Virus record (IMG/VR): IMGVR_UViG_3300022752_000016
Source of the DNA: a virus
Lineage: Duplodnaviria > Caudoviricetes
Direction: 5' to 3' (one strand)
Length of the DNA stretch: 64,000 nt
Both the position numbers and the translations under genes were made by a program. The notes beneath the pieces were generated by a model. It searched no databases and was not told the origin of the DNA. It saw only the letters and a program-made list of their open reading frames with translations. Numbering within the stretch: the stretch's first letter is position 1; each line of letters begins with the position of its first letter. This document shows, piece by piece, positions 1 through 64,000 of the stretch.

Positions 1-1
1 A

Positions 2-637
2 AAAGTAATAGATGAGGTTCAAAGAAAAAACATACTACCACAGCATATTTCCATACTTACTGAAGTATGGAAGAAAAAACAAGACGAGTTTACAACTTTG
101 CTTAAAGGTAAAGATGGCCAATTAAATGAAGGCTATAGACATTTAACTAAAGTACAAATTAAAAATATTATCAAGTTTATTGAACAAGTCATTAGTGACC
201 TTAACAGCTATGTTAGTGTAAAAAAGGCTGCTAAGACTCCTAGGGCACGTAAGGCAATTCCTGTAGAAAAGCAAGTTGCTAAATTAAAATTTTTAAAAGA
301 ATACAAAGACCCTGCAATAAAACTAGACTTATTAAGTTTACATCCAGTAAAATTGCATGGAGCAACTGAGGCTTGGGTGTATGATACAGCAAAACGTAAA
401 TTACATCATTATGTAGCAGATGAATATAGTAAAACATTTAGTGTAAAGGGCAATACATTATTGGGCTTTTGTTCCAAACAAAGTGAAGTTAAAACTTTAC
501 GTAAACCTGCTGAACAAATTAAAGAAATTGTAGGTAGCAAGCCTGCCGCTAGAAAGTATTTTAAAGAAATTAAAGCAGTTAGTATTACTCCAAATGGAAG
601 ATTTAATGAAGCAATGGTAATTCTTAAAGCTTTTTGA
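2..637 (+). CDS. 5'-truncated conserved phage hypothetical protein (basic)
   Basis: Frame 2 is open from base 2 (KVIDEVQRKN...) through the tracked 98..637 ORF, so the real start lies upstream of the window. Confidence 0.75.
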   Translation, partial: KVIDEVQRKNILPQHISILTEVWKKKQDEFTTLLKGKDGQLNEGYRHLTKVQIKNIIKFIEQVISDLNSYVSVKKAAKTPRARKAIPVEKQVAKLKFLKEYKDPAIKLDLLSLHPVKLHGATEAWVYDTAKRKLHHYVADEYSKTFSVKGNTLLGFCSKQSEVKTLRKPAEQIKEIVGSKPAARKYFKEIKAVSITPNGRFNEAMVILKAF

Positions 638-649
638 CTAATGCAGCCT

Positions 650-657
650 GATAAATA
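650..657 (+). promoter_or_regulatory. T4-type late promoter-like motif GATAAATA
   Basis: Resembles the T4 late consensus TATAAATA; 18 nt upstream of the neck gene; the same motif recurs before many structural genes. Confidence 0.6.
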
Positions 658-675
658 CTCTAAAAGAGGATTATC

Positions 676-1461
676 ATGGCTGCTGATCTATTATCTACCC
701 CAACTAATTTAAATTTACAAGAACTCAAACAAGCTATTTTTGAAAATTGTAGACTTCGTTTAGGTGGTGATATAATTGATTTAGAGTTAGATCCGCAACA
801 TTATGAAGCGGCTTACAATTATACTATTAAGGTCTATAGACAGAGAGCACAAAATGCCACAATAGAATCATATACTTTAATGACCGTAATAAAAAACATT
901 GACACCTATACATTACCTAGTGAGTTTATAAATGTTCGTTCACTATTTCGTAGAACAGTTGGATTAGAAACAGGACCAAGTTCTACTGCATTCGACCCCT
1001 TTAGTAGTGCTATATTAAACACTTATTTGCTAAACTACAATTATACTGGTGGTATGGCAACTTATGATTTTTATGCAGGATATGTCGAATTGGCTGCACG
1101 TATGTTTGGAGGTTACGTAACTTATACTTTTAACCCTGTTACCAAAGTGCTAAGAGTTGTTAGAGATTTTAAAGGTACAGGAGAACGTATTTTAATATGG
1201 GCTGATGTTCAACGACCTGAAATTGAACTTTTACAAGATCCAGGAGCTGGAGTATGGATCGGTGATTTCATTTTATCACAACTTAAAATGATTATTGGCG
1301 AAGCAAGAGAAAAATTTGGTACGATTGCAGGTCCAAGTGGTGGCACCTCATTAAATGGAGCTGCTATGAAAGCAGAAGCTAAAGAAGCACAAACAGCATT
1401 ATTAGATCAACTTAAGAATTATGTTGATTACAGTCAACCTTTAACTTGGATACAAGGGTAA
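676..1461 (+). CDS. Neck/head-tail connector protein (T4 gp13-like)
   Basis: 'RLRLGGDIIDLELDPQHY', 'GEAREKFGTIAGPSGGTSLNG' and 'YVDYSQPLTWIQG' resemble gp13-like neck proteins of large myophages; good RBS (AGAGGA). Confidence 0.75.
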   Translation: MAADLLSTPTNLNLQELKQAIFENCRLRLGGDIIDLELDPQHYEAAYNYTIKVYRQRAQNATIESYTLMTVIKNIDTYTLPSEFINVRSLFRRTVGLETGPSSTAFDPFSSAILNTYLLNYNYTGGMATYDFYAGYVELAARMFGGYVTYTFNPVTKVLRVVRDFKGTGERILIWADVQRPEIELLQDPGAGVWIGDFILSQLKMIIGEAREKFGTIAGPSGGTSLNGAAMKAEAKEAQTALLDQLKNYVDYSQPLTWIQG

Positions 1462-1469
1462 ACTAGTAC

Positions 1470-1497
1470 TTGACTTTTTTCTGTAATATATTACACT
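1470..1497 (+). promoter_or_regulatory. Sigma70-like early/middle promoter TTGACT-N16-TACACT
   Basis: Near-consensus -35/-10 boxes directly upstream of the dNMP kinase. Confidence 0.5.
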
Positions 1498-1518
1498 AAT
1501 ATAAAAGAGGGGTTACTA

Positions 1519-2151
1519 ATGATTATTGGTGTTACTGGTCTTATCGGTAGTGGCAAAGATACTGTAGCAGATTATCTTTGCACGTTTCATGGGTTCAAAC
1601 GATTGAGTTTCGCAGCAAGTTTAAAGGATGCTATTTGTAGCGTATTTGGTTGGGATCGTGAAATGATAGAAGGAACAACAAAAACAAGTCGTGAATGGCG
1701 TGAAAAAGTTGATACATGGTGGGCAGAAAGATTAAATATGCCTCAACTTACTCCAAGATGGGTAATGCAATATTGGGGCACTGAAGTATGCAGAGAAGGA
1801 TTTCATCCTGACATTTGGGTAGCAAGCGTAGAGAATAAGTTAAGAAGTACAAAAGATAATATTGTGATTACTGATTGTAGGTTTATAAATGAAGTTACTG
1901 CAATTAAGAATGCAGGCGGTATTACTTGTAGAATAGAAAGAGGTAAGCGTCCTGATTGGTATGAATATGCAGAACAATACAATCTTGGGCCTTCGAAAAT
2001 AGGTTGGGCACTTGGGAAAAGTGAGCTTGTTAAACGTGGCATACATGCCAGTGAATATAGCAGCGTGGGGTTACACTATGATTTTACTATTGACAACAAC
2101 GGCTCAATTGATGACTTACATGAAAAAATAAAGTCAATAATCAACCTGTAA
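1519..2151 (+). CDS. Deoxynucleoside monophosphate kinase (T4 gp1-like)
   Basis: N-terminal P-loop 'IIGVTGLIGSGKDT', 'FAASLKDA', 'PRWVMQYWGTEVCR', 'VITDCRFINE', 'HASE'. Confidence 0.9.
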   Translation: MIIGVTGLIGSGKDTVADYLCTFHGFKRLSFAASLKDAICSVFGWDREMIEGTTKTSREWREKVDTWWAERLNMPQLTPRWVMQYWGTEVCREGFHPDIWVASVENKLRSTKDNIVITDCRFINEVTAIKNAGGITCRIERGKRPDWYEYAEQYNLGPSKIGWALGKSELVKRGIHASEYSSVGLHYDFTIDNNGSIDDLHEKIKSIINL

Positions 2152-2481
2152 GTCTCCTTTTATCCATGTTACATTTCTTTTTTTAACTACCTCTACACAG
2201 TTTAAACAAATTGAACGCAAGTTTATAAATTCAACATTTTTTAAATTACCATCTATATGGTATACAATAATTTGTGTAGCATAGCTTGCTTTAAAACCAC
2301 ATAAATCACATGTGGTTTTCTTTTTATATCCAGCTTTATCCCAGTTATATAGTCTGGGTTTAAGCTTTAATTTTTTTCTACCACAAGAATCACAAATAGA
2401 CCGAAAATGCTTAATTTGATTTTTAATATAATTAATAGCACAATAATTTTTATTGCAAGTTTTACATATAGGTCTTTTCAT
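2134..2481 (-). CDS. HNH-like Zn-finger protein (degenerate HNH)
   Basis: Several CxxC pairs plus 'YHIDGNLKN...NLRSICLNC'; the last His of the usual CxNCH is replaced by Val. Confidence 0.7.
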   Translation of the reverse strand: MKRPICKTCNKNYCAINYIKNQIKHFRSICDSCGRKKLKLKPRLYNWDKAGYKKKTTCDLCGFKASYATQIIVYHIDGNLKNVEFINLRSICLNCVEVVKKRNVTWIKGDLQVDY

Positions 2482-2486
2482 TGTAT

Positions 2487-2494
2487 TATTTATA
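2487..2494 (-). promoter_or_regulatory. Late promoter TATAAATA (minus strand)
   Basis: Exact T4 late consensus on the minus strand, 5 nt upstream of the HNH-like gene start. Confidence 0.55.
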
Positions 2495-2601
2495 AAAAAA
2501 CCTTCGAAGGCATAATGTAAGTGCTTTTTTTAACCTTTTAGCTAAATAATATTATGCGGTTAAGGTCGTAAACCTCATAATTTTACATAAAGGAAAAAGC
2601 A

Positions 2602-5600
2602 ATGGCACTATTATCACCAGGTGTAGAAGTAACTATTATTGATGAATCTCAGTACGCTCCTGCTTCTGCAGGAACAATACCTTTCTTTTTAATTGCAACA
2701 GCGCAGAACAAAGCACAACCTAATGGTGTAACTGTAGCCTCTGCAACAACTTTAGCTAATGCTAACAAGTTATATGCTGTTACAAGTCAACGTGACCTTG
2801 TAACATTGTATGGAACACCATTTTTCTATACAACAGTAGCAGGAACTCCTATACAGGGTTATGAACTTAATGAATACGGATTATTAGCAGCCTATTCTGC
2901 TTTGGGACTATGTAATAGAATTTATGTTTTAAGAGCAGATGTTAATTTGGCAAGTTTGATAGGACAGGCAGGGAGACCATCAGGAGCTCCTACAGATGGA
3001 TCATATTGGTTAAATACTACCTCAACCACATGGGGAATTTATGAATGGAATGCTACGACAGGTAAATTTACGCAAAAAACTCCTATTGTCATAGTAGATA
3101 GTGATAATCTTATTGGTGGATACCCCTCACCAACTTTGGGAAGCGTAGGAAGTTATGCAGTAAATGCTATTCCATCTGTGCCAAATAATACACCCTCTTT
3201 AACGCCTGTTCAATGGTTTTATAAAAATTCTTCAAATATTTGGACAGCTATTGGAGCATCAGACTGGGCTAATAGTTGGCCAATCGTTCAAGGAACGGCT
3301 ACGTTACCTACATTTACGAATGGAGATTCAATTACTATAAATCTAAATAATAAGTTTAGTAAAACATTTACAGCAGGAGCTTCTCCTAATAACAATATTC
3401 AATGGCTTACAACACAAATTAATAATTTAGGACTATCAAGCTTGATTGCAAATAGTATTAATGGAAAATTTGTATTATATTCAGCCCAAATTGAAAGTAC
3501 TAACAAAAACAGTTTCGTAGGGATTACAGGCACAGGAACGTTTTTGGCAGATTTAGGAGTATCAACAGGAAATTATTTTGTTCCAACTATATTTGCAGGC
3601 CCAAGTTCAAAACAACCATTATGGGCATCCAGTCAGACCACACCAAGACCTACAGGATCTGTATGGTTAAAAACAAGTAGCTCAGGAAACGGCTTTACTC
3701 CAGAATTTTATAGATATAATGCAATAACAAGAAGTTGGGAACCTAAAATTGTAAATTCAGTAACAAGTTTTCAAAATGCGACAGAGACATTAGCTGCAGG
3801 TGGTTTAGCGAGTGGTATTCCACAAGGTACCATTGCTTCTATATATAATTTTGTTTCTGTCCCAAATAATTATCAAACTTATAACTCTCCGTACTTTTTT
3901 ATTGAAAGATCAACTACAGGAGCAACAATTGTAACAGGATCTGTCTCAAATCCAAGTTTTACTACAGGCCCGTACGAAATAACTGTTGTGCCAACAGATG
4001 AAAATAATCAATACAGTGCATCTTACACAATTAATTTAGCAGATAATACTTTTGCAGAAGATTTTGTTGATGCATGGGTAGCAGCCGCTATTCCATATAC
4101 AACTGCCTCGGTTGACACAACAGGAAATATTGTAATCACACACACATTAGGAGGTGATATATTACTTAATGATATATTTACCACTGGTCCAAGTGTAGGA
4201 AATTCTAGTGGGTTTTTGAGTATAGCAGGATTTATACCTCAATCTACAGAATATGTTAGTTTAGGTTCGCTATATCCACAAGAATTTGTAGTTACTCAAT
4301 CTACAACTTCTGGAGTAGGCATTGACCTCTCTCTAACTATTTCAACTATGAACGGTACATATCTTTTAGGACCACAGGGTGATAATCCTTATTTAATTTC
4401 TTCGGGTTCAGGATATGCAGTTAATGATACGATTACATTTAATGGTTCGAAATTTGGTGGTTCAGTAGGTAATAATTTAATACTAAAAGTTATTAGCGTA
4501 GGTATTGGAGGATCTGTTACTGGGCTTGGGATAGTATCAGGCACAGCTCCTGCTTCTTATAACACAATTTTAAGCAATTGGGTTTTTGCAACATATGAAG
4601 CAAATGAAGGAGCTCCTGTAGCTAATCCAAGTGATGGAACTAATTGGTATTACAGTGTAGAGGACCAAGTCGATATAATGGTAAATTACAACGGAGCTTG
4701 GAAAGGATATAAAAATCAAAATTATGATATAAATGGTTTTCCAACACCATCAGGGTCAAATAGTACAGACCCAAATGGTCCAATTATTTCAGCCAGTGAA
4801 CCAACTGTACAAACCGATGGTACTCCTTTAGTATATGGAGATATATGGATAGATACTAGTGATTTAGAAAATTATCCTATTATAAGTAGATATCAGTTAG
4901 TGGATAGTGAGGATAAATGGGTATTAATTGATAATACTGATCAAACAAGTGGATCAGGAGTTTTATTTGCAGATGCTAGATGGGCAACAAATGGAACAAC
5001 AAATCCAGTAAATGATCCATTACCCACTATTAAAAGTTTGTTAACTAGTAATTATTTGGATTTAGACGCTCCCAGTAGCGAATCTTATCCTGTTGGTATG
5101 TTGTTATTTAATACTAGACGTTCTGGTTTTAACGTAAAACAATTTAAAGTAAATTATTTTAATAATACACGCTTCCCAGATCAAATATTACCAACACAAA
5201 AAGATGCATGGGTTACTATAAGTGGAAATCAAACCAATGGTGCTGCTTATATGGGTAGAAAAGCACAACGTGCAGTAGTTGTTCAATCTTTAAGGAGCGC
5301 TATTGATACAAACTTTGATGTTAGAGATGAAAGTTTCCCATTTACTTTGATGGCCACTCCTAACTACCCAGAATTACAACAAAACATGATTGTACTAAAT
5401 GCCGATAGAGGAGATACAGCCTTTATAGTAGGTGATACTCCAATGAGATTAAGTGATAGTGCAACTGCAATTTCAAGTTGGGCAATCAACTTAGCAGGAG
5501 CATCATCAACAGGTGAAGACGGTTTGGTTAATAGAAGCACTTACATGGGCTTATTTTATCCAAGTGGTTTAGCACCTGACTTTGAAGGTAATTTAGTTGC

Positions 5601-6201
5601 TGTTCCCCCTTCACATATGATGATGAGAACAATTATACGGAGCGACCAACTATCTTATCCTTGGTTCGCTCCTGCAGGTACAAGAAGGGGATTAATTGAT
5701 AACGCTACAGCATTGGGATATGTAAGTCCTGAAACAGGCGAATTCGTAACTGTAAGAACAAGAGTTGGTATCAGAGATGTTTTGTATGAAAATTCAATTA
5801 ATCCTTTAGTATTCTTTTCAGGTCAAGGTTTACTAAATTTTGGAAATAAAGCAAGTTTTGCTTCACAAAGTGCACTTGATAGAGTTAATGTAGCACGTTT
5901 AATTAATTATGTTAGAAGACAACTGGTATTATTATGTAGACCCTTTATTTTTGAACCAAATGATGCATTTACAAGATCACAGGTTCAAAATACAATAAGC
6001 GGATTAATGAATGAATTAGTAAGTTTACGAGGTATATATGATTATAGCGTAATATGTGATGATTCAAATAATACTCCTACAAGAATTGATAGGAATGAAT
6101 TATGGGTAGATGTAGCTTTACAACCTGTAAAAGCTATAGAATTCATATATGTTCCTGTAAGGATTTTGAATACAGGAGAAACGGTAACAAGTAATGTTTA
6201 A
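2602..6201 (+). CDS. Contractile tail sheath protein (gp18-like), enlarged by inserted domains
   Basis: 'LLSPGVEVTIIDES' N-terminus; C-terminal 'YPWFAPAGTRRG', 'INPL...G', 'LDRVNVARL', 'FEPNDAFTR', 'VICDDSNNTPTRIDRNEL', 'PVKAIEFIYVP'; RBS AAGGAA. Confidence 0.95.
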   Translation: MALLSPGVEVTIIDESQYAPASAGTIPFFLIATAQNKAQPNGVTVASATTLANANKLYAVTSQRDLVTLYGTPFFYTTVAGTPIQGYELNEYGLLAAYSALGLCNRIYVLRADVNLASLIGQAGRPSGAPTDGSYWLNTTSTTWGIYEWNATTGKFTQKTPIVIVDSDNLIGGYPSPTLGSVGSYAVNAIPSVPNNTPSLTPVQWFYKNSSNIWTAIGASDWANSWPIVQGTATLPTFTNGDSITINLNNKFSKTFTAGASPNNNIQWLTTQINNLGLSSLIANSINGKFVLYSAQIESTNKNSFVGITGTGTFLADLGVSTGNYFVPTIFAGPSSKQPLWASSQTTPRPTGSVWLKTSSSGNGFTPEFYRYNAITRSWEPKIVNSVTSFQNATETLAAGGLASGIPQGTIASIYNFVSVPNNYQTYNSPYFFIERSTTGATIVTGSVSNPSFTTGPYEITVVPTDENNQYSASYTINLADNTFAEDFVDAWVAAAIPYTTASVDTTGNIVITHTLGGDILLNDIFTTGPSVGNSSGFLSIAGFIPQSTEYVSLGSLYPQEFVVTQSTTSGVGIDLSLTISTMNGTYLLGPQGDNPYLISSGSGYAVNDTITFNGSKFGGSVGNNLILKVISVGIGGSVTGLGIVSGTAPASYNTILSNWVFATYEANEGAPVANPSDGTNWYYSVEDQVDIMVNYNGAWKGYKNQNYDINGFPTPSGSNSTDPNGPIISASEPTVQTDGTPLVYGDIWIDTSDLENYPIISRYQLVDSEDKWVLIDNTDQTSGSGVLFADARWATNGTTNPVNDPLPTIKSLLTSNYLDLDAPSSESYPVGMLLFNTRRSGFNVKQFKVNYFNNTRFPDQILPTQKDAWVTISGNQTNGAAYMGRKAQRAVVVQSLRSAIDTNFDVRDESFPFTLMATPNYPELQQNMIVLNADRGDTAFIVGDTPMRLSDSATAISSWAINLAGASSTGEDGLVNRSTYMGLFYPSGLAPDFEGNLVAVPPSHMMMRTIIRSDQLSYPWFAPAGTRRGLIDNATALGYVSPETGEFVTVRTRVGIRDVLYENSINPLVFFSGQGLLNFGNKASFASQSALDRVNVARLINYVRRQLVLLCRPFIFEPNDAFTRSQVQNTISGLMNELVSLRGIYDYSVICDDSNNTPTRIDRNELWVDVALQPVKAIEFIYVPVRILNTGETVTSNV

Positions 6202-6230
6202 AAATATGGGCTTATGCCCATATTTTTAAA
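6197..6230 (+). terminator. Perfect 15-bp inverted repeat (TTTAAAAATATGGGC-TTAT-GCCCATATTTTTAAA); probable terminator or processing hairpin
   Basis: Perfect stem with a 4-nt loop read directly from the sequence, between the sheath and tube genes. Confidence 0.7.
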
Positions 6231-6233
6231 ATA

Positions 6234-6241
6234 TATAAATA
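6234..6241 (+). promoter_or_regulatory. Late promoter TATAAATA
   Basis: Exact T4 late consensus 20 nt upstream of the tail tube ATG at 6262. Confidence 0.7.
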
Positions 6242-6261
6242 TAAAATCAGGAGAATTTTTC

Positions 6262-6888
6262 ATGGCAATATCAACATTAAACAATCTGTCAGTATATGGG
6301 TCAGATGGAGGAACAGGAAATCAAACTTTATTGATGCCAAAACTTCAATACAGGTTTAGAGTAGAATTTTTAAATTTTGGATTTTTAACAGATAGTTCAG
6401 GTTCTTTGGCACTTACAAGACAGGTAATGGATGTTAGTAGACCACAAGTACAATTTGACGATATTACATTAAATGTATATAATTCAAGAATTTACTTGGC
6501 AGGTAAGCATACATGGCAACCATTAACTATTAATGTTAGAGACGATAATGCTGGGCAAGTTCAAAGAACTGTTGGTCAGCAATTGCAAAAGCAAATTGAT
6601 TTTAATAATCAAGCATCAGCAGCGGCAGGGGGAGATTATAAGTTTACTACAATAATAGATATTCTTGATGGTGGAAATGCACTTGCTGCCCCAGTAATTT
6701 TAGAATCATGGGAACTGTATGGTTGCTATATACAACAAGCAAACTATCAAACTTTGAATTATGCAACAAGTGATGCGGTTACAATCGCACTTACTTTAAG
6801 ATATGATAATGCTCTACAAGTACCAGAAAATTCAGGAGTTGGACAACCAGTAGCAAGAGCAAGAGGCGATTTAGCTACAAATGGCTAA
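6262..6888 (+). CDS. Tail tube protein (gp19-like)
   Basis: 'LMPKLQYRFRVEF', 'YLAGKHTWQPLTINVRDD', 'WELYGCY', 'LTLRYDNA'; follows the sheath; start moved to ATG 6262 behind RBS GGAG. Confidence 0.9.
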   Translation: MAISTLNNLSVYGSDGGTGNQTLLMPKLQYRFRVEFLNFGFLTDSSGSLALTRQVMDVSRPQVQFDDITLNVYNSRIYLAGKHTWQPLTINVRDDNAGQVQRTVGQQLQKQIDFNNQASAAAGGDYKFTTIIDILDGGNALAAPVILESWELYGCYIQQANYQTLNYATSDAVTIALTLRYDNALQVPENSGVGQPVARARGDLATNG

Positions 6889-7696
6889 TATTACTCTTAG
6901 AGATTATCAACACGCAGGTATTATATTTAGGAGTAATTTATATAAAAATGCTCCTAAATATAAATTTTTGTTTCATGTTTATTTTGAAATTAATTCTGAG
7001 GCATACAACAAAAATTTAAACACAGGAGATAACTACGGATTATTTGTAAAAAATATAAAACTTCCAAGTTATACATTTAAAACATCAGTTATGAACCAGT
7101 ATAATAGAAAAAGAATTATACAAACAAAAATTAATTATGAGCCTGTAACAATAACCTTTCATGATGATAATTTTAGTAGAGTAACTAAAATGTGGGAAGC
7201 TTACTACAAATACTATTATGCTGATGGCTTGCAACCTCAAGTTAAAATTGGAACAGGTGTAGCAAGTAATTCAAATTCTATTAATGGTGCAGGTGGTACT
7301 ACTACTACAAATGGAGTAGCTGACTATAATAAAAGAACTCAATATTTAGATTCTATAACAGGACAAGTTAACTGGGGATATTCAGGAGAGGCAAATTTAG
7401 GAATTAAAGTACCTTTTTTTAAGAATATTACAGTGTTTGGTTTTTTTATGGATAATTACACAGCTTACACTTTAATAAACCCTTTAATAACTAATTTTCA
7501 ACATGATCAGTACAATTATGATGAAGGAAACGGTACGATGACTAATACAATGACCTTAGATTATGAAACTGTAGTATATAACTATGGTAGTTTACAAGGA
7601 AAAACTGCTAGTGACATTATAACAGGATTTGGATTAACTGGATCCTATGATACTACAAAAAAACAAAATTACACTACAAGAACTGCTGCAAGATGA
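6881..7696 (+). CDS. Second tail-tube-fold protein (tube initiator/baseplate-tube junction, gp19/gp54-like)
   Basis: 'VKNIKLPSY', 'YEPVTITFHDD', 'MTLDYETVVY' mirror tube-fold motifs; adjacent to the tube gene. Confidence 0.65.
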   Translation: MANITLRDYQHAGIIFRSNLYKNAPKYKFLFHVYFEINSEAYNKNLNTGDNYGLFVKNIKLPSYTFKTSVMNQYNRKRIIQTKINYEPVTITFHDDNFSRVTKMWEAYYKYYYADGLQPQVKIGTGVASNSNSINGAGGTTTTNGVADYNKRTQYLDSITGQVNWGYSGEANLGIKVPFFKNITVFGFFMDNYTAYTLINPLITNFQHDQYNYDEGNGTMTNTMTLDYETVVYNYGSLQGKTASDIITGFGLTGSYDTTKKQNYTTRTAAR

Positions 7697-7962
7697 ATAT
7701 TGAAAATTCAACAAATTTAAATGCCTCAAATGCCATTAATAATCAAATTGCATTTTATGATCGTACTACTAATTTAGTAAACAGAAAATTTGAATTTCCA
7801 ACAGTAAATTTATTATTTGCAGAATCTATGTTAATAAGTAATAATGTATCAAGGGCAAATTTTTTTGAAATACCTGGTCCTTGGGGCAGTACTCCAAGTT
7901 TTTCAGGTATAGCAGGTTCGCCTACTGTAGGCGTAATTCAAAATCCTCAAAAAATTGGATAA
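7693..7962 (+). CDS. Hypothetical protein (possible -1 frame continuation of the upstream gene)
   Basis: ATGA overlap with the upstream gene; 89 aa. Confidence 0.55.
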   Translation: MNIENSTNLNASNAINNQIAFYDRTTNLVNRKFEFPTVNLLFAESMLISNNVSRANFFEIPGPWGSTPSFSGIAGSPTVGVIQNPQKIG

Positions 7963-7966
7963 ATAA

Positions 7967-8329
7967 ATGGCAACTATTATTGATAGAAGAAACATTGATA
8001 GAACGATTGCAATTTATGACAGTTTTTATGCTGTATCTTTCACAGTTGAGGCAAATAAATTTGATGTAGTTTTTAGTTTTTTTTATGAAACCAGTAAAAA
8101 TAAAGAAATAGCGGGTAATTTTACTGTAGTTTTATTAAGAATAGCAGAATTTACAAATATTGATGTATTAACTCTTTTAAACCAAATTAAGGGAGTAGCT
8201 TCGGAAAAGTTGGCTATTACTAAGCAATTAGCCTATTATTTAAATAGTTTTAAATCAAAGACATCTTTATATGGTGTTGGAAGAATAGTTTCCCCTAACA
8301 TCCCTGTTTCACGAAATATAGTTATTTAA
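7967..8329 (+). CDS. Hypothetical virion-associated protein
   Basis: 120-aa ORF preceded by GATAAATA (7958-7965) in the tail operon. Confidence 0.7.
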   Translation: MATIIDRRNIDRTIAIYDSFYAVSFTVEANKFDVVFSFFYETSKNKEIAGNFTVVLLRIAEFTNIDVLTLLNQIKGVASEKLAITKQLAYYLNSFKSKTSLYGVGRIVSPNIPVSRNIVI

Positions 8330-8331
8330 GT

Positions 8332-8766
8332 ATGGGCAAATGGGCACAAGGTACATATAAGCCTAAAAATCCTTCCAAATATATAGGTAAGCATGATCCA
8401 AAATATCGTAGCGGTTGGGAACTTACATTTATGACATTTTGCGATACAAATAAAAATGTTTTATATTGGGCAAGTGAGGCACTTATTATTCCTTATGTGA
8501 ATCCAGTGACTGGTAAAAAAACAAATTATATACCTGATTTTTTTGTTGTGTATGAAAATAAATATGGAAAAAAACTTGCAGAAGTTGTCGAAATAAAGCC
8601 AAAAAAGCAAAGTTTAATAGAAAGCAAGGTAAGTAGTGCTAAAGATAGGGCTGTTGTAGCTATTAATCATGCTAAATGGGCAGCAGCAATGGGATACTGT
8701 AAAAGTCAAGGGTATTCTTTTAGAGTAATTACTGAATACGATTTGTTCAGGAACGGAAAGGCATAA
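8332..8766 (+). CDS. Head completion nuclease (T4 gp4-like, TnsA-N/PD-(D/E)xK fold)
   Basis: 'GTYKPKNPSKYIG', 'YRSGWE', 'YIPDFFV', 'VEIKP', 'KWAAA', 'FRVITE'. Confidence 0.9.
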   Translation: MGKWAQGTYKPKNPSKYIGKHDPKYRSGWELTFMTFCDTNKNVLYWASEALIIPYVNPVTGKKTNYIPDFFVVYENKYGKKLAEVVEIKPKKQSLIESKVSSAKDRAVVAINHAKWAAAMGYCKSQGYSFRVITEYDLFRNGKA

Positions 8767-8836
8767 TTAAAAGTGGTGTGTCTTCGGAGAAAGTAAAATA
8801 CATATTGTATAATATAGACCGAATAAATAATTATAA

Positions 8837-9319
8837 ATGACAAAAAAATTAGAAGAATTATTTGAATTAGCCACTTCCGAAAAAAATGATTTGGTGGAAC
8901 CTTTGCCTCAACAGACGGCTGAAATAACACAGTCTGCGTTAGATAGTTTACAAAAAATAGAAACTGCTTTGCCTCAAGTTCGTGGTTTAGAAACTGCGGA
9001 TGTAGAAATGGATGAGTTAGTAGAATTAGCTAAAGATAGTTATAAAGACCTGATGGATCTCGGGATGCAAGTTGATAGCAGATTTAGTGCAGAAATCTTT
9101 GGGGTAGCTGGTACAATGTTAGGACATGCAATAACTGCTAAAACAGCTAAAGTAAATAAAAAACTTAAAATGATTGAATTGCAACTTAAAAAAGCAGCAC
9201 TTGACGCTAAATTAAACCCTGTTGAAAAAGATATTTCTAATGTTCCATTAGGTAATGGGCAAGCCTTAGACCGTAACGAATTGTTAAAAATTCTAAACGG
9301 AAAAAATAACCTTAATTGA
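8837..9319 (+). CDS. Probable terminase small subunit (gp16-like)
   Basis: Helical 160-aa protein; 'SRFSAEIFGVAGTML...KLKMIELQLKK' loosely parallels the gp16 'PRAYEV..L..L..LQ' pattern; position next to the head completion gene. Confidence 0.45.
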   Translation: MTKKLEELFELATSEKNDLVEPLPQQTAEITQSALDSLQKIETALPQVRGLETADVEMDELVELAKDSYKDLMDLGMQVDSRFSAEIFGVAGTMLGHAITAKTAKVNKKLKMIELQLKKAALDAKLNPVEKDISNVPLGNGQALDRNELLKILNGKNNLN

Positions 9320-9325
9320 TAAATA
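9318..9325 (+). promoter_or_regulatory. Late promoter-like GATAAATA
   Basis: 18 nt upstream of the 9344 ORF. Confidence 0.55.
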
Positions 9326-9343
9326 TAATATAGGGACCTGAAT

Positions 9344-9967
9344 ATGAAAAGTTTGAAACAATATATTGCGGAAAGTGTACATACTTACAACTATACTATA
9401 AAGATAGCTGGTGAGGTGGATAAGAACTTTTTAGATTTGTTCAAATATAACTTAGGAAAATTTGATCCAATAAAAATAAGTGATCCAGTAAGCACACCGA
9501 TACAAAAATCCCCATATGGCTTTCCTGGGGTGCAAAACCAACCTATCCATATTATGAGATGTGAGTTTCGTTATCCAGCAACAGAACCAATGATACAACA
9601 AATAGCACAATTATGTGGATATAATGTTGATTTGGTGCGTGTTGTAGGTACATCATATGATGATAGTATTAATAGTGAAGCAGATGCTTATGCAAATGAG
9701 ATGCGTGAAGATCCATTATTATTAACACCTGAAATGGGTTCAGCACCTGGAGCAAAAGAAGCTAGTAAGGCATATGGTGATAGTTATTTACAAAGTATGA
9801 AAGACCAAGCTAAAGGAAACAAGATTGATATTCCATATGCTGGGAAAAAAACACCTAATGCATTTGATCCGTTCAAACCATATTTAGCAGATGATCCAAG
9901 AGGCATTAATAGCCCAATGAGTAAAATTACAAGACCGCCTAAGCCAAAGACTGGCGCAATGGCTTAA
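9344..9967 (+). CDS. Putative head/internal protein with capsid-targeting-like N-terminus
   Basis: Starts MKSLKQYIAE, resembling the T4 internal-protein targeting sequence MKTYQEFIAE. Confidence 0.6.
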   Translation: MKSLKQYIAESVHTYNYTIKIAGEVDKNFLDLFKYNLGKFDPIKISDPVSTPIQKSPYGFPGVQNQPIHIMRCEFRYPATEPMIQQIAQLCGYNVDLVRVVGTSYDDSINSEADAYANEMREDPLLLTPEMGSAPGAKEASKAYGDSYLQSMKDQAKGNKIDIPYAGKKTPNAFDPFKPYLADDPRGINSPMSKITRPPKPKTGAMA

Positions 9968-9983
9968 TTACGAGGATTAAAAA

Positions 9984-12320
9984 ATGAATTTAAAAGATAT
10001 GTTAGACAAATTAACAGTGCTTAGTGAAGCTACAAAGGAAACACCAACAGGTCGTGTACATAAAGCTGAGCCAGGCGGCTATGGTCGTAAATATGACACC
10101 GATGAAGAAGGTGATGAAAAAGATGGCGAAAAGGATGCAAAGAAGCCTGCTGAAAAGCGTGGTCGTGGTCGACCAACAAAGACAGGAACTCATGTAAGTA
10201 AGCCTGAAGATAAAAAGAAACAAAAAGAAAAAGAAGAAGCTGGTAAAAATCTTCAAAGTTTTATAAGTGGAAAACCTAAGAAAAGCAAAGAACTTGAAAA
10301 ACTTCCAAAGAAAAAGCATAGTTTGAAAGAGTTTTTTGATCAAATAGATAATGAAAGACTGCTAAGAGAAGCAGAGCAAGTTACCATTGAGCCTGCAAAA
10401 CAAAGTACACAACTCATTAAGCAAGGACAAAAAACACTTGGTACCGTCAGTAATCCAGGATTAGCATCACAAATAAAATCAGCTATTGGTAAAGGTGAAA
10501 TGGCATTAGCCGGTGATGAATTAGGGGAAGAGGCAAGAAATCCATATGCTATTGGTATGGCAGCAGCTAAAAAGAAATTTGGATATGGGACAAAGCCTGC
10601 AACTAATTTACCAAAGAAAGTAATTAAGAAAGGTCATGAAATTGCCAAAAAGGTAGATGAAGTTGAACAACCAACAATAGATAATATGACTGCAATGGGT
10701 GCAGGATTAGGTGCTGGACGCAGTAATAATGCATTAGAGGAAGCAAAGAAAACTGCTAAACGTGATGACAAAGCAGAAAAAGCAGGCAAGAAAGTTGCAA
10801 AAAATATTGAATATGATGAAAAAGTAAAAGATAAGATTCACGGCAAGAAGCGTCATGCTGAAGATGAGAAAGCAGAAAAAGCAGGTAAGAAAGTTGCAAA
10901 AGATATTGAGTATGATGAAAAGAAAAAGAAACAGGTAAAAGAAGCAGCTAAACCTGATTTTCCTGATATTGATAATGATAAAAATACAGAAGAACCTATT
11001 TCAAAAGCAGCGAAAGATGCTAAGAAAAAGAAAATGAACGAAAGCGGGCATAGACATTCAGCAGCAAGATTGATGGGTAAAGCCCATGCACTTGCAAAAG
11101 AAGGGTACAATTGTAAGTACGAGGATATGGAAGAAGCTAAAATGTATCACGAAGGATACAAAGAAGGCTTAGATGAGTGTTATGGATTGATGCCAATGCG
11201 TGGTGTAGTAGTTGGGGAGACCCCGGCTGCAACAGTTCCAGGTATGGCAAGCCAAGCAATGCCAGCAATGGAAGATGACATGGAAGAAGGAAATGCATTT
11301 ACAAAAGCATTGAGAGACACTCCAAAAGGTGGTAAGTTTTCTGTAGGTGGCAAAACATTCACAGATACAAGTAATTATGAAGAATCAATGGCATTTGAAA
11401 GTTTGGATCAACAATTAAATGACTTATTAGTTGAAGGTGAAAAAGTTGAAGAAGGCATGAGTGTTTCTATCAGTAAGGGACAACAAGGAGCACCAGATAG
11501 TGTTACTGTGTCTGCACAAGATGCTGAAGCAGAAAAGCTATTAAGTTTTATAAAACAAGCAGGATTAGGATTGTTTGCTGATGATAAAGCTATGGATTAC
11601 ACATCAGCAGGAGACGGAGATCCAACACATGCACACGGTGATATTTCTGTTGTTGATGATCATGATGGCATGATGAGCATTATGAAGAAAATGGCAGGTA
11701 TGGATCAAGGTGGTGATGATTACCGTGATGAAGAACATAATAACCAAGAAGATTGTGAAGTATGCGGAGAATCAGCATGTCAATGCCATGAAGAATCGCA
11801 GATGGTAGATGAAGTTGAAACATATGACCAAGAGGAAGAAGAAGTAGCAGAAACAGATGAATTAGACGAGCTAAAAAGATTAGCAGGTCATAATACAGCA
11901 CAACCTGCTAGTGATAGTAAGCGTGGTATGCAAGAAGATAATCCACCTGACAGCGGTGAAGCTGAATCAACCGCAGATGAAGATGCTGAAGCTGCCGAAG
12001 ATAAAGCATTAGCATTAAAGAGTGTTAATGAAGGCGGTGACGGTGGTGAGGCTTCAGAGGAATATTCAGAGGAACCAGAAGATATGTCAGAGTCAGAGGA
12101 AGATGACAAAGAAAAATTAGATGAGTGGGCCAATGATGCAGGTAAACGTGGCACAGAAACAACGTTTGTTACAGATGAAGATTACATGATTAACACTATT
12201 AGTTCAGGGTTAAACAAGCGTAAATCAACTGGTCAAACAACTATTCCAGTTATTCCAGGACAAAAAGAAAGAATGGGCGTTGATAATTTAAGAGAATGGA
12301 AGAGGTTAGCAGGAATTTAG
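9984..12320 (+). CDS. Large charged low-complexity multi-module protein; probable prohead core/internal protein
   Basis: 778 aa, K/E/D-rich, many hydrophobic-x-E|A/G/S sites, internal duplication, C-terminal 'LREWKRLAGI'. Confidence 0.7.
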   Translation: MNLKDMLDKLTVLSEATKETPTGRVHKAEPGGYGRKYDTDEEGDEKDGEKDAKKPAEKRGRGRPTKTGTHVSKPEDKKKQKEKEEAGKNLQSFISGKPKKSKELEKLPKKKHSLKEFFDQIDNERLLREAEQVTIEPAKQSTQLIKQGQKTLGTVSNPGLASQIKSAIGKGEMALAGDELGEEARNPYAIGMAAAKKKFGYGTKPATNLPKKVIKKGHEIAKKVDEVEQPTIDNMTAMGAGLGAGRSNNALEEAKKTAKRDDKAEKAGKKVAKNIEYDEKVKDKIHGKKRHAEDEKAEKAGKKVAKDIEYDEKKKKQVKEAAKPDFPDIDNDKNTEEPISKAAKDAKKKKMNESGHRHSAARLMGKAHALAKEGYNCKYEDMEEAKMYHEGYKEGLDECYGLMPMRGVVVGETPAATVPGMASQAMPAMEDDMEEGNAFTKALRDTPKGGKFSVGGKTFTDTSNYEESMAFESLDQQLNDLLVEGEKVEEGMSVSISKGQQGAPDSVTVSAQDAEAEKLLSFIKQAGLGLFADDKAMDYTSAGDGDPTHAHGDISVVDDHDGMMSIMKKMAGMDQGGDDYRDEEHNNQEDCEVCGESACQCHEESQMVDEVETYDQEEEEVAETDELDELKRLAGHNTAQPASDSKRGMQEDNPPDSGEAESTADEDAEAAEDKALALKSVNEGGDGGEASEEYSEEPEDMSESEEDDKEKLDEWANDAGKRGTETTFVTDEDYMINTISSGLNKRKSTGQTTIPVIPGQKERMGVDNLREWKRLAGI
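10770..10921 (+). repeat. Two ~53-bp direct repeats (99-bp period) encoding KAEKAGKKVAK(N/D)IEYDEK
   Basis: Near-identical copies at 10770-10822 and 10869-10921. Confidence 0.85.
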
Positions 12321-12333
12321 AATTGATGATTTT

Positions 12334-12363
12334 AAATAGCCCGGTTCGCCGGGCTATTTTTTT
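12334..12363 (+). terminator. Rho-independent terminator AAATAGCCCGG-TTCG-CCGGGCTATTT(TTTT)
   Basis: 11-bp stem, UUCG loop, U-tract. Confidence 0.9.
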
Positions 12364-12386
12364 GGTAATTATGTAATTTGCAAAAC

Positions 12387-12394
12387 GATAAATA
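12387..12394 (+). promoter_or_regulatory. Late promoter-like GATAAATA
   Basis: Just after the terminator and 18 nt before the fibre gene. Confidence 0.6.
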
Positions 12395-12412
12395 CATAAT
12401 AAGGTACAAAAT

Positions 12413-15400
12413 ATGGCACAACGTAATATAGATTTTGGAACATTTCCTGATGATCCAAATGCAGACGCTATTAGAACTGCATTTCAAAAAGTACAGGAAA
12501 ACTTTAACGAGTTATTTTCTATTACCACAAGTCAGGCTGTAATATCAATTAATAGAACACCTGGTGCAGGTATTACAGTAAATTCTCCAATAGGTAATGT
12601 CGTTATTACTGCAAATATTTCGAATGTACAAATAAGCACAAGCACTTTAAGTATAGGTAGGAATTTCGTTAACAGAGGAGCTTCTGGTGGTAATGCAAAT
12701 ATTGTAAATTCAAGTCAAGTTTTAGTAATTGATTTACCAAATACTATTGATAATGTATCAAATGTAAACTTAAGTGCAAATTTAAGTGCAAATTTTGTAA
12801 AAGCCAACACATCAATAATTTCTAACACAATTTTTGCAAATTCAACAATAACAGCAAATAACATTAATGTAAATGTTTCAATAGATACATCAAACATTAA
12901 TTCAACAAACGCAAATATTTCTTCAAATTTATTAGCAGGAAATGCATCTATTTCAGGCAATCTGGTTACAAATGATTTAAGTGTCACTGGTAATGTTACA
13001 ACAAACTTATTACCAAATGCAAACATAGCATACAATTTAGGTTCAAATACTCAAAGATGGAAAGACTTATACCTATCAGGAAACACTTTATACATAGGTA
13101 ATGCGACTATTTCAGTCAGCGGTAATAATTTAGTATTAACCAATCCCATAGGAGGTAATTTTGTTATTACTGGCAATACAACGGTTGCACAGGGTATTCA
13201 AGGAATACAAGGAATATTTGGGTTACAAGGACAACAAGGACTAAGCGGTGAGTACGCAGCTCAAGGAATACAAGGAAGGCAAGGACTACAAGGTTTACAA
13301 GGACTACAAGGACTACAAGGACTACAAGGAATAAGTGGGGAGTACGCAGGACAGGGAGTACAGGGCCTACAAGGATTTTTCGGAATACAAGGTAGACAAG
13401 GTGTCCAAGGGTTACAGGGACTATTTGTTCAAGGATCAACTGGTTCCCAGGGTTTAGATGGCATGCAAGGATCCCAAGGACGACAAGGGATACAAGGTTT
13501 AACGGGTGCTTTTGCAGGTCAAGGTATTCAAGGAAACCAAGGTGTTCAGGGTAGGCAAGGATTACAAGGCTTGGATGGATTTGCAGTTGCTCAAGGTATG
13601 CAAGGAGCACAAGGTACACAAGGTAGACAAGGATTATTTGGAACACAAGGATTTCAAGGATTACAGGGACTGCAAGGATTACAGGGACTGCAAGGATTAC
13701 AGGGTTTACAAGGCGTACAAGGGACACAAGGCGTACAAGGATTACAGGGCACACAAGGTGTACAAGGATTACAGGGCACACAAGGTGTACAAGGACTACA
13801 AGGTTTACAAGGTGTACAAGGCACACAAGGCAGACAAGGAGTACAAGGCACACAAGGCAGACAAGGAGTACAAGGTTTACAAGGTGTACAAGGCACACAA
13901 GGTTTACAAGGTGTACAAGGTACACAAGGAAGACAAGGTGTTCAGGGTACACAAGGTACACAAGGACTACAAGGTGTACAAGGCACACAAGGTTTACAAG
14001 GTGTACAAGGCACACAAGGAAGACAAGGTGTTCAGGGTACACAAGGTACACAAGGACTACAAGGACTACAAGGTTTACAAGGTGTACAAGGCAGACAAGG
14101 AGTACAAGGTACACAAGGTACACAAGGTACACAAGGCCTACAAGGTTTACAAGGTGTACAAGGCACACAAGGAAGACAAGGTGTTCAGGGTACACAAGGT
14201 ACACAAGGACTACAAGGACTACAAGGACTACAAGGTGTACAAGGCACACAAGGCAGACAAGGAGTACAAGGTACACAAGGTACACAAGGTACACAAGGTT
14301 TACAAGGTTTACAAGGCACACAAGGAAGACAAGGTGTTCAGGGTACACAAGGTACACAAGGACTACAAGGACTACAAGGACTACAAGGTGTACAAGGCAC
14401 ACAAGGCAGACAAGGAGTACAAGGTACACAAGGTACACAAGGCCTACAAGGTTTACAAGGTGTACAAGGCACACAAGGAAGACAAGGTGTTCAGGGTACA
14501 CAAGGTACACAAGGACTACAAGGACTACAAGGACTACAAGGGGTACAAGGCAGACAAGGTGTTCAGGGGACACAAGGACTACAAGGAGTACAGGGAACAC
14601 AAGGACTACAAGGAGTACAGGGAACACAAGGCAGACAAGGAGTACAAGGAACACAAGGTACACAAGGTGTTCAAGGACTACAAGGCGTTCAAGGTACTCA
14701 AGGTAGACAAGGAACACAAGGAACACAAGGAGCACAAGGAACACAAGGGTTACAGGGAGTTCAAGGCACACAAGGCAGACAAGGAGTACAAGGTACACAA
14801 GGTACACAAGGTACACAAGGCCTACAAGGTGTACAAGGCCTACAAGGTTTACAAGGTGTACAAGGCACACAAGGAAGACAAGGACTACAAGGACTACAAG
14901 GTTTACAAGGTGTACAAGGCACACAAGGAAGACAAGGAGTACAAGGTACACAAGGACTACAAGGACTACAAGGACTACAAGGTGTACAAGGACCACAAAG
15001 TATACAAGGACCACAAGGTACACAAGGACTACAAGGACTACAAGGACTACAAGGTTTGCAAGGGGTACAAGGACCACAAAGTATACAAGGACCACAAGGT
15101 ACACAAGGACTACAAGGACTACAAGGACTACAAGGGGTACAAGGACCACAAAGTATACAAGGACCACAAGGTTTACAAGGACCACAAGGCGTTCAGGGTG
15201 TACAGGGTTTACAAGGACCACAAAGTATACAAGGACCACAAGGTTTACAAGGACCACAAGGTTTTCAAGGAATACAAGGAATACAAGGACCACAAAGTAT
15301 TCAAGGCGTACAAGGCACACAAGGAACACAGGGTGTTCAGGGTTTACAAGGTGTACAAGGCACACAAGGAAGACAAGGTGTTCAGGGTACACAAGGTACA

Positions 15401-18010
15401 CAAGGTACACAAGGCAGACAAGGAGTACAGGGTACACAAGGTGTACAAGGACTACAAGGACTACAAGGAGTACAAGGCACACAAGGCAGACAAGGTGTAC
15501 AAGGTACACAAGGTGTTCAAGGTTTACAGGGAATACAAGGTATTCAAGGTATTCAAGGTACTCAAGGAACTCAGGGAGTGCAGGGGCTTGATGGGTTCGC
15601 AGTAGCCCAAGGAATGCAAGGGACACAAGGCATACAAGGTGTTCAAGGATTACAAGGTAACCAAGGAGTAGCAGGAATACCACAATCTTGGACATTAATA
15701 ACTTCGAGTCAACTCGCAGGGAGTGATACCAGATATATAGCAAATACAAGTGGAGGACCGTTCACATTAACTTTACCAGCCAGTCCAGTTTTAGGACAGG
15801 TAGTTATTGTAACAGATGGAAATAATTGGGCAGCAAATAATTTAACAATTGCAGGTAACGGATCTACAATTCAAGGATCCTATACTGACCTTATTTTAAA
15901 TATACAAGATATTACAGTAGAACTTGTCTATGACGGTACTACATGGTTAGTAACAGCAACATTGGGTCAACGAGGAGTTCAAGGACAAAGTGGAATACAA
16001 GGACTAGATGGTTTTCAAGGTGCACAAGGAACGCAAGGCATACAAGGCAGACAAGGCTTACAAGGTCCTACTGCTGCACAAGGTGCACAAGGAACACAAG
16101 GAGTTCAAGGAACACAGGGCAGACAAGGCTTACAAGGTCCTACTGCTGCACAAGGTGCACAAGGAACACAAGGAGTTCAAGGTACACAAGGTGTACAAGG
16201 CAGGCAAGGCATACAAGGCAGACAAGGATTACAAGGGCCTACAGCATCACAAGGAACACAAGGAACACAAGGAACACAAGGAACACAAGGGTTACAAGGC
16301 AGGCAAGGATTACAAGGGCCTACAGCATCACAAGGAACACAAGGAACACAAGGAACACAAGGGTTACAAGGGCTACAAGGCAGGCAAGGATTACAAGGAC
16401 CTACAGCATCACAAGGAACACAAGGGTTATACGGCATTCAAGGAAATCAAGGTATTCAAGGTATTCCTGGCACAGTAGCAGCACAGGGTATGCAGGGTCT
16501 TCAAGGACTACAAGGAGTTCAGGGAACGCAAGGAACACAAGGATTACAAGGACCTACTGCTGCACAGGGCGCACAGGGAACACAGGGACTACAAGGTAAT
16601 CAGGGGGTACAGGGCAGGCAGGGATTACAAGGTCCAACTGCTGCACAGGGCGCACAGGGAACACAGGGACTACAAGGTAATCAGGGGGTACAGGGCAGAC
16701 AGGGATTACAAGGTCCAACTGCTGCACAAGGTGCACAAGGAACACAGGGATTACAAGGGTTACAAGGTTTGCAAGGATTACAAGGTCGGCAAGGTTTACA
16801 AGGCCCAACTGCTTCACAAGGAACACAAGGTATACAGGGACTTAATGGATTATTTTCAGCACAGGGTACACAAGGATTACAGGGATCAGCAGGAGCAGGT
16901 GGCGGTGGTAACATAAGTGGTCCAGCAAGTGCTAGTGGTAGGGAAATAGCATACTTTACAAGTTCTACAACAATTGACACAGTACCAACTTTAACTTATG
17001 ATCAACCTAATGGTTATATTCAGGTAAAATCGAAGGATTCATTTGATGGCGGTGTGATACAGTTTTACAGTACTGGCAATACAAATTATACAATTTTTGG
17101 GCGTAAAGATACTGGTAGCAATGTAAGTCTTTGGTTACCCAACACAGTAGGCACTACTGGACAAGTATTATCTATTACTTTAAATTCTGGTCCAAGTGAA
17201 GCTCAATTGGGTTGGTCAACTGCGGCAACATACTTTAACACAGGAAATTATAGAATTCCTATTTATGATCCTGATAATTCAAGTTTAAGATTTTATGGAC
17301 CTACCATAGATAGTGATAACGTTATTACAACACGTAATTTTTGGGCTTCAAATACTATAGGTGGGGCAGATAATCCTTACTTAAGAGTTTCTGCACCATC
17401 TGCAAGGACTTATACACAATTTCAAAGAGCCGCAGGTGGCGCAAATACTACACTGTATTTACCGACAGCCAGCGCAAATTCTAGTTACGGTAGCTATTTG
17501 GGTGCAATTGATAGTCAAAATCAACTACAATGGATGTATGGTTTATGGGGCGATGCTGTACGAAGCGATACTACAAGTGCTGACTTTTATTATCCAACTT
17601 GGGTTAGAGACTATTTTAACGGCGCAAATAATATTGTATATATTTCTTCAAGCACTAGTAAGTTTGGTTATAGGCCAAGCTCAGGTACATTACAAGTTAC
17701 TGTATTAACTCAAACTTCTACTATACAAGATAAAGAAAATCTAAGACCTATTACAAATGCACTCTCAACTTTAAATCAATTTAGTACATATTTATATGAC
17801 AGAAAAGATGGGTCAGCCTCAAACGTTCCTGGTGTAATTGCAGAAGAAGTAGCTAATATCTTTCCTGAACTAGTTACTTATACAAGTAATAACATACCAA
17901 CAGGGGTTAACTATACACAATTTATTCCGTTATTAATTGAAGGAATTAAAAATCTAACAGAAAAAGTTGAGTTATTGGAAACTGAAATTAATAATCTTAA
18001 AAATCAGTAA
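12413..18010 (+). CDS. Collagen-like long tail fibre with C-terminal peptidase S74 intramolecular chaperone
   Basis: Baseplate-anchor-like N-terminus '[18 protein letters not shown]'; ~1100 residues of Gly-X-Gln; C-terminal '[10 protein letters not shown]...GVIAEEV...PELV...VNY...LLIEGIKNL' with Ser and Lys five residues apart and a terminal coiled coil. Confidence 0.9.
13190..16885 (+). repeat. 9-bp-period coding tandem repeat (CAAGGnnnn) in two blocks, 13190-15670 and 15965-16885
   Basis: Visible CAAGGTACA/CAAGGACTA/CAAGGTGTA units with higher-order repeats, e.g. 81-bp units starting at 16550 and 16631 with a third, partial copy at 16712. Confidence 0.95.
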
Positions 18011-18019
18011 GGATAATAA

Positions 18020-18637
18020 ATGATAACATTAGAATTACTTCAATCAGTATGTACAAAAACAAAAGCAAGTGTATTAGAACCTTATGTTAACCCACTAATA
18101 AAAGTAACTGAACACTATGATATGATTGAGAACCCAAAACGAGTAGCTGCCTTTTTAGCTCAAGTAGCGCATGAAAGTGGTGGGTTCACTGCTGTTAAAG
18201 AAAATTTAAATTATGGTGCTAAAGGATTAATGACAACTTTTAAAAAATATTTTCCTAACGAAGAACTAGCCAAACAATATGAACGTAAACCTGAAAAAAT
18301 TGCAAATCGTGTGTATGCTAATCGTATGAAAAATGGCGACGAAGCAAGTGGTGATGGATTTAAATTTCGTGGTAGGGGTTTAATTCAACTCACAGGCCGT
18401 GATAATTATACTAGATTTGCAAAAAGTATAGGTAAGTCATTAGATGATACTGTTCTTTTTTTAGAAACACCTGAAGGCGCTGTTACAAGTGCTGGTTGGT
18501 TTTGGGATACAAATAAATTAAACATTTACTGTGATAAGGATGATTTTTTAGGACTAACCAAACGTATTAATGGTGGCACGATTGGATTAATTGATAGACA
18601 ACACCATTATGAAATAGCTTTAAAGGCACTTACATAA
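18020..18637 (+). CDS. Glycoside hydrolase family 19 lysozyme (endolysin or virion lysin)
   Basis: 'AAFLAQVAHESGGF', 'ENLNY', 'FRGRGLIQLTGRDNY', 'AGWFW', 'TKRINGG..GL..R'. Confidence 0.92.
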   Translation: MITLELLQSVCTKTKASVLEPYVNPLIKVTEHYDMIENPKRVAAFLAQVAHESGGFTAVKENLNYGAKGLMTTFKKYFPNEELAKQYERKPEKIANRVYANRMKNGDEASGDGFKFRGRGLIQLTGRDNYTRFAKSIGKSLDDTVLFLETPEGAVTSAGWFWDTNKLNIYCDKDDFLGLTKRINGGTIGLIDRQHHYEIALKALT

Positions 18638-18640
18638 TAT

Positions 18641-21232
18641 ATGGCTCAACCGATTTGGAATATTCAAAAAGGATCTATAGGAACATTTCCTGCAAATATA
18701 CCCTTTACTAAGTTAATTACTGCAAAACCTGTGCTTCCTGCAACTACAGTTACATATGTTAAAATAGCAGGTAGTTTACCTGATGGGGTACAATTTAATT
18801 CTGATGGGTTATTGTATGGTACACCAACCACAGTAGGACTTGATACTACTTTTACGTTTGTGATTCGTGCTGTTGATAATCAAAATAATTTATCTGATAG
18901 AACTTTTACAATTACAGTTTCTGGTAGTGCTATACCAAAAATATTAACACCTTCTGGAATTTTCCTGACTGTAAATGATAGTACATGGGTAGAAAATTTT
19001 ATAGAATATTCAAATCCACTTCCTTCAAATGTTGTAAGTTTTAAAATTATTCAAGGAACCTTACCTCCTGGATTACAAATGAATGAATATGGATTAATTA
19101 GAGGGTACGCAGAACCAGTATATTTAAATTTAAATTTAGAAGAGGCTAGTACTTCAGTAGTTAGGTGTGAAGAAAATATTTTTACAGCATTGACTACAGC
19201 TAATTTTGTTGAAAACAGGCCAATTGTGTTTTCAGGCAGTATAATAGGCGGAGTAGTTGCAGGAAGAATTTATTATGTAAAAAATATTTTAAATAATACT
19301 CAATTTACTGTATCTACCACTGTAGATGGTAATCAATTAGAATTATCTGATGAAACCGGGTATATGGATACAACATTACCTGCAACAGGTTTACAAAGAC
19401 CTACTATTAAAAGTTTTAGTTTTACAGTTTCTTTGGAAAGTAATTTGGGTAATGACATACAAACATTTGAAATTGTAGTAGTAAATCAAAATTTGCCTAT
19501 TAGTCAAGGAGGATCGGGTTTACCGCCTAATACTAGAGTACCTACAATTTACAATATAAGACCTCCTATTTTTGATTATAATTTATTACCATCTTCAGGT
19601 TTTTACATAGTTCCTAAGGATTTAAAGGGAATAACATACACAACAAAAGATTTTGCCTTTATTGGAGATTTTGCTAGTGGTAATTATTTTTCATTTGAAA
19701 TAATAGGTCACGATTTTGATGGAAACCAACTTCAATATAATTTTGTAAATTTACCATTAGGGTTAGTTGGCAATACACAAACTGGATGGATCACTGGGAC
19801 TCCTGTTTTAAATAACATAGGAGTTAATGAATTTAATTTTAGTGTGTTTGTAAGCAAATTACAGAATCCGCAAATTGTAAGTAAAGCATTTAATTTTTCT
19901 TTCAAATTATCAAATTCTATTACATCCAATATAACTTGGCTTACACCAAATAACTTAGGAATAATTTCAAATGGTTCAACTAGTGTATTTAAAGTAGAGG
20001 CTATTGCAGATGTTATTTTAAAATATAGACTTATTCAAGGGACATTACCTCCCAATTTAAAATTACTTGATAATGGAGAATTAACAGGACAAACTGCATG
20101 GCAACCAACTACTCAAGTAGTTGAACCAGGAACAAACACACTATTTACTTTTACTATCGAAGCTTTTTCTGAAGAATTCTATATAATTAAAAGTTCAAAA
20201 ACATTTTATATTAATGTTATTCAAGAATATGCGTATCCGTCAGAATCTTTATATATTAAGGCAACTCCTAGTTTAGAAAATAGAAATCTTTTACGAACTT
20301 TATTATTAAATGAAGAAATTATACCAACAAACTATTTGTATAGACCTAGTGATCCTAGATTTGGTAAGGCAACTGATGTAATTTATGCACATGCATTTGG
20401 AATTGATAGCAGTTCTTTTGACAAATACATAGAGGCTGTAACTAAAAATCATTATTGGAGAAACATAATTTTAGGAAGCATATCTACTGCTGTTGCTAAA
20501 AATAATGATGGAGAAATTATATACGAAGTTGTTTATAGTAATGTGATTGATAATTTAGTAAATATTAAAAATGAAAGTGTTCCTGAAGAAATTATTTGGC
20601 CTAGAAAAGTTAATTTATTTGAAGGCCCATGGTATACCAGCATTACAGACATTTATACAAGCTATATATTTCAAAACGAAAGTGAAAGTCAGTTTTTAGA
20701 AACTGAAAATAATTTATTACTTAGTACAGAAAATGCACAATTACTGTCTACTGAACTTGGTCAACCTACCTATTTCACTAGTTTAACACCTGGATATGCA
20801 AGAATATTTTACCCCAATAGTTTGCCCAATATGAGAAATCGTATTGCACAGGTTTTAGGACAACAAGCAAATTATAAATTATTGCCTAAATGGATGACAA
20901 GTCAACAACCTAATGGCAGCACTTTGGGATATGTTCCAGCTTGGGTAATTTGTTATACTAAACCAGGATTCAGTGAAATAATTAAAAATAATATTGAAAA
21001 CAATTGGAAAAACGAATTAGGGCAACATAATGTACTTAATCAAATCAATTTTAAAATTGATCGATTTATTGTTGATAAAAGCACTACTTTTAATTATAAT
21101 GATAGAACAAGCCCGCCTGCATGGTTGAGTTTACCTAGTGGGAATCCTGAACCTGTACCTATAGATAGTAAAGATTTTTATGTGTTGTTCCCACGTAAAA
21201 CTATTTTACCGAACACACCTCAATATAGCTAA
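18641..21232 (+). CDS. Baseplate wedge-like structural protein with repeated Ig-like (He_PIG-type) domains
   Basis: Repeated 'GSLPDGV...GLLYGTP', 'GTLPPGLQM...GLIRG', 'GTLPPNLKL...GELTG' units; tail cluster. Confidence 0.7.
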   Translation: MAQPIWNIQKGSIGTFPANIPFTKLITAKPVLPATTVTYVKIAGSLPDGVQFNSDGLLYGTPTTVGLDTTFTFVIRAVDNQNNLSDRTFTITVSGSAIPKILTPSGIFLTVNDSTWVENFIEYSNPLPSNVVSFKIIQGTLPPGLQMNEYGLIRGYAEPVYLNLNLEEASTSVVRCEENIFTALTTANFVENRPIVFSGSIIGGVVAGRIYYVKNILNNTQFTVSTTVDGNQLELSDETGYMDTTLPATGLQRPTIKSFSFTVSLESNLGNDIQTFEIVVVNQNLPISQGGSGLPPNTRVPTIYNIRPPIFDYNLLPSSGFYIVPKDLKGITYTTKDFAFIGDFASGNYFSFEIIGHDFDGNQLQYNFVNLPLGLVGNTQTGWITGTPVLNNIGVNEFNFSVFVSKLQNPQIVSKAFNFSFKLSNSITSNITWLTPNNLGIISNGSTSVFKVEAIADVILKYRLIQGTLPPNLKLLDNGELTGQTAWQPTTQVVEPGTNTLFTFTIEAFSEEFYIIKSSKTFYINVIQEYAYPSESLYIKATPSLENRNLLRTLLLNEEIIPTNYLYRPSDPRFGKATDVIYAHAFGIDSSSFDKYIEAVTKNHYWRNIILGSISTAVAKNNDGEIIYEVVYSNVIDNLVNIKNESVPEEIIWPRKVNLFEGPWYTSITDIYTSYIFQNESESQFLETENNLLLSTENAQLLSTELGQPTYFTSLTPGYARIFYPNSLPNMRNRIAQVLGQQANYKLLPKWMTSQQPNGSTLGYVPAWVICYTKPGFSEIIKNNIENNWKNELGQHNVLNQINFKIDRFIVDKSTTFNYNDRTSPPAWLSLPSGNPEPVPIDSKDFYVLFPRKTILPNTPQYS

Positions 21233-21253
21233 ATATATTAAGGAATAACAAAA

Positions 21254-23584
21254 ATGAGTTCAATAAACACAAATGCACTTGACGTAAATTATCCTGTACC
21301 AGGTGTCAATAACAATTCACAGGGATTTAGAAATAATTTTGCTGCAATTAAAACTAACTTAGATTTTGCAGGTAATGAAATTACGGAGTTACAAAATAAA
21401 AGTGTTCTTAAGTCTGCATTAGCTAATTCAATTGTAAACAATGATATGGCAAATACACTTATAAGTAATGCAAGTACACGTAGTTTTAGGTCTACTACTT
21501 ATAATTTAGGTAACGCACTATCAGGTACAGTTGTTGTAAATGCTTCACTTGGAGATGTACAATATGGAAATATTGCAGGAGACATAATCTTACAATTTGG
21601 ATATTGGGCTCCAGTTGGGACAATGCAAAAAATATCCTTACAGCTAGGTTTCGGTAATCGTGAAGCAAGTGTTGCTTTTCCTATAGAAGTTGTTGCAAAT
21701 GATACATTTGGATTGACTCTTGTAGAAAACTATGAATCTAATAATAGTATTTCTTATGTCACTGTCCCATCAGGGACAGATCAATTAAATTTTGATCTTT
21801 ACACGCTTGATTGCGGAAATACTATTTACATTACTCCTACCAATAGAAGTTTTAAATCTACTCAAATAAAAACTAAAATACCCCCAAGCACTGGAGTATT
21901 AGGAGATATGACAGGAGATGTGTCAATTACTCCAAATCTATCTCAATTAACTATTTCATCGACGGAACATACAGTAGCTAACATTTATCCTGCAGTAACT
22001 ATAATGCCAACAAGTTCTATTACAGGTAATTTATTAACTGTTGGTAGTATAGAATCAGTACAAATTTTAAACGGAGGTATTACAGGAAATACTTTACAAC
22101 TTGGAAATATTCAATCAGGCAACATAAAGGTTGGTATGCAATTATCAGGAAATGGTGTTACTGTAGGTACATATATTGTAAAAAATTTAGGTAATGGAGT
22201 AGGAAATGGAAGCACTTGGCAACTTAGTAACACAAGCACTGTAAGTAATGCTAATGCAGTTACTACAGGGTCTATAATAGATGCAGACGATGGTACACGT
22301 TGGGTTCAAACAGGAAGTATTTCAGGAACAACTTTGACACTAACAGGGTCACCTGGAACAGGTATCGTTGCAGCAAATCAAATAATTACAGGCACAGGTA
22401 TAACTACAGGCACAGGTATTGTAAGTGGTTCAGGTACGACTTGGACAATTTCCCCTAGTCAAACAGTTGCAAGCACCACAATAAGTGGTGGTAATATTGG
22501 TACAACATTAACAGTTGGTACTTTATCTTCAGGAACTATTAAAATAGGTATGTTACTTTCTGGAGGAAATATAAACGCAAATACTTTTATTTCAAATAAT
22601 ATAAGCGGATCAGGAAGTGGAAGTAAGTGGCAAGTATCAAATTCACAATTTCAATCTAGTGTTAATATTACAGGAAGACCTTATATAAGCGGGTCTGCCT
22701 CTATTGTACCTGGTATGATTCTTTCAGGTCATGCTAATTTAACAGCTAATACTTATTATATAACCCAAGAAGTTACTCCTAATAGTTTATATTATATAAA
22801 TAGTTCAGTTACTGTTCCAAGTTCAACAATTATAGGTACCACTGGTATAGCAAATACAACTTTAACAGTAGGAAGTTTTGAAGGTGAGGTAGTAGATGGA
22901 CAAGTTCTATCAGGAACTGGTGTAGCTTCTGGTACCTATATAAAAAATAACATTTCAGGACTTGGTCAATTTAGCACATGGGAAGTAAGTAAAAATCAAA
23001 TTGTGGCAACTTCACAAATTGATGCGGAGGTAAATGCCTTAACGTGCGAGGATACTTCACAATTATACACAGATTTGCCAATCATATTTACAGGTAATAC
23101 TTACGGTGGTGTAAATAAAGGAAACACTTATTATGTAAATCAGGTAGTAAATGAAACACAATTTACTTTAGTTTCAAATGTTGGTAATACAACGGATATT
23201 ACATTAAGTAATGTAAGTGCAACTATGTATGGAAATCCTGTCAGTTATCTTTATTTAGCGACTGATGATTATGATTCTGTTGCAGTAGAAAGTACAATTG
23301 TTGCAACTTTTGATAATGGAAATATAACTTGTAATAATACCTCAAGTTTATCCAATAATGCTCCAATTATTTTTTCGGGAAATGTTTTTGGAGGTATAGT
23401 TGCTAATGAAGTTTATTATATAAAATCTGTAAATACAGGCACAGGTAACATAAGTATTAGTAAAACTAGAACCGATGGTATAGCAGGTACAATGATTTCT
23501 TTGGAAGCAAATACAGGAAGTTTTACATCTAATACATACATTGGAAAGGATATTTGGCGTAGAATTTCTGTCACTCCATTTTAA
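21254..23584 (+). CDS. Tail/baseplate structural protein with tandem beta-rich modules
   Basis: N-terminal 'PVPGVNNNSQGFRNNF..IK'; about six G/S/T-rich repeats; preceded by CTAAATA and RBS AAGGA. Confidence 0.75.
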   Translation: MSSINTNALDVNYPVPGVNNNSQGFRNNFAAIKTNLDFAGNEITELQNKSVLKSALANSIVNNDMANTLISNASTRSFRSTTYNLGNALSGTVVVNASLGDVQYGNIAGDIILQFGYWAPVGTMQKISLQLGFGNREASVAFPIEVVANDTFGLTLVENYESNNSISYVTVPSGTDQLNFDLYTLDCGNTIYITPTNRSFKSTQIKTKIPPSTGVLGDMTGDVSITPNLSQLTISSTEHTVANIYPAVTIMPTSSITGNLLTVGSIESVQILNGGITGNTLQLGNIQSGNIKVGMQLSGNGVTVGTYIVKNLGNGVGNGSTWQLSNTSTVSNANAVTTGSIIDADDGTRWVQTGSISGTTLTLTGSPGTGIVAANQIITGTGITTGTGIVSGSGTTWTISPSQTVASTTISGGNIGTTLTVGTLSSGTIKIGMLLSGGNINANTFISNNISGSGSGSKWQVSNSQFQSSVNITGRPYISGSASIVPGMILSGHANLTANTYYITQEVTPNSLYYINSSVTVPSSTIIGTTGIANTTLTVGSFEGEVVDGQVLSGTGVASGTYIKNNISGLGQFSTWEVSKNQIVATSQIDAEVNALTCEDTSQLYTDLPIIFTGNTYGGVNKGNTYYVNQVVNETQFTLVSNVGNTTDITLSNVSATMYGNPVSYLYLATDDYDSVAVESTIVATFDNGNITCNNTSSLSNNAPIIFSGNVFGGIVANEVYYIKSVNTGTGNISISKTRTDGIAGTMISLEANTGSFTSNTYIGKDIWRRISVTPF

Positions 23585-23585
23585 T

Positions 23586-23819
23586 ATGCAACATCCTTTC
23601 ATAAACGATTTGTCAAACTTGACGATGGAAGAATTACAACAAAAAATTACTGAATTAAATAATAAACTTAATTTTGCTTATAGATCAGGAAAAGGTCCAT
23701 TAATACATCAATTACAAATGGTTATTGAAAGTTACAAAACAGAATATAATAAAAAAATTGCTGAAATGGTAAATAAACAAAATTTAAAATCGCAAATTAA
23801 TGTGGAAAAGACAAAATGA
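23586..23819 (+). CDS. Hypothetical coiled-coil protein
   Basis: ATG 2 nt after the upstream stop (shorter than the tracked 23541 start); 77 aa. Confidence 0.7.
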   Translation: MQHPFINDLSNLTMEELQQKITELNNKLNFAYRSGKGPLIHQLQMVIESYKTEYNKKIAEMVNKQNLKSQINVEKTK

Positions 23820-24376
23820 CTACTAGAATAGAAAAAAATTGGAATTTTAATGCAGGCGTACATTTTTCAGATAAATTGTTGTTAAATAATTATATCATAA
23901 CATTGTCTATGGTAGTTGAAACGGAACAGGTACGTGAACAAAATATTGCAATGGAAAGGTTACATTATTTTATAAATGAAGTCCTAGATAATAGTATTTT
24001 TTTTGATCTAAATGATAAAAAAATAGAAGCTTTTAAAAATCTAAATTTAAAAATATGTTCGCTTCCTGAAGAACCATTTGATCAAATAATTGGAATCATT
24101 TTACTAATGAAATTTAATTCTATTCTTGAAAACAAATTAGTAGTCACAGATTTGTTTATAGAATCAAAACTAGGAGATTATGTTAAGTTTCATATTGTTC
24201 AAGAAATAGCCGAAAGTTTTTTTACAGGAAATAATTGGTGGAATAATGCATCCGCAAATATTTCAAATAATGAAAAAAATTCGGGAAAAAAAACTAAAAT
24301 AGTTAAATTATTTGATGATGATTGGTTAGGTTTAGGTTTGTCTTGGAAAGATCCTAAAGTTTGCCAAAAAAGTTGA
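23816..24376 (+). CDS. Hypothetical protein
   Basis: ATGA-coupled 186-aa ORF. Confidence 0.75.
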   Translation: MTTRIEKNWNFNAGVHFSDKLLLNNYIITLSMVVETEQVREQNIAMERLHYFINEVLDNSIFFDLNDKKIEAFKNLNLKICSLPEEPFDQIIGIILLMKFNSILENKLVVTDLFIESKLGDYVKFHIVQEIAESFFTGNNWWNNASANISNNEKNSGKKTKIVKLFDDDWLGLGLSWKDPKVCQKS

Positions 24377-24400
24377 CTTATATATAAACTATGTTAAAAT
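24373..24400 (+). promoter_or_regulatory. Sigma70-like promoter TTGACT-N16-TAAAAT with extended -10 TG
   Basis: Near-consensus boxes immediately upstream of 24407. Confidence 0.6.
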
Positions 24401-24406
24401 TGTTCT

Positions 24407-24916
24407 ATGAAGGTAGATAAATATGGTCAAGTTATACTAAATGAAGAGGACTTGTGTGAAGTATTATATACAAATCCAAACCATACTTTTGTAAAAGTTT
24501 TTACAGAAACTTTAATAAAAATTCCTAATTTCGTACATACTGGTAGTTTTATACCTTCTATAAATAACGATAATACAATAGAAGAATTTGATTATAAATT
24601 ACAAAAAAATTATTATATACCAGAAAAATATAAAAATTTTGATATTAAAAACCATATCAAAAATTTATGTAACAACAATTTAGAATTACATAGGGTAGAA
24701 TTAGAATTAAAGTTGTTTGAAAAATATGATATGATTAATTTGTTAATTTATTTAAAATACTTAGTAGATATTACAAAACTTCACAATATTGTTTTGGGTG
24801 TAGGCAGAGGCAGTAGTGTTGCTAGTTTTGTATTATACTTGCTAGGAATTCATAAAATAAATTCATTAAAATATAATTTATCAATAAATGAATTTTTTAA
24901 AGGAGAAAATTTATGA
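24407..24916 (+). CDS. Short DnaE (Pol III alpha)-like fragment protein lacking the catalytic aspartates
   Basis: 'ELKLFEK...YLKYLVD...GVGRGSSVASFVLYLLGIHKINSLKYNL..EF' matches the DnaE GRGS region; ends before the PDIDxD motif. Confidence 0.75.
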   Translation: MKVDKYGQVILNEEDLCEVLYTNPNHTFVKVFTETLIKIPNFVHTGSFIPSINNDNTIEEFDYKLQKNYYIPEKYKNFDIKNHIKNLCNNNLELHRVELELKLFEKYDMINLLIYLKYLVDITKLHNIVLGVGRGSSVASFVLYLLGIHKINSLKYNLSINEFFKGENL

Positions 24917-25296
24917 AGGTTAAAACTGCACAAGGAAAAACTTTGGATATGGGTGCACTAATCGCTAAAAATGAAAAAGCCAGAGCCGTAGGAAACATGA
25001 AGGTTAATGCAAGAGGAGATACAATTGATTCACATAATAATATTATCAAATCTGTAAATGAAAAAACAGCTAGTGGATATGCAAAAACAGTTGGAAATAA
25101 ATCAGGCCAAATTGTTCGTCAAACTCCTTTAAGTAATAATCAAAGTACTATGCACACCATTAATCAACTGCCTGTAAAACCAATTAATGATGAAGAACAA
25201 AATTTATTACAAGATTTACAAGAATTTATAGAGGATGATAAAGACCTTAAAAAAGAAACAAATGAAAAGGAAAAAAATGATAGTAAGGAAATTTAA
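24913..25296 (+). CDS. Hypothetical protein
   Basis: 127-aa ORF with RBS AGGAG. Confidence 0.75.
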   Translation: MKVKTAQGKTLDMGALIAKNEKARAVGNMKVNARGDTIDSHNNIIKSVNEKTASGYAKTVGNKSGQIVRQTPLSNNQSTMHTINQLPVKPINDEEQNLLQDLQEFIEDDKDLKKETNEKEKNDSKEI

Positions 25297-25624
25297 AAAA
25301 ATCCTACCACTTTATGATTCAGTAATTGTAAGTGATATGATGTTTGAAGAAAGAGTCAGTCAAGGAGGTATAATAATTCCAAATGATGATATGAAAGATT
25401 CTGGAATAAGACCAAGATGGGCAAAAGTCTATGCTATAGGTCCTGATCAAAAAGACATAAAGGTCGGGCAATATATTTTAATAAGTCATGGTCGTTGGAC
25501 TAGAGGTATTAAAATTGATGATGGTGATAGTATAAAAACTATCCGTAAAGTGGATAACAATGATATATTAATGGTGAGTGATGAACCTGTACATGATCAA
25601 ACAATGAGTGACAAGGTAGTTTAA
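25277..25624 (+). CDS. groES: Co-chaperonin GroES (Cpn10)
   Basis: 'ILPLYDSVIV...ERVSQGGIIIP...AKVYAIGP...IKVGQYIL...DNNDILMV' follows the Cpn10 pattern including the mobile loop. Confidence 0.85.
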   Translation: MIVRKFKKILPLYDSVIVSDMMFEERVSQGGIIIPNDDMKDSGIRPRWAKVYAIGPDQKDIKVGQYILISHGRWTRGIKIDDGDSIKTIRKVDNNDILMVSDEPVHDQTMSDKVV

Positions 25625-26064
25625 TGGCTAAATGGCATGTAAGTACTGAGGATAAAAAGTCTGTTGAAGAACACGAATTTTGGGAAAAAGATGGAATGAC
25701 CATTATTCGTATTACAGGTTATCGTTGGGGTAGTTGGATTGTTACGACAACAAATGATGACGAACCTAATTTTTCTAGAATTAAAAATCCGTTAGGGGAT
25801 GAAAAAGAAGATAGTATTGACATGAACAATTGTTATGAAAATAACATTGAGGATGTTGAATTAGAATCACTAGATGATGGTTGGTTTAGTGATATTATGT
25901 ATCCTGATGATTTTTTGGATGAAGAACATATGAATGAAATTTGGGATGAAGATTCATATGAGGGATGGGAAAGAGAAGGTTGGATACAGACAGAAACAGA
26001 GTGTTGGATAAGTTGTAATTTAATTTGTGAAAAAATTGAGGACAAAAATGAAGTGGTTTTATAA
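25624..26064 (+). CDS. Acidic hypothetical protein
   Basis: 146 aa, D/E/W-rich; TAATG coupling. Confidence 0.75.
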   Translation: MAKWHVSTEDKKSVEEHEFWEKDGMTIIRITGYRWGSWIVTTTNDDEPNFSRIKNPLGDEKEDSIDMNNCYENNIEDVELESLDDGWFSDIMYPDDFLDEEHMNEIWDEDSYEGWEREGWIQTETECWISCNLICEKIEDKNEVVL

Positions 26065-26329
26065 TTGGTTAGGTAAAAAATGCCAAAAAGCAATAGAAGA
26101 AAATCAAAAAGAAGTAGTATTAGCATCAGACTCTACTAGAGGTATTGACATACGTAGTCGTGGGATGAATTTTACAGTATATCGTGCTAATGGAGGTCAT
26201 GTTATTGAAACTAAAAAATATGATAGAAAATGTGATCATATTGATCATGCGTTACATATTATAACAGATGATAAGGATTTGGGTGAAGAAATTGGAAGAA
26301 TTATTACTTTTGAACATTTAAGGAGCTAA
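26048..26329 (+). CDS. Hypothetical protein
   Basis: ATG at 26048 behind GAGGA; 93 aa. Confidence 0.7.
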   Translation: MKWFYNWLGKKCQKAIEENQKEVVLASDSTRGIDIRSRGMNFTVYRANGGHVIETKKYDRKCDHIDHALHIITDDKDLGEEIGRIITFEHLRS

Positions 26330-26333
26330 AATT

Positions 26334-27026
26334 ATGTTTACAATGAGTGAATCTTTTAACCCTGTTTATAGAACTGCTGAAGAAATAAACACAGCTATGG
26401 CAGGCGTTTATAAATGGATGTTTTTAGCAATTAGTGTAAGTATGGGTATTGCGTTTGGAGTTGGTAGTAATCCTGATTTACTAAATTTCTTTTTTACAGG
26501 TCTATTAAAATGGGTCGTAATTTTTGCCCCATTAGTTGCAGTATTCGCAATTTCAATGGCATTAAATGCTAATCCTCCTAAGGAACTAGCAGTGCTAATG
26601 TTAATAGGGTTTTCAGCATTAATGGGATTAAGCTTTTCTACAATTTTTGCAATTTATAAATTGGGAAGTATTTTTACTGCATTCATGGGTGCAGGTATTT
26701 TATTTGGAGTAATGAGTTTTTATGGATATTTTACAAAAAAGAGCTTGGATAGTGTCGGAAAGTTTATGTTTGTTGGCCTTATCGCTATTATTCTTGCCAG
26801 TATTGTCAACATTTTCATCGGTAGTAGTTTATTCAGCATGGTTATTAGCAGTATTGCTATCATTGTATTTTTGGGATTGACTGCATATGATACACAAAAA
26901 ATCCGTGAAATGATTAGTTATGAAACATCTGGAAACATGGAAGTTCAAGGAGCATTGACATTATACATGAATTTCATTAATATATTTCTATCTTTACTAC
27001 AATTATTCGGTGAAAAGAAAGAATGA
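26334..27026 (+). CDS. Bax inhibitor-1/YccA family multi-pass membrane protein
   Basis: About seven hydrophobic segments; 'AYDTQKI' and 'ALTLYMNFINIFLSLLQLFG' are BI-1 family hallmarks. Confidence 0.9.
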   Translation: MFTMSESFNPVYRTAEEINTAMAGVYKWMFLAISVSMGIAFGVGSNPDLLNFFFTGLLKWVVIFAPLVAVFAISMALNANPPKELAVLMLIGFSALMGLSFSTIFAIYKLGSIFTAFMGAGILFGVMSFYGYFTKKSLDSVGKFMFVGLIAIILASIVNIFIGSSLFSMVISSIAIIVFLGLTAYDTQKIREMISYETSGNMEVQGALTLYMNFINIFLSLLQLFGEKKE

Positions 27027-27949
27027 AAAATAAATTATGGGTTGAAAAATATCGTCCTGTTACAGTAGATGAGTATGTTTTTACTGATGAAAAAACTAAA
27101 CAACTAGTTACAGGTTGGATTAAAGAAGAAACTATTCCACATCTACTGTTATCAGGTGATCCTGGCACAGGTAAAACTACCTTGGCAAAAGTTCTTATAC
27201 ATGAACTTGGTATTGAAGAATATGATATTCTTGAAATTAATGCTAGTCGTGAAAATGGTATTGATACATTACGTGAAAAAATTAATGGTTTCGTACAAAC
27301 AATGCCATTTGGTAAATTTAAAGTAGTATTATTAGACGAGGCAGATTATTTAACACAACCAAGTCAGGCTGCTTTACGTAGTGATATGGAAACATATCAT
27401 ATGACTGTGCGTTATATTTTGACATGTAACTACGAGCATAAAATTATCCCTGCATTACGTGAAAGTCGTTGTCATAAAATACATATAGCTAAACCTGATA
27501 TGACAGAGTTTACTGCAAGAGCTGCAACTGTTCTGGTTACTGAAAATATTGATTTTGATTTAGATGTATTGGATACGTTTATAAGAGCAACATATCCTGA
27601 TTTGCGTAAATGTCTAAATCAATTACAAATTAATTCAAGTACAGGAAAATTAGTAAGTCCAAATAATGATGCTCCAACAGAAAACGAATTGTTACTAGCC
27701 GCTACAAATTTAATTAAGAGTGGTAAAATATTAGAGGGTAGACAGCAATTAATGCAATACATTGCTATGTATCCTACAAGAATAGAAGAAATTTATCGTT
27801 GGATGTACGATAATCTTGACTTATGGGGAAGCACAAATGAAAAACGGGACGCAAGTATAATAATTATAAGAAATGGTCTTGCAAATCTACCGTTAGTTGG
27901 TATACCTGAAATTAGTTTAGCGGCTACTCTTGTTGAGCTTACAACATAA
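27023..27949 (+). CDS. Sliding clamp loader AAA+ subunit (gp44/RFC small-like)
   Basis: 'LWVEKYRP', Walker A 'GDPGTGKT', 'EINASRENGID', Walker B 'VLLDEAD', 'SQAALR', 'PDLRK'. Confidence 0.93.
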   Translation: MKNKLWVEKYRPVTVDEYVFTDEKTKQLVTGWIKEETIPHLLLSGDPGTGKTTLAKVLIHELGIEEYDILEINASRENGIDTLREKINGFVQTMPFGKFKVVLLDEADYLTQPSQAALRSDMETYHMTVRYILTCNYEHKIIPALRESRCHKIHIAKPDMTEFTARAATVLVTENIDFDLDVLDTFIRATYPDLRKCLNQLQINSSTGKLVSPNNDAPTENELLLAATNLIKSGKILEGRQQLMQYIAMYPTRIEEIYRWMYDNLDLWGSTNEKRDASIIIIRNGLANLPLVGIPEISLAATLVELTT

Positions 27950-27970
27950 ATAGTTTATAGGAGTAAATTA

Positions 27971-28387
27971 ATGGCTTGGCAAGCAAAAATAATACTTAAA
28001 AATTTTATACTATATAATATGGATATTATCCATAATGGTAACAAAATTGCTACTGTTCCAGAAATGTCTGAGTATACTTTTTTTTCAGAAATACAAAATA
28101 ACGAAATGTTTCTGAAATTTTGGACTGAACCCAACGTTTATTTTTTAGAAACTATATTTAATTTTACTGAAGGTGGACCTGGCTATATAAATAGAGGAAT
28201 ATTACAAGGACAAACCGAGGATATTAAGTTAACATTAATATCAAATAGTGAAATTATTTTTGAGCAAACTAATGACACTGGAGGAATGAACTTTTTATCT
28301 GATCTTTTTGCTAATGGAAATGCAGTTACGTTAGAGTATACACGAGTAACTGTTGCATTAGAACAAAACTTAACATTGGATTCTTAG
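27971..28387 (+). CDS. Hypothetical beta-rich protein, paralog of 28672..29052
   Basis: Shared M.WQ....KN, KFW, YI.RG.L, TN and F.NG anchors with the downstream ORF. Confidence 0.7.
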   Translation: MAWQAKIILKNFILYNMDIIHNGNKIATVPEMSEYTFFSEIQNNEMFLKFWTEPNVYFLETIFNFTEGGPGYINRGILQGQTEDIKLTLISNSEIIFEQTNDTGGMNFLSDLFANGNAVTLEYTRVTVALEQNLTLDS

Positions 28388-28389
28388 TA

Positions 28390-28656
28390 ATGAGATATTT
28401 ACTTATAACATTTTTGCGAAAGAAAGATGGTCAAATTGATGAAATGGTAAGAATTTCAAAAAAAACAAAACAGGCTGATGTTCAAGTTTGTAATGTTATA
28501 TTAGATTATGCTGAAAAAAAGATTGACAAATGTGTAATAGAAGGTAAAAAACTGGATACAAATTGGGATAAATTAAATGAATATTATAAAAAAATTTATC
28601 CTCAGTTAATTGAGCAACTTGAAAAAGAGGCAAAAATTACAGCAATGGAAAAATAA
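28390..28656 (+). CDS. Hypothetical protein
   Basis: 88-aa ORF in operon. Confidence 0.75.
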   Translation: MRYLLITFLRKKDGQIDEMVRISKKTKQADVQVCNVILDYAEKKIDKCVIEGKKLDTNWDKLNEYYKKIYPQLIEQLEKEAKITAMEK

Positions 28657-28671
28657 AATATTGGAGATTAT

Positions 28672-29052
28672 ATGAGTTGGCAATCGTTATTAGTAATAAA
28701 AAACAAGACACAGCATAACATTACTTTGGCTAATGCCTTAGGCGATATTACAACGGTCTTACCTTCTAGTAATTATAAACATCTAATAAATGAACAAACT
28801 ACATTAATTATGTTTAAGTTTTGGGAACAAGAAAATAATTTTTTTATGTTAGGCACATTAAATATAAGTTCGGAATTAGGTGTATATATTGATAGAGGTG
28901 ATTTACCTTTAAATATGCAAAATATAATACTACGAGCAGATATTAATGGTATAGATTATATTCAAAAAACCAATCTTGGTAGTAAAGTAATGGAATATAA
29001 TCAGTTTCCTAATGGAGGGTCAATTATTTTAAGATTTGAAAACGGGGCTTAA
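28672..29052 (+). CDS. Hypothetical beta-rich protein, paralog of 27971..28387
   Basis: RBS GGAG; alignable by eye to 27971..28387. Confidence 0.7.
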   Translation: MSWQSLLVIKNKTQHNITLANALGDITTVLPSSNYKHLINEQTTLIMFKFWEQENNFFMLGTLNISSELGVYIDRGDLPLNMQNIILRADINGIDYIQKTNLGSKVMEYNQFPNGGSIILRFENGA

Positions 29053-29065
29053 GCCCCGTTTTTTT
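29041..29065 (+). terminator. Terminator AACGGGGCTTAAGCCCCGTT-TTTTT between convergent genes
   Basis: Perfect 20-bp palindrome plus T-tract, overlapping the stop codon at 29050-29052. Confidence 0.85.
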
Positions 29066-29846
29066 AACCATATAATTTTAAAATATGTTCAATAATACGG
29101 TGTCTACGAATATCTTCTACTTTAAATTCACAAGTTATAAGACCATCGACTTTACACAATTTAAGTTTGTTTTTTAAATCTAATAAACCATTTTCCGTAT
29201 TTTTTCTATCAGTTTGTTCAATATCTCCTGTAATAATTATTTTACTATTTTTTCCTATACGTGTCATAAGCATTTTTAGTTGACTTGGTGTAGCATTTTG
29301 GGCTTCATCTAAAATAATCCAGCTATAGTTGAAATTCCTACCACGGCAAAATGCCAATGGCGTAATTTCAATTATTTGTTCATCTAACATATGTTTTATA
29401 TCTTTAGCCGAATAATATTCACGTAAAATATCAATCAAAGGTCTTACCCATGGTTCCATTTTTTGATTTAAATCGCCTGGTAAAAATCCATGTTTTTCGT
29501 CATCAACAGTTACAGCTGGTCTAGTTAAAATTATTTTTTCACATTCTTTTTCTCTCAATGCTTTTATAGCAGTTAACATAGCTAAATAAGTTTTTCCTGT
29601 ACCAGCAGGTCCCGAAACAACAACGATATCTGTGGTTGGATCATTCAAGAAGTCCAAATAAATTTTTTGATTTTCGCTTTGAGCTTTTATAACAACAGAT
29701 TTCCTATTTTTAAAAGCGTAATTTGCTTGGTTAAAATCTATTGTTTTTGATTGATTCATATAAAATGTGTTTGATTCATCTAGACTGGTAATGTAGTTTT
29801 GTTTGCTATCTTGTTTTCTTAGGGCTCCAGTTTTTCTTTTAGCCAA
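29064..29846 (-). CDS. phoH: PhoH-family ATPase
   Basis: 'GPAGTGKT', 'ILTRP', 'GFLPGDL', 'PLAFCRGRNF', 'ILDEAQN', 'TRIG', 'GDIEQTD', 'RRHRI'. Confidence 0.93.
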   Translation of the reverse strand: MAKRKTGALRKQDSKQNYITSLDESNTFYMNQSKTIDFNQANYAFKNRKSVVIKAQSENQKIYLDFLNDPTTDIVVVSGPAGTGKTYLAMLTAIKALREKECEKIILTRPAVTVDDEKHGFLPGDLNQKMEPWVRPLIDILREYYSAKDIKHMLDEQIIEITPLAFCRGRNFNYSWIILDEAQNATPSQLKMLMTRIGKNSKIIITGDIEQTDRKNTENGLLDLKNKLKLCKVDGLITCEFKVEDIRRHRIIEHILKLYG

Positions 29847-29980
29847 ATTGAATTCTCCTGTAATTTTTGTGAACTAGTTCACAACAGTATTTACATTGTT
29901 AGATATGTAAAAGATTATACAGTTAAAACACTTTTATTTCAGATAAATAATAGGTTAAGGTTTAATCTTATTTATGATTT

Positions 29981-29988
29981 GATAAATA
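29981..29988 (+). promoter_or_regulatory. Late promoter-like GATAAATA
   Basis: A second copy lies at 29942-29949; both are upstream of 29993. Confidence 0.5.
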
Positions 29989-29992
29989 CTTT

Positions 29993-30610
29993 ATGGGAAT
30001 AAAAAGAGCAGATAATTTTTTTAATGATGTTGATTTTATCAGCATTGTAAACAATGTAAAGGGTATATTTACCAGTGATGGAATTATGTCCACGTTACTT
30101 GATTTTGAAAGAGTATTGGATGAAGCTGATTTATATGCATTTAGAAATTGGATTATAGGTGAATTAGTTGACGGGCCCAACGTAGGTCGTTATAATGTAA
30201 AATGTACATTTATGTGGCCTAAAAACTTAATGCCTGATCCAAGGGGGGCTAAAAGATTATTAGCTATTGGTTGCAAACTTACATTTGCTAAATCTAAAAT
30301 AAAAGTACCTATAGAAATTAAAGATTATGAAGATTTTGTACCTGGTACAAAGTACCCTAAAATGGTAGAAAAATTAGTTTGGTTCGTAGAAATTGAGATC
30401 CCATTAGAATTAATGGATGATATTAAAGAGGGTTCTATTGATATTGCAGACCAAACTATTGACTTAGATGAAATAGAAGATGCTTACAACAAAGATTTAG
30501 ATAAAGAAGGTGCCACTCAAGAAAATAAACAGGAAAATCCCCAAAATTTAAATCCTGAAGAACAAGATATGGCAAACCCAACCATGTCTATACCTACACA
30601 AGGAAAGTAA
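29993..30610 (+). CDS. Conserved phage hypothetical protein
   Basis: 205-aa ORF with acidic C-terminus. Confidence 0.75.
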   Translation: MGIKRADNFFNDVDFISIVNNVKGIFTSDGIMSTLLDFERVLDEADLYAFRNWIIGELVDGPNVGRYNVKCTFMWPKNLMPDPRGAKRLLAIGCKLTFAKSKIKVPIEIKDYEDFVPGTKYPKMVEKLVWFVEIEIPLELMDDIKEGSIDIADQTIDLDEIEDAYNKDLDKEGATQENKQENPQNLNPEEQDMANPTMSIPTQGK

Positions 30611-30611
30611 T

Positions 30612-31157
30612 ATGAAGGAAAAATTATTACTAGAAGGTCTTGATTACCATGATATGATGGGACAGATAGAACCAAAAATTACAGTGGATGAATATGCTGC
30701 AAAAATGGGTAAAGATAGTGATATTGTTACTATAACATTTACAGTAAATAGTAAATTAGCGGGAGATGATTTAGTTGGTTGGCTTGAGCGTGGATATGAT
30801 TATATACTAGATGCAAGTATTAGCGATGGTGAAATTGAACCTGGCAAATATTTAGTATTTGCAGAAATGAATCGTAGAACAACAGTTCCTGAGCGTATTA
30901 TAACTATACTTGACGATTTACAAACATTAACAGATTTAAAGTTAACTGATTGGATTGTAAGTGTAGAGGAAGAAGAACATGATGCTGACAGTGAATTATT
31001 AAAACAAGTAATAGTACTATCTCCACATGAATATAAAAAAGAAAAAGAAAAAGAAGAAGAATTAAATGAATATCGTGAATTGTCAGGACTAAATGTTAAA
31101 AAACTGTATGAAGATGATGAGTATATAAAAAGAATAAAATCAATGGCTGGAATGTAA
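30612..31157 (+). CDS. Hypothetical protein, possibly head-associated
   Basis: 181 aa; begins MKEKLLLE|G and ends 'IKSMAGM', like the C-terminal motif of the 9984 protein. Confidence 0.7.
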   Translation: MKEKLLLEGLDYHDMMGQIEPKITVDEYAAKMGKDSDIVTITFTVNSKLAGDDLVGWLERGYDYILDASISDGEIEPGKYLVFAEMNRRTTVPERIITILDDLQTLTDLKLTDWIVSVEEEEHDADSELLKQVIVLSPHEYKKEKEKEEELNEYRELSGLNVKKLYEDDEYIKRIKSMAGM

Positions 31158-31158
31158 A

Positions 31159-31668
31159 ATGTATTTACCAAAGCGTTACACTGAAGAAGAAATGCTAGTA
31201 ATTACACGTAATGATGAGCATTATGAGGCCATTTGCTCAGATAAGGAGTTTTACGATAAAATGCAACAATATAATCAAATGGCTAACCAGCAATTAAACT
31301 TAACACAATCTGGAAATAATGCAGCACAAAACGCAGAGGTTTTGGTAAAAAATAGTAAAGAAAGTGAAGATTGGATAAATAAAAAATGGCGTCCAAGTAT
31401 GGGTTGGATGTATATGGCAGTTTGTATTACTGATTTTATTTTATTTCCAATATTATGGTCATTGTTACAAGCATTAAGCAAAGGGCAGGTCACTAGCCAA
31501 TGGCAACCATTAACATTAATGGGAGCAGGTCTTTTTCATATAAGTATGGGGGCGATACTTGGAATAGCTGTATATGGCAGGACTAAAGAAAAAATTGAAA
31601 ATGCTACCAATATGTCTACTAACCTAAATTTTCCAAACAATAACCAAGGATCAAATTTATCTAAATAA
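31159..31668 (+). CDS. Holin-like membrane protein (3TM holin family)
   Basis: 'KWRPSMGWMYMAVCITDFILFP...QWQPLTL.GAGLFH..MGA.LG...YGRTKEK' pattern with hydrophobic segments. Confidence 0.7.
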   Translation: MYLPKRYTEEEMLVITRNDEHYEAICSDKEFYDKMQQYNQMANQQLNLTQSGNNAAQNAEVLVKNSKESEDWINKKWRPSMGWMYMAVCITDFILFPILWSLLQALSKGQVTSQWQPLTLMGAGLFHISMGAILGIAVYGRTKEKIENATNMSTNLNFPNNNQGSNLSK

Positions 31669-31683
31669 ATGTTATACTAGGTA

Positions 31684-32469
31684 ATGAATTATTATAATAT
31701 ATTAGGCATAGACAAAAAAGCTACGCCTGATGACATAAAAAAAGCATATAGAAGATTAGCTAGCCAGCATCATCCTGATAAAGGAGGAGATACTTCCAAA
31801 TTTCAAGAAATACAAACAGCATATGAAACTTTATGCGATCCTGTTAAAAAACAACAATATGATAATCCTGTGCATATAAGAGGACAAAATGGATTTGAAT
31901 TTAATTTTAATCCAGACAATATAAATGATATTTTGCATCAATTTGGTGGAATACATAATATTTTTAATCAAAATAGAGGGCTGCAAACTTTTAGAACTAT
32001 AGTACAACTATCTTTAATGGATGCTTATCAAGGGGTTAAAAAAGCTTTGCAAATACACACAAATACTGGATCAAGTATAATAAGTATTGATATACCAAAA
32101 GGCATCATGTCAGGACAGCAAATTAAATATGAACAATTGATTCCCAATGCCAATTTATTGGTTGAATTTGTAGTACAACCTGATTTACACTATGATAGGC
32201 AAATGCATGATTTGTATTCAAATGTTCCTATTTCTATATTTAAGTTAATAACTGGAACTACTTTGAATTTTACTACAATTTCGGGGAAAATGTTAGAGAT
32301 TGAAGTAAAGCCAATAACACAACCACACATGCAATTAAAATTAATTGGTCAAGGTATGCCTATTATAAATTCTTCTAAATTTGGTGACCAAATACTATTG
32401 CTTAAACCATTTATACCTGATACTATACACAGTGATATAGTAGATATTTTGAATAAACACAAAGAGTAA
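31684..32469 (+). CDS. dnaJ: DnaJ-class co-chaperone (J domain plus C-terminal domain, no Zn finger)
   Basis: 'NYYNILG...DIKKAYRRLASQHHPDKGGD..KFQEIQTAYETL' (HPD motif) and C-terminal 'GQGMP...GDQ'. Confidence 0.9.
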   Translation: MNYYNILGIDKKATPDDIKKAYRRLASQHHPDKGGDTSKFQEIQTAYETLCDPVKKQQYDNPVHIRGQNGFEFNFNPDNINDILHQFGGIHNIFNQNRGLQTFRTIVQLSLMDAYQGVKKALQIHTNTGSSIISIDIPKGIMSGQQIKYEQLIPNANLLVEFVVQPDLHYDRQMHDLYSNVPISIFKLITGTTLNFTTISGKMLEIEVKPITQPHMQLKLIGQGMPIINSSKFGDQILLLKPFIPDTIHSDIVDILNKHKE

Positions 32470-32477
32470 ATATAATT

Positions 32478-34736
32478 ATGAATTCACCTGAAATTGAAAC
32501 CATTATTGAGCAGGCTATAATAGTTGCCAAAGAAAAGCAACATGAATATGTTACTATTGAACATTTATTGTTGGCATTAATTAATTATTATCCATTTAAA
32601 AAATGTTTAAACACATTTAATGTTGATGTAGATGGCTTAGCTAGAGAAATAAACTCATATTTAGATTCTCTAAATGCGATAAAAGTAAATGAAGAGGTTC
32701 AACCTAAAAAAACAAATAGTTTAGAACGTGTAATGAATCGTAGTGTAACCCAAGTTTTGTTTACTGGTCGTAGACAGGTTACAACAATAGACTTATATCT
32801 AAGTATTGCACTTGAAGGTAATAGTCATGCACATTATTTTTTATTAAAATATGGTATTAATAAAACAGAATTTGTACAGCATTGGCAGCGTAATTACAAA
32901 CCTAATGAATATAGTTCAAACTTAACAGAAGTACAAGCTGATGAAATACTTAACGAATATACCACAAACCTAACAAAACTTGCCAAAGCAGATAAACTTG
33001 AGCCTGTAATTGGAAGAACCAAAGAAATTACTGACATTATTCATATATTAGCACGTAGGTTTAAATCCAACGTGCTAATGGTAGGAGATCCAGGTGTGGG
33101 GAAAACTGCTATAGCAGAAGGTATCGCTAATGCTATTGTAAAAAATGAAGTTCCAGATTTTCTAAAAAACTACGAATTATTTAGTTTAGAAATAGGTAGT
33201 TTATTGGCAGGAAGTCGTTATAGAGGTGACTTTGAAGAAAAAGTAAAACATGTTATTGATGCATTAAACACCAAAAAGAAAGCTATTTTATTTGTTGATG
33301 AAGCACACACGATGACGAATAGTGGATCGTCTTCACAAGGGTCCCTAGACTTTGCTAACTTGATTAAACCTGCACTTACTAAGGGAACAATTAAAATAAT
33401 TGCAAGTACAACATGGGAAGAATTTTACGAAAGTTTTGAAAAAGATAGGGCATTTATGCGTAGATTTTATAAAATTAATATAGATGAGCCTAATTATGAA
33501 TCTACAATTAGAATTTTGTCTGGATTAAGTGAAAGATTGAATGATTTTCATAATGTTAAAATTACAGATGATGCTATCCTAGCGGCTGTTGACTCATCAA
33601 CTAGATATATTAATGATAAAAAAAACCCAGATAAGTCAATTGATTTATTGGACGCAGCATGTGCGAAACAACGAGCACTTGGAAATAAGGATTGTGAAAT
33701 TACAAAACAATTAATTTTTGAACAAGTTGAAAAATACACAGGAGTTCCTGCCGATAAATTGAATGGGGATAACTTAGATAAAGTAAATAATCTAGAAGTA
33801 AACATAAAATCAAAGCTGTATGGACAAGATAAAACTGTAGAACAAGTTCTTGAACGAGTTTATATTAGCTTTGCTGGAATAGGTAACGAAACTAAACCAA
33901 TATCAAGTTTTTTATTTTTAGGTCCAACTGGTACAGGTAAAACAGAACTTGCAAAACTTTTAAGTAAGAATCTTGATATGCCCTTACTTAAATATGATAT
34001 GAGTGAATATAGCGAAAAACATAGTGTAAGTTCTCTAATAGGTCCTCCCCCAGGATATGTTGGATTTAATGATAGTCAAGTGCAAGGTGGTAGATTAATT
34101 AGTGATTTAAGTAAAAATCCACATTCTGTTATGTTATTTGATGAAGTGGAAAAAGCTCATCCTGATATTTTTAATATATTTTTACAAATGTTGGATGAAG
34201 GTACCATTACTGGAAGCAATGGAAAAATAGTTAGTTGTAAAAATGCTATTATAATTTTAACTAGTAATTTAGGTAGTGCGGATAGTGAAAAAAATAATAT
34301 TGGTTTTGGTGCACAGGAAAAAACTGGAGAAGATGATAGAGCACTACGTGAATTTTTTAAGCCTGAATTCAGAAATAGATTAGACATGGTTTGTAAATTT
34401 AATAAACTTGATACGTTAGCAATAAAAAAGATTGTGGTAAAATTTGTTAATGCACTTAAAACTACTTTAACAGACAAACATAATATAACTTTTAATTTAT
34501 CAGAACATGTAATTGAATTTTTAGCTAACCAAGGTTATGATAGTAAAATGGGTGCAAGACCATTATCAAGAAAAATTGATGAATTGATTCGTGTACCATT
34601 AAGTAAAAAAATTGTATTTGAAAAAATAAAAAATGCTAATGTAATGGCAGTTCTAATAGATGGTAATATTGTATTTGAAACAAATAAAAAAGTTAATGCT
34701 AAAATAGGAGACGATGGAGTCATCGAGGTATTTTAA
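32478..34736 (+). CDS. clpA: ClpA-like AAA+ unfoldase (Clp protease ATP-binding subunit)
   Basis: Clp N-domain; two NBDs ('GDPGVGKT'/'LFVDEAH' and 'GPTGTGKT'/'LFDEVEKAH'); 'GSRYRGDFEE'; ClpP-docking 'IGF' loop; 'PEFRNRLD'; 'MGARPL'. Confidence 0.92.
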   Translation: MNSPEIETIIEQAIIVAKEKQHEYVTIEHLLLALINYYPFKKCLNTFNVDVDGLAREINSYLDSLNAIKVNEEVQPKKTNSLERVMNRSVTQVLFTGRRQVTTIDLYLSIALEGNSHAHYFLLKYGINKTEFVQHWQRNYKPNEYSSNLTEVQADEILNEYTTNLTKLAKADKLEPVIGRTKEITDIIHILARRFKSNVLMVGDPGVGKTAIAEGIANAIVKNEVPDFLKNYELFSLEIGSLLAGSRYRGDFEEKVKHVIDALNTKKKAILFVDEAHTMTNSGSSSQGSLDFANLIKPALTKGTIKIIASTTWEEFYESFEKDRAFMRRFYKINIDEPNYESTIRILSGLSERLNDFHNVKITDDAILAAVDSSTRYINDKKNPDKSIDLLDAACAKQRALGNKDCEITKQLIFEQVEKYTGVPADKLNGDNLDKVNNLEVNIKSKLYGQDKTVEQVLERVYISFAGIGNETKPISSFLFLGPTGTGKTELAKLLSKNLDMPLLKYDMSEYSEKHSVSSLIGPPPGYVGFNDSQVQGGRLISDLSKNPHSVMLFDEVEKAHPDIFNIFLQMLDEGTITGSNGKIVSCKNAIIILTSNLGSADSEKNNIGFGAQEKTGEDDRALREFFKPEFRNRLDMVCKFNKLDTLAIKKIVVKFVNALKTTLTDKHNITFNLSEHVIEFLANQGYDSKMGARPLSRKIDELIRVPLSKKIVFEKIKNANVMAVLIDGNIVFETNKKVNAKIGDDGVIEVF

Positions 34737-35386
34737 TGTATAATCATGGTTTTCCTATAACTATTGTTGATAACTTTTTAGATGATCCCTATGAAACGGT
34801 AGAACTGGCTAACTCAGTAAATTATGAAATAGATACAGAAGGCCGATGGCCTGGAAAAAGGTCTGTACATGTAGGAGAATTTGCTCCTGTATTTTTTAAT
34901 CGTGTTATTAAAAAATTTATTTCACTATATTATGGATCGGAAAATAAGTATTCATTTTATGCCAGTATGTATTTTCAAAAAATTCCTTCAAATTTAAATG
35001 AAGGTTGGGTCCATGCGGATGTCCAAAGTTATGTAAATGGTATAATATATTTAAATCCCAAACCATCAATAAATGCAGGCACCTCTATTATTATGCCAAA
35101 TACTGTAAATTGGGATAATGCTATTAATATTGATGTAAAAAAGGAATGTTACAAAAACAGCAAAGATGATGAAATTGCAAGAGAAGAAAATAATTGTCAA
35201 TTTCATGAAAGTATTATTATAAAAAATAGATTTAATAGACTACTTGCATTTGATGGGCATATAAACCATAAAGCTAATTTTGAAAAGGATACAAAAAATA
35301 AAGAAAGACTTACTTTAGTGTTTTTCATAACACAATTTGTTTCTGAAAATCCTTTACCCTTACACAGATCAAGAATTTCATCATGA
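34736..35386 (+). CDS. Putative 2OG-Fe(II) oxygenase
   Basis: 'GWVHAD' (HxD), 'GIIYLNP', 'AGTSI', 'NRLLAFDG.INH', 'RLTLVFF'. Confidence 0.7.
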   Translation: MYNHGFPITIVDNFLDDPYETVELANSVNYEIDTEGRWPGKRSVHVGEFAPVFFNRVIKKFISLYYGSENKYSFYASMYFQKIPSNLNEGWVHADVQSYVNGIIYLNPKPSINAGTSIIMPNTVNWDNAINIDVKKECYKNSKDDEIAREENNCQFHESIIIKNRFNRLLAFDGHINHKANFEKDTKNKERLTLVFFITQFVSENPLPLHRSRISS

Positions 35387-36090
35387 ATATTGAAAATAGA
35401 AAAACATTATACTACAAAAAATATTTTTACAAAGCTAAGTTAGAAATACCATATGCAAGATACATGTCAATGTCAAAAACTTTTGGTGATTTTTGTGAAT
35501 TTGGATCTAGGTTTAGTATTAATTTTGAAAAAGTAGATAAAGTAATTACGCAAGAGTTTATTAACTTCATAAATTCATATGATAAAAAACAATTAATTAT
35601 TCGTATTGAAAATAAAAATGTAAGTATTTTTTGTAATGACCTAGATGTTCTTAAAACAACATCAAAACTATTTGGTAATCCTATATTTTATAAAGCAAAT
35701 GCGTATGATGAAAACGTTTTGGTATTTAAAAACTATCCAAAGCATAAATTTAGAACTTATGTAAAACAGGGTTATTTAAATAAAAGTCAAAAACATTTAT
35801 TATATGATTTTATTAATAATCATGTTAAGGATCGATTAGACAAAACAATATCTAAATCTTTTTATAGGAAAACATTTGATTTTATAAATCCATACAATGA
35901 ATATTGGCATGGATCACATTTTATTGATTATGATGATGAAAGTTTTAAAACATTGATTCACTTATTTATTGGAAACTTAGCTGGCAAAACCTATAAACTT
36001 GTTTGGGTTAATGATAAAGATAAATACTCTTATAAAACGGAGTGTTTAGATGGCGAAAATAGTAGAGGAAATGCTAGTCATAAAATTTAG
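35383..36090 (+). CDS. Hypothetical protein
   Basis: 235-aa ATGA-coupled ORF. Confidence 0.7.
   Translation: MNIENRKTLYYKKYFYKAKLEIPYARYMSMSKTFGDFCEFGSRFSINFEKVDKVITQEFINFINSYDKKQLIIRIENKNVSIFCNDLDVLKTTSKLFGNPIFYKANAYDENVLVFKNYPKHKFRTYVKQGYLNKSQKHLLYDFINNHVKDRLDKTISKSFYRKTFDFINPYNEYWHGSHFIDYDDESFKTLIHLFIGNLAGKTYKLVWVNDKDKYSYKTECLDGENSRGNASHKI
36019..36026 (+). promoter_or_regulatory. Late promoter-like GATAAATA
   Basis: Inside the end of the 35383 ORF, 23 nt before the small ORF at 36050. Confidence 0.55.
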
Positions 36091-36214
36091 TAAATTGGTA
36101 AAAGATTCAGAAAAGGTAGGATCACTTATAAACGATGAAACCTACCAAGCTTTAGAACAAGTTGTACAAGAATTAGTTGGCGACGGTATTGTAGTTGAGG
36201 TTATTAAAGAATAA
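36050..36214 (+). CDS. Small hypothetical protein (54 aa; not in the ORF track)
   Basis: MAKIVEEMLVIKFSKLVKD...ALEQVVQELVGDGIVVEVIKE*; RBS GGAG, late-promoter motif, TAATG coupling to the next gene. Confidence 0.75.
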   Translation: MAKIVEEMLVIKFSKLVKDSEKVGSLINDETYQALEQVVQELVGDGIVVEVIKE

Positions 36215-36600
36215 TGTCACAAGTAACTACATTAATTTTGTTACCACAAACTGCCTATGTAAATCCAGGTAATGGAGCTCCATATACAGTGACGGGAAAT
36301 AGTCAACCTGCTGCTGCTTATTTTTTAGGTAATCAAGATTTACAAACATTAAATTTGCGTGTTACAGAATGTACAGGCAATATTGTTTTAGAAGCAACAT
36401 TAGCAAGTAGTCCAACAAATACAGATTGGTTTAAGGTTTATGAACTTGAAGCCAATGCAAATGCACCTGCTAATAGTGCAAGTTATATAGCAAGTAATGC
36501 TAGTTTATATTCAAACATAGAGGGAAATTTTGTTTACGTAAGAGCCAAAATTGAAGATTTTCAAGGTGGAGCAGTTAATTACGTAAAAATTTCATATTAA
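36214..36600 (+). CDS. Hypothetical beta-rich protein (probably virion)
   Basis: 128 aa; late cluster. Confidence 0.7.
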   Translation: MSQVTTLILLPQTAYVNPGNGAPYTVTGNSQPAAAYFLGNQDLQTLNLRVTECTGNIVLEATLASSPTNTDWFKVYELEANANAPANSASYIASNASLYSNIEGNFVYVRAKIEDFQGGAVNYVKISY

Positions 36601-36621
36601 GTTTTTTTTAAAGAGGAAAGC

Positions 36622-36810
36622 ATGGAAACAGTAAATCAATTAAAAGAGCAGTTTGAAGCATTTATGAAAGAAAATGATAAATTTGTAGGTGGTAATAATG
36701 CTGCTGGAACAAGAGCAAGAAAAGCGTTAGCTGAAATGGCAAAACTTGTTAAAGCAAGACGTGGTGAAATCACAGAAGAAAAGAATGCACGTAAGGAAGC
36801 CAAAGCCTAA
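36622..36810 (+). CDS. Small basic histone-like (Hc1-like) DNA-binding protein
   Basis: 'ENDKFVGGNNAAGTRARKALAEM.KLVKARR.EI' pattern; RBS GAGGA. Confidence 0.7.
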   Translation: METVNQLKEQFEAFMKENDKFVGGNNAAGTRARKALAEMAKLVKARRGEITEEKNARKEAKA

Positions 36811-37617
36811 ATGAATGTTATAGCAGTTTATCCAGGTAGGTTTCATCCTTTCCATATAGGACATGCTGATAGTTATAAACAACTAGCAGATAAGTTTGGG
36901 AAAGATAATACTTATTTGGCATTAAGTGCTAAACAAGAACAACCTAAAAGCCCTTTTAGCACAATAGACCGTGCTAAAATGGCTATGGTGTTGGGTATTC
37001 CCAAAGAACAAATAATTAGTGTAACAAATCCATATTCCGCAAAAGAGTATATAGAAAGATTACAAAGCAAAGGTGGTGATCCTGAAAACACAGCAATTGT
37101 TTTTGGGGTAAGCAAAAAAGATATGGAAGGAGTTCCTGAACTTAATATTCCACCTGATCCTAGGTTTGAATTTAAGCCTAAAAAGGATGGTAGTCCAAGT
37201 TACTTACAGCCTTACACTGATAAACTTGAACCAATGACCAAACATGGATATGTATATAGTACTGATGTAAAAGAGTTTCCTATTGCAGGAGAAATGATGC
37301 GTGATGCCAGTACTATTCGCAAAGCATATCAAAACGCTGATGATAAAAAAGAATTAGAAATTTTACAAGATTTATATGGTAAAAACGCACATCTTGTTAA
37401 ATCAATTTTTGATACACATTTAAATTTAAACGAAAGTATTAAACGTTTTATCAATCGTATTACTCCATTGGTACATAGTGCATTACCTGAACAAAAAATT
37501 AAATTATTAAATCTTTTAAAAGAAGCTAAAGCTATGCAAAAAGCCAAAACTTTAGAACATGAATTGCATGAAACAAATACTATTATAGAAGATACGGATT
37601 ATTTAGAAGAAAAATAA
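36811..37617 (+). CDS. HxGH nucleotidyltransferase (cytidylyltransferase-like)
   Basis: 'YPGRFHPFHIGH' and the SAT/ST-type motif 'DASTIRK'. Confidence 0.8.
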   Translation: MNVIAVYPGRFHPFHIGHADSYKQLADKFGKDNTYLALSAKQEQPKSPFSTIDRAKMAMVLGIPKEQIISVTNPYSAKEYIERLQSKGGDPENTAIVFGVSKKDMEGVPELNIPPDPRFEFKPKKDGSPSYLQPYTDKLEPMTKHGYVYSTDVKEFPIAGEMMRDASTIRKAYQNADDKKELEILQDLYGKNAHLVKSIFDTHLNLNESIKRFINRITPLVHSALPEQKIKLLNLLKEAKAMQKAKTLEHELHETNTIIEDTDYLEEK

Positions 37618-37664
37618 TCAACGCTATTTTACACAGTAAATATGTCTATACTTATTGAGGACAT

Positions 37665-38546
37665 ATGTCAAACGAAGAAAACACAACAGAAAAAACAATT
37701 CCTGTAGAGGCAGTACAAGAATTAGTAGAGAACAAGCCTGCTGAAAATTCTGGTCCACAAGCTGGACAAGTACAAGTTAATGTAGACTTTTTAAAAACTA
37801 CAAAAGTGCATATTGCTATGCCCTGTTATGGTGGCATGTTAACAGAATCAACTTTTATGAGTTTTATTAAGTTTGCTAACATGGCAAGACAGTTGGGTAT
37901 TGATTGGACATTAGAAACAATGGTCAATGAATCATTAATTAGTCGTGCTAGAAATACATTAACTGCTAAATTTTTAGATATGCCAGAAGCCACGCATTTA
38001 TTCTTTGTAGATGCTGATATTGGGTGGGAGCCATGGCATTTGTTAGTATTATTAAATCGCAATGTTGACGTTATTGGAGGTTTATATCCAATGAAAACAA
38101 TGCCCATTAAATGGGTAGTAAATGGTTTTGAGGGTGCCGAAGAGGGTCCAGAAGGTTTACAAGAAGTAAGCAAAGCAGGCACAGGCTTTTTATTAATGAA
38201 AAAACATGTGTTTCACAAACTAAATAGTCACCCAGCAGTAAAACAATATAAGAATGATATTGGTTTAGATCCAAAATATGATCAACATTTAAAGACATAC
38301 TTTGATACTGCTGTAAGACAAAATCGCTATTATAGCGAAGATTGGACATTCTGTGAAAACTGGCGTGATTTAGGGGGAAAAGTTTATGTAGACAAACGTG
38401 TATTATTACGTCATAGCGGTAGTTATGTTTTTTGTATGGAAAATCAACAACATCTATTAAACACTGTTGGACCATTATATATGTCTGAAAAACGACAACA
38501 AGGAATGAAATTAATAGACAAAGACGGTAAAGAAATTACCGAATAA
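37665..38546 (+). CDS. GT-A fold glycosyltransferase-like protein
   Basis: 'VHIAMPCYGG', 'ESLISRARN', DxD 'FVDADIGW', 'GTGFLL', 'SEDWTFC', 'LRHSG'. Confidence 0.8.
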   Translation: MSNEENTTEKTIPVEAVQELVENKPAENSGPQAGQVQVNVDFLKTTKVHIAMPCYGGMLTESTFMSFIKFANMARQLGIDWTLETMVNESLISRARNTLTAKFLDMPEATHLFFVDADIGWEPWHLLVLLNRNVDVIGGLYPMKTMPIKWVVNGFEGAEEGPEGLQEVSKAGTGFLLMKKHVFHKLNSHPAVKQYKNDIGLDPKYDQHLKTYFDTAVRQNRYYSEDWTFCENWRDLGGKVYVDKRVLLRHSGSYVFCMENQQHLLNTVGPLYMSEKRQQGMKLIDKDGKEITE

Positions 38547-38549
38547 ATT

Positions 38550-38569
38550 AGCCCCGAAAGGGGCTTTTT
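38550..38569 (+). terminator. Rho-independent terminator AGCCCC-GAAA-GGGGCT-TTTT
   Basis: GC stem, GNRA loop, U-tract. Confidence 0.88.
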
Positions 38570-38587
38570 CTTGTTATAGCCAAATCT

Positions 38588-38595
38588 GATAAATA
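38588..38595 (+). promoter_or_regulatory. Late promoter-like GATAAATA
   Basis: After the terminator, upstream of the internal-protein operon. Confidence 0.6.
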
Positions 38596-38617
38596 CTCAT
38601 TATAACAGGATTTGGCT

Positions 38618-39265
38618 ATGAGAGCAACAGATTTAATGGAAATGGGTACTGTAGCAGGGGCATTTGCTACAGTAGCGAAGCCTATGGGCGAAACACAAAA
38701 ACGTGGTGTAAAAGTTGCTGGGTTACAACCAGCAGAAAAAGTTATGACTGGGAAGTCAAAGAAAAAAGGCCCATATCAAAATAGTATAAATGAAGGCAAA
38801 ATGAAAGATTTGTCATTAGACCTACGCAGTGATAAGGATGGTTTATCTGATATGGAATTTAAAAAGAAATATGGTAAAACCAAAGAAGAAATGCGTAAAT
38901 CTCTTAAAGCGAATAAAGAGAAAAAAGTTAATGAAGCTGAATTAAGTGAAGATGATATTATACTAGTGCCAGGGCAAGGTAGGAAATTTAAGACTGGTTT
39001 TGTCCCAAAAGGAGAAAGTAGAGTTGACCACGAAGTAGAAATGGCACGTAGTGATTTATTTCAAACAGCTAAAAATGCCCAACAAGTATATAAGTTAATA
39101 AAAAATTTAAGTGAAGATGATGGATTAGAAGGTTGGGTACAAGAGAAAATAATCAAAGCAAACGATTATTTAAATTCAGTACGTGAATATTTAGAACATA
39201 AAACTTATATGCAAGAAATGTCAGGTGGTGTTATTGCAGCAGGTGGCGTTGGCGAGTCAAAATGA
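38618..39265 (+). CDS. Putative capsid internal protein (modular)
   Basis: Starts MRATDLME|; INE|G, VNE|A and MQE|M sites separate basic modules. Confidence 0.65.
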   Translation: MRATDLMEMGTVAGAFATVAKPMGETQKRGVKVAGLQPAEKVMTGKSKKKGPYQNSINEGKMKDLSLDLRSDKDGLSDMEFKKKYGKTKEEMRKSLKANKEKKVNEAELSEDDIILVPGQGRKFKTGFVPKGESRVDHEVEMARSDLFQTAKNAQQVYKLIKNLSEDDGLEGWVQEKIIKANDYLNSVREYLEHKTYMQEMSGGVIAAGGVGESK

Positions 39266-42200
39266 GTTCTATAATAAAAGGCTTAGTCAACGAGGATGAA
39301 GCTGCTGGTATGAGGTGGGAAGAGGAACTTATGGATGCTTGGGCACCCTATGCTGCCAAGCATATGGCTAAAGTCGTAAAGCAAGCTTTCAACAATCTTT
39401 ATCCAAATGTAAAATTAAAAGTTTGGGCGGAAGCTGAAGGAGTCTCAGCAACCACTGATCCAGCCAGTGTTAATGTCAAAGCCGATGTGTTTGGACAATA
39501 TGGAAAAAAAGATTGGGAATGTAATTTCTTTTGTGGACCTTTATATAATGTAGAGGATGATCGTAAATATCTTGAACTAATGGTTGAAGATGCCGCTAGC
39601 GGAAGTTATCCTGGTGTATGGAGGATAATACTTAGTGAATGGAAAAAATGGGCTAGTAGCCAATTAAAAAAAACTGGTGCTGATGATGTTTGTTTCAGTG
39701 TAGATGAAGACATGAGCGGCGGTGCGTGGGGGAAAGTTGCTGGTGCTGTTGGTATTAAATTTATAGCACGTGACCTAGATGAAGGTGTGGCGGAAGGCTC
39801 AGGTCCAATAAGTAAAACCAAAGCACTTAACGCACTAAGAAAAGAACTAATGAATTCATATGAGTATATGAAATGTGGGAATTTGGAAGAATTTAAACAA
39901 AGATTACAATGGCTCAGTGAAGGAATGTTGAAGAATCACATGACTGGTGGAAAAACAACAGCAATTAACCAGAAAGAAATTGAACTATATAAGGAATATC
40001 GTAAAAAACGAGAACAGATTCAACAAGGATTTACATCGCAAGGTGTGGCGGAAGGCTTAACCCCGAGTATTATACACAAATTAGCAGACCGTAAAGGAAT
40101 CAAATGGGACAACGAGCCAAGTTTTCTTAAACTTACAAAAAGATTAACAGGCAAAGAACACCTAGACGATTTGGATCAAACAGAGTTACAAAAAGTCAAA
40201 CAACATTTAGAAAAGCAAGATGTGGCGGAAGCGTTAAATTATGATAGAGAACCTTTGTATCATGCTACATTAAAAGCATTTGAGCCTAGTATCATAAAAT
40301 CAGGACTACTACCAGGCGGTAATTTAAGAATGTTTGACTGGAGTGACAAAAAGTATGTATACCTTAGTAACTATCCTGACATAGCACGAGATTTTGTTGA
40401 TCCTGGAGTAATAGAACCAAGTCAAGAACACGAAGACCAAATATTTAAATTAATGAAACAGGGCGGTGTTATATTTAAAATAGATCAAAATAAATTAGAC
40501 AGAAAGTTATTAATGTCTGATCCACATTTTCAAAGTGACGCAGATGATGGTGCAGAAACTTATGTATATAGTGGTATAATTTCACCAAGTGCTATAATAG
40601 GAAAAAAGTATTTTAGAATAGATGAATCAGTTGGGGTAGAAATGGTATTGGACAAGGTGAATGGTATGGCTGAAAGTAATAGATTATATAAGTATCATCA
40701 AAAATTAAGAAAACAAGCTGGATTACCTGATCCACAAGAATACTTAAGAATGCAGAAACAAAAATTAATTGAACTAATATTACTTAATGATCCTAACCAA
40801 GAATTAAACGTATTAGAATTAGCAACAATACCTGAGTTAAAAGAAATATATCAAATGATTAAAAAAGTTGATGAAGATAATACATATCAATTTGCTGCTG
40901 AAAAGACTCCAGTAATTAGTCCATACGTAGGCGTTAAAGATAATCAATTTCGTGGTGCGATTGGTGAAGGTATAAGAAGTATGTTTGAAGAACCCAACCA
41001 TAGTCCAACTGATGCAGGGTACCAAGAAGGTGGTTGGAGAGTAATGTATAAAGATGAGATGAATGAAGATTTACGCAAATGGTTTAAAGAGAAATGGGTA
41101 AGATTTGGACCAGATGGTAAGATTCGTGGTGCATGTGCTAGGGGTGATGATAGTGAGGGCAAGCCAAAATGTTTGCCACAAAGTAAAGCACATAGCTTAG
41201 GCAAGAAGGGTCGTGCTAGTGCTGCTTCTAGAAAGCGTAGGGAAGATCCTAACCCAGAGCGTAGCGGCAAGGCAATAAATGTTGCTACAAAAAAGAAAAA
41301 ATCCAATGAGGGAAGTAATATGTATGAAGCAAGTGATATCTCAGGTTTATTGGCAGCTAGTCATTTAAATAAATCATTTATTATAACTGCTATTACAGCA
41401 GAAGGACAAAAAAAGAAATTTCGTGTAAAAGCACAGAATGAAAGAGTTGCTAAAGAAAAGTTTCTAAAGCACCATAGTATGGCAAAAATACTTGATATAA
41501 AAGAAGAAAATATGCAAGAAATGCAAGGTTCTTCAAACGTTACTGATTTAAATATTAAACAATTAGCTACTATTAGTGATGAAGCATTAGACAAAGCATA
41601 TGGTTATGGTCGTAGTACTCCAGGAAATTCATTTGGTTGGCAAGCTAATTTAATGTCAGCTGCCTATGCTAAAAAAATGATAGATGCTGGTATAACGGAT
41701 ATTGAAAAAATAGCGGACGCAATTCACAAAGGTTGGAATGTTACCGCACAAAAGTTTGTGCAAAATCCTGATCAGTTTGATGATACAGAAAAGTTACGTC
41801 AAGCAGGAAAGCTTGATGCCAAGTTACAACAACGTGCAAAATTAATGAAAATTAATTATTCCCAACTTGACAATGATGAACAAGAAAAAGACCGTGTAGT
41901 TGCTAGAGCATTATTAAAAGCTATAAAAGGTCAACAAAATGTGACTGAAGAAAAATGCCCACATTGTAGTGGTCCAATGTTTGAAATGAGTTTAATGAAT
42001 GAAAAGAAAGATGCATGTTATTACAAAGTTAAAAGTCGCTATAAAGTATGGCCATCAGCATATGCCAGTGGTGCTTTAGTTAAGTGTCGTAAAAAAGGTG
42101 CTAAGAATTGGGGCACTAAATCTGAAAGTTCAATTATGAAGGGTTTACAAAGTGAAGGTCAGATTTATAGCACTGGTGGGGGAGCAGGACAAGCGCAACG

Positions 42201-42321
42201 TTATTATACTCCAAAAGATAATTTAGGTGAAGAACAACTGGATGAATTAAAATGTTGGCCTGGTTACAAGCGTAAAAAAGGAGTTAAAGCAGGAGCCTCG
42301 GGTAGTTGTGAGAAGATATAA
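39262..42321 (+). CDS. Mosaic 1019-aa polyprotein; putative capsid-internal/injected effector array
   Basis: Unrelated modules joined at VAE|G, VAE|A, MAE|S, VDE|D, MNE|D and similar sites; contains ART-like and RyR-like modules and small Cys/basic modules. Confidence 0.75.
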   Translation: MSSIIKGLVNEDEAAGMRWEEELMDAWAPYAAKHMAKVVKQAFNNLYPNVKLKVWAEAEGVSATTDPASVNVKADVFGQYGKKDWECNFFCGPLYNVEDDRKYLELMVEDAASGSYPGVWRIILSEWKKWASSQLKKTGADDVCFSVDEDMSGGAWGKVAGAVGIKFIARDLDEGVAEGSGPISKTKALNALRKELMNSYEYMKCGNLEEFKQRLQWLSEGMLKNHMTGGKTTAINQKEIELYKEYRKKREQIQQGFTSQGVAEGLTPSIIHKLADRKGIKWDNEPSFLKLTKRLTGKEHLDDLDQTELQKVKQHLEKQDVAEALNYDREPLYHATLKAFEPSIIKSGLLPGGNLRMFDWSDKKYVYLSNYPDIARDFVDPGVIEPSQEHEDQIFKLMKQGGVIFKIDQNKLDRKLLMSDPHFQSDADDGAETYVYSGIISPSAIIGKKYFRIDESVGVEMVLDKVNGMAESNRLYKYHQKLRKQAGLPDPQEYLRMQKQKLIELILLNDPNQELNVLELATIPELKEIYQMIKKVDEDNTYQFAAEKTPVISPYVGVKDNQFRGAIGEGIRSMFEEPNHSPTDAGYQEGGWRVMYKDEMNEDLRKWFKEKWVRFGPDGKIRGACARGDDSEGKPKCLPQSKAHSLGKKGRASAASRKRREDPNPERSGKAINVATKKKKSNEGSNMYEASDISGLLAASHLNKSFIITAITAEGQKKKFRVKAQNERVAKEKFLKHHSMAKILDIKEENMQEMQGSSNVTDLNIKQLATISDEALDKAYGYGRSTPGNSFGWQANLMSAAYAKKMIDAGITDIEKIADAIHKGWNVTAQKFVQNPDQFDDTEKLRQAGKLDAKLQQRAKLMKINYSQLDNDEQEKDRVVARALLKAIKGQQNVTEEKCPHCSGPMFEMSLMNEKKDACYYKVKSRYKVWPSAYASGALVKCRKKGAKNWGTKSESSIMKGLQSEGQIYSTGGGAGQAQRYYTPKDNLGEEQLDELKCWPGYKRKKGVKAGASGSCEKI
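39782..40234 (+). repeat. 18-bp direct repeats AAGGTGTGGCGGAAGGCT at module junctions (39782-39799, 40040-40057; variant AAGATGTGGCGGAAGCGT at 40217-40234)
   Basis: Two exact copies and one 15/18 copy, GC-rich against an AT-rich background, all in the same frame (G/D-V-A-E-G/A). Confidence 0.9.
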
Positions 42322-42322
42322 T

Positions 42323-42733
42323 ATGAGAGCAAAAGAGTTTATTACCGAAACAATAGTAAAACCAGTAGATCCTATCACTAAAATTCAGCGTGATAAACCA
42401 CGTCAACCACCAACACATTTAAGTAAATTAAAAAAGCCAAGTGAACCTGCTGCTAAAATAAGTTTTGCACATGAATTAGAAAAATACAAACGATTACCTG
42501 AGGGCAATGATGAAGAATTTCACACAGGTGGTAGTCCAGGAATTCCTTTCCCTACAACATATGAACAAGAATATAAACCATTTACGCAAAAAGGACAAAG
42601 AAGAATTACAGCAATGACTAATGAAGAACAAGTTGATGAAAAATGGAGTAATAAGTATAAGCGTAGTATAAATTGTAATAATCCAAAAGGGTTTAGTCAA
42701 CGTGCTCACTGCCAAGGGAGGAAAAAGAAATGA
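42323..42733 (+). CDS. Putative capsid internal protein
   Basis: Starts MRAKEFITE|T; C-terminal basic Cys module 'EKWSNKYKRSINCNNPKGFSQRAHCQGRKKK'. Confidence 0.7.
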   Translation: MRAKEFITETIVKPVDPITKIQRDKPRQPPTHLSKLKKPSEPAAKISFAHELEKYKRLPEGNDEEFHTGGSPGIPFPTTYEQEYKPFTQKGQRRITAMTNEEQVDEKWSNKYKRSINCNNPKGFSQRAHCQGRKKK

Positions 42734-42780
42734 TTGATTATAGTTTTTATTGGAATAGAAAAGGATATCCGAGGTAAATT

Positions 42781-43224
42781 ATGTTAACAGATTCATTAAA
42801 AGTTTTATTGGCAACAAGTTATGCTTTTGTAATTAAAGCACAAAATTTTCATTGGAACGTAGAGGGTCCAAATTTTCCTGAGTACCATAAGTTCTTGGGA
42901 GATTTATATGAAGAAGTGTACGAAAATAGTATTGACCAAACGGCTGAGTACGTTCGTGTACTTGGAGCTTATACTCCTGGCTCTATTAGTCGTTTCGCTG
43001 AATTAAGCCAAATACCAGATCAAACAAAAATTCCACGTGCAGAGTTAATGTTTGTAGAATTACAGCAAGATAATCAAACAATTACTAATATGTGGAAAAA
43101 AGCATTTCATCTTGCAGAAGAAGCTGATGAACAAGGTATAGCAGATTTTATAGCAAGTAGAATTGATGCACATGGAAAACATGGTTGGATGTTAAAAAGT
43201 ATTTTGAAAAGGGAAAGAGCATGA
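42781..43224 (+). CDS. dps: Dps/ferritin-like DNA protection protein
   Basis: 'HWNVEGPNFPEYHKFLGDLYEE...DQTAEYVRVLG' ferroxidase motif; 'HGKHGWML'. Confidence 0.9.
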   Translation: MLTDSLKVLLATSYAFVIKAQNFHWNVEGPNFPEYHKFLGDLYEEVYENSIDQTAEYVRVLGAYTPGSISRFAELSQIPDQTKIPRAELMFVELQQDNQTITNMWKKAFHLAEEADEQGIADFIASRIDAHGKHGWMLKSILKRERA

Positions 43225-43640
43225 AATATTTTATGGATTATGTTAAGGCTAGTTACGAAGTCATATTAATGGGCGAATGTAGAACTGGAATTAACTTAGA
43301 CCATGAAATAGAAGCATATGTTGTACATACATATGCACGATATATGGAAAATCCTAATATACCTACTGATTCTATTGCTATACAATTTATGAATTCTTTA
43401 TCATGTAATAATATTGAAAAAATTAAACGTTTAGAAAAAGTAGCAGAAGAGTCAATGTTAATAGATGCTTTAAAATTAAATAAAAAACGTTGGCCAACCA
43501 ATACATATTTCTTAGAAATGGCACAACTTGCTTTAGAAACTAGAGCATTTACTACCAAACCATATGAATTATTTTATAATCAAGTTGCAAAACAATTACC
43601 AAATATAAGTAAAATATTAGGTAGTGTAAACAATATCTAA
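43221..43640 (+). CDS. Hypothetical protein
   Basis: ATGA-coupled start at 43221; 139 aa. Confidence 0.7.
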   Translation: MKYFMDYVKASYEVILMGECRTGINLDHEIEAYVVHTYARYMENPNIPTDSIAIQFMNSLSCNNIEKIKRLEKVAEESMLIDALKLNKKRWPTNTYFLEMAQLALETRAFTTKPYELFYNQVAKQLPNISKILGSVNNI

Positions 43641-43663
43641 TGCAACCTATCTATCCAAAAAAA

Positions 43664-43671
43664 GATAAATA
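43664..43671 (+). promoter_or_regulatory. Late promoter-like GATAAATA
   Basis: 5 nt upstream of 43677. Confidence 0.55.
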
Positions 43672-43676
43672 TTTAA

Positions 43677-44372
43677 ATGAGAGCAACAGAATTTATTTTT
43701 GAAAGAAAAAGATCAAAAAGAAAATCTTTAAGAAAATACTTTTTTCCAGGCTTTTCTTATTATGGTTTTTCAGGGTCAGGAGAAGACAGTGGAGGTGACG
43801 GAGGAGGTGAAAGCATTTATGAAACACCTGAATTAGAGTTAGCGAAACGTTTACCTAGTTTATCCAAACATGATTATAATACAATTGATAAATTAATGCG
43901 TGAAATTAGTAAAAAACATAGTATTACTGGAAAAGCTTTACATAACTTGTTTGTAAAGAAATATCATAAAACACCAGATGATTGGATAAAAAATAAATTA
44001 GATGAAACCAGTACCGATAATACTATCACTGATGATGTACAAAAATTTGGCCAATGGGCTAGTAAAATACTTAAATTACAGAATCCACCTGCAATTAAAT
44101 TAAGTCAGGACACTGGAGAGGCACAAACTCATCATCATACAGGAAGACATGTGGATGGTGAAGATAGTGTTTGGGTATATGTAAGAAATAGAAATTTAGT
44201 TGATATTCTTAGAACAGTATTTCATGAACTTGTACATGTAAGACAAGGTGAATTGGGTAAGATTAAACCTGGTTCTAGTTATCCAGGTAGTCCAATTGAA
44301 GCCGAGGCCGATGTTTTAGCAGGGAAGTATATTAAAATATACGGTAAAGAAAACCCACATATTTTCCAATAA
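43677..44372 (+). CDS. Putative capsid internal protein with C-terminal zincin-like (HExxH) domain
   Basis: Starts MRATEFIFE|; 'LRTVFHELVHVRQ...IEAEAD' (HExxH plus downstream E). Confidence 0.7.
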   Translation: MRATEFIFERKRSKRKSLRKYFFPGFSYYGFSGSGEDSGGDGGGESIYETPELELAKRLPSLSKHDYNTIDKLMREISKKHSITGKALHNLFVKKYHKTPDDWIKNKLDETSTDNTITDDVQKFGQWASKILKLQNPPAIKLSQDTGEAQTHHHTGRHVDGEDSVWVYVRNRNLVDILRTVFHELVHVRQGELGKIKPGSSYPGSPIEAEADVLAGKYIKIYGKENPHIFQ

Positions 44373-44672
44373 TTAATTACTTTTTATTTCATCAAATGAT
44401 TTAATAATTTCTAATTGAGAAGGATCATGTTTTTTATTATATGGAACAGGAAGTGATTGCCATTCTTGCTCACTAATATCACAAGCTATAACCACCTGAT
44501 ACTTATGTCCATCACTTGTATATAGTTCAATAGTATCCAGTCCAATTACTGATTTACTTGTTTTTATTAATGCTTCACCTAAGGCTCTGAGTGCCTGTTT
44601 TTCTCCAACAATATATGCTCTACCATTTGGTTCTGCATGATTATGCATATGTAATCTTGATTTAACTTGCAT
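44373..44672 (-). CDS. Hypothetical protein
   Basis: 99 aa; overlaps the DnaE-like stop on the same strand. Confidence 0.65.
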   Translation of the reverse strand: MQVKSRLHMHNHAEPNGRAYIVGEKQALRALGEALIKTSKSVIGLDTIELYTSDGHKYQVVIACDISEQEWQSLPVPYNKKHDPSQLEIIKSFDEIKSN

Positions 44673-46389
44673 TTAATAAATCTTTCAAACTTAGTCGTTT
44701 ATGTTTCTTAACTGTAACATATTCTGTGTTGTTTTTGTAGCCTAATTTACCCACACCCCATACTATTGGGTAATCATGTAAACTAACCGCTTTATCTAAT
44801 ATAACATCAATATAACGATTATTACCTGTTCCTAAGGTAACGAATGTAATATATTCTTTTGGTTTACTTTTAAATACACGATAATTGGCTACTAGTCCAC
44901 AAAACTCTACCTCACCTGGTTTCCTCAACTCAGTACAAAAAGGTAAAAACTTTTTACTATGCCAATGACCCTGTGTCATTAATTCATTGATTTCATTGCC
45001 TTCGTACACACTTGTTATTGCCCCTGCCAATTTGGCCTCATGATGGTATACCCAACGGCTATAACTACCTTGGCAATGTTTCAAAACAGCACGCCAAAAC
45101 TTTTCAGGATTATGTGCTTTTTGATACGCAATTGCCCATATCAAACGTCCTAAATTAATCGCATGTGCCCTACATAATCCAAAATTACTTAATTCTGTTA
45201 ATGCATAAAAAACTTCTTCTTTGTTTTCATGGTTACCTATCAAATCCATAAACTCAAATATTTTTTCTTCATTACGTTTAGCAAAGGCACGACGCCACAT
45301 ATCTGCTTCATATTGGTTACAATCTAATAGTTTACTAATTAACATGATTGCATCATCTTCAAACACAATAGTATTATCAAATGTGTCTTTGCTCCAATCA
45401 CGGAAAAAACTGGCTTTGCGACGACCTTGTGTGGCAACTGGTCTAATTAATGCTGTAGCTAATACACAATCTTCACGTTTGGTTGGTTTTATAGCCCTAA
45501 ATAATCTACGCATTGCAGGACTCTCTGCCTGTGTGACTCCCAAAACGTTACCGCTACGTAATAACTCAGCAGTTTTTTCATCATATTCAGGATAGTCCAA
45601 CAAGTTTTTTGTAGGGTCTATTTCATAGAGTTGAGATAGTCCTCGATTGGATAATATGTCAATTTTAAAATGTTCTAAATCTTCAATTTCATATTTGTCT
45701 AATAGTATTTGGTTTTCTGCATTGATTAAACTTTTCGGGACAGCACGATCAAATATTAATATACCACCACAATGTTTACTGATACAACGTTTTTTACCTA
45801 ATAATTTATTAACCAAGCGTTTTGCTTCATCAGCAAATTCTGGTACAACTTTGTCTAAATCTATATTTCTAGGTAATCTACCCTTCGCACCATATCGTTT
45901 TGCTGCCTCACGTATGGCACTTTTCTCTTTATATGTAACATAATTGCTTACCCGTGCTGATTGACCTTTCCAATGATTAAAGATACGATTCATCACTGTT
46001 TCTTGTTGATAATGCGGGAAGTCTAAATCAATGTCTGGTAAATCATCACGTTTTGGGTTCATAAAACGTGCTAATGGTATTTTTTCTTTAATTGGATCAA
46101 CATCACTAATACCAAGTAACCAACATAATAAACTACTTCCTGCACTACCACGAGTCATATGTGGTATATCTTTAGTTAATTCTAATATTTCTACTACACG
46201 TAAGAAGTGTTTTGCGAAACCTAATTTTGCTATGAGTTCTAGTTCTTCTTCTAACCTATTTTCGTATTCTATGTCGTTTGGTAAATTTCTTGTAAATTTC
46301 TTTATTAATATTTCTAGTTCTTTATATCTACTTTCCATATTTGTGCCTATTGTATGTGCCATAAGTTTTTTATTTATTTGGTAAAACAA
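44662..46389 (-). CDS. dnaE: Miniature family-C DNA polymerase (DnaE core plus OB fold, no PHP domain); true start may be 46362 or 46338
   Basis: 'TRGSAGSSLLCWLLGI..VDP', catalytic 'PDIDLDF', 'SKHCGGILI', 'KIDILSNRGL', 'GVTQAES', 'FGLCRAHA' and a C-terminal OB-like region. Confidence 0.85.
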   Translation of the reverse strand: MFYQINKKLMAHTIGTNMESRYKELEILIKKFTRNLPNDIEYENRLEEELELIAKLGFAKHFLRVVEILELTKDIPHMTRGSAGSSLLCWLLGISDVDPIKEKIPLARFMNPKRDDLPDIDLDFPHYQQETVMNRIFNHWKGQSARVSNYVTYKEKSAIREAAKRYGAKGRLPRNIDLDKVVPEFADEAKRLVNKLLGKKRCISKHCGGILIFDRAVPKSLINAENQILLDKYEIEDLEHFKIDILSNRGLSQLYEIDPTKNLLDYPEYDEKTAELLRSGNVLGVTQAESPAMRRLFRAIKPTKREDCVLATALIRPVATQGRRKASFFRDWSKDTFDNTIVFEDDAIMLISKLLDCNQYEADMWRRAFAKRNEEKIFEFMDLIGNHENKEEVFYALTELSNFGLCRAHAINLGRLIWAIAYQKAHNPEKFWRAVLKHCQGSYSRWVYHHEAKLAGAITSVYEGNEINELMTQGHWHSKKFLPFCTELRKPGEVEFCGLVANYRVFKSKPKEYITFVTLGTGNNRYIDVILDKAVSLHDYPIVWGVGKLGYKNNTEYVTVKKHKRLSLKDLLNAS

Positions 46390-46402
46390 CGAACCAAAAG
46401 AT

Positions 46403-46431
46403 TTGTAAAAACTACAGAAACAAAGTATAAT
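46403..46431 (+). promoter_or_regulatory. Sigma70-like promoter TTGTAA-N17-TATAAT
   Basis: Perfect -10 and near-consensus -35 upstream of the replication operon. Confidence 0.6.
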
Positions 46432-46455
46432 TACATAATACTATAAGGATATTTT

Positions 46456-46713
46456 ATGTCAAGAACTTTTACTGGTGAAGCAAAAAATAAATTAACCCAA
46501 CTTATTAATGAAGGTTGTGCAGTGATGCATGAAATTGAAACATTGCAAGGTGGGCTTAGTGATACCATTAAAGCTGTAGCAGAAGAATTAGAAGTAAAAC
46601 CAAGTGTGCTTAAAAAAGCTATTCGTATCGCTCATAAAGCTAATTTGGGTGCTGCAAATAAAGAACACGAAGAACTCAACGAAATTTTGGAAACGGTTGG
46701 AAAAACACTTTAA
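46456..46713 (+). CDS. Double-stranded DNA-binding protein (T4 DsbA-like)
   Basis: Small helical protein '...EIETLQGGLSDTIKAVAEELEVKPSVLKKAIRIAHK', DsbA-type pattern. Confidence 0.65.
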   Translation: MSRTFTGEAKNKLTQLINEGCAVMHEIETLQGGLSDTIKAVAEELEVKPSVLKKAIRIAHKANLGAANKEHEELNEILETVGKTL

Positions 46714-47366
46714 TGAATTTTGAGTTTAAATTATTTCCTAATATTGGTTACATGATAATCAAATTATCAGAACATGAATTACGTCCAATAAAAGAAGAAG
46801 TTAAAAAAATTAAAAACAATTTAAATAATTATCCAAAGTATAATAGTTCTTTAGCCGGTAATATAGAGTATGAATACCAATTAAAACAATCGTTTGATTA
46901 CTCTGAAAACTTATTCTTACCTTATGTGCAAAAATATATTGATTATTATAATATACTATACCACTATCGCCATTATGGATCAGATCAATATATTAGACTT
47001 TATGATATTTGGGTAAATTTTCAGAAAAAATATGAATTTAACCCTATGCATGAACATTTTGGTATATTATCGTTTGTTATTTGGATAAACGTGCCATATA
47101 CTTTGGAAGATGAAATATATAATGGAATTTCAAAAATATCAGCAGCACCTAGTGCAGGATCTTTTGAATTTGTGTATGTTGATACCTTAGGTAGAACACA
47201 AACTATTGTATTACCTGTGGGGAAAGACTCAGAAAATACCATGATTTTATTCCCAAGTAACTTTATTCATCAAGTATATCCATTTTATAATTCTAATGGA
47301 CTTAGAATAAGTGTGTCAGGTAATTTTGTTTTAGCTAAAGATCCATATGAAAAAGTTCGAAAATGA
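46713..47366 (+). CDS. Putative 2OG-Fe(II) oxygenase
   Basis: 'EFNPMHEH...LSFVIWINVP', 'ILFPSNFIHQVYPF', 'RISVSGN'. Confidence 0.8.
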   Translation: MNFEFKLFPNIGYMIIKLSEHELRPIKEEVKKIKNNLNNYPKYNSSLAGNIEYEYQLKQSFDYSENLFLPYVQKYIDYYNILYHYRHYGSDQYIRLYDIWVNFQKKYEFNPMHEHFGILSFVIWINVPYTLEDEIYNGISKISAAPSAGSFEFVYVDTLGRTQTIVLPVGKDSENTMILFPSNFIHQVYPFYNSNGLRISVSGNFVLAKDPYEKVRK

Positions 47367-47656
47367 ACAACGATATAATTTTAAACATATATTCTTGGGT
47401 AAAACAGGATTGGAAATCTAATCCTTTAAGATTTTTTATAGAATTATTGGCTTGGACTATAAGTATTGGTTGTGCCTTGATTATGGCACTAACTGTACCT
47501 AACCCTCCTCTTATGATATTATATCCATTGTGGATATTAGGATGTATACTGTATGCTTGGGCATCATACTCAAGAAAATCATTTGGTATGTTGGGAAATT
47601 ATTTGTTACTTACTTCAGTTGATATTATTGGATTAGCAAGGTTATTAATACAATGA
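47363..47656 (+). CDS. Small membrane protein (about 3 TM)
   Basis: Three hydrophobic stretches in 97 aa. Confidence 0.7.
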   Translation: MNNDIILNIYSWVKQDWKSNPLRFFIELLAWTISIGCALIMALTVPNPPLMILYPLWILGCILYAWASYSRKSFGMLGNYLLLTSVDIIGLARLLIQ

Positions 47657-50361
47657 GTTATATAGACGCCATACACGATAGAGATAGTGATAAAATTTAT
47701 GTAGTAGAACGTACTACAGATGGCAAACGTACCTATAAAGAGTTTCCAGCTAATTATACATTTTACTATAGTGATCCTAAAGGTAAATATCGCAGCATAT
47801 ACGGAGATACTGTAGCCAAATTTAGCACAAGAAAACGTAGTGAGTTTGAAAAAGAACGACGGATTCATGCAAATAAAAAATTATTTGAAAGTGATATTAA
47901 CGTAGTTTATCGATGCCTTTCGGAAAACTATCTTAAAGTAGAAGCTCCAAAATTACACACTGTGTTTTTTGATATTGAAGTAGACTTTGATCCTGAAAAA
48001 GGATTTAGCCCAACAACTGATCCATTTAATCCTGTCACTGCAATTAGTTTGTATTTGGATTGGTTAGATCAGTTAGTTACCCTATGTATTCCACCAAAAC
48101 ATATGAGCCAAGAAACGGCCAATGATTTGACTAAACACATGAACAATACTATGCTATTTGATAATGAAAAAGAAATGTTTGAAACATTCTTTCAACTTAT
48201 TGAAGATGCAGATGTATTGACAGGTTGGAATAGTGAAGGATACGATATACCATATATGGTTAATCGTGTAACACGTATAATGAGTAAGGATGATACCAGA
48301 AAATTCTGTTTACTTGGACAAACTCCTAAAATGCGTACATATGAACGATTTGGAAAAGATGAGCAAACTTATGATTTAGTTGGTCGTATTCATATGGATT
48401 ATTTGCAGTTATATAAGAAGTATAACTATGAATCACGCCATAGTTATGCACTAGATTTTATTGGCGAAATGGAAGTAGGAGAAAACAAAACAAAATATGA
48501 AGGTACATTAGATCAATTGTACAACAAAGATTTTGTCACGTTTTTAGAATATAATCGCCAAGATACAATGTTACTTGTTAAAATTCATAATAAACTTAAA
48601 TTCTTAGATTTAGCCAATGCACTAGCGCATGAAAATACTGTATTGATTCCCACAGTAATGGGTAGTGTGGCTATGATTGAAATGGCTATTATGAATGAAG
48701 CACATGAACGTGGTTTAGTAGTACCTGATAAAAAACGAAAGGAACATAGTGATGAACAACAAGCAGCAGGTGCCTTTGTTGCTACGCCCAAAAGGGGTAT
48801 ACACGAATACGTCGGAGCGGTCGATATCAACAGTCTATACCCGTCAGCAATCCGCGCTCTTAACATGGCGCCAGAAACCATTGTTGGACAAATCAGACAA
48901 ACTCTTACAGACCAATACATGAAAGAAAAGGGCAATAAACTTGCCCGTGAAAAAAAATATTATAAAGATGGTGATGATGATGTCACTGGAGCGATTCTAT
49001 GGGAAGGATTATTTGGTAGTTTAGAATATACTGCTATAATGAATCGTGAACGTGGAACTATGCTTACACTAGATTATGAAGATGGACGAAGTGTAGAAAT
49101 GAGTGCCTGTGAAATATGGAAACTTGTATTTGATAGTCATAAACCATATATTCTCAGCGCAAATGGTACTATCTTTAGACATGACCAAGAAGGTGTGATC
49201 CCAGGATTATTAACACGTTGGTACAGTGATCGTAAAGTTATGCAGAAAAAATTAAAAGAAAGCACAACTGATGAAGATAAAGAATACTGGGATAAAAGAC
49301 AACTTGTTCGTAAGATTTTACTAAACTCAGCATATGGTGCATTGTTAAATGAACATTGTCGTTTTTATGATAAACGTATTGGTCAAAGTGTTACATTAAC
49401 AGGTCGGCAAATCGTTAAGCATATGATGAGTACCATTAATGAAGTTATTACTGGTGAATACAATCACGAAGGTTCAGCAATTGTATATGGTGATACTGAC
49501 AGTTGCTATTTCAGTGCATACCCAATTCTAAAATCACAAATAGAAAATACGGAAGTAGACTGGAATAAAGACCTATGTATTCAATTATACGACAATATTG
49601 CTGAACAAGCGAATCAATCGTTTCCTAGTTTTATGGAACGTGCATTTCATTGTCCAAGAAAAAATGGAGAAATTATTGTAGCTGGTCGTGAATTGATTGG
49701 TGATCGTAGCATTTTTATTACTAAAAAACGTTATGCAATTAATATTTACGATAAAGAAGGTAAGCGTAAAGACGTAAATGGGAAACAAGGTGATATCAAA
49801 GCAATGGGACTTGACTTAAAACGTGCAGATACTCCGAAATTCATACAAGAATTTTTAATGCATATTTTAGAAATGGTACTAGCTGGTAAACAAAAAGAAG
49901 ATATCATAGAAAAAATTAAAACGTTTAAAAATATATTATCTGAGCGTGATAGTTGGTTGAAGGGTACACCTAAATCAGTAAACAAGCTTACATACTATGG
50001 TGAATTAGAAAAAAACAGTAAAACAGGCAAAGTAAACATGCCTGGACATGTTCGTGCTGCACTTAACTACAACTATCTACGTAAGGCTAATAGTGATAAC
50101 TACAGCATGAAAATCGTAGATGGGATGAAAGTTGTGGTATGCAAATTAAAAAGTAATCCATTAGGGTTTACAAGTATTGCATATCCCACAGATGAGTTAC
50201 GTTTGCCTAAATGGTTTTGTGAATTACCATTTGATGATATTGAGATGGAACGTGGTTTAGTAGATGAAAAGATTGATAACCTATTAGGTGTGTTAAATTG
50301 GGACTTAAGACGTAGTACAGATACTACAACAACATTTGATGAGTTGTTTACATTTGGTTAA
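47653..50361 (+). CDS. Family B DNA polymerase (gp43-like)
   Basis: Exonuclease 'FFDIEV', 'GWNSEGYDIPY', 'YNRQD'; polymerase 'VDINSLYPS', 'KILLNSAYG', 'YGDTDS', 'KKRYA'. Confidence 0.97.
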   Translation: MSYIDAIHDRDSDKIYVVERTTDGKRTYKEFPANYTFYYSDPKGKYRSIYGDTVAKFSTRKRSEFEKERRIHANKKLFESDINVVYRCLSENYLKVEAPKLHTVFFDIEVDFDPEKGFSPTTDPFNPVTAISLYLDWLDQLVTLCIPPKHMSQETANDLTKHMNNTMLFDNEKEMFETFFQLIEDADVLTGWNSEGYDIPYMVNRVTRIMSKDDTRKFCLLGQTPKMRTYERFGKDEQTYDLVGRIHMDYLQLYKKYNYESRHSYALDFIGEMEVGENKTKYEGTLDQLYNKDFVTFLEYNRQDTMLLVKIHNKLKFLDLANALAHENTVLIPTVMGSVAMIEMAIMNEAHERGLVVPDKKRKEHSDEQQAAGAFVATPKRGIHEYVGAVDINSLYPSAIRALNMAPETIVGQIRQTLTDQYMKEKGNKLAREKKYYKDGDDDVTGAILWEGLFGSLEYTAIMNRERGTMLTLDYEDGRSVEMSACEIWKLVFDSHKPYILSANGTIFRHDQEGVIPGLLTRWYSDRKVMQKKLKESTTDEDKEYWDKRQLVRKILLNSAYGALLNEHCRFYDKRIGQSVTLTGRQIVKHMMSTINEVITGEYNHEGSAIVYGDTDSCYFSAYPILKSQIENTEVDWNKDLCIQLYDNIAEQANQSFPSFMERAFHCPRKNGEIIVAGRELIGDRSIFITKKRYAINIYDKEGKRKDVNGKQGDIKAMGLDLKRADTPKFIQEFLMHILEMVLAGKQKEDIIEKIKTFKNILSERDSWLKGTPKSVNKLTYYGELEKNSKTGKVNMPGHVRAALNYNYLRKANSDNYSMKIVDGMKVVVCKLKSNPLGFTSIAYPTDELRLPKWFCELPFDDIEMERGLVDEKIDNLLGVLNWDLRRSTDTTTTFDELFTFG

Positions 50362-50369
50362 ATTGATAG

Positions 50370-50398
50370 TTGACTTGTGTAATAAAATCCATTATTAT
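50370..50398 (+). promoter_or_regulatory. Sigma70-like promoter TTGACT-N17-TATTAT
   Basis: Upstream of the clamp gene; a CTAAATA late-like motif also lies at 50414-50420. Confidence 0.55.
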
Positions 50399-50442
50399 AC
50401 ACACTATAAATGCCTAAATATAATTTTAAATAAAGGGAAAAA

Positions 50443-51174
50443 ATGAAAGATTATTTGTTAGATTTGATTCAACATACTTATGGGTTGGGTGTGATTGAGT
50501 TAGTAAAAATTACAGGAACGAAAAAGTCCACAGAACTAAATGCAATCGCTGAGGATAAATCAGTTATTATTTCTGGTACTTTTAATACTGCTCTACCAGA
50601 GTTTGTAGGCGTGTTTGGTATGCCTAACTTAGGTAAACTTAAAACTATTCTTAGTTTTGATGATTATGATGATAAAGCTGTTATTTCTGTAACTACAAAA
50701 AATGAAGATGGTGTTGATGTACCTGCGTCTATTCACTTTGAAACAGGAGTAGGCGATTTTGTTAATGATTACAGATTAATGAGTAAAGTGTTAGTTGAAG
50801 ATAAAGTAAAACACGTAACCTTTAAAGGAACTACATGGGATGTTGAATTCGACCCAACTATCGCAGGTATACAGCGCCTCAAGAAACAAGCGCAGGCGCA
50901 TAATGAGGAGCCTTATTTCACCACGAAAACAGACAAGGGTGATCTTAAAATTTACTTTGGTGACCATAGTACTCACAATGGCAATTTCGTATTTCATCCT
51001 AGTGTAAACGGAACATTAAGTAAAAGTTGGAAGTGGCCTGTTAAAGTGTTTATTGCTATAATGGATTTACCTGGTGATAAAACTGTTAGAATCAGTGATA
51101 AAGGTGCCACTGAAGTTACTGTTAATAGTGGAATGGCAAGTTATCGTTATCTTTTCCCTGCACAAACAAAATGA
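50443..51174 (+). CDS. DNA polymerase sliding clamp (gp45-like)
   Basis: 243 aa, two-fold beta/alpha pattern, directly after PolB; clamp loader present in the window. Confidence 0.65.
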   Translation: MKDYLLDLIQHTYGLGVIELVKITGTKKSTELNAIAEDKSVIISGTFNTALPEFVGVFGMPNLGKLKTILSFDDYDDKAVISVTTKNEDGVDVPASIHFETGVGDFVNDYRLMSKVLVEDKVKHVTFKGTTWDVEFDPTIAGIQRLKKQAQAHNEEPYFTTKTDKGDLKIYFGDHSTHNGNFVFHPSVNGTLSKSWKWPVKVFIAIMDLPGDKTVRISDKGATEVTVNSGMASYRYLFPAQTK

Positions 51175-51542
51175 TTAAGAATATTATAGGTGGTTCAGGA
51201 ATCACTGTAGCGGGAGGGAATAGTTCGTATCCACATGTAAATATGAGTAATCCTAGTGCAGGTATGGTTCGGTATAATGGCAATAATCAAACGTTTGAAG
51301 TTTATGATGGATCATCTTGGCTTAGCGTAACAGGTAATTATACCCAAATTGAACTAGATAATGATACAAAAACTTTGATTAATTGGGCTAAAGCTAAACG
51401 TGCTGAAGAAGAATATTTAAAGAAAGAAGCAGAAAATAATCCAACAATTAAAGACTTAATCAATCAACGCAATGATATTGACAAAAAAATAACAATGGTT
51501 AAAACATTAATAAAAAGTGAATGTAATGTTTGTGGGGTATAA
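51171..51542 (+). CDS. Hypothetical protein
   Basis: 123-aa ATGA-coupled ORF. Confidence 0.7.
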   Translation: MIKNIIGGSGITVAGGNSSYPHVNMSNPSAGMVRYNGNNQTFEVYDGSSWLSVTGNYTQIELDNDTKTLINWAKAKRAEEEYLKKEAENNPTIKDLINQRNDIDKKITMVKTLIKSECNVCGV

Positions 51543-51551
51543 TAAAGTCTA

Positions 51552-53087
51552 ATGCTTAAACAAGACAATCTTTCAAGTAAACATAATCCTGAATGGGCAT
51601 TGTTTTTACCTGCTATTAGTAGTTTTTATATTAGTGGATTGGGCAAACAACGTGAGGGTGAACAGTATTTTGACCCAGCACGTATACCAATTGGTTTTAA
51701 TAATGATGTTGAATGCTTAAATTTTCTTAACAGTAAACAAGGATTGTTTACATACAAATGGGGATTATATAGTGCTGGCCATGCCAATCTTGATACTAGT
51801 GTTATTGATAATGCTGAAAGCATTATAAGAAAACGTGAGAAGGGTACTTTCTTGTTAGGTGATAGTGGTGGCTTTCAGATTATGAAAGGCCAATGGCCTG
51901 CTGATTGGAAAGATATAAACTGTCCTAAAGCTATGAAACAACGACAAAAGGTGTTAAATTGGATGGACACATACATGGACTATGGAATGTGTTTAGATGT
52001 GCCAACACAAACACTACGTAACAAACACTTGTTAGATAAACATGGCATATCTACAATTGAAGAAGCAGTTAGGGCTACACATATCAATAATGAGTATTTT
52101 ATCCAACATCGTAATGGCGAATGTAAATTTCTCAACGTACTACAAGGATTGAATCATAAACAATCTGATGATTGGTACGATGAAATGAAGAAGTACTGTG
52201 ACCCAAAAGTTTATCCTAAAAACTATTTTAATGGTTGGGCTTTTGGTGGACAGACGAAAATTGACATACATCTTACATTAAAGCGTATGGTGAATATTAT
52301 TCACGATGGTCTGCTTGAAGAAGGCAAACACGACCTTATACATTGTTTGGGTACAAGCATTTTAGAATATGCTGTATTGTTTAGTGATATTCAAAGAGCA
52401 ATACGCAAATATCATAATCCAAAATTACAAATTACTTTTGATTGTGCTAGCCCATTTTTTAGTGCTGCTAAAGGTCTTGCTTATTTCTACACTAATATTC
52501 AACATAACAAGAAATGGGCATACAGCATGGAGAAAACTGCTGAAAAGAAAAGCTATGCTAATGATAGTCGCAAGTTTCGGGACGCTGTATTGCAAGATGG
52601 TATCCATAAGTTGTTTACAGATAGCCCTGTTACTGATAGAATGATGGTTCGTGATTTGTGTTACAGAGGGCAAGGGTTTATTGGAGCACATGGAAAAGAA
52701 ACTAAAACCAGTTGGGATACATTGAGTTATACGTTGTTACAGGCACATAATGTTTATCAACATATTGTAGCCGTACAAGAAGGCAATAGACAATATGATT
52801 CGGGTATTAAACCAAGTATGGTGTTAAGTCAATTTGATACAAAAGATTTCGGTAGTTTAGTTGATGACATTTTTAGTCTAAAAGATAGAAAGAAAAGTTT
52901 AGCATTACTTGATAAGTACGATAGTTTTTGGACACAAATGAAGTCAGGTAGTCAAGGGTTTAGTGGTAAGAAAACAGTAAATGCAAGTACAATGTTTGAT
53001 GAGTTATTTGAAGTAAGTGATGAACAATATGTTGATGAAGATAGTATTGACAGTGATGAATTAATATCTGAAATGTTAGGAGAATAA
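51552..53087 (+). CDS. tRNA-guanine transglycosylase-fold protein; probable DNA 7-deazaguanine insertase (DpdA-like)
   Basis: TGT motifs 'LGDSGGFQI', 'MCLDVP', 'NVLQG', 'GWAFGG', 'IHCLG', 'TFDCASP'; clustered with folE, queD and queE. Confidence 0.8.
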   Translation: MLKQDNLSSKHNPEWALFLPAISSFYISGLGKQREGEQYFDPARIPIGFNNDVECLNFLNSKQGLFTYKWGLYSAGHANLDTSVIDNAESIIRKREKGTFLLGDSGGFQIMKGQWPADWKDINCPKAMKQRQKVLNWMDTYMDYGMCLDVPTQTLRNKHLLDKHGISTIEEAVRATHINNEYFIQHRNGECKFLNVLQGLNHKQSDDWYDEMKKYCDPKVYPKNYFNGWAFGGQTKIDIHLTLKRMVNIIHDGLLEEGKHDLIHCLGTSILEYAVLFSDIQRAIRKYHNPKLQITFDCASPFFSAAKGLAYFYTNIQHNKKWAYSMEKTAEKKSYANDSRKFRDAVLQDGIHKLFTDSPVTDRMMVRDLCYRGQGFIGAHGKETKTSWDTLSYTLLQAHNVYQHIVAVQEGNRQYDSGIKPSMVLSQFDTKDFGSLVDDIFSLKDRKKSLALLDKYDSFWTQMKSGSQGFSGKKTVNASTMFDELFEVSDEQYVDEDSIDSDELISEMLGE

Positions 53088-53089
53088 TC

Positions 53090-53296
53090 ATGCCATATCG
53101 TGAACAAATACGTAGATTGACAGAAACCCATCGTGTGTTAGATGACCAAGTAAAACATTTAGAAATGATTGGCGCAGATAAAATGCGTATTAACGAACTC
53201 AAAAGGCGAAAACTTATGTTTAAAGACGAACTTTCAAGATTACATAGGTTGCAATGGGAAGAAGATCATGATAGAATCAACCTCGACGATAGATAA
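53090..53296 (+). CDS. Small coiled-coil protein (DUF465/YdcH-like)
   Basis: 'RLTETHRVLDDQV..LE...LKRRKL.FKDEL' pattern. Confidence 0.65.
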   Translation: MPYREQIRRLTETHRVLDDQVKHLEMIGADKMRINELKRRKLMFKDELSRLHRLQWEEDHDRINLDDR

Positions 53297-53462
53297 TTCA
53301 AATTTAAAATTTTTTGCTGAAGATACAGAAATGCTACGTATAACAAGAGATGGGTTTTACGTTCGAGGTGTTAAACTTGAGCAAGATGAAAAAGAAGCAG
53401 AAAATGTATATGAAGCCTTTCATCAATGGTTAACATGGGCTATACTTACCAGGAATTATTAA
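53268..53462 (+). CDS. Hypothetical protein
   Basis: ATG at 53268 preferred over the long overlapping 53169 start. Confidence 0.6.
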   Translation: MIESTSTIDNSNLKFFAEDTEMLRITRDGFYVRGVKLEQDEKEAENVYEAFHQWLTWAILTRNY

Positions 53463-53463
53463 A

Positions 53464-53922
53464 ATGGATCAAAGACAAATAATGTTACAAGATAAAATTA
53501 ATCGTATAAAACAAGAAGCCAAACGTATGATTTGGGTAACTTTTCGTAAAGAAGGTATTCATAAATACCCAGCAGCTAGTGAAGATCCTAAGCTGAAAAC
53601 AGGAGATGAGTATGACGTTTCGTTTTTGGGTTACCCTCATAGGCATATATTTCATTTTACCGTTGGTATTGAAGTATTTCACAACGATAGAGATATTGAA
53701 TTTATACAATTCAAACGTTGGCTTGAACGATTGTATTCTGGCAACCAAGGTGTATTGTCGTTAGATTATAAAAGCTGCGAAATGATTAGCGATGACTTAT
53801 ACGTTACAATTGCTAATCGTTATCCAGAACGTGATGTCCATATCACTGTTAGTGAAGATGGCGAGAATGGCGCCACAATTTGTTACAACACAACTAAACC
53901 TAGCCTATCAATTAAAATATAA
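53464..53922 (+). CDS. QueD-like T-fold paralog (candidate DpdL-type CDG decarboxylase)
   Basis: 'FLGYPHRHIFHF', 'DRDIEF', 'SCEMI' and 'VSEDGENG' align to the QueD HGH, DF, T.EN and E.. motifs; distinct from the canonical QueD at 59865. Confidence 0.65.
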   Translation: MDQRQIMLQDKINRIKQEAKRMIWVTFRKEGIHKYPAASEDPKLKTGDEYDVSFLGYPHRHIFHFTVGIEVFHNDRDIEFIQFKRWLERLYSGNQGVLSLDYKSCEMISDDLYVTIANRYPERDVHITVSEDGENGATICYNTTKPSLSIKI

Positions 53923-53931
53923 AGGAAAATA

Positions 53932-54135
53932 ATGGCAAAAGTAAACTTTAAAAATAGTTCAACATATAACAAAATCTTTGAAGATTTAGAGAAGTATTTA
54001 GAATTTTGTAGAGAGTATGGGTACACATTTAATGAATCAGACCTATATACTAATAGGAGCAATTCATATCGTAATTACCAAAAACATATTACAGGTAAAC
54101 CAGTAAAAAATATGTGGGAAACAGATGGAAAATAA
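53932..54135 (+). CDS. Hypothetical protein
   Basis: 67 aa with RBS AAGGA. Confidence 0.7.
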   Translation: MAKVNFKNSSTYNKIFEDLEKYLEFCREYGYTFNESDLYTNRSNSYRNYQKHITGKPVKNMWETDGK

Positions 54136-54913
54136 TCAATATACTGTTGTATTAGTTACAGGTGGGTTTGACCCTATCCATAGTGGTCATATCGCTTACT
54201 TTAAAGCAGCAAAAGAATTAGGGCATCAATTAGTTGTTGGCCTAAATAGTGATGAATGGTTAGCTAGGAAAAAAGGTAGACCATTTATGCCATTGGCAGA
54301 ACGTGCTGCTATTATTAGTGAATTACGTGTTGTAGATGGTTATATAACTTTTGATGATAGCGATAATTCTGCTAAAAATGCAATTAAATATTGTCTAGAA
54401 AATACATTTAATAATGAGCGTATTATATTCGCTAACGGTGGGGATAGAACACAAGAAAATATTCCTGAAATGGAGATTGTAGATCCCAGACTAGAATTTT
54501 GGTTTAATGTTGGTGGCGATAACAAAATGAATTCTAGTAGTTGGATATTACAAGAATGGAAGGCTCCCAAAACAAATAGACAATGGGGTTATTATCGTGT
54601 ATTACATGAAGATGGTCCTAATGTAAAACTTAAAGAACTAACAGTAGAACCAGGTAAAAGTTTAAGTATGCAGAAGCATAATAAACGTAGTGAGTTTTGG
54701 TTCGTTAGTAAAGGTGAGGCTACTGTTAATACATTAAACTCAAAAAGTGATGTAGAACAATTAGGTGTTTATAATAAACATGAACATTTATTTGTACCAA
54801 ACGAACGTTGGCATCAATTATGTAATAATGGATCAGAACCATTAAAACTTATTGAAATCCAATATGGTGAACAATGTATTGAAGATGATATTGAAAGAAA
54901 AACACAAACATGA
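54125..54913 (+). CDS. HxGH sugar-phosphate nucleotidyltransferase (RfaE/TagD-like) fused to a mannose-6-P-isomerase-type cupin
   Basis: 'TGGFDPIHSGH', 'VGLNSD.WL.RKKGRP', 'FANGGDR', 'SSSWIL'; then 'RQWGYYRVL...KELTVEPGKSLSMQKH..RSEFW...WHQL...IEIQYG'. Confidence 0.85.
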   Translation: MENNQYTVVLVTGGFDPIHSGHIAYFKAAKELGHQLVVGLNSDEWLARKKGRPFMPLAERAAIISELRVVDGYITFDDSDNSAKNAIKYCLENTFNNERIIFANGGDRTQENIPEMEIVDPRLEFWFNVGGDNKMNSSSWILQEWKAPKTNRQWGYYRVLHEDGPNVKLKELTVEPGKSLSMQKHNKRSEFWFVSKGEATVNTLNSKSDVEQLGVYNKHEHLFVPNERWHQLCNNGSEPLKLIEIQYGEQCIEDDIERKTQT

Positions 54914-55077
54914 TTGATAAAGTATTTTGGGGTTCTATCATAGTGTTTTTTTGTATTGCTATTGTTTTAGTAATACAAGGTATACACGATCTAGATGAGT
55001 ATATTAGTAACTGTAAAGGGCTAGTTGTTAAAACTCCAGATGGCTGGGTTTGTTCTAATGCACAAAAGGTTAATTAA
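54910..55077 (+). CDS. Small single-pass membrane protein (55 aa; not in the ORF track)
   Basis: MIDKVFWGSIIVFFCIAIVLVIQG...CKG...GWVC...; fills the gap exactly with ATGA and TAATG coupling. Confidence 0.7.
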   Translation: MIDKVFWGSIIVFFCIAIVLVIQGIHDLDEYISNCKGLVVKTPDGWVCSNAQKVN

Positions 55078-56252
55078 TGCGTAAACTATATTATATGGGA
55101 TTGGAGCCTTATAAAGCACGTTATACATTACAATTACAAGAATGGAATCGTAGTGTATTTGAACGCAGGCGTATAAACTATCATATGGTTGAAGGAAAAA
55201 CCTTAGGCAATGATAAAGCTATAGTAATAGGACAAGTCTTAGATGCACATGGTAGGACATACTTTGGAATGAGCCAACTTATGAACTTAGTTCATTTAAT
55301 GAAATTAGGACAGGTTACCTCTAATGATGTAATTTATTTTGAGGATATGTTTCAGCCAGGCATAGAAAGTTTACCCTATATTTTAAATCAAATAGAAAAA
55401 AGACATAAGCCTAAGATATTTGTACGTTGTTTGGCACAAAGTATTGATCCAGATGACTTTGTACATGTATGGGGCATGAGTAAATGGATGGGTCATTATG
55501 AAAAAATGGTAGATAGTTTTGTAGATGGTGTACTAGCAAGTAATGAAGAAATGGTAGCACATATGAAGATTGCTGGTTGGACTAGTCCTATCTATAATAT
55601 ATCTGGATTGGCATTCGGTAAAGTAGAAGTTCAAAATAGAGTAAATAGTATTAAGCCCTTTGATGAAAGGGCGATGCGTGTAGTTTTTTCAGCGAGATGG
55701 GATCAGGAAAAACAGCCTGACTTTTACATGGACCTGATTGAAGCTTGGCACAATATTGAAGGACTTCCAAAGGTTGAATTTGCAGTGTGTAGTGGAAGTA
55801 AGCTACGGTCAAATAATCAAAGTTATATGGAACGCACATACAAATTAGTTGATGAAGGTAAACTTAAGTTATATGAAGATTTAGAAAAAAACGATTATTA
55901 TAATATTCTTAATGATAGTCGTTGTGTGTTTAACTGTGCGTTACAAGATTGGGTCAGTAATACAGTAAGTGAGGCTGATGCATTAGGATGTAATGTTTTA
56001 TACCCTGCATATCGTAGTTTTCCTGAAACCTTCTCCAACGACGCCTCTAGACTATATGTTCCATGGTCTATCAAAGATGCTATACTTAAATTAATTCCAT
56101 TACTAGAAAATCCACATAAAGATATTGGAAAAATTAGTGATTATACTGATAAAACAATAGATAGAATTTGTGATATACTTGAAGGTAATGGTAAACAATA
56201 TTTACGTATGGAAGTAGATTATCGCAAACATAATAGGGAATATAAATTTTAA
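55077..56252 (+). CDS. GT-B fold glycosyltransferase
   Basis: C-terminal 'FSARWDQEKQPD', 'YYNILNDSRCVF', 'SNTVSEADALGC.VLYP...SFPE' GT4-like nucleotide-sugar-binding region. Confidence 0.8.
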   Translation: MRKLYYMGLEPYKARYTLQLQEWNRSVFERRRINYHMVEGKTLGNDKAIVIGQVLDAHGRTYFGMSQLMNLVHLMKLGQVTSNDVIYFEDMFQPGIESLPYILNQIEKRHKPKIFVRCLAQSIDPDDFVHVWGMSKWMGHYEKMVDSFVDGVLASNEEMVAHMKIAGWTSPIYNISGLAFGKVEVQNRVNSIKPFDERAMRVVFSARWDQEKQPDFYMDLIEAWHNIEGLPKVEFAVCSGSKLRSNNQSYMERTYKLVDEGKLKLYEDLEKNDYYNILNDSRCVFNCALQDWVSNTVSEADALGCNVLYPAYRSFPETFSNDASRLYVPWSIKDAILKLIPLLENPHKDIGKISDYTDKTIDRICDILEGNGKQYLRMEVDYRKHNREYKF

Positions 56253-56330
56253 ATAAATAATTTTAATGTAAATAATTGTGACTAAAACCTTTAGTCAAGT
56301 CTATATATCCGTGTAAGGAAGGATTAAAAA

Positions 56331-57011
56331 ATGAGTTATAATAAAACTAAAACAGACCCTGAATTGGGTAAAAGAGTAAATGAGTACTTAGTAAAAATGG
56401 GCGTACAAACTCCCGCAGCGAAATCAAGACACGATAGAAAAACTCAAATTGAATTAATAGAGCAAAATTTTACTGCTATTATGAACATCTTAGGATTGGA
56501 TCTACATGATGATAGTTTAGCTGAAACTCCAAAACGTGTAGCAAAAATGTATGTAAATGAAATATTTTGGGGTTTAGACTATGAAGCTTTTCCTAAATGT
56601 ACCACAGTAAATAATAAAATGAAGTATAATGAAATGGTGGTAGAAAGAAATGTATCAGTTCAGAGCAATTGTGAGCATCATTTTGTGGTTATTGACGGTC
56701 TTGCTACTGTGGCATATGTACCTAAGGATAGAGTATTGGGTCTTAGCAAAATCAACAGAATTGTGGAGTATTTTAGTAAACGCCCTCAAATTCAAGAACG
56801 TTTAACAGAACAAATTTTTCATACATTACAATATATTCTTGATACAGAAGATGTTGCTGTTATGATTGATGCACAACATTACTGTGTAAAAAGCAGAGGT
56901 GTTGAGGATACAGGTAGTAGTACTGTAACAAGTCGTTTGGGTGGTGGATTTAAAAATGATGTTGCTGTGCGTAATGAATTTTACAGTATTGCAAGGAGTT
57001 CATCTAAATGA
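56331..57011 (+). CDS. folE: GTP cyclohydrolase I
   Basis: 'TPKRVAKMY', 'SNCEHHF', 'GLSKINRIV.YFSKRPQIQERLT', 'HYCVKSRGV'. Confidence 0.95.
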   Translation: MSYNKTKTDPELGKRVNEYLVKMGVQTPAAKSRHDRKTQIELIEQNFTAIMNILGLDLHDDSLAETPKRVAKMYVNEIFWGLDYEAFPKCTTVNNKMKYNEMVVERNVSVQSNCEHHFVVIDGLATVAYVPKDRVLGLSKINRIVEYFSKRPQIQERLTEQIFHTLQYILDTEDVAVMIDAQHYCVKSRGVEDTGSSTVTSRLGGGFKNDVAVRNEFYSIARSSSK

Positions 57012-57175
57012 GTTGTAATATCTGTAAAAAAGAGTATAGTCCCAATTGTGATTATAATCAGGGTAGATGCCCACATCATAGGCCTTTAATAACAAATCCT
57101 TATCCATTATGGTTAATAATTTTATTTGTAGCAGTTGTACTATTTTATAGTACTGGGAATAATTATGGGTTTTAA
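57008..57175 (+). CDS. Small Zn-finger plus transmembrane protein (55 aa; not in the ORF track)
   Basis: MSCNICKKEYSPNCDYNQGRCPHH followed by 'LWLIILFVAVVLFY'; ATGA coupling to folE. Confidence 0.65.
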   Translation: MSCNICKKEYSPNCDYNQGRCPHHRPLITNPYPLWLIILFVAVVLFYSTGNNYGF

Positions 57176-57398
57176 AAAACCTGAATTGCAAACTGCAACA
57201 GACATTATTTTTCAAGCTATATATGAAACTCATAGTAAATACAACGATGGTTTTACCCAGTTTGAAATTAAAAAAGATTTATATAAGCTTAAGTGGATAA
57301 TGGATGATTATTTTAAAAAAGCAGATAAGTTTCAAGGGGAAGATGAATGGGTTGAAAAGATATTACAACAAAGAGTATGGGAGTTACTTAAAAAATGA
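57165..57398 (+). CDS. Hypothetical protein
   Basis: ATG at 57165 (MGFKKPEL...); 77 aa. Confidence 0.65.
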   Translation: MGFKKPELQTATDIIFQAIYETHSKYNDGFTQFEIKKDLYKLKWIMDDYFKKADKFQGEDEWVEKILQQRVWELLKK

Positions 57399-58234
57399 CA
57401 GAGAAAATATTAATAATGGGACTACCAGGTTCGGGTAAAACATATTTTGCAGAACGTTTAAAAAAATATTTAGAGATAAATGGAGAAAAGTCTTTATCCA
57501 AAATTGATTCGGATCGCCCTTATCCAATGCTTAATGTAAAAGTAGATTGGTTTAACGCAGATGATATACGTAAAAAATTTAATGATTGGGACTTTAGTAA
57601 AGAAGGTAGAATCCGTCAAAGTTTGCGTATGGCAGAATTTGCAATTCGTTGTAATGGGGAATATGTAATTTGTGATTTTGTTGCTCCTTTACCTGAAATG
57701 AGAAATAATTTTAAAGCTGATTGGACCATATGGATGGATACAATTGATAAAGGTCGGTATAAAGATACGAACAAAGCATTTGTGCCCCCTGACATTTATG
57801 ATTTTCGAATTAATGAACAAAATTGTGAACGTTGGGTACCTTATGTTGGTGAAATGATTATTAGGAAAAAGCGTAGACCAATCTTTGATTGGCGTAAAGA
57901 AACAGTGCAAATGTTAGGTCGTTGGCAACCATGGCATCTTGGGCATCGTGCTTTGTTTGAACGCTTGCTAAGTAAGACAGGACAAGTTATAATACAAATA
58001 CGTGATGTACAAGGATGGCAAAATAGTAACCCGTTTAGTGTTGAAGAAGTTAAAAATTATATAAAACGTGATTTAGATCCATTATATCAAGGTCAATATG
58101 AGATTATGTTAGTTCCAAATATTGTACACATTGGTTGGGGCCGGGGAGTAGGATATACAAGTGGAGAAGAACTTTTTGATGAAGAAATAACAAAAATAAG
58201 TGCAACAGAAATAAGGAAACAACTTGGTTTATAG
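57395..58234 (+). CDS. Adenylyl-sulfate kinase-like P-loop domain fused to an HxGH nucleotidyltransferase
   Basis: 'ILIMGLPGSGKT', 'NADDIR', 'DFSKEGRIRQ', 'ICDFVAP' (CysC-like); C-terminal 'LGRWQPWHLGH...SATEIR'. Confidence 0.8.
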   Translation: MTEKILIMGLPGSGKTYFAERLKKYLEINGEKSLSKIDSDRPYPMLNVKVDWFNADDIRKKFNDWDFSKEGRIRQSLRMAEFAIRCNGEYVICDFVAPLPEMRNNFKADWTIWMDTIDKGRYKDTNKAFVPPDIYDFRINEQNCERWVPYVGEMIIRKKRRPIFDWRKETVQMLGRWQPWHLGHRALFERLLSKTGQVIIQIRDVQGWQNSNPFSVEEVKNYIKRDLDPLYQGQYEIMLVPNIVHIGWGRGVGYTSGEELFDEEITKISATEIRKQLGL

Positions 58235-58235
58235 T

Positions 58236-58910
58236 ATGTGGGAAAATATAAAATTACCATTGGTAATACTTTCTAGTCCAAGATCTGGTTCTACTGTTTT
58301 ACTAGACACTATTCGTAATTATTTAAATGACAATAATGTAAATTTTACAGACATAGGCAGTGAACCAATTACACATGAAGATCGGTCTTTTGAACGTTAT
58401 GAAAAATTAAACCACAATTTAACAACAAATAATTTCATTTGTAAACTTCATGTTTTTCAACTTAAAACAATTTATCCAATGTTTTTTTTTGATAATATAC
58501 TTCAAGGAAAATACTTTTTAATAAGGATTAGGAGAAAAAATATTGCAGAACAATTAGTAAGTCTTTACATAAGTCATGTGTATGGAGAAAAAGAAATTTT
58601 CCAAAATTCAAAAGAATCAAATAAAAAATACATTGAAAATAAAAAAATTCCAATTGATAAATTTATTATGGAACAAGTAATAATACGTGGCATGCACCAT
58701 ATACATCTTTTAGAAAATTTTAATTGTAAATTTGATTTAGATTTATGGTACGAGGATATAATATTCAACTCAAAGAAGTATTACAAACCAAAACCTCCTA
58801 GTAATTATAAAGAATTAGTTGATAGAGTTAGTAACATTGTACAAGATAAAACTTTTGACTCGTTAATAAAAACTATAAAAGTTCATCCATTGACCCTTAA
58901 ATCGACATAA
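58236..58910 (+). CDS. Sulfotransferase-family protein (Stf0-like)
   Basis: 5'-PSB loop 'ILSSPRSGSTVL', 'CKLH', 3'-PB-like 'IRRKNIAEQLVSLY', 'WYEDI'. Confidence 0.7.
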   Translation: MWENIKLPLVILSSPRSGSTVLLDTIRNYLNDNNVNFTDIGSEPITHEDRSFERYEKLNHNLTTNNFICKLHVFQLKTIYPMFFFDNILQGKYFLIRIRRKNIAEQLVSLYISHVYGEKEIFQNSKESNKKYIENKKIPIDKFIMEQVIIRGMHHIHLLENFNCKFDLDLWYEDIIFNSKKYYKPKPPSNYKELVDRVSNIVQDKTFDSLIKTIKVHPLTLKST

Positions 58911-58913
58911 AAA

Positions 58914-59588
58914 ATGTTTACCAATTTAAAATTACCTATTGTTATACTTTCTAGTCCAAGATCTGGTTCTAATGTTCTTTATGATACTATTTGTAATTAT
59001 TTAAGTGATAATAAAATACACTATGTTGGTACAGGAGTTGAACCTTTATTATTTGATAATTATAATGATACAAAAAGTTTAAAAAAGTTTGATGAAATAA
59101 TAGCAACGAACAATTTTGTAACAAAAATTCATGCTATACATTTAAAAAAGTTATACCCTAATTATTTTGTACAAAATATTTTGCAAAAAAAATATACCAT
59201 TGTTAGGATAAGACGAAGAAATATAATTGAACAATTAATTAGTCTATACATTTGCACACTTATTGATATTATCAATAAAGGAGATGAACTTATTTGGTCA
59301 AACACTAAAAAAAGTAATAGATTGATTGAAGATAAAAAAATTCCCATTTATGAAGATGTTTTAAAAAAGGTTATAAATTATGGAATATTAGCAATAACAT
59401 ACTGTGAAAATTTTAATTACAATTTTGATTTAGACTTATATTATGAAGATTTATCGTTTAATTCAAAAAAACACTTTAAACCAACAAAAAAACCTAGTAA
59501 CTATGAAGAATTGCACACAATTTTTAGCGATCATTTAGCAAAAATTGATTTTAAACAGAACAACGATATATTAAATACCCTTTTATGA
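58914..59588 (+). CDS. Sulfotransferase-family protein, tandem paralog of 58236..58910
   Basis: 'ILSSPRSGSNVL', 'TKIH', 'IRRRNIIEQLISLY', 'YYEDL', 'KPSNYEEL'. Confidence 0.7.
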   Translation: MFTNLKLPIVILSSPRSGSNVLYDTICNYLSDNKIHYVGTGVEPLLFDNYNDTKSLKKFDEIIATNNFVTKIHAIHLKKLYPNYFVQNILQKKYTIVRIRRRNIIEQLISLYICTLIDIINKGDELIWSNTKKSNRLIEDKKIPIYEDVLKKVINYGILAITYCENFNYNFDLDLYYEDLSFNSKKHFKPTKKPSNYEELHTIFSDHLAKIDFKQNNDILNTLL

Positions 59589-59785
59589 TGAATTCAAAAG
59601 ATAATAGTATTATACTACGAATGTCGGAACTAATGAAACCTATTGATAAACAAATAATGATGACGAATGATGATAAAGAATTACTTATGCTGGCGTGTGC
59701 TATGTTACAACGTGTAACAGAAATATTTGATAACACATTAACAGTAACTGGAAGAAAAAAAATGTTTAGCGATTTGATTAAATAG
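59585..59785 (+). CDS. Hypothetical protein
   Basis: 66-aa ATGA-coupled ORF. Confidence 0.7.
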   Translation: MMNSKDNSIILRMSELMKPIDKQIMMTNDDKELLMLACAMLQRVTEIFDNTLTVTGRKKMFSDLIK

Positions 59786-59789
59786 TATT

Positions 59790-59858
59790 AGTGGTCTAAG
59801 GCATTCATCCCACTTTAAATATTCTGCATGTCATCAAACTTACTCAGCTTAAAGGAGG
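59790..59858 (+). promoter_or_regulatory. Candidate structured RNA leader (H-type pseudoknot, preQ1-I-like) upstream of queD
   Basis: P1 AGTGG(59790-94)/CCACT(59810-14); P2 GGCAT(59800-04)/ATGTC(59828-32); alternative CTTTAA(59813-18)/TTAAAG(59849-54) pairing covers the Shine-Dalgarno. Confidence 0.4.
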
Positions 59859-59864
59859 CAAGAG

Positions 59865-60335
59865 GTGGCAAAATTTATTTCAACAAAAACATATAACCAA
59901 ATCGGTCCAGTGGCATATCGTCAATGGCGTGCGGATAGTCATTGTAATTTGATACATGGATATGCATTGAGTTTTCATTTTGAATTTGAAAGTGAAACGC
60001 TTGATGCTAGAAACTGGGTAGTAGATTTTGGTAGTCTTAAACCTTTAAAAGGATTATTGGAAGAATGGTTCGATCATACGCTACTAGTAGCAGAAGATGA
60101 TCCTATGAAAAATGAATTATCTAGATTGGGAGAATTGGGACTAGCAAAAATTACAATGGTAGAACGAACAGGGTGTGAAGGTATTGCTGATTGGTTATAC
60201 GAATACATTAATACTTGTTGGTTAAAAGATTATGGGTATGATGAAAGAGTGTGGTGTTGTAAAGTGGAAGTAAGAGAGACTGATGCTAACATGGCAATGC
60301 GTGTTGGAAGTAGGTCAGATAATGAATTCGTTTAA
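59865..60335 (+). CDS. queD: 6-carboxy-5,6,7,8-tetrahydropterin synthase
   Basis: 'HCNLIHGY', 'WVVDFGSLK', 'FDHTLLV', 'GCEGIA', 'VEVRET..N.A'; GTG start with RBS AAGGAGG. Confidence 0.85.
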   Translation: MAKFISTKTYNQIGPVAYRQWRADSHCNLIHGYALSFHFEFESETLDARNWVVDFGSLKPLKGLLEEWFDHTLLVAEDDPMKNELSRLGELGLAKITMVERTGCEGIADWLYEYINTCWLKDYGYDERVWCCKVEVRETDANMAMRVGSRSDNEFV

Positions 60336-60346
60336 AAAGGAAACAA

Positions 60347-60718
60347 ATGAATAAAGTTTTATCAGACCAAAAGCAGTTTATGACAGCTTGTGGTCAAACA
60401 GTAGATACATATAATTTAGAGCAATTCAATTTGTATAAATCATTAATTGGAGAAGAAGTAGGTGAACTCATTCATGCTTGTCAACTAAATGACAGAGTAG
60501 AACAATTAGATGCACTTATTGATATTTTAGTTGTTACGGCAGGAGCAATACATAGTTTAGGGGTTGATGGTGAAGCTGCTTGGAACGAAGTTATGCGAAC
60601 AAATTTTGCAAAAGTTGACCCAGTTACTGGAAAAGTACGCCGTCGTGAAGATGGTAAAATTCTTAAACCTGATGGTTGGACACCACCACAACTACAATCA
60701 TTTGTAAAAAATATTTAA
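60347..60718 (+). CDS. MazG-like/HisE-like NTP pyrophosphohydrolase
   Basis: 'LIGEEVGEL...EQLDALIDILVV...WNEVMRTN..K...RREDGKILKPDGW'. Confidence 0.85.
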   Translation: MNKVLSDQKQFMTACGQTVDTYNLEQFNLYKSLIGEEVGELIHACQLNDRVEQLDALIDILVVTAGAIHSLGVDGEAAWNEVMRTNFAKVDPVTGKVRRREDGKILKPDGWTPPQLQSFVKNI

Positions 60719-60720
60719 TT

Positions 60721-61560
60721 ATGTCACAGTTAAAAGTAAGCGAACTATTCTATAGTATCCAAGGTGAGGGCCGATATATGGGTGTACCAAGTGTGTTCCT
60801 TCGTGTGTTTGGATGTAACTTTACATGTGGTGGATTTGGTATGCCACGAGGACAAACTAGTAATCAACGTAATGAAATTAAGGTAGAATTATTTAAAGAT
60901 TATAAAGAACTACCATTGGTATCTACTGGGTGTGATAGTTATGCAAGTTGGGATCCTAGGTTTAAACATCTTAGCCCAGTTCTTGATACAAATACAATCG
61001 TAACTAGTATACTAGATTTATTACCTACTGGGTATTGGCAAGGAGAACATTTAGTTATTACAGGTGGCGAACCATTGTTAGGTTGGCAACGTAATTATCC
61101 TGATTTACTAGGACATGATTTTATGGAACATTTAAGTGATATTACGTTTGAAACTAACGGTACGCAAAAATTAACAAATGTTTTTTATGATTATCTTAAG
61201 GATTGGTCAAAAAGTAAAAACGGTGAAGTAACATTTAGTGTAAGTGCAAAGTTACCAAACAGCGGTGAAAAGTGGGATGAAGCAATCAATCCAGATATAG
61301 TATGTCAATATCAAGAAGTTGGCTATACATATTTAAAATTTGTAGTAGCAACTGAAGATGATATTGAAGATGCCGAAAAAGCAGACAGCGAATTTAGAAA
61401 TGCAGGATTTGTTGGGCCCACTTATATTATGCCTGTTGGTGGTGTTGATAGTGTATATAATTTAAACGCAAAGAATGTAGCATTAGCAGCTATGAAACGA
61501 GGTTGGCGTTATAGTGATAGACTGCAAGTACTACTATTTAAAAACGAATGGGGAACATAA
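60721..61560 (+). CDS. queE: 7-carboxy-7-deazaguanine synthase (radical SAM)
   Basis: 'ELFYSIQGEG...GVPSVFLRVFGCNFTC...CDS', 'VITGGEPLL', 'FETNGT', 'SVSAKL', 'YLKFVV', 'IMPVG', 'SDRLQ'. Confidence 0.92.
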   Translation: MSQLKVSELFYSIQGEGRYMGVPSVFLRVFGCNFTCGGFGMPRGQTSNQRNEIKVELFKDYKELPLVSTGCDSYASWDPRFKHLSPVLDTNTIVTSILDLLPTGYWQGEHLVITGGEPLLGWQRNYPDLLGHDFMEHLSDITFETNGTQKLTNVFYDYLKDWSKSKNGEVTFSVSAKLPNSGEKWDEAINPDIVCQYQEVGYTYLKFVVATEDDIEDAEKADSEFRNAGFVGPTYIMPVGGVDSVYNLNAKNVALAAMKRGWRYSDRLQVLLFKNEWGT

Positions 61561-61742
61561 TGAAAACATATATAATTACTAGAAATCAATACGAAAAAAT
61601 TAAAGAGGTGTTTGAAATGTACGATACAATTGACTATGTAAAAATACATGAAGAAAGTACGTCTGGTATAGGACCAACAACAACATTAGAATTTAATCCA
61701 AGCTTTGTTAAAGTTGATATTACTGATGTTGAAAGTTGGTAA
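61560..61742 (+). CDS. Hypothetical protein
   Basis: TAATG-coupled start; 60 aa. Confidence 0.65.
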   Translation: MKTYIITRNQYEKIKEVFEMYDTIDYVKIHEESTSGIGPTTTLEFNPSFVKVDITDVESW

Positions 61743-61930
61743 TGTTAGTAGGAACTGACTATAAATTTTTATTATTTCCCAAACGCTGTAGTTTAACAAA
61801 CAAGTTATTATGGCTTTGTTATGCATATGAGCATATTCATTTATACACAGGACTTGGGGAACCTTTATTTGAATACAAATATTATGATAAGAAGCATTAT
61901 TTGGTAAATAAGTTAAAGGGTGTATTGTGA
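61742..61930 (+). CDS. Hypothetical protein
   Basis: TAATG-coupled start; 62 aa. Confidence 0.55.
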   Translation: MLVGTDYKFLLFPKRCSLTNKLLWLCYAYEHIHLYTGLGEPLFEYKYYDKKHYLVNKLKGVL

Positions 61931-63255
61931 GAACTTACGACAAACGGATTGGTTTCATTGTTAGTAGTCAAACACTAATCCCACATGGTGGTATAGGACA
62001 ATTTGCAAAAAGTTTTTGTGAGTTAATGAACGAACATAATATTAAAGTTGATATTATTACAGATAAAGAACCCAATGATAAAGACTTTGTAAAATCACTT
62101 AATACTAAAGTTATAACGCCGTCAGTGTCATTACCTTATACGAATCATAGTAATATTTTTATGTATGGAGATACATATTGCTATGAGCGTATGGCTAACT
62201 TTCGTAATGCTATTATACAGGCATTAGAAAATAATTTATATGACGCATTCATATGCAACACATATGAAAGTGTTCAAGTTGCAAGTACAATTGGTTTAGA
62301 GGATGTAATTAAAATTATAGCCTACACTCATTTGGAAAGTCAAATATTTAAGGATACTAAAAATCCCTTTTTAGCATCTACCAATCAAATGATGCGTATG
62401 CAACTTAAGTTGAATGGTATATACATAGGAACACAAAGTAAGTTCAATCAGTTAACCATTGGAGATAGTGCTTATCATTTACCTATTCCTATTACAGAAA
62501 AGAAATTACTTAATAAGTTTGATAATGCTAGGGAGGGTGTTTTGTTTATTGGACGCTGGGAAGAAGGCAAGAATCCTGAACTGTTTATTGAATTGATAGA
62601 GCAAACAAAACTCCCAGCAAAAGTAATGACAAGCCCAAATGGTGTTAAAAAGTTTGAAGATAGGTTAAAAAGGATTAATGCAAAGTATGAAATACGTGCT
62701 AGCATTATTGGACAGGAGAAAGTAGATTTTATTACAAGTGCTAGAATAGCTTTTAATCCTAGTATTGTTGAAAGTTATGGTATGGCTTTTTACGAACAAA
62801 TGATACAAATGCCTACTGTAGTATTAGAAAATCAAAGATGGACAAATAATTTTGATTCAAACTATTTCTATACGTGTAATAAAAAGAACATGGCAGAAAT
62901 AGTCATGGGGTTATACAAGAATGTGCCAACATCTGATGTTTGGTATAAAAATGGTATTATTGAAAAGTATCGTAGGATAGAAGATCAGGTGTTTCATAAA
63001 TGGAACAATTGCTTTAGTGATTTTAAATGTAGGGAATCAAACTCAACCACAGCTAAAATATGTAATGAAACTACAGTTAAACTATCAGATTATATTAGTA
63101 GCCTAAAAAGGAATTTAATTTGTATAGACGATATCCGTAGCGTATTAACTAATAAACATAAGTTTCGTATAATTTACACAGACAATGATACATATCTAAC
63201 GAAAGACCCTAGTTTTGAACCAACAGATACAGAGGATTTATTTGAAGGATTATGA
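61927..63255 (+). CDS. GT-B fold glycosyltransferase (GT4-like)
   Basis: 'PHGGIGQF', 'LFIGRWEEGKNPE', 'AFNPSIVESYGMAFYE'. Confidence 0.82.
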   Translation: MRTYDKRIGFIVSSQTLIPHGGIGQFAKSFCELMNEHNIKVDIITDKEPNDKDFVKSLNTKVITPSVSLPYTNHSNIFMYGDTYCYERMANFRNAIIQALENNLYDAFICNTYESVQVASTIGLEDVIKIIAYTHLESQIFKDTKNPFLASTNQMMRMQLKLNGIYIGTQSKFNQLTIGDSAYHLPIPITEKKLLNKFDNAREGVLFIGRWEEGKNPELFIELIEQTKLPAKVMTSPNGVKKFEDRLKRINAKYEIRASIIGQEKVDFITSARIAFNPSIVESYGMAFYEQMIQMPTVVLENQRWTNNFDSNYFYTCNKKNMAEIVMGLYKNVPTSDVWYKNGIIEKYRRIEDQVFHKWNNCFSDFKCRESNSTTAKICNETTVKLSDYISSLKRNLICIDDIRSVLTNKHKFRIIYTDNDTYLTKDPSFEPTDTEDLFEGL

Positions 63256-64000
63256 AGAAAATACTAATAACAGGAAATAGTGGTTATATTGGATCGCATC
63301 TTACCAAGCTACTAAGCAAAGATTATGAAGTACATGGATTAGATAAAAAAGATTTGATTGTACCAGTAAAAGAATTTTACAAATTAGATATTAACCGAAA
63401 ATTTGTATTGCCTATAGAATTTGATTGTGTAGTGCATTTAGCAGCATTGGTTAATGTGGGCGAAAGTGAAACCAATTCAATAAATTATTACATCACCAAT
63501 GTAAATGGTACAATGAATGTATTAGCAAACATTAAAACTAAAAACTTTATATTTTCTAGTACAGGAGCAGCGGAATTTTGTAAAAGTGCATATGGTGTAA
63601 CAAAACGATCAGCAGAATATATTATAAAAGAATATTGCACACTTCATTCACAAACTCCATATACTATTTTTAGATTTTATAATGTCATCGGTAATGATGG
63701 AATTAACCCAACAAATCCAGACGGATTATTTTATAATTTAATTAAAGCTAAAGATACAGGTACTTTTACTATATATGGCAAAGATTATGAAACACCTGAT
63801 GGCACTTGTTTACGTGACTATGTACATGTTAATGAAATTTGTCATGCAATTAAAACCGCAATAGAAAAACCAAGTAATAGTATTGAATGTCTTGGACATG
63901 GTGTAGGATACAGCGTTAAAGAAATTGTAAATAAATTTCAAATTGTAAATCAGTGTGATTTTGATATTAAATATGGACTAAGACGATTAGGTGATTTACC
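63252..64000 (+). CDS. NAD-dependent epimerase/dehydratase (GalE-like), 3'-truncated; not in the ORF track
   Basis: MKKILITGNSGYIGSHL (GxxGxxG), 'VVHLAALVNVGES', 'FSSTGA', YxxxK 'YGVTK', 'RFYNV', 'RDYVHV'; open to the window end. Confidence 0.88.
   Translation, partial: MKKILITGNSGYIGSHLTKLLSKDYEVHGLDKKDLIVPVKEFYKLDINRKFVLPIEFDCVVHLAALVNVGESETNSINYYITNVNGTMNVLANIKTKNFIFSSTGAAEFCKSAYGVTKRSAEYIIKEYCTLHSQTPYTIFRFYNVIGNDGINPTNPDGLFYNLIKAKDTGTFTIYGKDYETPDGTCLRDYVHVNEICHAIKTAIEKPSNSIECLGHGVGYSVKEIVNKFQIVNQCDFDIKYGLRRLGDL

Follow-up and report, generated by a model that had tools for sequence, protein, structure and literature searches.

What kind of product is encoded by a long phage ORF in which unrelated small domains are joined by one recurring stretch of DNA, and why should that stretch be kept as nucleotides? 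The question arose from 64,000 nucleotides of viral DNA (hereafter the window), for which a first-pass annotation had proposed an array of injected effector modules joined by an 18-bp repeat that serves both as a recombination handle and as a protease site. Judged from its sequence, the source belongs to the T4 superfamily and is a jumbo myovirus from fresh water, most closely related to the group of Atu_ph07, Phosso and RaK2; it encodes tail sheath, tail tube, PolB, clamp loader, DnaJ and ClpA, and the closest cultured relatives show 47–49 % amino acid identity. The linker-joined polyprotein is real, widespread and apparently undescribed. As a whole, we read it as shuffled cargo that is made late, processed in the prohead and leaves with the DNA, a reading in which our confidence is only a little better than even.

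Modules and junctions of the polyprotein

The polyprotein (P0001) is specified by a confirmed open frame of 1019 aa at 39262..42321 on the + strand, as are all features described below, and is built from small modules, about eleven in number and unrelated to one another, of which many are basic. This modular build was borne out by comparison with 119 relatives, against which homology breakpoints fall at the three VAE sites and at further junctions. The 18-mer AAGGTGTGGCGGAAGGCT was recovered as described, exactly at 39782..39799 and 40040..40057 and with three mismatches (15/18) at 40217..40234; these sites read in frame as GVAEG, GVAEG and DVAEA, and the window holds no copies beyond these three. 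The identity at synonymous positions is real and unusual, as the repeat uses codons that are rare in this 33 % GC window (GTG, 9.5 % of Val; GCG, 5.9 % of Ala; GGC, 11 % of Gly codons); because these are scarce, the probability of GGT GTG GCG GAA GGC given GVAEG is 2.4 × 10−4.

The chain opens with the leader MSSIIKGLVNE (39262..39294), which ends in hydrophobic-x-E and represents a type of start, S-x-I-(L/M)-K-G-L-x-x-E, found in ∼35 of 120 relatives; in L001 and P0002 a HAD-like module is placed between such a leader and module 1. Delimited by breakpoints, module 1 (39295..39783, aa 12–174) is acidic, of 18 kDa and bears a weak likeness to GNAT. Its read depth in lake and RNA libraries was 5–15 times that of the remaining ORF because it is also present in another, more abundant phage context, from which the RNA reads, covering this module only, derive. 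Canonical linker 1, (E)GVAEG, where contig joints and loose ends were found at 39782–39803, is followed by the basic module 2 (39799..40038, aa 180–259), which exists as its own 73–89-aa gene in 11 viral contigs. Canonical linker 2, (Q)GVAEG, likewise coincides with contig joints and leads to module 3 (40057..40215, aa 266–318), missing from the L001 orthologue and from a strain in run X8, and fused to an HExxH module in L006. Linker 3, (Q)DVAEA, is encoded by GAT GTG GCG GAA GCG, which derives from the canonical DNA in one or two steps.

Module 4 (40234..40659, aa 325–466) is predicted to adopt an ADP-ribosyltransferase (ART) fold, nearest to Tpt1/KptA, DarT and PARP. Its AF2 model (pLDDT 90) matched Tpt1 (E 6 × 10−5) and DarT1 in Foldseek, its profile matched Tpt1 (1 × 10−5) and PARP10 in the PDB, and among its 99 homologues, mostly free-standing and of 110–150 aa, a His and a Tyr are (nearly) invariant. 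The earlier description of the modules as effectors thus gains support for module 4 only; most of the others have no recognisable family, and a fold could be assigned to just this one of the eleven.

Beyond the diverged linker GMAE|S (40663..40677; GGT ATG GCT GAA AGT; breakpoints) lies module 5 (40678..41055, aa 473–598), delimited by breakpoints and with a possible sub-boundary at KVDE|D (40864–40878). Junction EMNE|D (41056..41070), at which 59 alignments start and contigs from four runs have loose ends at 41059, precedes module 6 (41068..41313, aa 603–684), of pI 10.4 and the WFKEKWVRFGPDG...PNPER type, which is also a small gene in cyanomyoviruses. Breakpoints mark NMYE|A (41317..41331), occupied by SNEGVAEG in relatives, the basic module 7 (41329..41508, aa 690–749) and NMQE|M (41509..41523). 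Module 8 (41521..41937, aa 754–892) is modelled as a confident all-helical domain (AF2 pLDDT 91.6); Foldseek returned no match below E 0.001, and the best, a bacterial RyR chimera (TM 0.50), points weakly to an RyR-domain likeness (Atlas lead score 0.78). The following junction, (Q)NVTE|E (41938..41952), is a decayed QGVAEG copy, with GQQGVAEG, GQQDVAEA or GEQGMAEG at this position in relatives. Module 9 (41950..42123, aa 897–954) combines a Cys4 ribbon with a DUF5872-like basic motif, scoring 19 bits against Pfam PF19197, under the 27.5 cut-off, and matching PHROGs 727, 3477 and 38880 and small cyanophage genes. Module 10 (42124..42228, aa 955–989) opens with a second leader-like SSIMKGLQSE, and module 11 (42229..42318, aa 990–1019) consists of EQLDE|L and a Cys-rich basic tail. 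Of the later junctions originally listed, GMAE|S, VDE|D, MNE|D, MYE|A, VTE|E and LDE|L coincide with breakpoints, IGE|G is poorly supported by them, and LMNE|K (aa 911–915) lies inside the Zn-ribbon/DUF5872 module and is no junction; NMQE|M (aa 750–754) and SSIMKGLQSE|G (aa 956–965) are additions to that list.

Cassette exchange inside the linker

Comparison with related contigs, as the first-pass annotation had suggested, revealed variable cassettes between conserved junctions. More than 1,450 metagenomic proteins have one to three modules in common with the ORF in other orders, and free-standing gene forms exist for modules 2 and 4. Module order is permuted in P0004, P0005, P0008 and P0013, module 6 is present twice in P0024, and syntenic loci (DnaJ-ClpA...polyprotein-Dps...PolB) of related jumbo phages carry different cassette sets. 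A fixed module order is thereby contradicted, and the combinations are not strictly vertical. Sequence comparison thus shows the modules to be evolutionary cassettes, free-standing or reordered in these relatives, with gene boundaries and in-frame junctions interchanging between them.

The same comparisons show that recombination within the 15–18-nt linker adds, removes and swaps cassettes, lending strong support to its proposed role as a recombination handle. In blastn alignments between contigs, 429 ended ≤ 12 nt from a linker and 26 crossed it (94 % ending), against 5–23 % ending at control offsets. P0002 is 96 % identical over modules 4–11 and lacks modules 2 and 3, and its junction, DLDEGVAE|ALNY, is an exact hybrid of linkers 1 and 3. 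Lake metagenomes contain variants without module 2, without module 3 or without both, whose joints fall at linker coordinates; in contigs from lake metagenomes independent of one another, joints were seen at 39801→40213/4, 39803→40038, 40030→40215 and 41511→41947, the last (in run X8) removing exactly module 8.

Across hundreds of phage contigs the linker is kept as nucleotides, rare codons included, with the consensus (C/G/A)AA GGT GTG GCG GAA GGC. Canonical codons were found at 91 of 131 sites versus 0.5 % expected (leave-one-out), and GGT GTG GCG GAA at 14 of 19 GVAE sites in protein-ascertained loci versus ∼0.5 %. This conservation far exceeds that of the flanks: at shared junctions 13 of 15 third positions are identical versus 50 %. 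Most likely, it reflects rapid junction turnover, young junctions being canonical and old ones decayed with hydrophobic-x-E kept, because only intact linkers recombine in frame. A test of whether canonical junctions are younger gave a weak trend, and turnover alone may be insufficient to explain the orthologous junction that is canonical in both the window and L001, where flanking four-fold sites are ∼50 % identical.

Such third positions, kept while flanks approach saturation, would be expected if selection acted directly on the linker DNA or RNA, as a site for a phage nuclease or recombinase mobilising cassettes or as an RNA-level signal, for instance one that pauses translation at GUG-GCG between two domains; the use of GGT at 128 of 131 sites, though GGC and GGA are common, points the same way, and 15–18 nt is short for ordinary homologous recombination. 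We nevertheless regard a nucleic-acid function as unlikely. The motif hardly ever occurs out of frame or away from long ORFs (frames of ≥ 200 aa hold 160 of the 175 canonical sites), its sub-words are not scattered genome-wide like Chi sites, and synonymous variants are about as frequent as tolerated non-synonymous ones (∼30 % each), as expected of neutral decay from a master sequence. Moreover, T4-type recombination needs < 50 bp of homology, and no dedicated enzyme is known for the shuffling of promoter-early stem-loop (PeSL) cassettes (PMC2839356).

Cleavage, packaging and competing readings

In the mechanism we favour, the ORF would specify a cargo polyprotein, a chain of about eleven independently folding modules of 30–160 aa, whose late expression would allow entry into the prohead core. 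A gp21-type (Peptidase_S77) prohead protease would cut after Glu in hydrophobic-x-Glu at QGVAE|G, LNE|FAP, QLDE| and SSIMKGLxxE|, and the products would be small internal proteins leaving with the DNA, like T4 IPI–III and Alt. The sequence QGVAE|G fits such a cleavage site, as do the sequences that decayed from it and the remaining junction types. GVAE occurs 194 times versus 2.5 expected, and G[VIM][AS]E lies at 16.7 % of 826 module boundaries versus 1.1 % of controls; at the remaining boundaries, all junction types included, [VILMF]xE reaches 63.7 % versus 18.1 %, an enrichment that could be partly compositional because linkers are naturally Glu-rich. As the window holds neither a protease gene nor head genes, the S77 protease was seen in related contigs only, where it is present in every record also holding a capsid gene (Gp23 and S77 in G004, G006 and G009), with canonical linkers alongside in G006 and G009. 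The boundary of the capsid propeptide in related contigs is LL(Q/S)E|SS, and MVAE|A and PVAE|S are found in core proteins adjoining the protease.

Should the protein instead remain uncleaved, its modules would act tethered, as in multidomain 'polyvalent' proteins, and QGVAEG would be a flexible spacer and recombination joint in which neither Glu nor the hydrophobic residues would relate to proteolysis. Some polyvalent proteins, such as N4 vRNAP, are indeed packaged unprocessed (PMC5512222), and linkers in general are polar and Glu-rich. We consider this improbable, given that hydrophobic-x-E survives linker decay at the DNA and protein levels, being kept in all variants at one orthologous junction, decayed linkers included, and that junctions other than GVAE have it 3.5 times as often as control windows in the same proteins. 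Furthermore, many modules function in other contexts as small genes of their own, and the interchange of gene boundaries with in-frame junctions argues in the same direction.

The surroundings of the gene bear on when and where it would be processed. A T4-late-promoter-like motif, GATAAATA, at 38588..38595, precedes the unit's first gene by 24 nt and is a putative late promoter: copies stand 9–51 nt upstream of the structural genes at 676 (adaptor), 9344, 12413 (tail fibre) and 29993 (virion protein) and of the gene at 43677, and the window has 11 on the + strand and none on the − strand. The first gene (38612..39265, 217 aa) has the leader MAMRATDLME, and its stop overlaps the polyprotein start (ATGA); its L003 homologue is fused to a DUF5872-type module. 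Downstream, the gene at 42308..42733 (likely start 42323) has the leader MRAKEFITE, and its C-terminal 79 aa form the last module in 41 of 120 related polyproteins. The gene at 43677..44372, with its own GATAAATA and the leader MRATEFIFE, ends in a zincin-like domain by its HExxH motif, and is possibly a cargo protein or an alternative processing protease. Counting against the cargo reading, the polyprotein sits among metabolic and replication genes away from the head module, its leader is unlike the T4-like MRAxEFIxE leaders of its neighbours, and SSIMKGL is also internal and at C-termini; so do the RNA reads, which reach module 1 alone and stem from another phage context, and the single assignable fold among the eleven modules.

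This position outside the head module would suit processing by another enzyme, either an HExxH zincin (43677..44372, 1.4 kb downstream, or the module fused to module 3 in L006) or a host Glu-specific protease, with the pieces acting in the producing cell; zincin (MPTase) domains have been predicted to process polyvalent proteins (Iyer et al., 2017; PMC5512222). Its chance of being correct appears slim, as T4-type prohead proteases are recognised by their cutting after Glu in hydrophobic-x-Glu, S77 co-occurs with linkers in G006 and G009, the late-promoter-like motif is common to the polyprotein unit and virion genes, CTS-like leaders are found on neighbouring genes and many relatives, and a zincin module is lacking in most of the family's polyproteins. 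Finally, a chance repeat or assembly artefact, for which nothing speaks except that control 16-mers occur 70–110 times in IMG/VR by chance, is refuted by shuffles (0.02 matches to AAGGTGTGGCGGAAGGCT expected in the window), by independent runs (the gene is nearly complete in 7 runs from 4 studies) and by the controls themselves, as polyprotein-like frames with at least two linkers hold at least 126 of the 175 canonical sites versus 7 for each of two synonymous control 16-mers.

Comparison with known systems

In polymorphic toxins, VENN (CdiA) and PxxxxDPxGL (Rhs) mark the border between constant and variable parts and are the recombination point for module swaps, and the Rhs motif is also a proteolytic site, with autocatalytic cleavage. 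CdiA and Rhs differ from the polyprotein in having one junction each, in swapping the C-terminal toxin only and in serving bacterial secretion systems. PeSL cassettes resemble it in that short repeats flank variable units in T4-superfamily phages, with insertions, deletions and replacements through crossovers inside the repeats that yield chimeric repeats; they differ as ∼100-bp intergenic regulatory elements that move whole genes (Arbiol et al., 2010; PMC2839356), whereas the linker is 15–18 nt, lies within the reading frame, always in one frame, and shuffles protein domains.

The giant phages phiKZ, 201phi2-1 and SPN3US also have gp21-related proteases (found here in related contigs), many head proteins cut after Glu in x-x-E, often at several sites each, and large sets of ejected proteins; their motif, unlike that of the polyprotein, is (S/A/G)-x-E, their cuts mostly remove propeptides, and neither a cassette architecture nor a DNA-conserved linker is reported for them (PMC5694885, PMC10052503, PMC9026906). 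Polyvalent proteins (Iyer, Burroughs, Anand, de Souza & Aravind, 2017; PMC5512222) share the many unrelated domains per polypeptide, extensive mosaicism, predicted delivery with the DNA and domain types (ART here; ParB-like, nucleotidyltransferase, sigma region 4 and GNAT in relatives). There, zincin autoprocessing is proposed and no conserved linker is described (the word 'linker' occurs 0 times in the text), whereas the present modules are much smaller, mostly orphan and joined by one stereotyped, DNA-conserved linker resembling a prohead-protease site.

The internal proteins of T4, as well as Alt, are packaged in the core, cleaved by gp21 and injected (PMC9958956, PMC9026906, PMC3012670). 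IPI–III and Alt share with the polyprotein modules their small size, frequently basic character, dispensability and high diversity; both sets come from T4-superfamily phages and include one ART enzyme (Alt in T4, module 4 here), and both have leaders that end in hydrophobic-x-Glu, a lineage with a gp21-type protease and late expression, putative in our case. Alt is an ART of the R-S-E type, whereas module 4 is of the Tpt1/DarT/PARP (H-Y) type. Packaging and cleavage are known for T4 and predicted from sequence here, and the T4 proteins are separate genes with one N-terminal cut each, whereas up to about eleven such units are combined here in a single ORF with internal sites.

Cassette architecture of the polyprotein

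The open reading frame at 39262–42321 (+) encodes a polyprotein of 1019 aa (P0001), in which a sequence recheck recovered exact copies of the 18-mer AAGGTGTGGCGGAAGGCT at 39782 and 40040 and a copy with three mismatches at 40217, as the first-pass annotation had described. No further copy is present in the window, where shuffles gave an expectation of 0.02 copies. The three copies (linkers 1–3, after modules M1, M2 and M3) are read in frame as GVAEG, GVAEG and DVAEA, respectively. As GTG, GCG and GGC are rare in the window (33 % G+C; 9.5 % of Val, 5.9 % of Ala and 11 % of Gly codons), the string GGT GTG GCG GAA GGC is improbable given the peptide GVAEG (P = 2.4 × 10−4 from window codon usage), bearing out the claim that identity of the repeat at synonymous positions is unusual in such AT-rich DNA.

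A search limited to proteins of 560–1783 aa returned at least 1,457 relatives of P0001, each covering 8–30 % of the query at 60–90 % identity, and the breakpoints of their alignments divide P0001 into ∼11 modules (M1–M11). These recur in other orders, namely M1-M5-...-M6-M11-...-M7-M9 in P0004, M5-M6-M4-M7-M10/M11-M9-M10 in P0005, M9-...-M4-...-M6 in P0008 and M6-M9-M8 in P0013, and M6 is present twice in P0024. Additionally, M2 forms a free-standing gene of 73–89 aa in 11 viral contigs, the 99 homologues of M4 are mostly free-standing (110–150 aa), and cultured cyanomyoviruses encode C-terminal modules of P0001 as small separate genes. No match to the ORF was found by megablast among 50,697 phage records, and tblastn matches were limited to aa 600–1016, again in small cyanomyovirus genes. 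The C-terminal 79 aa of the downstream gene (42308–42733) constitute the last module in 41 of 120 polyproteins among the matches listed, and in one related locus (L003) the counterpart of the upstream gene carries a fused DUF5872-type module. That modules are found free-standing or fused across relatives indicates that gene boundaries and in-frame junctions are interchangeable. Moreover, syntenic contigs (DnaJ-ClpA ... cytidylyltransferase ... polyprotein - Dps ... PolB) carry P0012 and P0071 instead, which share only 9–16 % of P0001. From these sequence comparisons we conclude that the linker-joined cassette polyprotein is real and widespread in aquatic giant phages. It is apparently undescribed as such, and our literature search found no paper mentioning the GVAEG linker in connection with phage.

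Judged from its sequence, the window phage is a large myovirus of the T4 superfamily. Its tail genes code for a sheath, tubes and a 1865-aa collagen-like fibre, and the window further encodes a T4-type PolB, a clamp loader, DnaJ paired with ClpA and a Dps-like protein. PolB and sheath are closest to those of Sinorhizobium phage Phosso, Agrobacterium phage Atu_ph07, RaK2 and PA5oct (43–49 % aa identity), which corresponds to group 2.2 in the jumbo-phage classification by Iyer et al. 2021 (PMC7824862). The P0001 gene was found nearly whole in seven metagenome runs from four studies (freshwater, lake or 'marine'). The complete PolB gene (47653–50361) is accompanied by two extra polymerase-like genes, one PolIII-alpha-like (DnaE-type; 575 aa, 44662–46389, −) and one a fragment-like DNA-polymerase match (169 aa, 24407–24916, +). 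The tail fibre gene (12413–18010) holds 32 copies of CAAGGTGT (Q-G-V) on one strand and has long shadow ORFs on both strands, for example one of 860 aa at 13167–15749 (−).

Two further observations concern the distribution of modules. The cultured cyanomyovirus Synechococcus phage S-8S29 (OQ504979.1) encodes, directly after its small terminase gene, a very basic multi-module protein of 589 aa (3596–5365 of locus L149) with M6-, M9- and M11-like modules and without the GVAEG linker, making this phage a tractable relative for virion proteomics. In lake metagenomes the contig depth of M1 (39305–39787) is 5–15 times that of the rest of the gene, and metatranscriptome contigs from two runs cover M1 alone and in another context, in which M1 runs past DLDEG into YRRQVENFAD, as in locus L002, where M1 follows a sigma-70 region-4-like module. 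The higher depth and this context indicate that M1 is also present in a far more abundant phage.

Crossovers and nucleotide conservation at the linker

Within the polyprotein family, no within-protein 5-mers recur nearly as often as QGVAE and GVAEG; GVAE occurs 194 times against 2.5 expected, and the family consensus is (K/E)(Q/E/K)-G-V-A-E-G. When related contigs were compared, the linker was seen to flank different modules and DNA homology to stop there: 429 blastn alignments between contigs terminate no more than 12 nt from a linker and 26 run through it, whereas at control offsets of 60–150 nt only 5–23 % of alignments end. The clearest recombinant is P0002, which is 96 % identical to P0001 over M4–M11 and lacks M2 and M3; its junction DLDEGVAE/ALNY, known from the protein sequence and from contig joints, is an exact fusion of linker 1's left half with linker 3's right half. 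The same loss of M2 and M3 appears as a joint from 39801 to 40213/40214 in two runs (independent lake metagenomes), and other lake metagenome contigs show loss of M2 alone (39803 to 40038) and of M3 alone (40030 to 40215, with 255 nt on the shorter side). As such, every pairwise combination of the three VAE linkers occurs naturally. A further metagenome contig has M8 removed by a joint from 41511 to 41947 (NMQE/M to NVTE/E), and loose contig ends in lake metagenomes accumulate at 39782–39800, 40056–40057 and 41059. The idea of the first-pass annotation that the repeat is a handle for recombining cassettes is thus upheld by permuted orders, homology breaks and natural deletion joints, and on these comparative data we consider this part of the reading very probably correct.

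The linker is conserved as DNA as well as peptide. An exact 16-mer, AAGGTGTGGCGGAAGG, is found in at least 120 IMG/VR contigs, and 160 of 175 sites among the matches listed lie in GVAE-frame open frames of ≥ 200 aa with unrelated flanks. Ascertainment was controlled in four ways. After dropping one ascertaining site per ORF (leave-one-out), GGT GTG GCG GAA was used at 91 of 131 further GVAE sites against ∼0.5 % expected, and GCG at 86 % of them against 7.6 % within the same ORFs. Three loci found by protein similarity alone gave 14 canonical GVAE sites out of 19, 18 of them with GCG. Two synonymous 16-mers of commoner codons have 111 and 71 sites in IMG/VR, only seven of which, for each control, fall in frames that contain at least two linkers, compared with at least 126 for AAGGTGTGGCGGAAGG. 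At conserved four-fold codons, third positions are 37–55 % identical in modules and 70–85 % identical in linkers; in the unbiased subset the values are 50 % and 13/15, respectively.

We prefer to explain this conservation by junction turnover. In-frame crossovers would arise solely from intact linkers, so that new junctions are born canonical, and older junctions would then decay at synonymous and tolerated non-synonymous sites, with selection retaining a hydrophobic-x-E motif. In T4-type recombination short homology suffices, and PeSL cassettes are already shuffled in this manner (PMC2839356). Linker variants are single steps from the canonical DNA (GVSE as GTG TCG, DVAE as GAT GTG GCG and SVAE as AGT GTG GCG), and synonymous and tolerated non-synonymous changes are similarly frequent (∼30 % each). 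As a check on whether canonical junctions are the younger ones, and so shared by fewer relatives, spanning proteins were counted per junction; the number is 8.1 for canonical and 12.2 for decayed junctions, a weak trend in a confounded data set. Nevertheless, as far as these sequences go, turnover does not fully explain why the junctions of diverged orthologues keep canonical DNA, and direct selection on the linker at the DNA or RNA level and a dedicated enzyme are further possible causes of the conservation. We regard as unlikely a dedicated, programmed system of in-frame cassette exchange in phages that would use the linker as its attachment site. Here, a phage enzyme would recognize a 15–18-nt site and excise or insert module-plus-linker units, perhaps with circular intermediates, comparable, at the level of protein domains, to an integron or to PeSL mini-circles; giant aquatic phages would continually re-deal a common pool of injected anti-host modules, and the same site would later be the protease cut that releases them. 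A Chi-like role was rejected: outside the ORF, sub-words of the linker show no over-representation, and an apparent excess of CAAGGTGT reflects the collagen-like tail fibre gene.

Candidate cleavage sites and proposed packaging

Across 826 distinct module boundaries, G[VIM][AS]E is present at 16.7 % compared with 1.1 % of control windows, and 63.7 % of the boundaries without it have [VILMF]-x-E, compared with 18.1 % of control windows. The junction after M8 (aa 754–892) reads GQQNVTEE in the window and GQQGVAEG, GEQGMAEG, GQQDVAEA, GDQGVTEE, GQQDMSEA, NIAES, QLDEK or LNEFAP in relatives; the hydrophobic P3 and the Glu at P1 are kept across these variants, and the remainder is not. Relatives P0002–P0120 also show other stereotyped junction peptides, all with hydrophobic-x-E, namely (L/V)NEFAP with Gly/Asp-rich runs behind it, EEQLDE(L/K), and KKKSNEG ahead of the linker. 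The T4 prohead protease gp21 prefers Leu or Ile at P3. Both gp21 and its giant-phage relatives cleave after Glu behind a short motif (PMC9026906, PMC5694885, PMC10052503), and the reading of the linker as a protease site is well motivated and somewhat more likely than not.

Each of the three related records with a Gp23 gene (G004, G006 and G009; two with canonical linkers) also has a gene for a Peptidase_S77 protease, which adjoins the portal, core, scaffold and Gp23 genes; it is absent from the 64-kb window. The capsid proteins of the three records have LL(Q/S)E/SSAG at the position of the T4 gp23 cut, and the acidic core proteins have MVAE/A and PVAE/S. Modelling of the S77 protease from G006 in complex with part of a G006 polyprotein that includes two linkers scored 0.00, with a partner pLDDT of 32, and speaks neither for nor against cleavage. 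Neither Gp23 nor a prohead protease was found by the searches run in another record, G007 (IMG/VR, 342,865 bp); as the capsid gene is missing as well, the head module is not on this contig and the missing protease is uninformative. CheckV gives G007 a completeness of 99 %, but such estimates seem unreliable for P0001's phage group, whose true genome sizes may exceed 350 kb.

Approximately half of the relatives begin with one of two leader types. The first, S-x-I-L-K-G-L-x-x-E, is represented by MSSIIKGLVNE in P0001, ending in LVNE, and the second, M(R/K)xxE(F/I)(I/V)xE, by MRAKEFITE and MRATEFIFE in its two neighbours; we take the latter to resemble the capsid-targeting sequence of T4 internal proteins, an N-terminal leader of ∼10 aa that is removed at hydrophobic-x-Glu. 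Packaging and injection of the products of P0001 is likewise well motivated from sequence, and we give it slightly better than an even chance. The motif S-x-I-(L/M)-K-G-(L/I) is seen at the N-terminus of P0001 (39262–39294) and of ∼35 of the 120 relatives listed, again inside P0001 at 42127–42156 (SESSIMKGLQSE), and, in many relatives, at the very end of the protein (...KESSIMKGLKK*). As its DNA is unconserved, it would be either a peptide-level signal for targeting or cleavage or a relic of a fused gene start.

Against the protease-site reading, the P0001 gene is sited outside the head module, and the 64-kb window contains no head genes. The P0001 gene is the second of a unit that begins with the motif GATAAATA at 38588, and its start shares the sequence ATGA with the stop of the gene before it. 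There are 11 copies of GATAAATA on the + strand of the window and none on the − strand; eight lie 9–51 nt 5′ of gene starts, mostly of structural genes (650, 7958, 9318, 12387, 29942, 29981, 38588 and 43664, +). Adaptor, fibre and virion-protein genes are each preceded by the motif, like the P0001 unit, and its placement makes GATAAATA, a variant of T4 TATAAATA, the probable late promoter in this group of phages. Furthermore, three related phages have a conserved pair of genes for DnaJ and full-length two-ring ClpA that lies a few kb upstream of the polyprotein (31684–34736 in the window, 17976–21064 in locus L326, and on the 251-kb P0012 contig). Such AAA+ proteins could bring proteins into heads, as suggested by Iyer et al. 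2021 (PMC7824862), and a link between the pair and the polyprotein is possible.

Module identities and comparison with known systems

M4 (aa 325–466) is, from modelling, an ADP-ribosyltransferase (ART) fold of the Tpt1/KptA-DarT-PARP branch. Its AF2 model (pLDDT 90.1) matched Tpt1 in Foldseek (E-value 6 × 10−5, TM 0.49), followed by DarT1, and a profile of 63 homologues matched Tpt1 (1 × 10−5) and also PARP10 in PDB. Of the H-Y-(E/D/Q) catalytic residues of this branch, the first two have candidates: among the 63 homologues His13 is nearly invariant and Tyr115 invariant. No Pfam ART model reached the cut-off against P0001. M8 is a helical domain (AF2 pLDDT 91.6) with no significant Foldseek match in PDB; the termini of both models have low confidence, as expected of exposed linkers. 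M9 (aa 897–954) is likely a divergent member of DUF5872 (PF19197), with 19 bits in P0001, under the gathering threshold of 27.5, and 29.1 bits in P0008. Likenesses of M1 to GNAT and of M8 to RyR are Atlas leads below the reliable range. Pfam gave almost nothing above cut-off for P0001 and eight relatives, and most modules are orphans. Precomputed Pfam domains in relatives include ParBc, NTase, sigma-70 region 4, cytidylyltransferase and LysM.

If this reading of the linker holds, a coding linker can channel phage domain shuffling and guarantee in-frame, cleavable products, an evolvability device at protein-domain level beside PeSL cassettes, which act on whole genes. Jumbo phages abundant in freshwater would then carry large, fast-changing sets of small proteins delivered ahead of phage gene expression, and these mostly orphan proteins would be a rich source of candidate anti-defence and host-takeover factors. 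Such cargo could be enumerated in metagenomes simply by searching for the QGVAEG linker and its DNA, and the cleavage specificity of prohead proteases in an uncultured group of phages would become a directly testable prediction. Possibly, the linker would also offer a natural template for packaging several proteins in T4-type capsid vectors.

Among known systems, polyvalent proteins (Iyer et al. 2017; PMC5512222) combine 2–15 unrelated domains in mosaic architectures in phages and conjugative elements, draw on conflict enzymes such as ART, ParB-like nuclease, zincin MPTase, GNAT and NTase, and are predicted to be delivered to the recipient cell with DNA, with processing by the zincin proposed. 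P0001 has the same mosaic build, with its ∼11 modules and their permuted orders in relatives, but the polyvalent concept includes no linker. T4's internal proteins, along with Alt, share the lineage and logic of P0001, although they are separate genes in T4; the basic small modules (7 of 11, pI 8.7–10.4, 3–16 kDa) resemble the internal proteins, and M4 parallels Alt, a packaged, injected ART belonging to another branch. The junction motifs of Rhs and CdiA toxins are a comparable concept to the linker. PeSL cassettes (PMC2839356) undergo the same kind of repeat-mediated shuffling, and in P0001, too, conserved repeats flank variable units and recombinants carry chimeric repeats. PeSLs are intergenic, carrying an early promoter as well as a stem-loop terminator, whereas the linker is an in-frame 15–18-mer; being coding, it is no PeSL, yet it is PeSL-like in action.

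Follow-up and report, generated by a model that had tools for sequence, protein, structure and literature searches.

The closest published relative of the polymerase described here is the "phage-specific minimal version" of Pol III alpha reported from the T4-like group 2.2 jumbo phages, in which it occurs beside the family B polymerase (PolB) as two separate proteins with genes far apart; a role in strand synthesis or in repair has been proposed for it (Iyer et al. 2021, Viruses 13:63, PMC7824862). The bacterial enzymes of family C include DnaE1, DnaE3, and the error-prone DnaE2/ImuC (Timinskas et al. 2014, PMC3919608), and the PHP domain has been described as "universally present" in family C polymerases (NAR 2026, PMC12926913). 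Older overviews of family C enzymes from bacteria and viruses list no PHP-less form.

The DNA analyzed here (the window, a stretch of 64,000 nucleotides) comes from an uncultured aquatic T4-like giant phage with PolB as its main replicase; a megablast search returned no near-identical phage record. One of its genes specifies an intact, half-size DNA polymerase of the bacterial type (family C), a minimal form in a single chain that is referred to below as mini-DnaE and that consists of palm, short thumb, fingers, and an OB fold that binds single-stranded DNA (ssDNA). The minus-strand open reading frame (44662..46389) specifies 575 aa when read from a TTG codon. However, homologs are 554 to 566 aa long, the first residue in more than 100 close homologs is the methionine of the sequence MESRY, and a conserved promoter-like box sits downstream of the TTG, and therefore the likely coding sequence is the shorter one listed in Table 1. 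An initial reading made from the letters of the window (the sequence-only reading) had given the size as about 560 to 575 aa; the upper figure describes the open reading frame, and the protein itself is probably 558 aa. As that reading had also stated, mini-DnaE and one small open reading frame are both on the minus strand, opposite to their neighbors, and the GC skew flips locally at the pair, matching the strand switch relative to all neighboring genes. Nearby are a ferritin-like gene, a DsbA-like late regulator, a 2OG-Fe oxygenase, and, 1.3 kb from mini-DnaE, the complete PolB that had been claimed to lie alongside, a protein of 902 aa in which Pfam recognized both the exonuclease and the polymerase domains.

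Table 1. Features of the mini-DnaE locus, in positions of the window
Feature	Position	Strand	Basis or remark
Coupled 99-aa partner ORF	44373..44672	minus	Start overlaps polymerase stop codon
mini-DnaE CDS, PHP-less family C polymerase	44662..46338	minus	558 aa + stop
C-terminal tail LKDLLNAS	44665..44682	minus	Close-clade pattern K-L-(K/Q)-(D/E)-L-(L/I)
C-terminal OB fold (residues 473-552)	44683..44922	minus	VIA-align of AF2 model
Palm, reduced thumb, fingers (residues 1-450)	44989..46338	minus	VIA-align, phmmer vs PDB
Codons K225-I-D227, third catalytic Asp = E. coli D555	45658..45666	minus	Aligned to K-M-D-F of Taq alpha
Codons D102-I-D104-L-D106 (PDIDLD)	46021..46035	minus	Aligned to PDIDTD of Taq alpha; invariant in alignment A1
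5' leader with two GGCA boxes	46339..46361	minus	Second box ends 5 nt before ATG
ATAAATA late-type promoter box	46371..46377	minus	Sequence match
Sigma-70-like promoter candidate TTGACA-16-TATTAT	46435..46462	minus	11/12 consensus matches
Complete family B DNA polymerase, gp43-like	47653..50361	plus	PF03104 exonuclease + PF00136 polymerase

The domains of mini-DnaE were placed by profile searches and with a structural model. Pfam matched PF07733 (E 2e-41; 142.6 bits, cut-off 23.9) and PF17657 (E 4e-14; 52.9 bits, cut-off 22), and phmmer against the PDB aligned residues 28 to 437 (575-aa numbering) with residues 307 to 788 of E. coli alpha and with Taq alpha at E ~1e-26. In the AF2 model (pLDDT 90.4, pTM 0.88), residues 1 to 450 superposed on residues 284 to 820 of E. 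coli alpha and on the counterpart in Taq alpha that begins at residue 299 (VIA-align, Z 27-36). About 20 linker residues join this region to the OB fold, which matched the OB domains of Taq and M. tuberculosis alpha as well as PriB/SSB (VIA-align, Z 7.6-8.4; rmsd ~2.1-2.5 over 76 to 85 residues), and the chain stops 6 residues after it. D104 and D106 correspond to D401 and D403 of E. coli alpha. Across alignment A1, which comprises 45 homologs of mini-DnaE down to 31% identity, the invariant residues were R63-G64-S65, D102/D104/D106, K225/D227, R299-P300, R349, and H392. The catalytic Asp motifs PDIDLD and KID align with those of Taq and E. coli Pol III alpha and are kept throughout the homologs, and the motifs for dNTP binding are likewise intact.

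Pfam gave no PHP match in mini-DnaE, the model of which begins at the equivalent of E. coli residue 284, and tblastn (E ≤1, of limited sensitivity) found no separate PHP-like open reading frame in the 64-kb window. No segment of mini-DnaE aligned with residues 820 to 960 of E. coli alpha, which hold the beta-clamp-binding/HhH domain, and mini-DnaE lacks both this domain and the tau-binding end. The domain placements from the AF2 model and VIA-align therefore uphold the anatomy that the sequence-only reading had proposed, namely three catalytic Asp motifs, palm and fingers, a C-terminal OB fold, and no PHP domain.

Membership in family C is indicated by a Pol-beta-like palm with a GS motif, the three catalytic Asp residues, and alpha-type fingers (Pfam, A1, and the Z 27-36 superpositions). 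NCBIfam assigned mini-DnaE to none of its cellular subgroups, with every score under the respective cut-off: 164.7 bits versus 939 for NF004225 (DnaE2), 155.4 bits for the generic model, far below its cut-off, 138.6 bits versus 1002 for NF004226 (the DnaE1 equivalog), and 46.6 bits versus 1043 for TIGR01405 (PolC). Identity with DnaE1 was rejected on the NF004226 score and on the lack of PHP, clamp-binding, and tau-binding domains. Membership in DnaE2/ImuC was rejected on the NF004225 score and on the missing PHP domain, since DnaE2 is full-length with an inactive PHP domain. PolC was rejected on the TIGR01405 score; the combination of a PolC-type profile and an inserted DnaQ exonuclease was not found. 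Mini-DnaE resembles cellular DnaE in its family C palm and fingers, in its catalytic residues, and in having an OB domain, and it resembles DnaE2 in being without the tau-binding C-terminal domain, but the cellular family C groups all keep the PHP and clamp-binding domains and mini-DnaE has neither.

Relatives of mini-DnaE are numerous. A word-indexed search scored 8000 candidates and gave 2031 clusters at E ≤1e-5, of which the best 120 were proteins of 554 to 566 aa with 76 to 92% identity from aquatic metagenome contigs. In an exhaustive search, 14,099 representatives reached E ≤0.001, and 625 of these reached E ≤1e-30. In a FastTree phylogeny of the core (128 rows, midpoint root, SH-like supports only), a branch with 100% support parted the PHP-length relatives of ~1000 aa from an 87-row group with 61 of the 62 PHP-less forms, and mini-DnaE of the window was placed in a clade of seven rows, starred in the tree. 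A phylogeny against the DnaE groups had been suggested along with the sequence-only reading; what the core tree provides is the separation of the PHP-less forms from all PHP-length relatives sampled. Mini-DnaE belongs to a large PHP-less clade, the members of which come only from viral and metagenomic sequences. No close relative was found in cultured phages, the best record being the uncultured 484-kb LR756508.1 at 38% identity, and the literature on Melnitz and pelagiphage transcriptomes mentions dnaE for hosts or kits only. As a side observation, the PolB signal in LR756508.1 (260623-266900; L088/L089) is divided between open frames of 1022 aa and 625 aa that are ~4 kb apart, and PolB of this phage may be split or interrupted.

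The ratio dN/dS of mini-DnaE was 0.03 to 0.07 against four relatives, which points to strong purifying selection. Decay of homologs into pseudogenes, which would speak against a working enzyme, left no sign in these ratios or in the constant length of the homologs.

Comparison with the split polymerases of the group 2.2 jumbo phages indicated likeness in kind together with remote similarity in sequence. The A1 profile found an N-terminal unit (positions 6-94, E 4e-8 to 4e-6) in open reading frames of 175 to 320 aa in RaK2, GAP32, and Atu_ph07, and a second unit (positions 212-312, E ~4e-3), located far away, in GAP32 and Atu_ph07 only. Like the group 2.2 form, mini-DnaE is a PHP-less catalytic core beside PolB in a T4-like giant phage. 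However, the group 2.2 form is split into pieces of ~175 to 320 aa, whereas mini-DnaE is one chain of 558 aa, as in hundreds of relatives, and it differs further in its full fingers and OB fold, in the 99-aa partner coupled to it, and in its AGGCA leader. Mini-DnaE is a larger, one-piece variant of the group 2.2 kind of minimal Pol III alpha.

A PHP-less DnaE core fused to an SF2 helicase was found in five relatives (P0217, P0220, P0229, P0233, and P0247). These fusions fall in the same PHP-less clade as mini-DnaE and are nested among the stand-alone mini forms in the tree, but they carry an N-terminal ResIII/DEAD helicase that mini-DnaE lacks, and tblastn, with limited sensitivity, found no such helicase in the window. 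One of the fusions (P0233, 1184 aa) also has a Hom_end-associated Hint (intein) domain at its N terminus (PF05203, E 8e-22).

The 99-aa open reading frame that accompanies mini-DnaE begins 8 nt ahead of the polymerase stop codon. Its family comprised 62 homolog clusters with 15 invariant residues, and dN/dS was 0.10 and 0.23 in the two closest pairs. The partner diverges much faster than the polymerase (39% versus 77% identity in locus L001) and is missing beside mini-DnaE in a clade at 57 to 59% identity. Neither Pfam nor PHROG has a family for it, and in fold searches Foldseek returned nothing at E ≤0.001 and the highest Z from VIA was 4.6. An S-D-G-H turn followed by a helix, as in DRGH nucleases, raised the idea of a small His-Me finger nuclease, which was dropped because the fold searches gave it no support. 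Assignment as Imm32, an Atlas lead that applied to 11% of one cluster, was likewise rejected, with E 0.16 in 2 of 26 members.

The gene neighborhood of the window was kept in the closest relatives (L008, L009, L011, and L012; 84 to 91% identity). In contrast, L010 (84%) and a group at 69 to 77% identity (L001 and L013 to L024) share only the polymerase and the small open reading frame with the window. In L001 to L004 the pair has the tail sheath gene on one side and gp13/gp15 genes on the other, and here too it is on the strand opposite to its neighbors, and in most relatives mini-DnaE is located among structural genes, far from PolB. Because the pair alone is common to unrelated neighborhoods, it behaves as a module, and the polymerase and small open reading frame are a self-contained two-gene unit that moves as one from one phage neighborhood to another.

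The region upstream of mini-DnaE contains two elements that are conserved in relatives. The ATAAATA motif that the sequence-only reading had located on the minus strand is present, and the TAAATA box, although only 6 to 7 bases long in AT-rich DNA, was found in the leaders of 70 of 77 distinct relatives versus 20% of 1018 control open reading frames, usually 30 to 60 nt ahead of the ATG. Between this box and the start codon are repeats of AGGC(A/T), at least two copies of which were present in 67 of the 77 leaders versus 1.9% of the controls, in the form of 2 to 4 repeats spaced by 9 to 12 nt and extending to the start codon. The leader in the window has only two GGCA boxes, TGGCA (46361-46357) and AGGCA (46348-46344). 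Over 990 kb of loci, with both strands considered, 22 of 23 clusters with at least three AGGCA copies were mini-DnaE leaders. Leaders of gp32-type genes for single-stranded-DNA-binding protein (SSB) in related viral contigs had the same element, with at least two copies in 72 of 74 distinct leaders; these belong to a different subclade from the window, and no SSB gene was found in the window. The record with L036 carries both mini-DnaE and a gp32-type gene with the AGGCA box.

No Rfam family corresponds to the mini-DnaE leader. The leader resembles the operator of T4 gene 32 in being unstructured and A-rich, with repeated short boxes up to the start codon, often with a 5' hairpin ahead, and in sharing its element with the SSB gene. 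It differs in that the box is AGGCA and also serves a polymerase gene, and SSB as the binder is putative. A short perfect hairpin directly follows the TAAATA box in many mini-DnaE leaders (for example, L021, L041, L051, and L074), and in some hairpins, such as TTTGCC-TAA-GGCAAA, the first AGGCA makes up one arm of the stem. The sigma-70-like candidate lies upstream of the late box, is directed toward mini-DnaE, and overlaps with the 5' end of the divergent DsbA-like gene; it was not conserved in the upstream regions of relatives, and the count of such sites was no higher than in shuffled sequences. A similar TTGACA-17-TATTAT precedes the AGGCA leader of the gp32-type gene in L090.

Taken with the anatomy, these observations suggest, with about an even chance of being right, that mini-DnaE is a late, accessory, non-proofreading polymerase for gap filling or repair, the translation of which is tied to an SSB/ssDNA circuit. 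The enzyme would be made late in infection, behind the conserved late-type box, a timing suggested by the excess of the box in the leaders of relatives over controls. It would then act beside PolB as an accessory, non-proofreading polymerase of low processivity, a role suggested by the complete PolB in the window and in LR756508.1 and by the lack of a clamp-binding segment, and would work on replicated DNA before packaging, by filling single-stranded gaps or extending recombination intermediates. Since the AGGCA box is common to the leaders of mini-DnaE and of the gp32-type SSB genes, translation of mini-DnaE is probably under the same repressor as the SSB gene, for which SSB, by analogy with T4 gene 32, is the most likely candidate; ssDNA would titrate the repressor away and translation of mini-DnaE would rise. 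The link to an ssDNA circuit is drawn from the frequency of AGGCA repeats in both sets of leaders. The more specific proposal, a PHP-less viral family C clade with an AGGCA-box translational regulon that includes the SSB gene, so that free ssDNA would set the level of a gap-filling polymerase, is put forward tentatively and with appreciably lower confidence. Lesion bypass or mutagenesis is a possible activity.

The C-terminal tail of mini-DnaE bears on another potential role. Hydrophobic C-terminal tails of T4 and RB69 gp43 hold the gp45 clamp, and PolB in the window ends in TTFDELFTFG (50332-50361, plus strand), presumably a tail of this kind. In the close clade of mini-DnaE the tail follows a hydrophobic-x-acidic-hydrophobic-hydrophobic order like that of the PolB tail FDELFTFG, a resemblance we infer from the residue pattern, and it could bind the clamp and so give processivity. 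Mini-DnaE might accordingly be a second replicative polymerase that works with PolB and uses the phage clamp through this tail, with roles that might include synthesis of one strand, extension of primers like that by B. subtilis DnaE3, or late recombination-dependent replication. Strand synthesis has been proposed for the split relatives (Iyer et al. 2021, PMC7824862), and mini-DnaE adjoins PolB in the window and in the closest relatives. However, an early replisome gene would not be expected to have a late-type promoter, the clamp-binding domain is missing, the tail pattern is kept in the close clade and not beyond, and the usual position of mini-DnaE among structural genes is distant from PolB. 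We therefore consider a second replicase unlikely, although it survives better than the other alternatives.

The sequence-only reading had suggested a non-proofreading accessory polymerase with a possible link to deazaguanine-containing DNA. The accessory, non-proofreading part is compatible with the anatomy, the late-type promoter, and the purifying selection; the deazaguanine link is not supported. An enzyme dedicated to copying or repairing DNA that contains 7-deazaguanine, possibly sugar modified, might be expected from the FolE, QueD, and MazG-like genes located 10 to 14 kb away in the window and from the shared neighborhood of the closest relatives (L008, L009, and L012). However, relatives at 69 to 84% identity have the pair in unrelated neighborhoods, and the complete LR756508.1, the nearest record in place of any cultured phage, has a mini-DnaE homolog and PolB without FolE or QueD. 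Five partial IMG/VR records with mini-DnaE also lack FolE, which is weak evidence because these records are 29 to 54% complete. A dedicated role of this type is doubtful.

A mutator or translesion polymerase of the DnaE2 kind, which would bypass lesions or diversify phage genes, is equally improbable. The proofreading domain is missing from mini-DnaE, and the best NCBIfam profile was that of the error-prone DnaE2 (165 bits versus 155 for the generic model), but this margin of 9 bits is not meaningful at a score far under the cut-off of 939. Furthermore, Pfam recognized no imuA- or imuB-like partner genes among the neighbors in the window, and in the tree the PHP-less proteins are separated from every PHP-length relative sampled. 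Least probable of all is that the polymerase is packaged in the virion and injected with the DNA to act when infection begins, or that the two genes are a selfish cassette without benefit to the phage. These ideas would fit the late promoter, the sheath and neck genes that surround mini-DnaE in many relatives, and the cassette position that differs between genomes. However, mini-DnaE has no capsid-targeting or protease-site extension, because it begins directly in conserved palm helices, no nuclease or integrase is beside the pair in the loci read, and the strong purifying selection found throughout a very large clade speaks for a function in the host phage.

The AGGCA leader common to mini-DnaE and the gp32-type SSB genes offers an experimental way into the coordination of SSB with an accessory polymerase in giant phages. 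The PHP domain has been described as "universally present" (PMC12926913); mini-DnaE belongs to a very large, strongly conserved viral clade without PHP and clamp-binding domains. At 558 aa, mini-DnaE would be smaller than any other natural Pol III alpha core in one piece among the forms compared here, which would make it a convenient model of the abilities of the isolated core. The pairing of mini-DnaE with PolB also shows that T4-like giant phages routinely pair bacterial-type with archaeo-eukaryotic-type polymerases.

AGGCA-like boxes were also observed away from the mini-DnaE and SSB leaders. The sole cluster of at least three copies outside mini-DnaE leaders in the 990 kb precedes a 92-aa open reading frame in L058 (433-776, minus strand) with a coiled-coil N terminus, a hydrophobic C terminus, and four AGGCA boxes upstream, which may belong to the same AGGCA regulon. 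In the window, a second GGCA pair (TGGCA-N8-AGGCA; 7722-7734, minus strand) is located in a gap between plus-strand genes (7697-7966), with no minus-strand open reading frame after it. Nearly all of the plus-strand AGGCA clusters came from a dense tandem array of 9-nt units (CAAGGCACA/CAAGGCAGA) at 13819-16386 (plus strand), inside an open reading frame of 1865 aa (12413-18010), where the repeat codes for collagen-like Gly-X-Y.

Follow-up and report, generated by a model that had tools for sequence, protein, structure and literature searches.

Organization of the gene run

The window analysed here is a 64,000-nucleotide stretch of DNA (IMG/VR record IMGVR_UViG_3300022752_000016), the source of which is a giant freshwater phage. 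Between positions 54125 and 64000 all genes lie on the plus strand and their stops and starts overlap or nearly abut, the run ending ~76 bases beyond the window end, where the strand flips (Table 1). FolE, QueD and QueE are encoded in this run, and genes for sugar and sulfate metabolism and a MazG-like gene are interspersed among them. A preliminary description of the region as a co-oriented, tightly coupled mix of deazaguanine and sugar/sulfate genes is therefore borne out by the strand, the overlaps and the family assignments. The same description had named dpdA among the genes to be followed in relatives; none was found within 54125-64000, and a DpdA-like gene is present upstream.

Table 1. 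Genes of the deazaguanine run and its upstream neighbours, with the basis of each assignment
Product	Position	Strand	Basis
DpdA-like DNA transglycosylase, TGT superfamily, 511 aa	51552..53087	+	Family-profile search against PDB; outside 54125-64000
DpdL, QueD paralogue, proposed CDG decarboxylase	53464..53922	+	Motif and tblastn
Conserved 67-aa ORF, no assigned function, between DpdL and sugar genes	53932..54135	+	Most related loci, 45-73% identity
HxGH nucleotidyltransferase (RfaE-domain-II-like) fused to PMI-type cupin	54125..54913	+	Domain/profile matches
GT1, GT4-like (retaining-type) GT-B glycosyltransferase	55077..56252	+	Profile, AlphaFold model, linkage
FolE, GTP cyclohydrolase I	56331..57011	+	Pfam E 1.2e-61; NCBIfam NF006824 321 bits, above cut-off
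KinNT, APS-kinase-like P-loop domain fused to minimal NMNAT-like HxGH nucleotidyltransferase	57395..58234	+	phrog_10255 E 9e-41; sequence and Foldseek
ST1, sulfotransferase-like, 224 aa	58236..58910	+	Homologues, motifs, family profile
ST2, sulfotransferase-like, ST1 paralogue	58914..59588	+	Homologues, motifs, family profile
QueD, CPH4 synthase	59865..60335	+	PTPS E 3.9e-16; phrog_2389 E 2e-41
MazG-like nucleotide pyrophosphohydrolase	60347..60718	+	PRA-PH E 4e-12; phrog_671 E 3e-37
QueE, radical-SAM CDG synthase	60721..61560	+	phrog_2076 E 1.5e-52; unusual cysteine spacing
GT2, second putative GT-B glycosyltransferase	61927..63255	+	Glycos_transf_1 E 2.5e-5, below cut-off
GalE-like SDR epimerase, 274 aa in full	63252..64000, ~76 bases past window end	+	Epimerase E 1e-30; galE E 4e-44

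The deazaguanine core

Together, FolE, QueD and QueE convert GTP to 7-carboxy-7-deazaguanine (CDG). For the QueE protein, the NCBIfam QueE models gave E-values between 1e-10 and 1e-13, none of them reaching its cut-off, and the MazG-like gene is rare, being present in five of 159 related loci. The QueC PP-loop motif SGGxDS was absent from the window when every frame was scanned. The DpdA-like gene found no match by Pfam or by a single-sequence PDB search, and a search of the PDB with its family profile returned 44 matches, every one of them a tRNA-guanine transglycosylase (TGT; best E 0.0017). The alignment to the TGTs spans DSGGFQ to FDC, with the two catalytic aspartates, D104 and D297, invariant, and the EST35_0316 protein of Pseudomonas jumbo phage PA5oct is 35% identical to the window's DpdA-like protein. 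The motif L-GYP-HRH-I-F of DpdL is consistent with the published signature LxxxHRHxF of this candidate CDG decarboxylase (PMC10516641), and tblastn located matches in Cellulophaga phage phiST, where the match (E 1e-9) coincides with CGPG_00067, and in Acidovorax phage ACP17 (55% identity).

Since the QueC motif is absent and DpdA and DpdL lie upstream, the locus is of the QueC-less DpdA/DpdL type, as in phiST, and 54125-64000 would make up most of an island for 7-deazaguanine DNA modification that adjoins the replication genes. The phiST dDG system (Hutinet, Cui et al., NAR 2023, PMC10516641) has in common with the window FolE, QueD, QueE, a DpdL with LxxxHRHxF, a TGT-superfamily DpdA, a MazG-like gene, the lack of QueC and a position adjoining the DNA polymerase. 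It differs in that GT1 has no match there; the cluster lacks any annotated glycosyltransferase, sugar-activating gene or sulfotransferase; DpdA has 259 aa, compared with 511 aa in the window; and the DNA carries plain dDG.

A glycosyltransferase linked to DpdA and DpdL

Pfam gave a weak Glycos_transf_1 match for GT1, while a PDB search with its family profile matched GT4 enzymes (WlaC, E 5e-5). The AlphaFold model (pLDDT 94) had structural matches to BshA, MshA and glycogen synthase, with SenB and LmbT also among the best. On this profile and predicted model, GT1 is a real GT4-like glycosyltransferase with a confident fold.

GT1 was accompanied by DpdA and DpdL in 122 of the 122 related loci having enough upstream DNA. 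Four distant GT1 homologues (29-40% identity), chosen among representatives at 50% identity, all lay near QueE together with QueD/PTPS and/or FolE, and in three of the four cases a DpdL homologue was also detectable. The gene order is gp123-GT1-DpdL-QueE in ACP17 and DpdA-GT1-DpdL in PA5oct, and consecutive genes in phage BUCT-ZZ01 encode GT2, a 416-aa ORF without assignment, DpdL and GT1. Judged by this gene neighbourhood, GT1 is a fixed member of the DpdA/DpdL module across distant phages and, because the glycosyltransferase is always found with deazaguanine genes, the DNA may bear a sugar-carrying purine.

The window, PA5oct and ACP17 have in common a DpdA-GT1-DpdL triad that lies, with QueE, next to the DNA polymerase. 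When the window's genes were used as tblastn queries, the PA5oct and ACP17 clusters gave no match to a second glycosyltransferase, an epimerase, the nucleotidyltransferase/cupin, the kinase fusion or a sulfotransferase, and the chemistry of the G modification in both phages was not found in the papers searched. PA5oct DNA is resistant to enzymes with G-containing sites and is attacked by nucleases that sense hypermodified DNA (PMC12191111).

The T4 beta-glucosyltransferase was not among the top 50 PDB structural matches of GT1, and the computed pI of GT1 is near-neutral (6.4), so that neither lends positive support to a DNA acceptor. GT1 might be required for synthesis or insertion of the base without the sugar being kept. 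The glycosylated free base would in that case serve, for example, as an intermediate (transient, soluble or non-toxic) or give DpdA a handle, and the final DNA would be plain dDG as in phiST. We consider this very unlikely, although the near-neutral pI and the small-molecule acceptors of BshA, MshA, SenB and LmbT are in keeping with it. The DpdA family also retains the aligned counterpart of the AFDE aspartate in Z. mobilis TGT, a residue that presumably recognizes the base by its N1/N2 face and would disfavour a bulky N2 substituent. In addition, dpdA and dpdL of ACP17 and phiST gave no dDG in E. coli without GT1, and the authors raised the possibility that another enzyme is required (PMC10516641). 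Nevertheless, dDG is made in phiST without GT1, no sugar-removing hydrolase was identified in the core module, and the nucleases that attack PA5oct are described as sensors of hypermodified DNA (PMC12191111), all of which argue against this reading.

Predicted sugar supply genes

The nucleotidyltransferase/cupin fusion matched CTP_transf_like (E 7e-14), rfaE_dom_II (E 8e-21) and a PMI-type cupin (E 3e-23), domains suggesting that it probably makes an NDP-sugar. The full-length fusion was present in 56 of 130 loci. Cyanophage S-SSM7 has the nucleotidyltransferase half alone, after gp43, with no nearby Que gene annotated (14 kb shown) or matched by tblastn.

GT2 and/or the epimerase followed QueE in 22 of the 23 loci extending far enough, and the two are near-constant in this locus family. 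An SDR epimerase comes directly after GT1 in a sister clade, and the BUCT-ZZ01 homologue of GT2 (38% identity) is flanked by FolE and by the ORF that precedes DpdL. In the Xanthomonas phages BUDD and X1, GT2 is ~40 kb from DpdL, outside the cluster. The galE match of the epimerase was obtained on a full-length copy (L001:14339-15163) and is below the curated cut-off.

The kinase fusion and the sulfotransferases

The N-terminal domain of KinNT matched 2yvu by sequence (E 3e-4), almost all of its top Foldseek matches were APS kinases, and the APS-kinase-type motifs FSxExR and CDFVAP are retained. The C-terminal domain is an HxGH/ISATxIR nucleotidyltransferase of ~114 aa. Among solved structures it is closest to NadM-type NMN adenylyltransferases (E 1e-6) and to PPAT, and ATP sulfurylases gave no match up to E 10. 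ST1 and ST2 are 47% identical over their alignment and had no Pfam match themselves. Their homologues bear PF09037 or PF13469 and the name 'NodH', and Stf0, CurM-ST and OLS-ST were the only three PDB matches of the family profile. Both proteins retain the two PAPS-binding motifs (5'-phosphosulfate and 3'-phosphate).

This arrangement resembles human PAPSS1/2 combined with NodH, Stf0 and CurM-ST in that an APS-kinase domain precedes an HxGH-superfamily nucleotidyltransferase and enzymes with both PAPS-binding motifs follow. The transferase domain of KinNT differs from that of PAPSS1/2 in being short and NMNAT-like rather than a Sat-type ATP sulfurylase, and its activity is predicted. KinNT would most likely make a 3'-phosphorylated nucleotide donor, PAPS or PAPS-like, and the sulfotransferases would move the group of this donor to an acceptor, which may, with weak support, be a DNA-linked sugar.

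Of 76 informative related loci, five had sulfotransferases and 24 had the kinase fusion. Four of the five sulfotransferase loci also had the fusion, which lies directly upstream in the window and in three of these loci, and 20 of the 24 fusion-bearing loci had no sulfotransferase. A doubtful alternative, though one to be taken seriously, is that KinNT is not a sulfate activator. It would instead act in NAD- or CoA-type cofactor metabolism, as an adenylyltransferase and ribose kinase, or make a non-sulfate PAPS-like donor, in line with those 20 loci, the NadM- and PPAT-like C-terminal domain and the lack of an ATP sulfurylase match to E 10. Sulfate activation agrees better with the APS-kinase-type motifs and fold, the presence of both PAPS-binding motifs in the sulfotransferases and the kinase-then-transferase order of animal PAPS synthase. 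The Campylobacter Cj1416/Cj1415 pair makes a non-sulfate PAPS-like donor for phosphoramidate; if KinNT made such a donor, its non-sulfate group would be the one moved by ST1 and ST2, the two proteins of sulfotransferase fold.

In two related genomes (L017 and L065) the kinase fusion is located elsewhere in the genome. It is also found widely among siphophages, including Xylella phage Sano, and no Que gene was annotated or matched near it in these Sano-like phages. Distant sulfotransferase relatives were found in other phage accessory-gene islands, with no match to the window's Que-cluster genes. The kinase fusion and the two sulfotransferases are thus a strain-variable cassette of sporadic occurrence.

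The preliminary description had raised glycosylation or sulfation of a 7-deazaguanine or other base in DNA as one of two readings and had named co-occurrence of the glycosyltransferase and sulfotransferase genes with the Que genes in relatives as one check. For the glycosyltransferases the outcome was favourable: GT1 in all 122 loci, in the four distant homologues and in ACP17, PA5oct and BUCT-ZZ01, and GT2 and/or the epimerase in 22 of 23. The sulfate half fared worse, given the low count of sulfotransferase loci and the occurrence of their relatives and of the kinase fusion in places without a Que match, and sulfation of a glycosylated 7-deazaguanine is weakly supported by the gene neighbourhood.

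Discussion

The best explanation of the whole, to which we assign a probability of roughly 0.55, is that the island directs the formation of a glycosylated 7-deazaguanine in DNA and carries in addition a variable kinase/sulfotransferase cassette. GT1 would attach a sugar to the deazaguanine, either on the free base before insertion by DpdA, as HuiG does at the 2-amino group in huimycin, or on the base already in DNA. The activated sugar would come from the nucleotidyltransferase/cupin fusion and the GalE-like epimerase, and GT2 would add a second sugar or act at a second site. With GT1 acting on deazaguanine and the sugar-supply genes at hand, the virion DNA would most likely contain glycosylated 7-deazaguanine and not plain dDG, a modification for which the gene neighbourhood gives good support. 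The behaviour of PA5oct DNA towards restriction enzymes and nucleases (PMC12191111) and the failure of dpdA plus dpdL to yield dDG in E. coli (PMC10516641) are further experimental hints in its favour. One objection is that plain 7-deazaguanine, which DpdL is proposed to produce, offers no obvious hydroxyl for glycosylation. It also counts against the sugar that phiST, with DpdL and without a GT1 match, carries plain dDG (PMC10516641).

It is unlikely that action on DNA is confined to the deazaguanine genes and GT1 and that the nucleotidyltransferase/cupin, GT2, the epimerase, KinNT and the sulfotransferases are independent accessory genes, serving host surface glycan or lipid remodelling, or virion protein glycosylation and sulfation, in an accessory-collecting stretch after the DNA polymerase. 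This stretch is a general accessory hot spot, where relatives have IMPDH-like genes, phosphoribosyltransferases, 2OG oxygenases, Bax1-I, aldolase, CoA-transferase and homing endonucleases, so that, for the variable genes, adjacency by itself is weak evidence. The small S-SSM7 nucleotidyltransferase, the sulfotransferase and kinase-fusion genes located away from Que genes and the distant GT2 of BUDD and X1 point the same way. However, the Que run is closed by GT2 and/or the epimerase in all but one of 23 loci, the epimerase directly follows GT1 in the sister clade, GT2 is inside the cluster after FolE in BUCT-ZZ01, and a glycosyltransferase with an epimerase is a proven layout for phage DNA glycosylation (bioRxiv 10.1101/2023.12.21.572611). 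The accessory genes may instead serve to make a sulfated glycan on the virion or host, the second reading of the preliminary description.

If the preferred reading, a glycosylated 7-deazaguanine, is true, phage DNA would contain a sugar-bearing deazapurine that is absent from the literature found; nor was a paper found on a glycosyltransferase in a deazaguanine module or on its sulfation variant. Pyrimidine glycosylation clusters, namely those for T4 glucosyl-5hmC, the metavirome glycosyltransferase and epimerase (bioRxiv 10.1101/2023.12.21.572611) and glycosyl-5-hydroxycytosine (PMC13326640), share with the window a base-modifying core, at least one glycosyltransferase, a partner epimerase and phage-encoded NDP-sugar synthesis among replication genes. 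They act on cytosine or thymine derivatives with a hydroxyl handle, whereas the core in the window is a purine (7-deazaguanine) pathway, and GT1 is GT4-like, unlike T4 AGT/BGT. Sulfotransferases and sulfation are unmentioned in the two cited reports. The huimycin/dapiramicin pathway has homologues of FolE, QueD and QueE together with HuiG, which glycosylates a free 7-deazapurine base at its 2-amino group (PMC7439116). It differs in yielding an actinomycete secondary metabolite from preQ0, with QueC, without DpdA and with a product outside DNA, and HuiG is likened to GT1 by role.

The deazaguanine, sugar and sulfation genes lie in a single run

The source of this DNA is an uncultured giant phage (~ 205 kb) from freshwater, AT-rich with a GC content of about 27-45%. 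All genes from the family-B DNA polymerase to just beyond the window end are on the + strand, and most stop/start pairs between the polymerase and the epimerase overlap or almost touch. The epimerase, which reaches ~ 76 bases beyond the window, is the last gene of the run and is followed by a strand flip in other assemblies of the same DNA. The preliminary description reported that sugar and sulfate genes were interleaved with deazaguanine genes here, and searches with Pfam, NCBIfam, phrog and custom profiles found every family that it named, so that this observation was confirmed. A megablast comparison of the block with cultured phages gave no match. QueE was clear only in the phage family library, with all NCBIfam QueE models below their cut-offs and Pfam silent, and its N-terminal cysteines have Cx3Cx34C spacing, that is, with a 34-residue insert.

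Features of the polymerase-to-epimerase run
Feature	Coordinates	Strand	Remark
Family-B DNA polymerase	47653-50361	+	
243-aa gene	50443-51174	+	
P0030, DpdA-like	51552-53087	+	511 aa
P0153, DpdL	53464-53922	+	
HxGH nucleotidyltransferase/cupin fusion	54125-54913	+	closest to RfaE domain II; mannose-6-phosphate-isomerase-type cupin
GT1, GT4-like GT-B glycosyltransferase	55077-56252	+	
FolE	56331-57011	+	
Kinase fusion	57395-58234	+	APS-kinase-like domain and HxGH nucleotidyltransferase
ST1, sulfotransferase-like	58236-58910	+	
ST2, sulfotransferase-like	58914-59588	+	
QueD	59865-60335	+	
MazG-like pyrophosphohydrolase	60347-60718	+	
QueE	60721-61560	+	phrog_2076, E 1.5e-52
GT2, putative GT-B glycosyltransferase	61927-63255	+	
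GalE-like SDR (epimerase)	63252 onwards	+	full-length copy in related locus L001 matches galE, E 4e-44, below curated cut-off

The 243-aa gene between the polymerase and P0030 is conserved as far as phage PA5oct, where the homologue carries the annotation of a virion structural protein, detected by mass spectrometry; for a structural gene the location is odd.

Upstream genes define an island of the phiST type

The P0030 protein carries the stretches DSGGFQ and FDCAS. As a single sequence it had no match in Pfam or the PDB, while a profile of P0030 with ten diverse relatives returned 44 PDB matches, every one a tRNA-guanine transglycosylase (TGT; best E 0.0017). The profile places D104 (LLGDSGGFQ) and D297 (ITFDCASP), both invariant in 11 diverse members, on the TDSGGFQV and MFDCV motifs of the Z. 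mobilis TGT, and the alignment spans the general-base aspartate to the nucleophile aspartate. Because the single sequence matches nothing in either database, P0030 is assigned to a distant branch of the TGT superfamily and, judged by these motifs and profile matches, is a distant DpdA-like enzyme.

The enzymes FolE, QueD and QueE together convert GTP to 7-carboxy-7-deazaguanine (CDG). The P0153 protein has the sequence FLGYPHRHIFHF at residues 54-65 (L-GYP-HRH-I-F), in agreement with the DpdL signature LxxxHRHxF that replaces the CxxxHGH of QueD-like T-fold proteins, and tblastn matched it to the DpdL loci of phages phiST and ACP17. DpdL is a QueD paralogue proposed as a CDG decarboxylase, in phages that have DpdA, FolE, QueD and QueE without QueC (PMC10516641). 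The QueC PP-loop motif was absent from every frame of the 64-kb window, which is part of a ~ 205 kb genome. The DpdA-like gene, together with DpdL and the lack of a QueC motif in the window, therefore makes this an island of the phiST type, for which the known product is 2'-deoxy-7-deazaguanosine (dDG).

GT1 is a constant partner of DpdA and DpdL

Linkage was scored, for the genes of the window, in 80 loci found through the DpdA-like protein together with 80 found through GT1. GT1 was found in all sampled loci that extend far enough, and DpdA and DpdL were both present in 122 of 122 loci whose sequence reaches 4.5 kb or more upstream of GT1. These loci are close relatives, at 72-99% identity, those found through GT1 being the best 80 of a profile scan of viral contigs, and four distant GT1 homologues were for this reason sampled one by one. 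The family is large: it has 791 representatives at 50% identity, and at 90% identity its metagenomic clusters number in the thousands. All four sampled representatives (29-40% identity) adjoin QueE plus QueD/PTPS and/or FolE, and a DpdL homologue was detectable in three. Their backgrounds vary, from a phage with a family-A polymerase-UDG fusion to an element with a RES-domain gene and a resolvase. In that element (L178, 1111-7858), the RES-domain gene and resolvase have as neighbors a DpdL-GT1-QueE run and, on the opposite strand, a DpdA-like gene; the deazaguanine module may also be riding a non-phage mobile element here.

The linkage extends to cultured phages: the gene order is gp123, GT1, DpdL, QueE in ACP17, DpdA, GT1, DpdL in PA5oct, and FolE, GT2, an unassigned 416-aa ORF, DpdL, GT1 in Synechococcus phage BUCT-ZZ01, and in Xanthomonas phage BUDD the distance from GT1 to DpdL is ~ 1.6 kb. 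In a genome collection GT1 occurred on eight contigs, all from metagenome-assembled genomes and none from an isolate genome; the longer ones have the polB-DpdA-DpdL-GT1 order of the phage loci and resemble phage contigs that were binned by mistake. One test proposed in the preliminary description was whether the glycosyltransferases travel with the Que genes, and GT1 plainly does, in close relatives, distant homologues and cultured phages. Its constancy beside DpdA, DpdL and the Que genes therefore marks it as a member of the module and not a passenger.

A model of GT1 built from a 46-sequence alignment (pLDDT 94) has a two-Rossmann GT-B fold with a GT4-type C-terminal donor domain. Foldseek matched it to BshA, MshA, PimA and glycogen synthase at E 1e-9 to 2e-12; SenB and LmbT join these among its best PDB matches, which are all GT4/GT-B, and several of the top matches act on small-molecule acceptors. 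The family profile also matched WlaC (E 5e-5), and the best named viral structural match was the ACP17 protein. In contrast, neither the alpha- nor the beta-glucosyltransferase of T4 was among the best 50 PDB matches, and a cyanophage protein named 'DNA alpha-GT' ranked 27th among the BFVD matches (TM 0.53). Isoelectric points were considered as a hint of DNA binding (near-neutral 6.4 for GT1; 9.1 for ST1 and 8.9 for ST2) and set aside as too weak.

GT2, the epimerase and the nucleotidyltransferase/cupin fusion are less constant

Of the 23 loci that reach 2.5 kb past QueE, 22 have GT2 and/or an epimerase after it, and in a sister clade, whose GT1 is 63-69% identical, an SDR epimerase comes directly after GT1. 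GT2 lies within the cluster in BUCT-ZZ01, whereas its wide separation from DpdL in BUDD and X1 counts against a tie to the deazaguanine genes. The full-length nucleotidyltransferase/cupin fusion was present in 56 of 130 loci, and in many relatives another RfaE-II-like transferase stands on its own between FolE and QueD. Against a tie in this case is cyanophage S-SSM7, where a small transferase follows gp43 and Que genes are neither annotated nor matched nearby. A glycosyltransferase and an epimerase with phage-made NDP-sugars is a proven layout of pyrimidine DNA glycosylation (bioRxiv 10.1101/2023.12.21.572611; PMC13326640).

The kinase fusion and the sulfotransferases

The N-terminal half of the kinase fusion matched Pfam APS_kinase above the cut-off (E 7e-7), and its alignment with 2yvu, an archaeal APS kinase, takes in the FSxExR stretch. 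With the model of the fusion, Foldseek gave APS kinases or APS-kinase domains as the 24 best matches; pLDDT was 67 overall and 80-90 in the APS-kinase part, and nothing was read from the poorly modeled C-terminal half. The C-terminal 114 residues contain the motifs GRWQPWHLGH and ISATEIR, and a profile of this domain matched NMN adenylyltransferases (NadM-type closest, E 1e-6), PPAT and pantothenate synthetase. A NadR-type nicotinamide-riboside kinase/NMNAT is an alternative reading but a less likely one, the kinase half being APS-kinase-like by both motif and fold. In layout the fusion resembles the two halves of PAPS synthase, but its second half shows no kinship with sulfurylases: no ATP sulfurylase, Sat-type or CysDN, was among the PDB matches of the C-terminal-domain profile up to E 10. 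The fusion may make a different, PAPS-like donor.

ST1 and ST2 themselves had no Pfam match, and their metagenomic homologues are assigned to Stf0 (PF09037) or Sulfotransfer_3 (PF13469), with the name NodH. A profile of 26 members gave three PDB matches, all sulfotransferases (E 0.003-0.1). The 5'-phosphosulfate loop SSPRSGS and the 3'-phosphate motif RRRNIIEQLIS (RRRNxxxQxxS) are present and align with Stf0 and CurM-ST, and residues R16, G18, R101 and S110 are invariant in the 26 sequences. Searches of phage records and viral contigs with ST2, by tblastn and pattern scan, found nothing. The idea that some unannotated variable genes in relatives encode further ST-like proteins was dropped when the family HMM recovered the known cluster only.

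The cassette was counted over 76 loci spanning FolE to QueD. Of these, 51 lacked both the kinase fusion and sulfotransferases, 20 carried only the fusion, four carried both and one only a sulfotransferase. In the window and three of the loci with both, the sulfotransferase directly follows the fusion, which suggests that the two are coupled, although these lineages are not independent. Relatives of ST1 and ST2 (27-36% identity) also occur in other phage-like islands, beside 2OG oxygenases, a halogenase, AdoMet decarboxylase and homing endonucleases, and the Que-cluster genes of the window had no match in those loci. The kinase fusion family is widespread in viruses: the gene lies elsewhere in related loci L017 and L065, and is found in Sano-like siphophages, where Que genes are neither annotated nor matched nearby. 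Together with the absence of sulfurylase kinship, these distant sulfotransferase loci, the Sano copies and the displaced fusions argue against a specific tie of the cassette to deazaguanine. Sulfation of a modified base had been put forward from the gene content; the cassette genes themselves are borne out, and sulfation of DNA is weakened, since the cassette is sporadic and found away from Que genes.

The siphophage copies, from phages of Xylella, Stenotrophomonas and Xanthomonas and including that of Xylella phage Sano (8001-8738), are conserved over the full length at 34-37% identity. They bear just the annotation 'kinase', and the region inspected has no annotated sulfotransferase.

A proposed pathway to a glycosylated deazaguanine

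In the pathway proposed earlier, DpdL would decarboxylate CDG and DpdA would then insert the base (PMC10516641); in the present island GT1 would additionally glycosylate the deazaguanine, either as the free base or once it is part of the DNA. There are precedents for such a step in huimycin (PMC7439116) and the dapiramicins (bioRxiv 10.64898/2026.04.15.718813), in both of which a glycosyltransferase adds sugars to a free 7-deazapurine at its 2-amino group. More speculatively, the electron-rich C7 left by decarboxylation could also take a C-glycoside.

Gene neighborhood supports this reading of a glycosylated deazaguanine, and sulfation of the DNA is possible but weak. The fullest version, in which the virion DNA contains a 7-deazaguanine with a sugar or short glycan built by GT1/GT2 and here sulfated by ST1/ST2 from a donor made by the PAPS-synthase-like fusion, is given roughly a one-in-eight chance. 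If true, the DNA would contain a purine that is both glycosylated and sulfated; we are aware of no report of a sulfate ester on a natural DNA base. No description of a glycosylated or sulfated 7-deazaguanine in DNA was found in the papers searched, and the glycosylated phage DNA bases described in them were all pyrimidines. A 2023 survey tallied eight 7-deazaguanine derivatives in phage DNA, all with small position-7 groups or none (PMC10516641).

Through its constant linkage to DpdA and DpdL, GT1 predicts a sugar-bearing purine in DNA, directly testable in cultured phages. Expression of ACP17 dpdA and dpdL in E. coli gave no dDG (PMC10516641), and PA5oct, a phage of Pseudomonas aeruginosa, has an uncharacterized G modification sensed by nucleases that recognize hypermodified DNA (PMC12191111). 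Both fit an extra step; glycosylation could explain the missing product of the first and identify the modification of the second. The window holds the most elaborate version among the loci compared: besides its two glycosyltransferases it has genes for sugar activation and an epimerase, and its sulfation-type cassette is self-contained. The analysis also adds frequencies dividing core from optional genes and the negative result on sulfurylase kinship of the kinase fusion.

The island is a hot spot for accessory genes

Between the conserved genes, relatives carry genes for an IMPDH/GMP-reductase-like enzyme, a phosphoribosyltransferase, SufE and SAM synthetase, which plausibly support deazapurine synthesis, as well as Bax1-I, 2OG oxygenases, a class II aldolase, a CoA-transferase, a radical-SAM/SPASM enzyme and homing genes (GIY-YIG, NUMOD3, endonuclease VII). 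Because the interval is such a hot spot, adjacency of its variable genes is by itself weak evidence, and genes were instead ranked by constancy of linkage. The way gene content changes from relative to relative resembles the outcome of an arms race with restriction systems and with nucleases sensing modified DNA.

The IMPDH/GMP-reductase family gene and the phosphoribosyltransferase gene (L023, 14048-15151; L026, 14762-15334) lie within the Que cluster, in the GT1-QueE interval, as in many other loci, and in BUCT-ZZ01 an annotated xanthine-guanine phosphoribosyltransferase adjoins QueE. In tubercidin and toyocamycin biosynthesis a phosphoribosyltransferase and a GMP-reductase-like enzyme work on the deazapurine; the gene pair of the relatives mirrors this, and the analogy hints at a nucleotide-level deazapurine route in some phages. 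The SAM synthetase and SufE-like genes (L074, 20807-21553; L025, 16374-16787) adjoin QueE or QueD and may support the radical-SAM step.

Homing-endonuclease genes are scattered among the relatives (L018, 7425-8402; L084, 11153-11995; L059, 15830-16486; L086, 19019-19582), which fits mosaic content. In locus L002 (4874-7041), ST2 is identical to that of the window and the neighboring FolE-to-QueD genes are ~ 100% identical. In that locus, however, a Vut_1 gene (YhhQ-type queuosine-precursor transporter) follows QueD and a DAO-family FAD oxidoreductase follows MazG, both missing from the window, and the difference therefore points to strain-level swapping inside the island.
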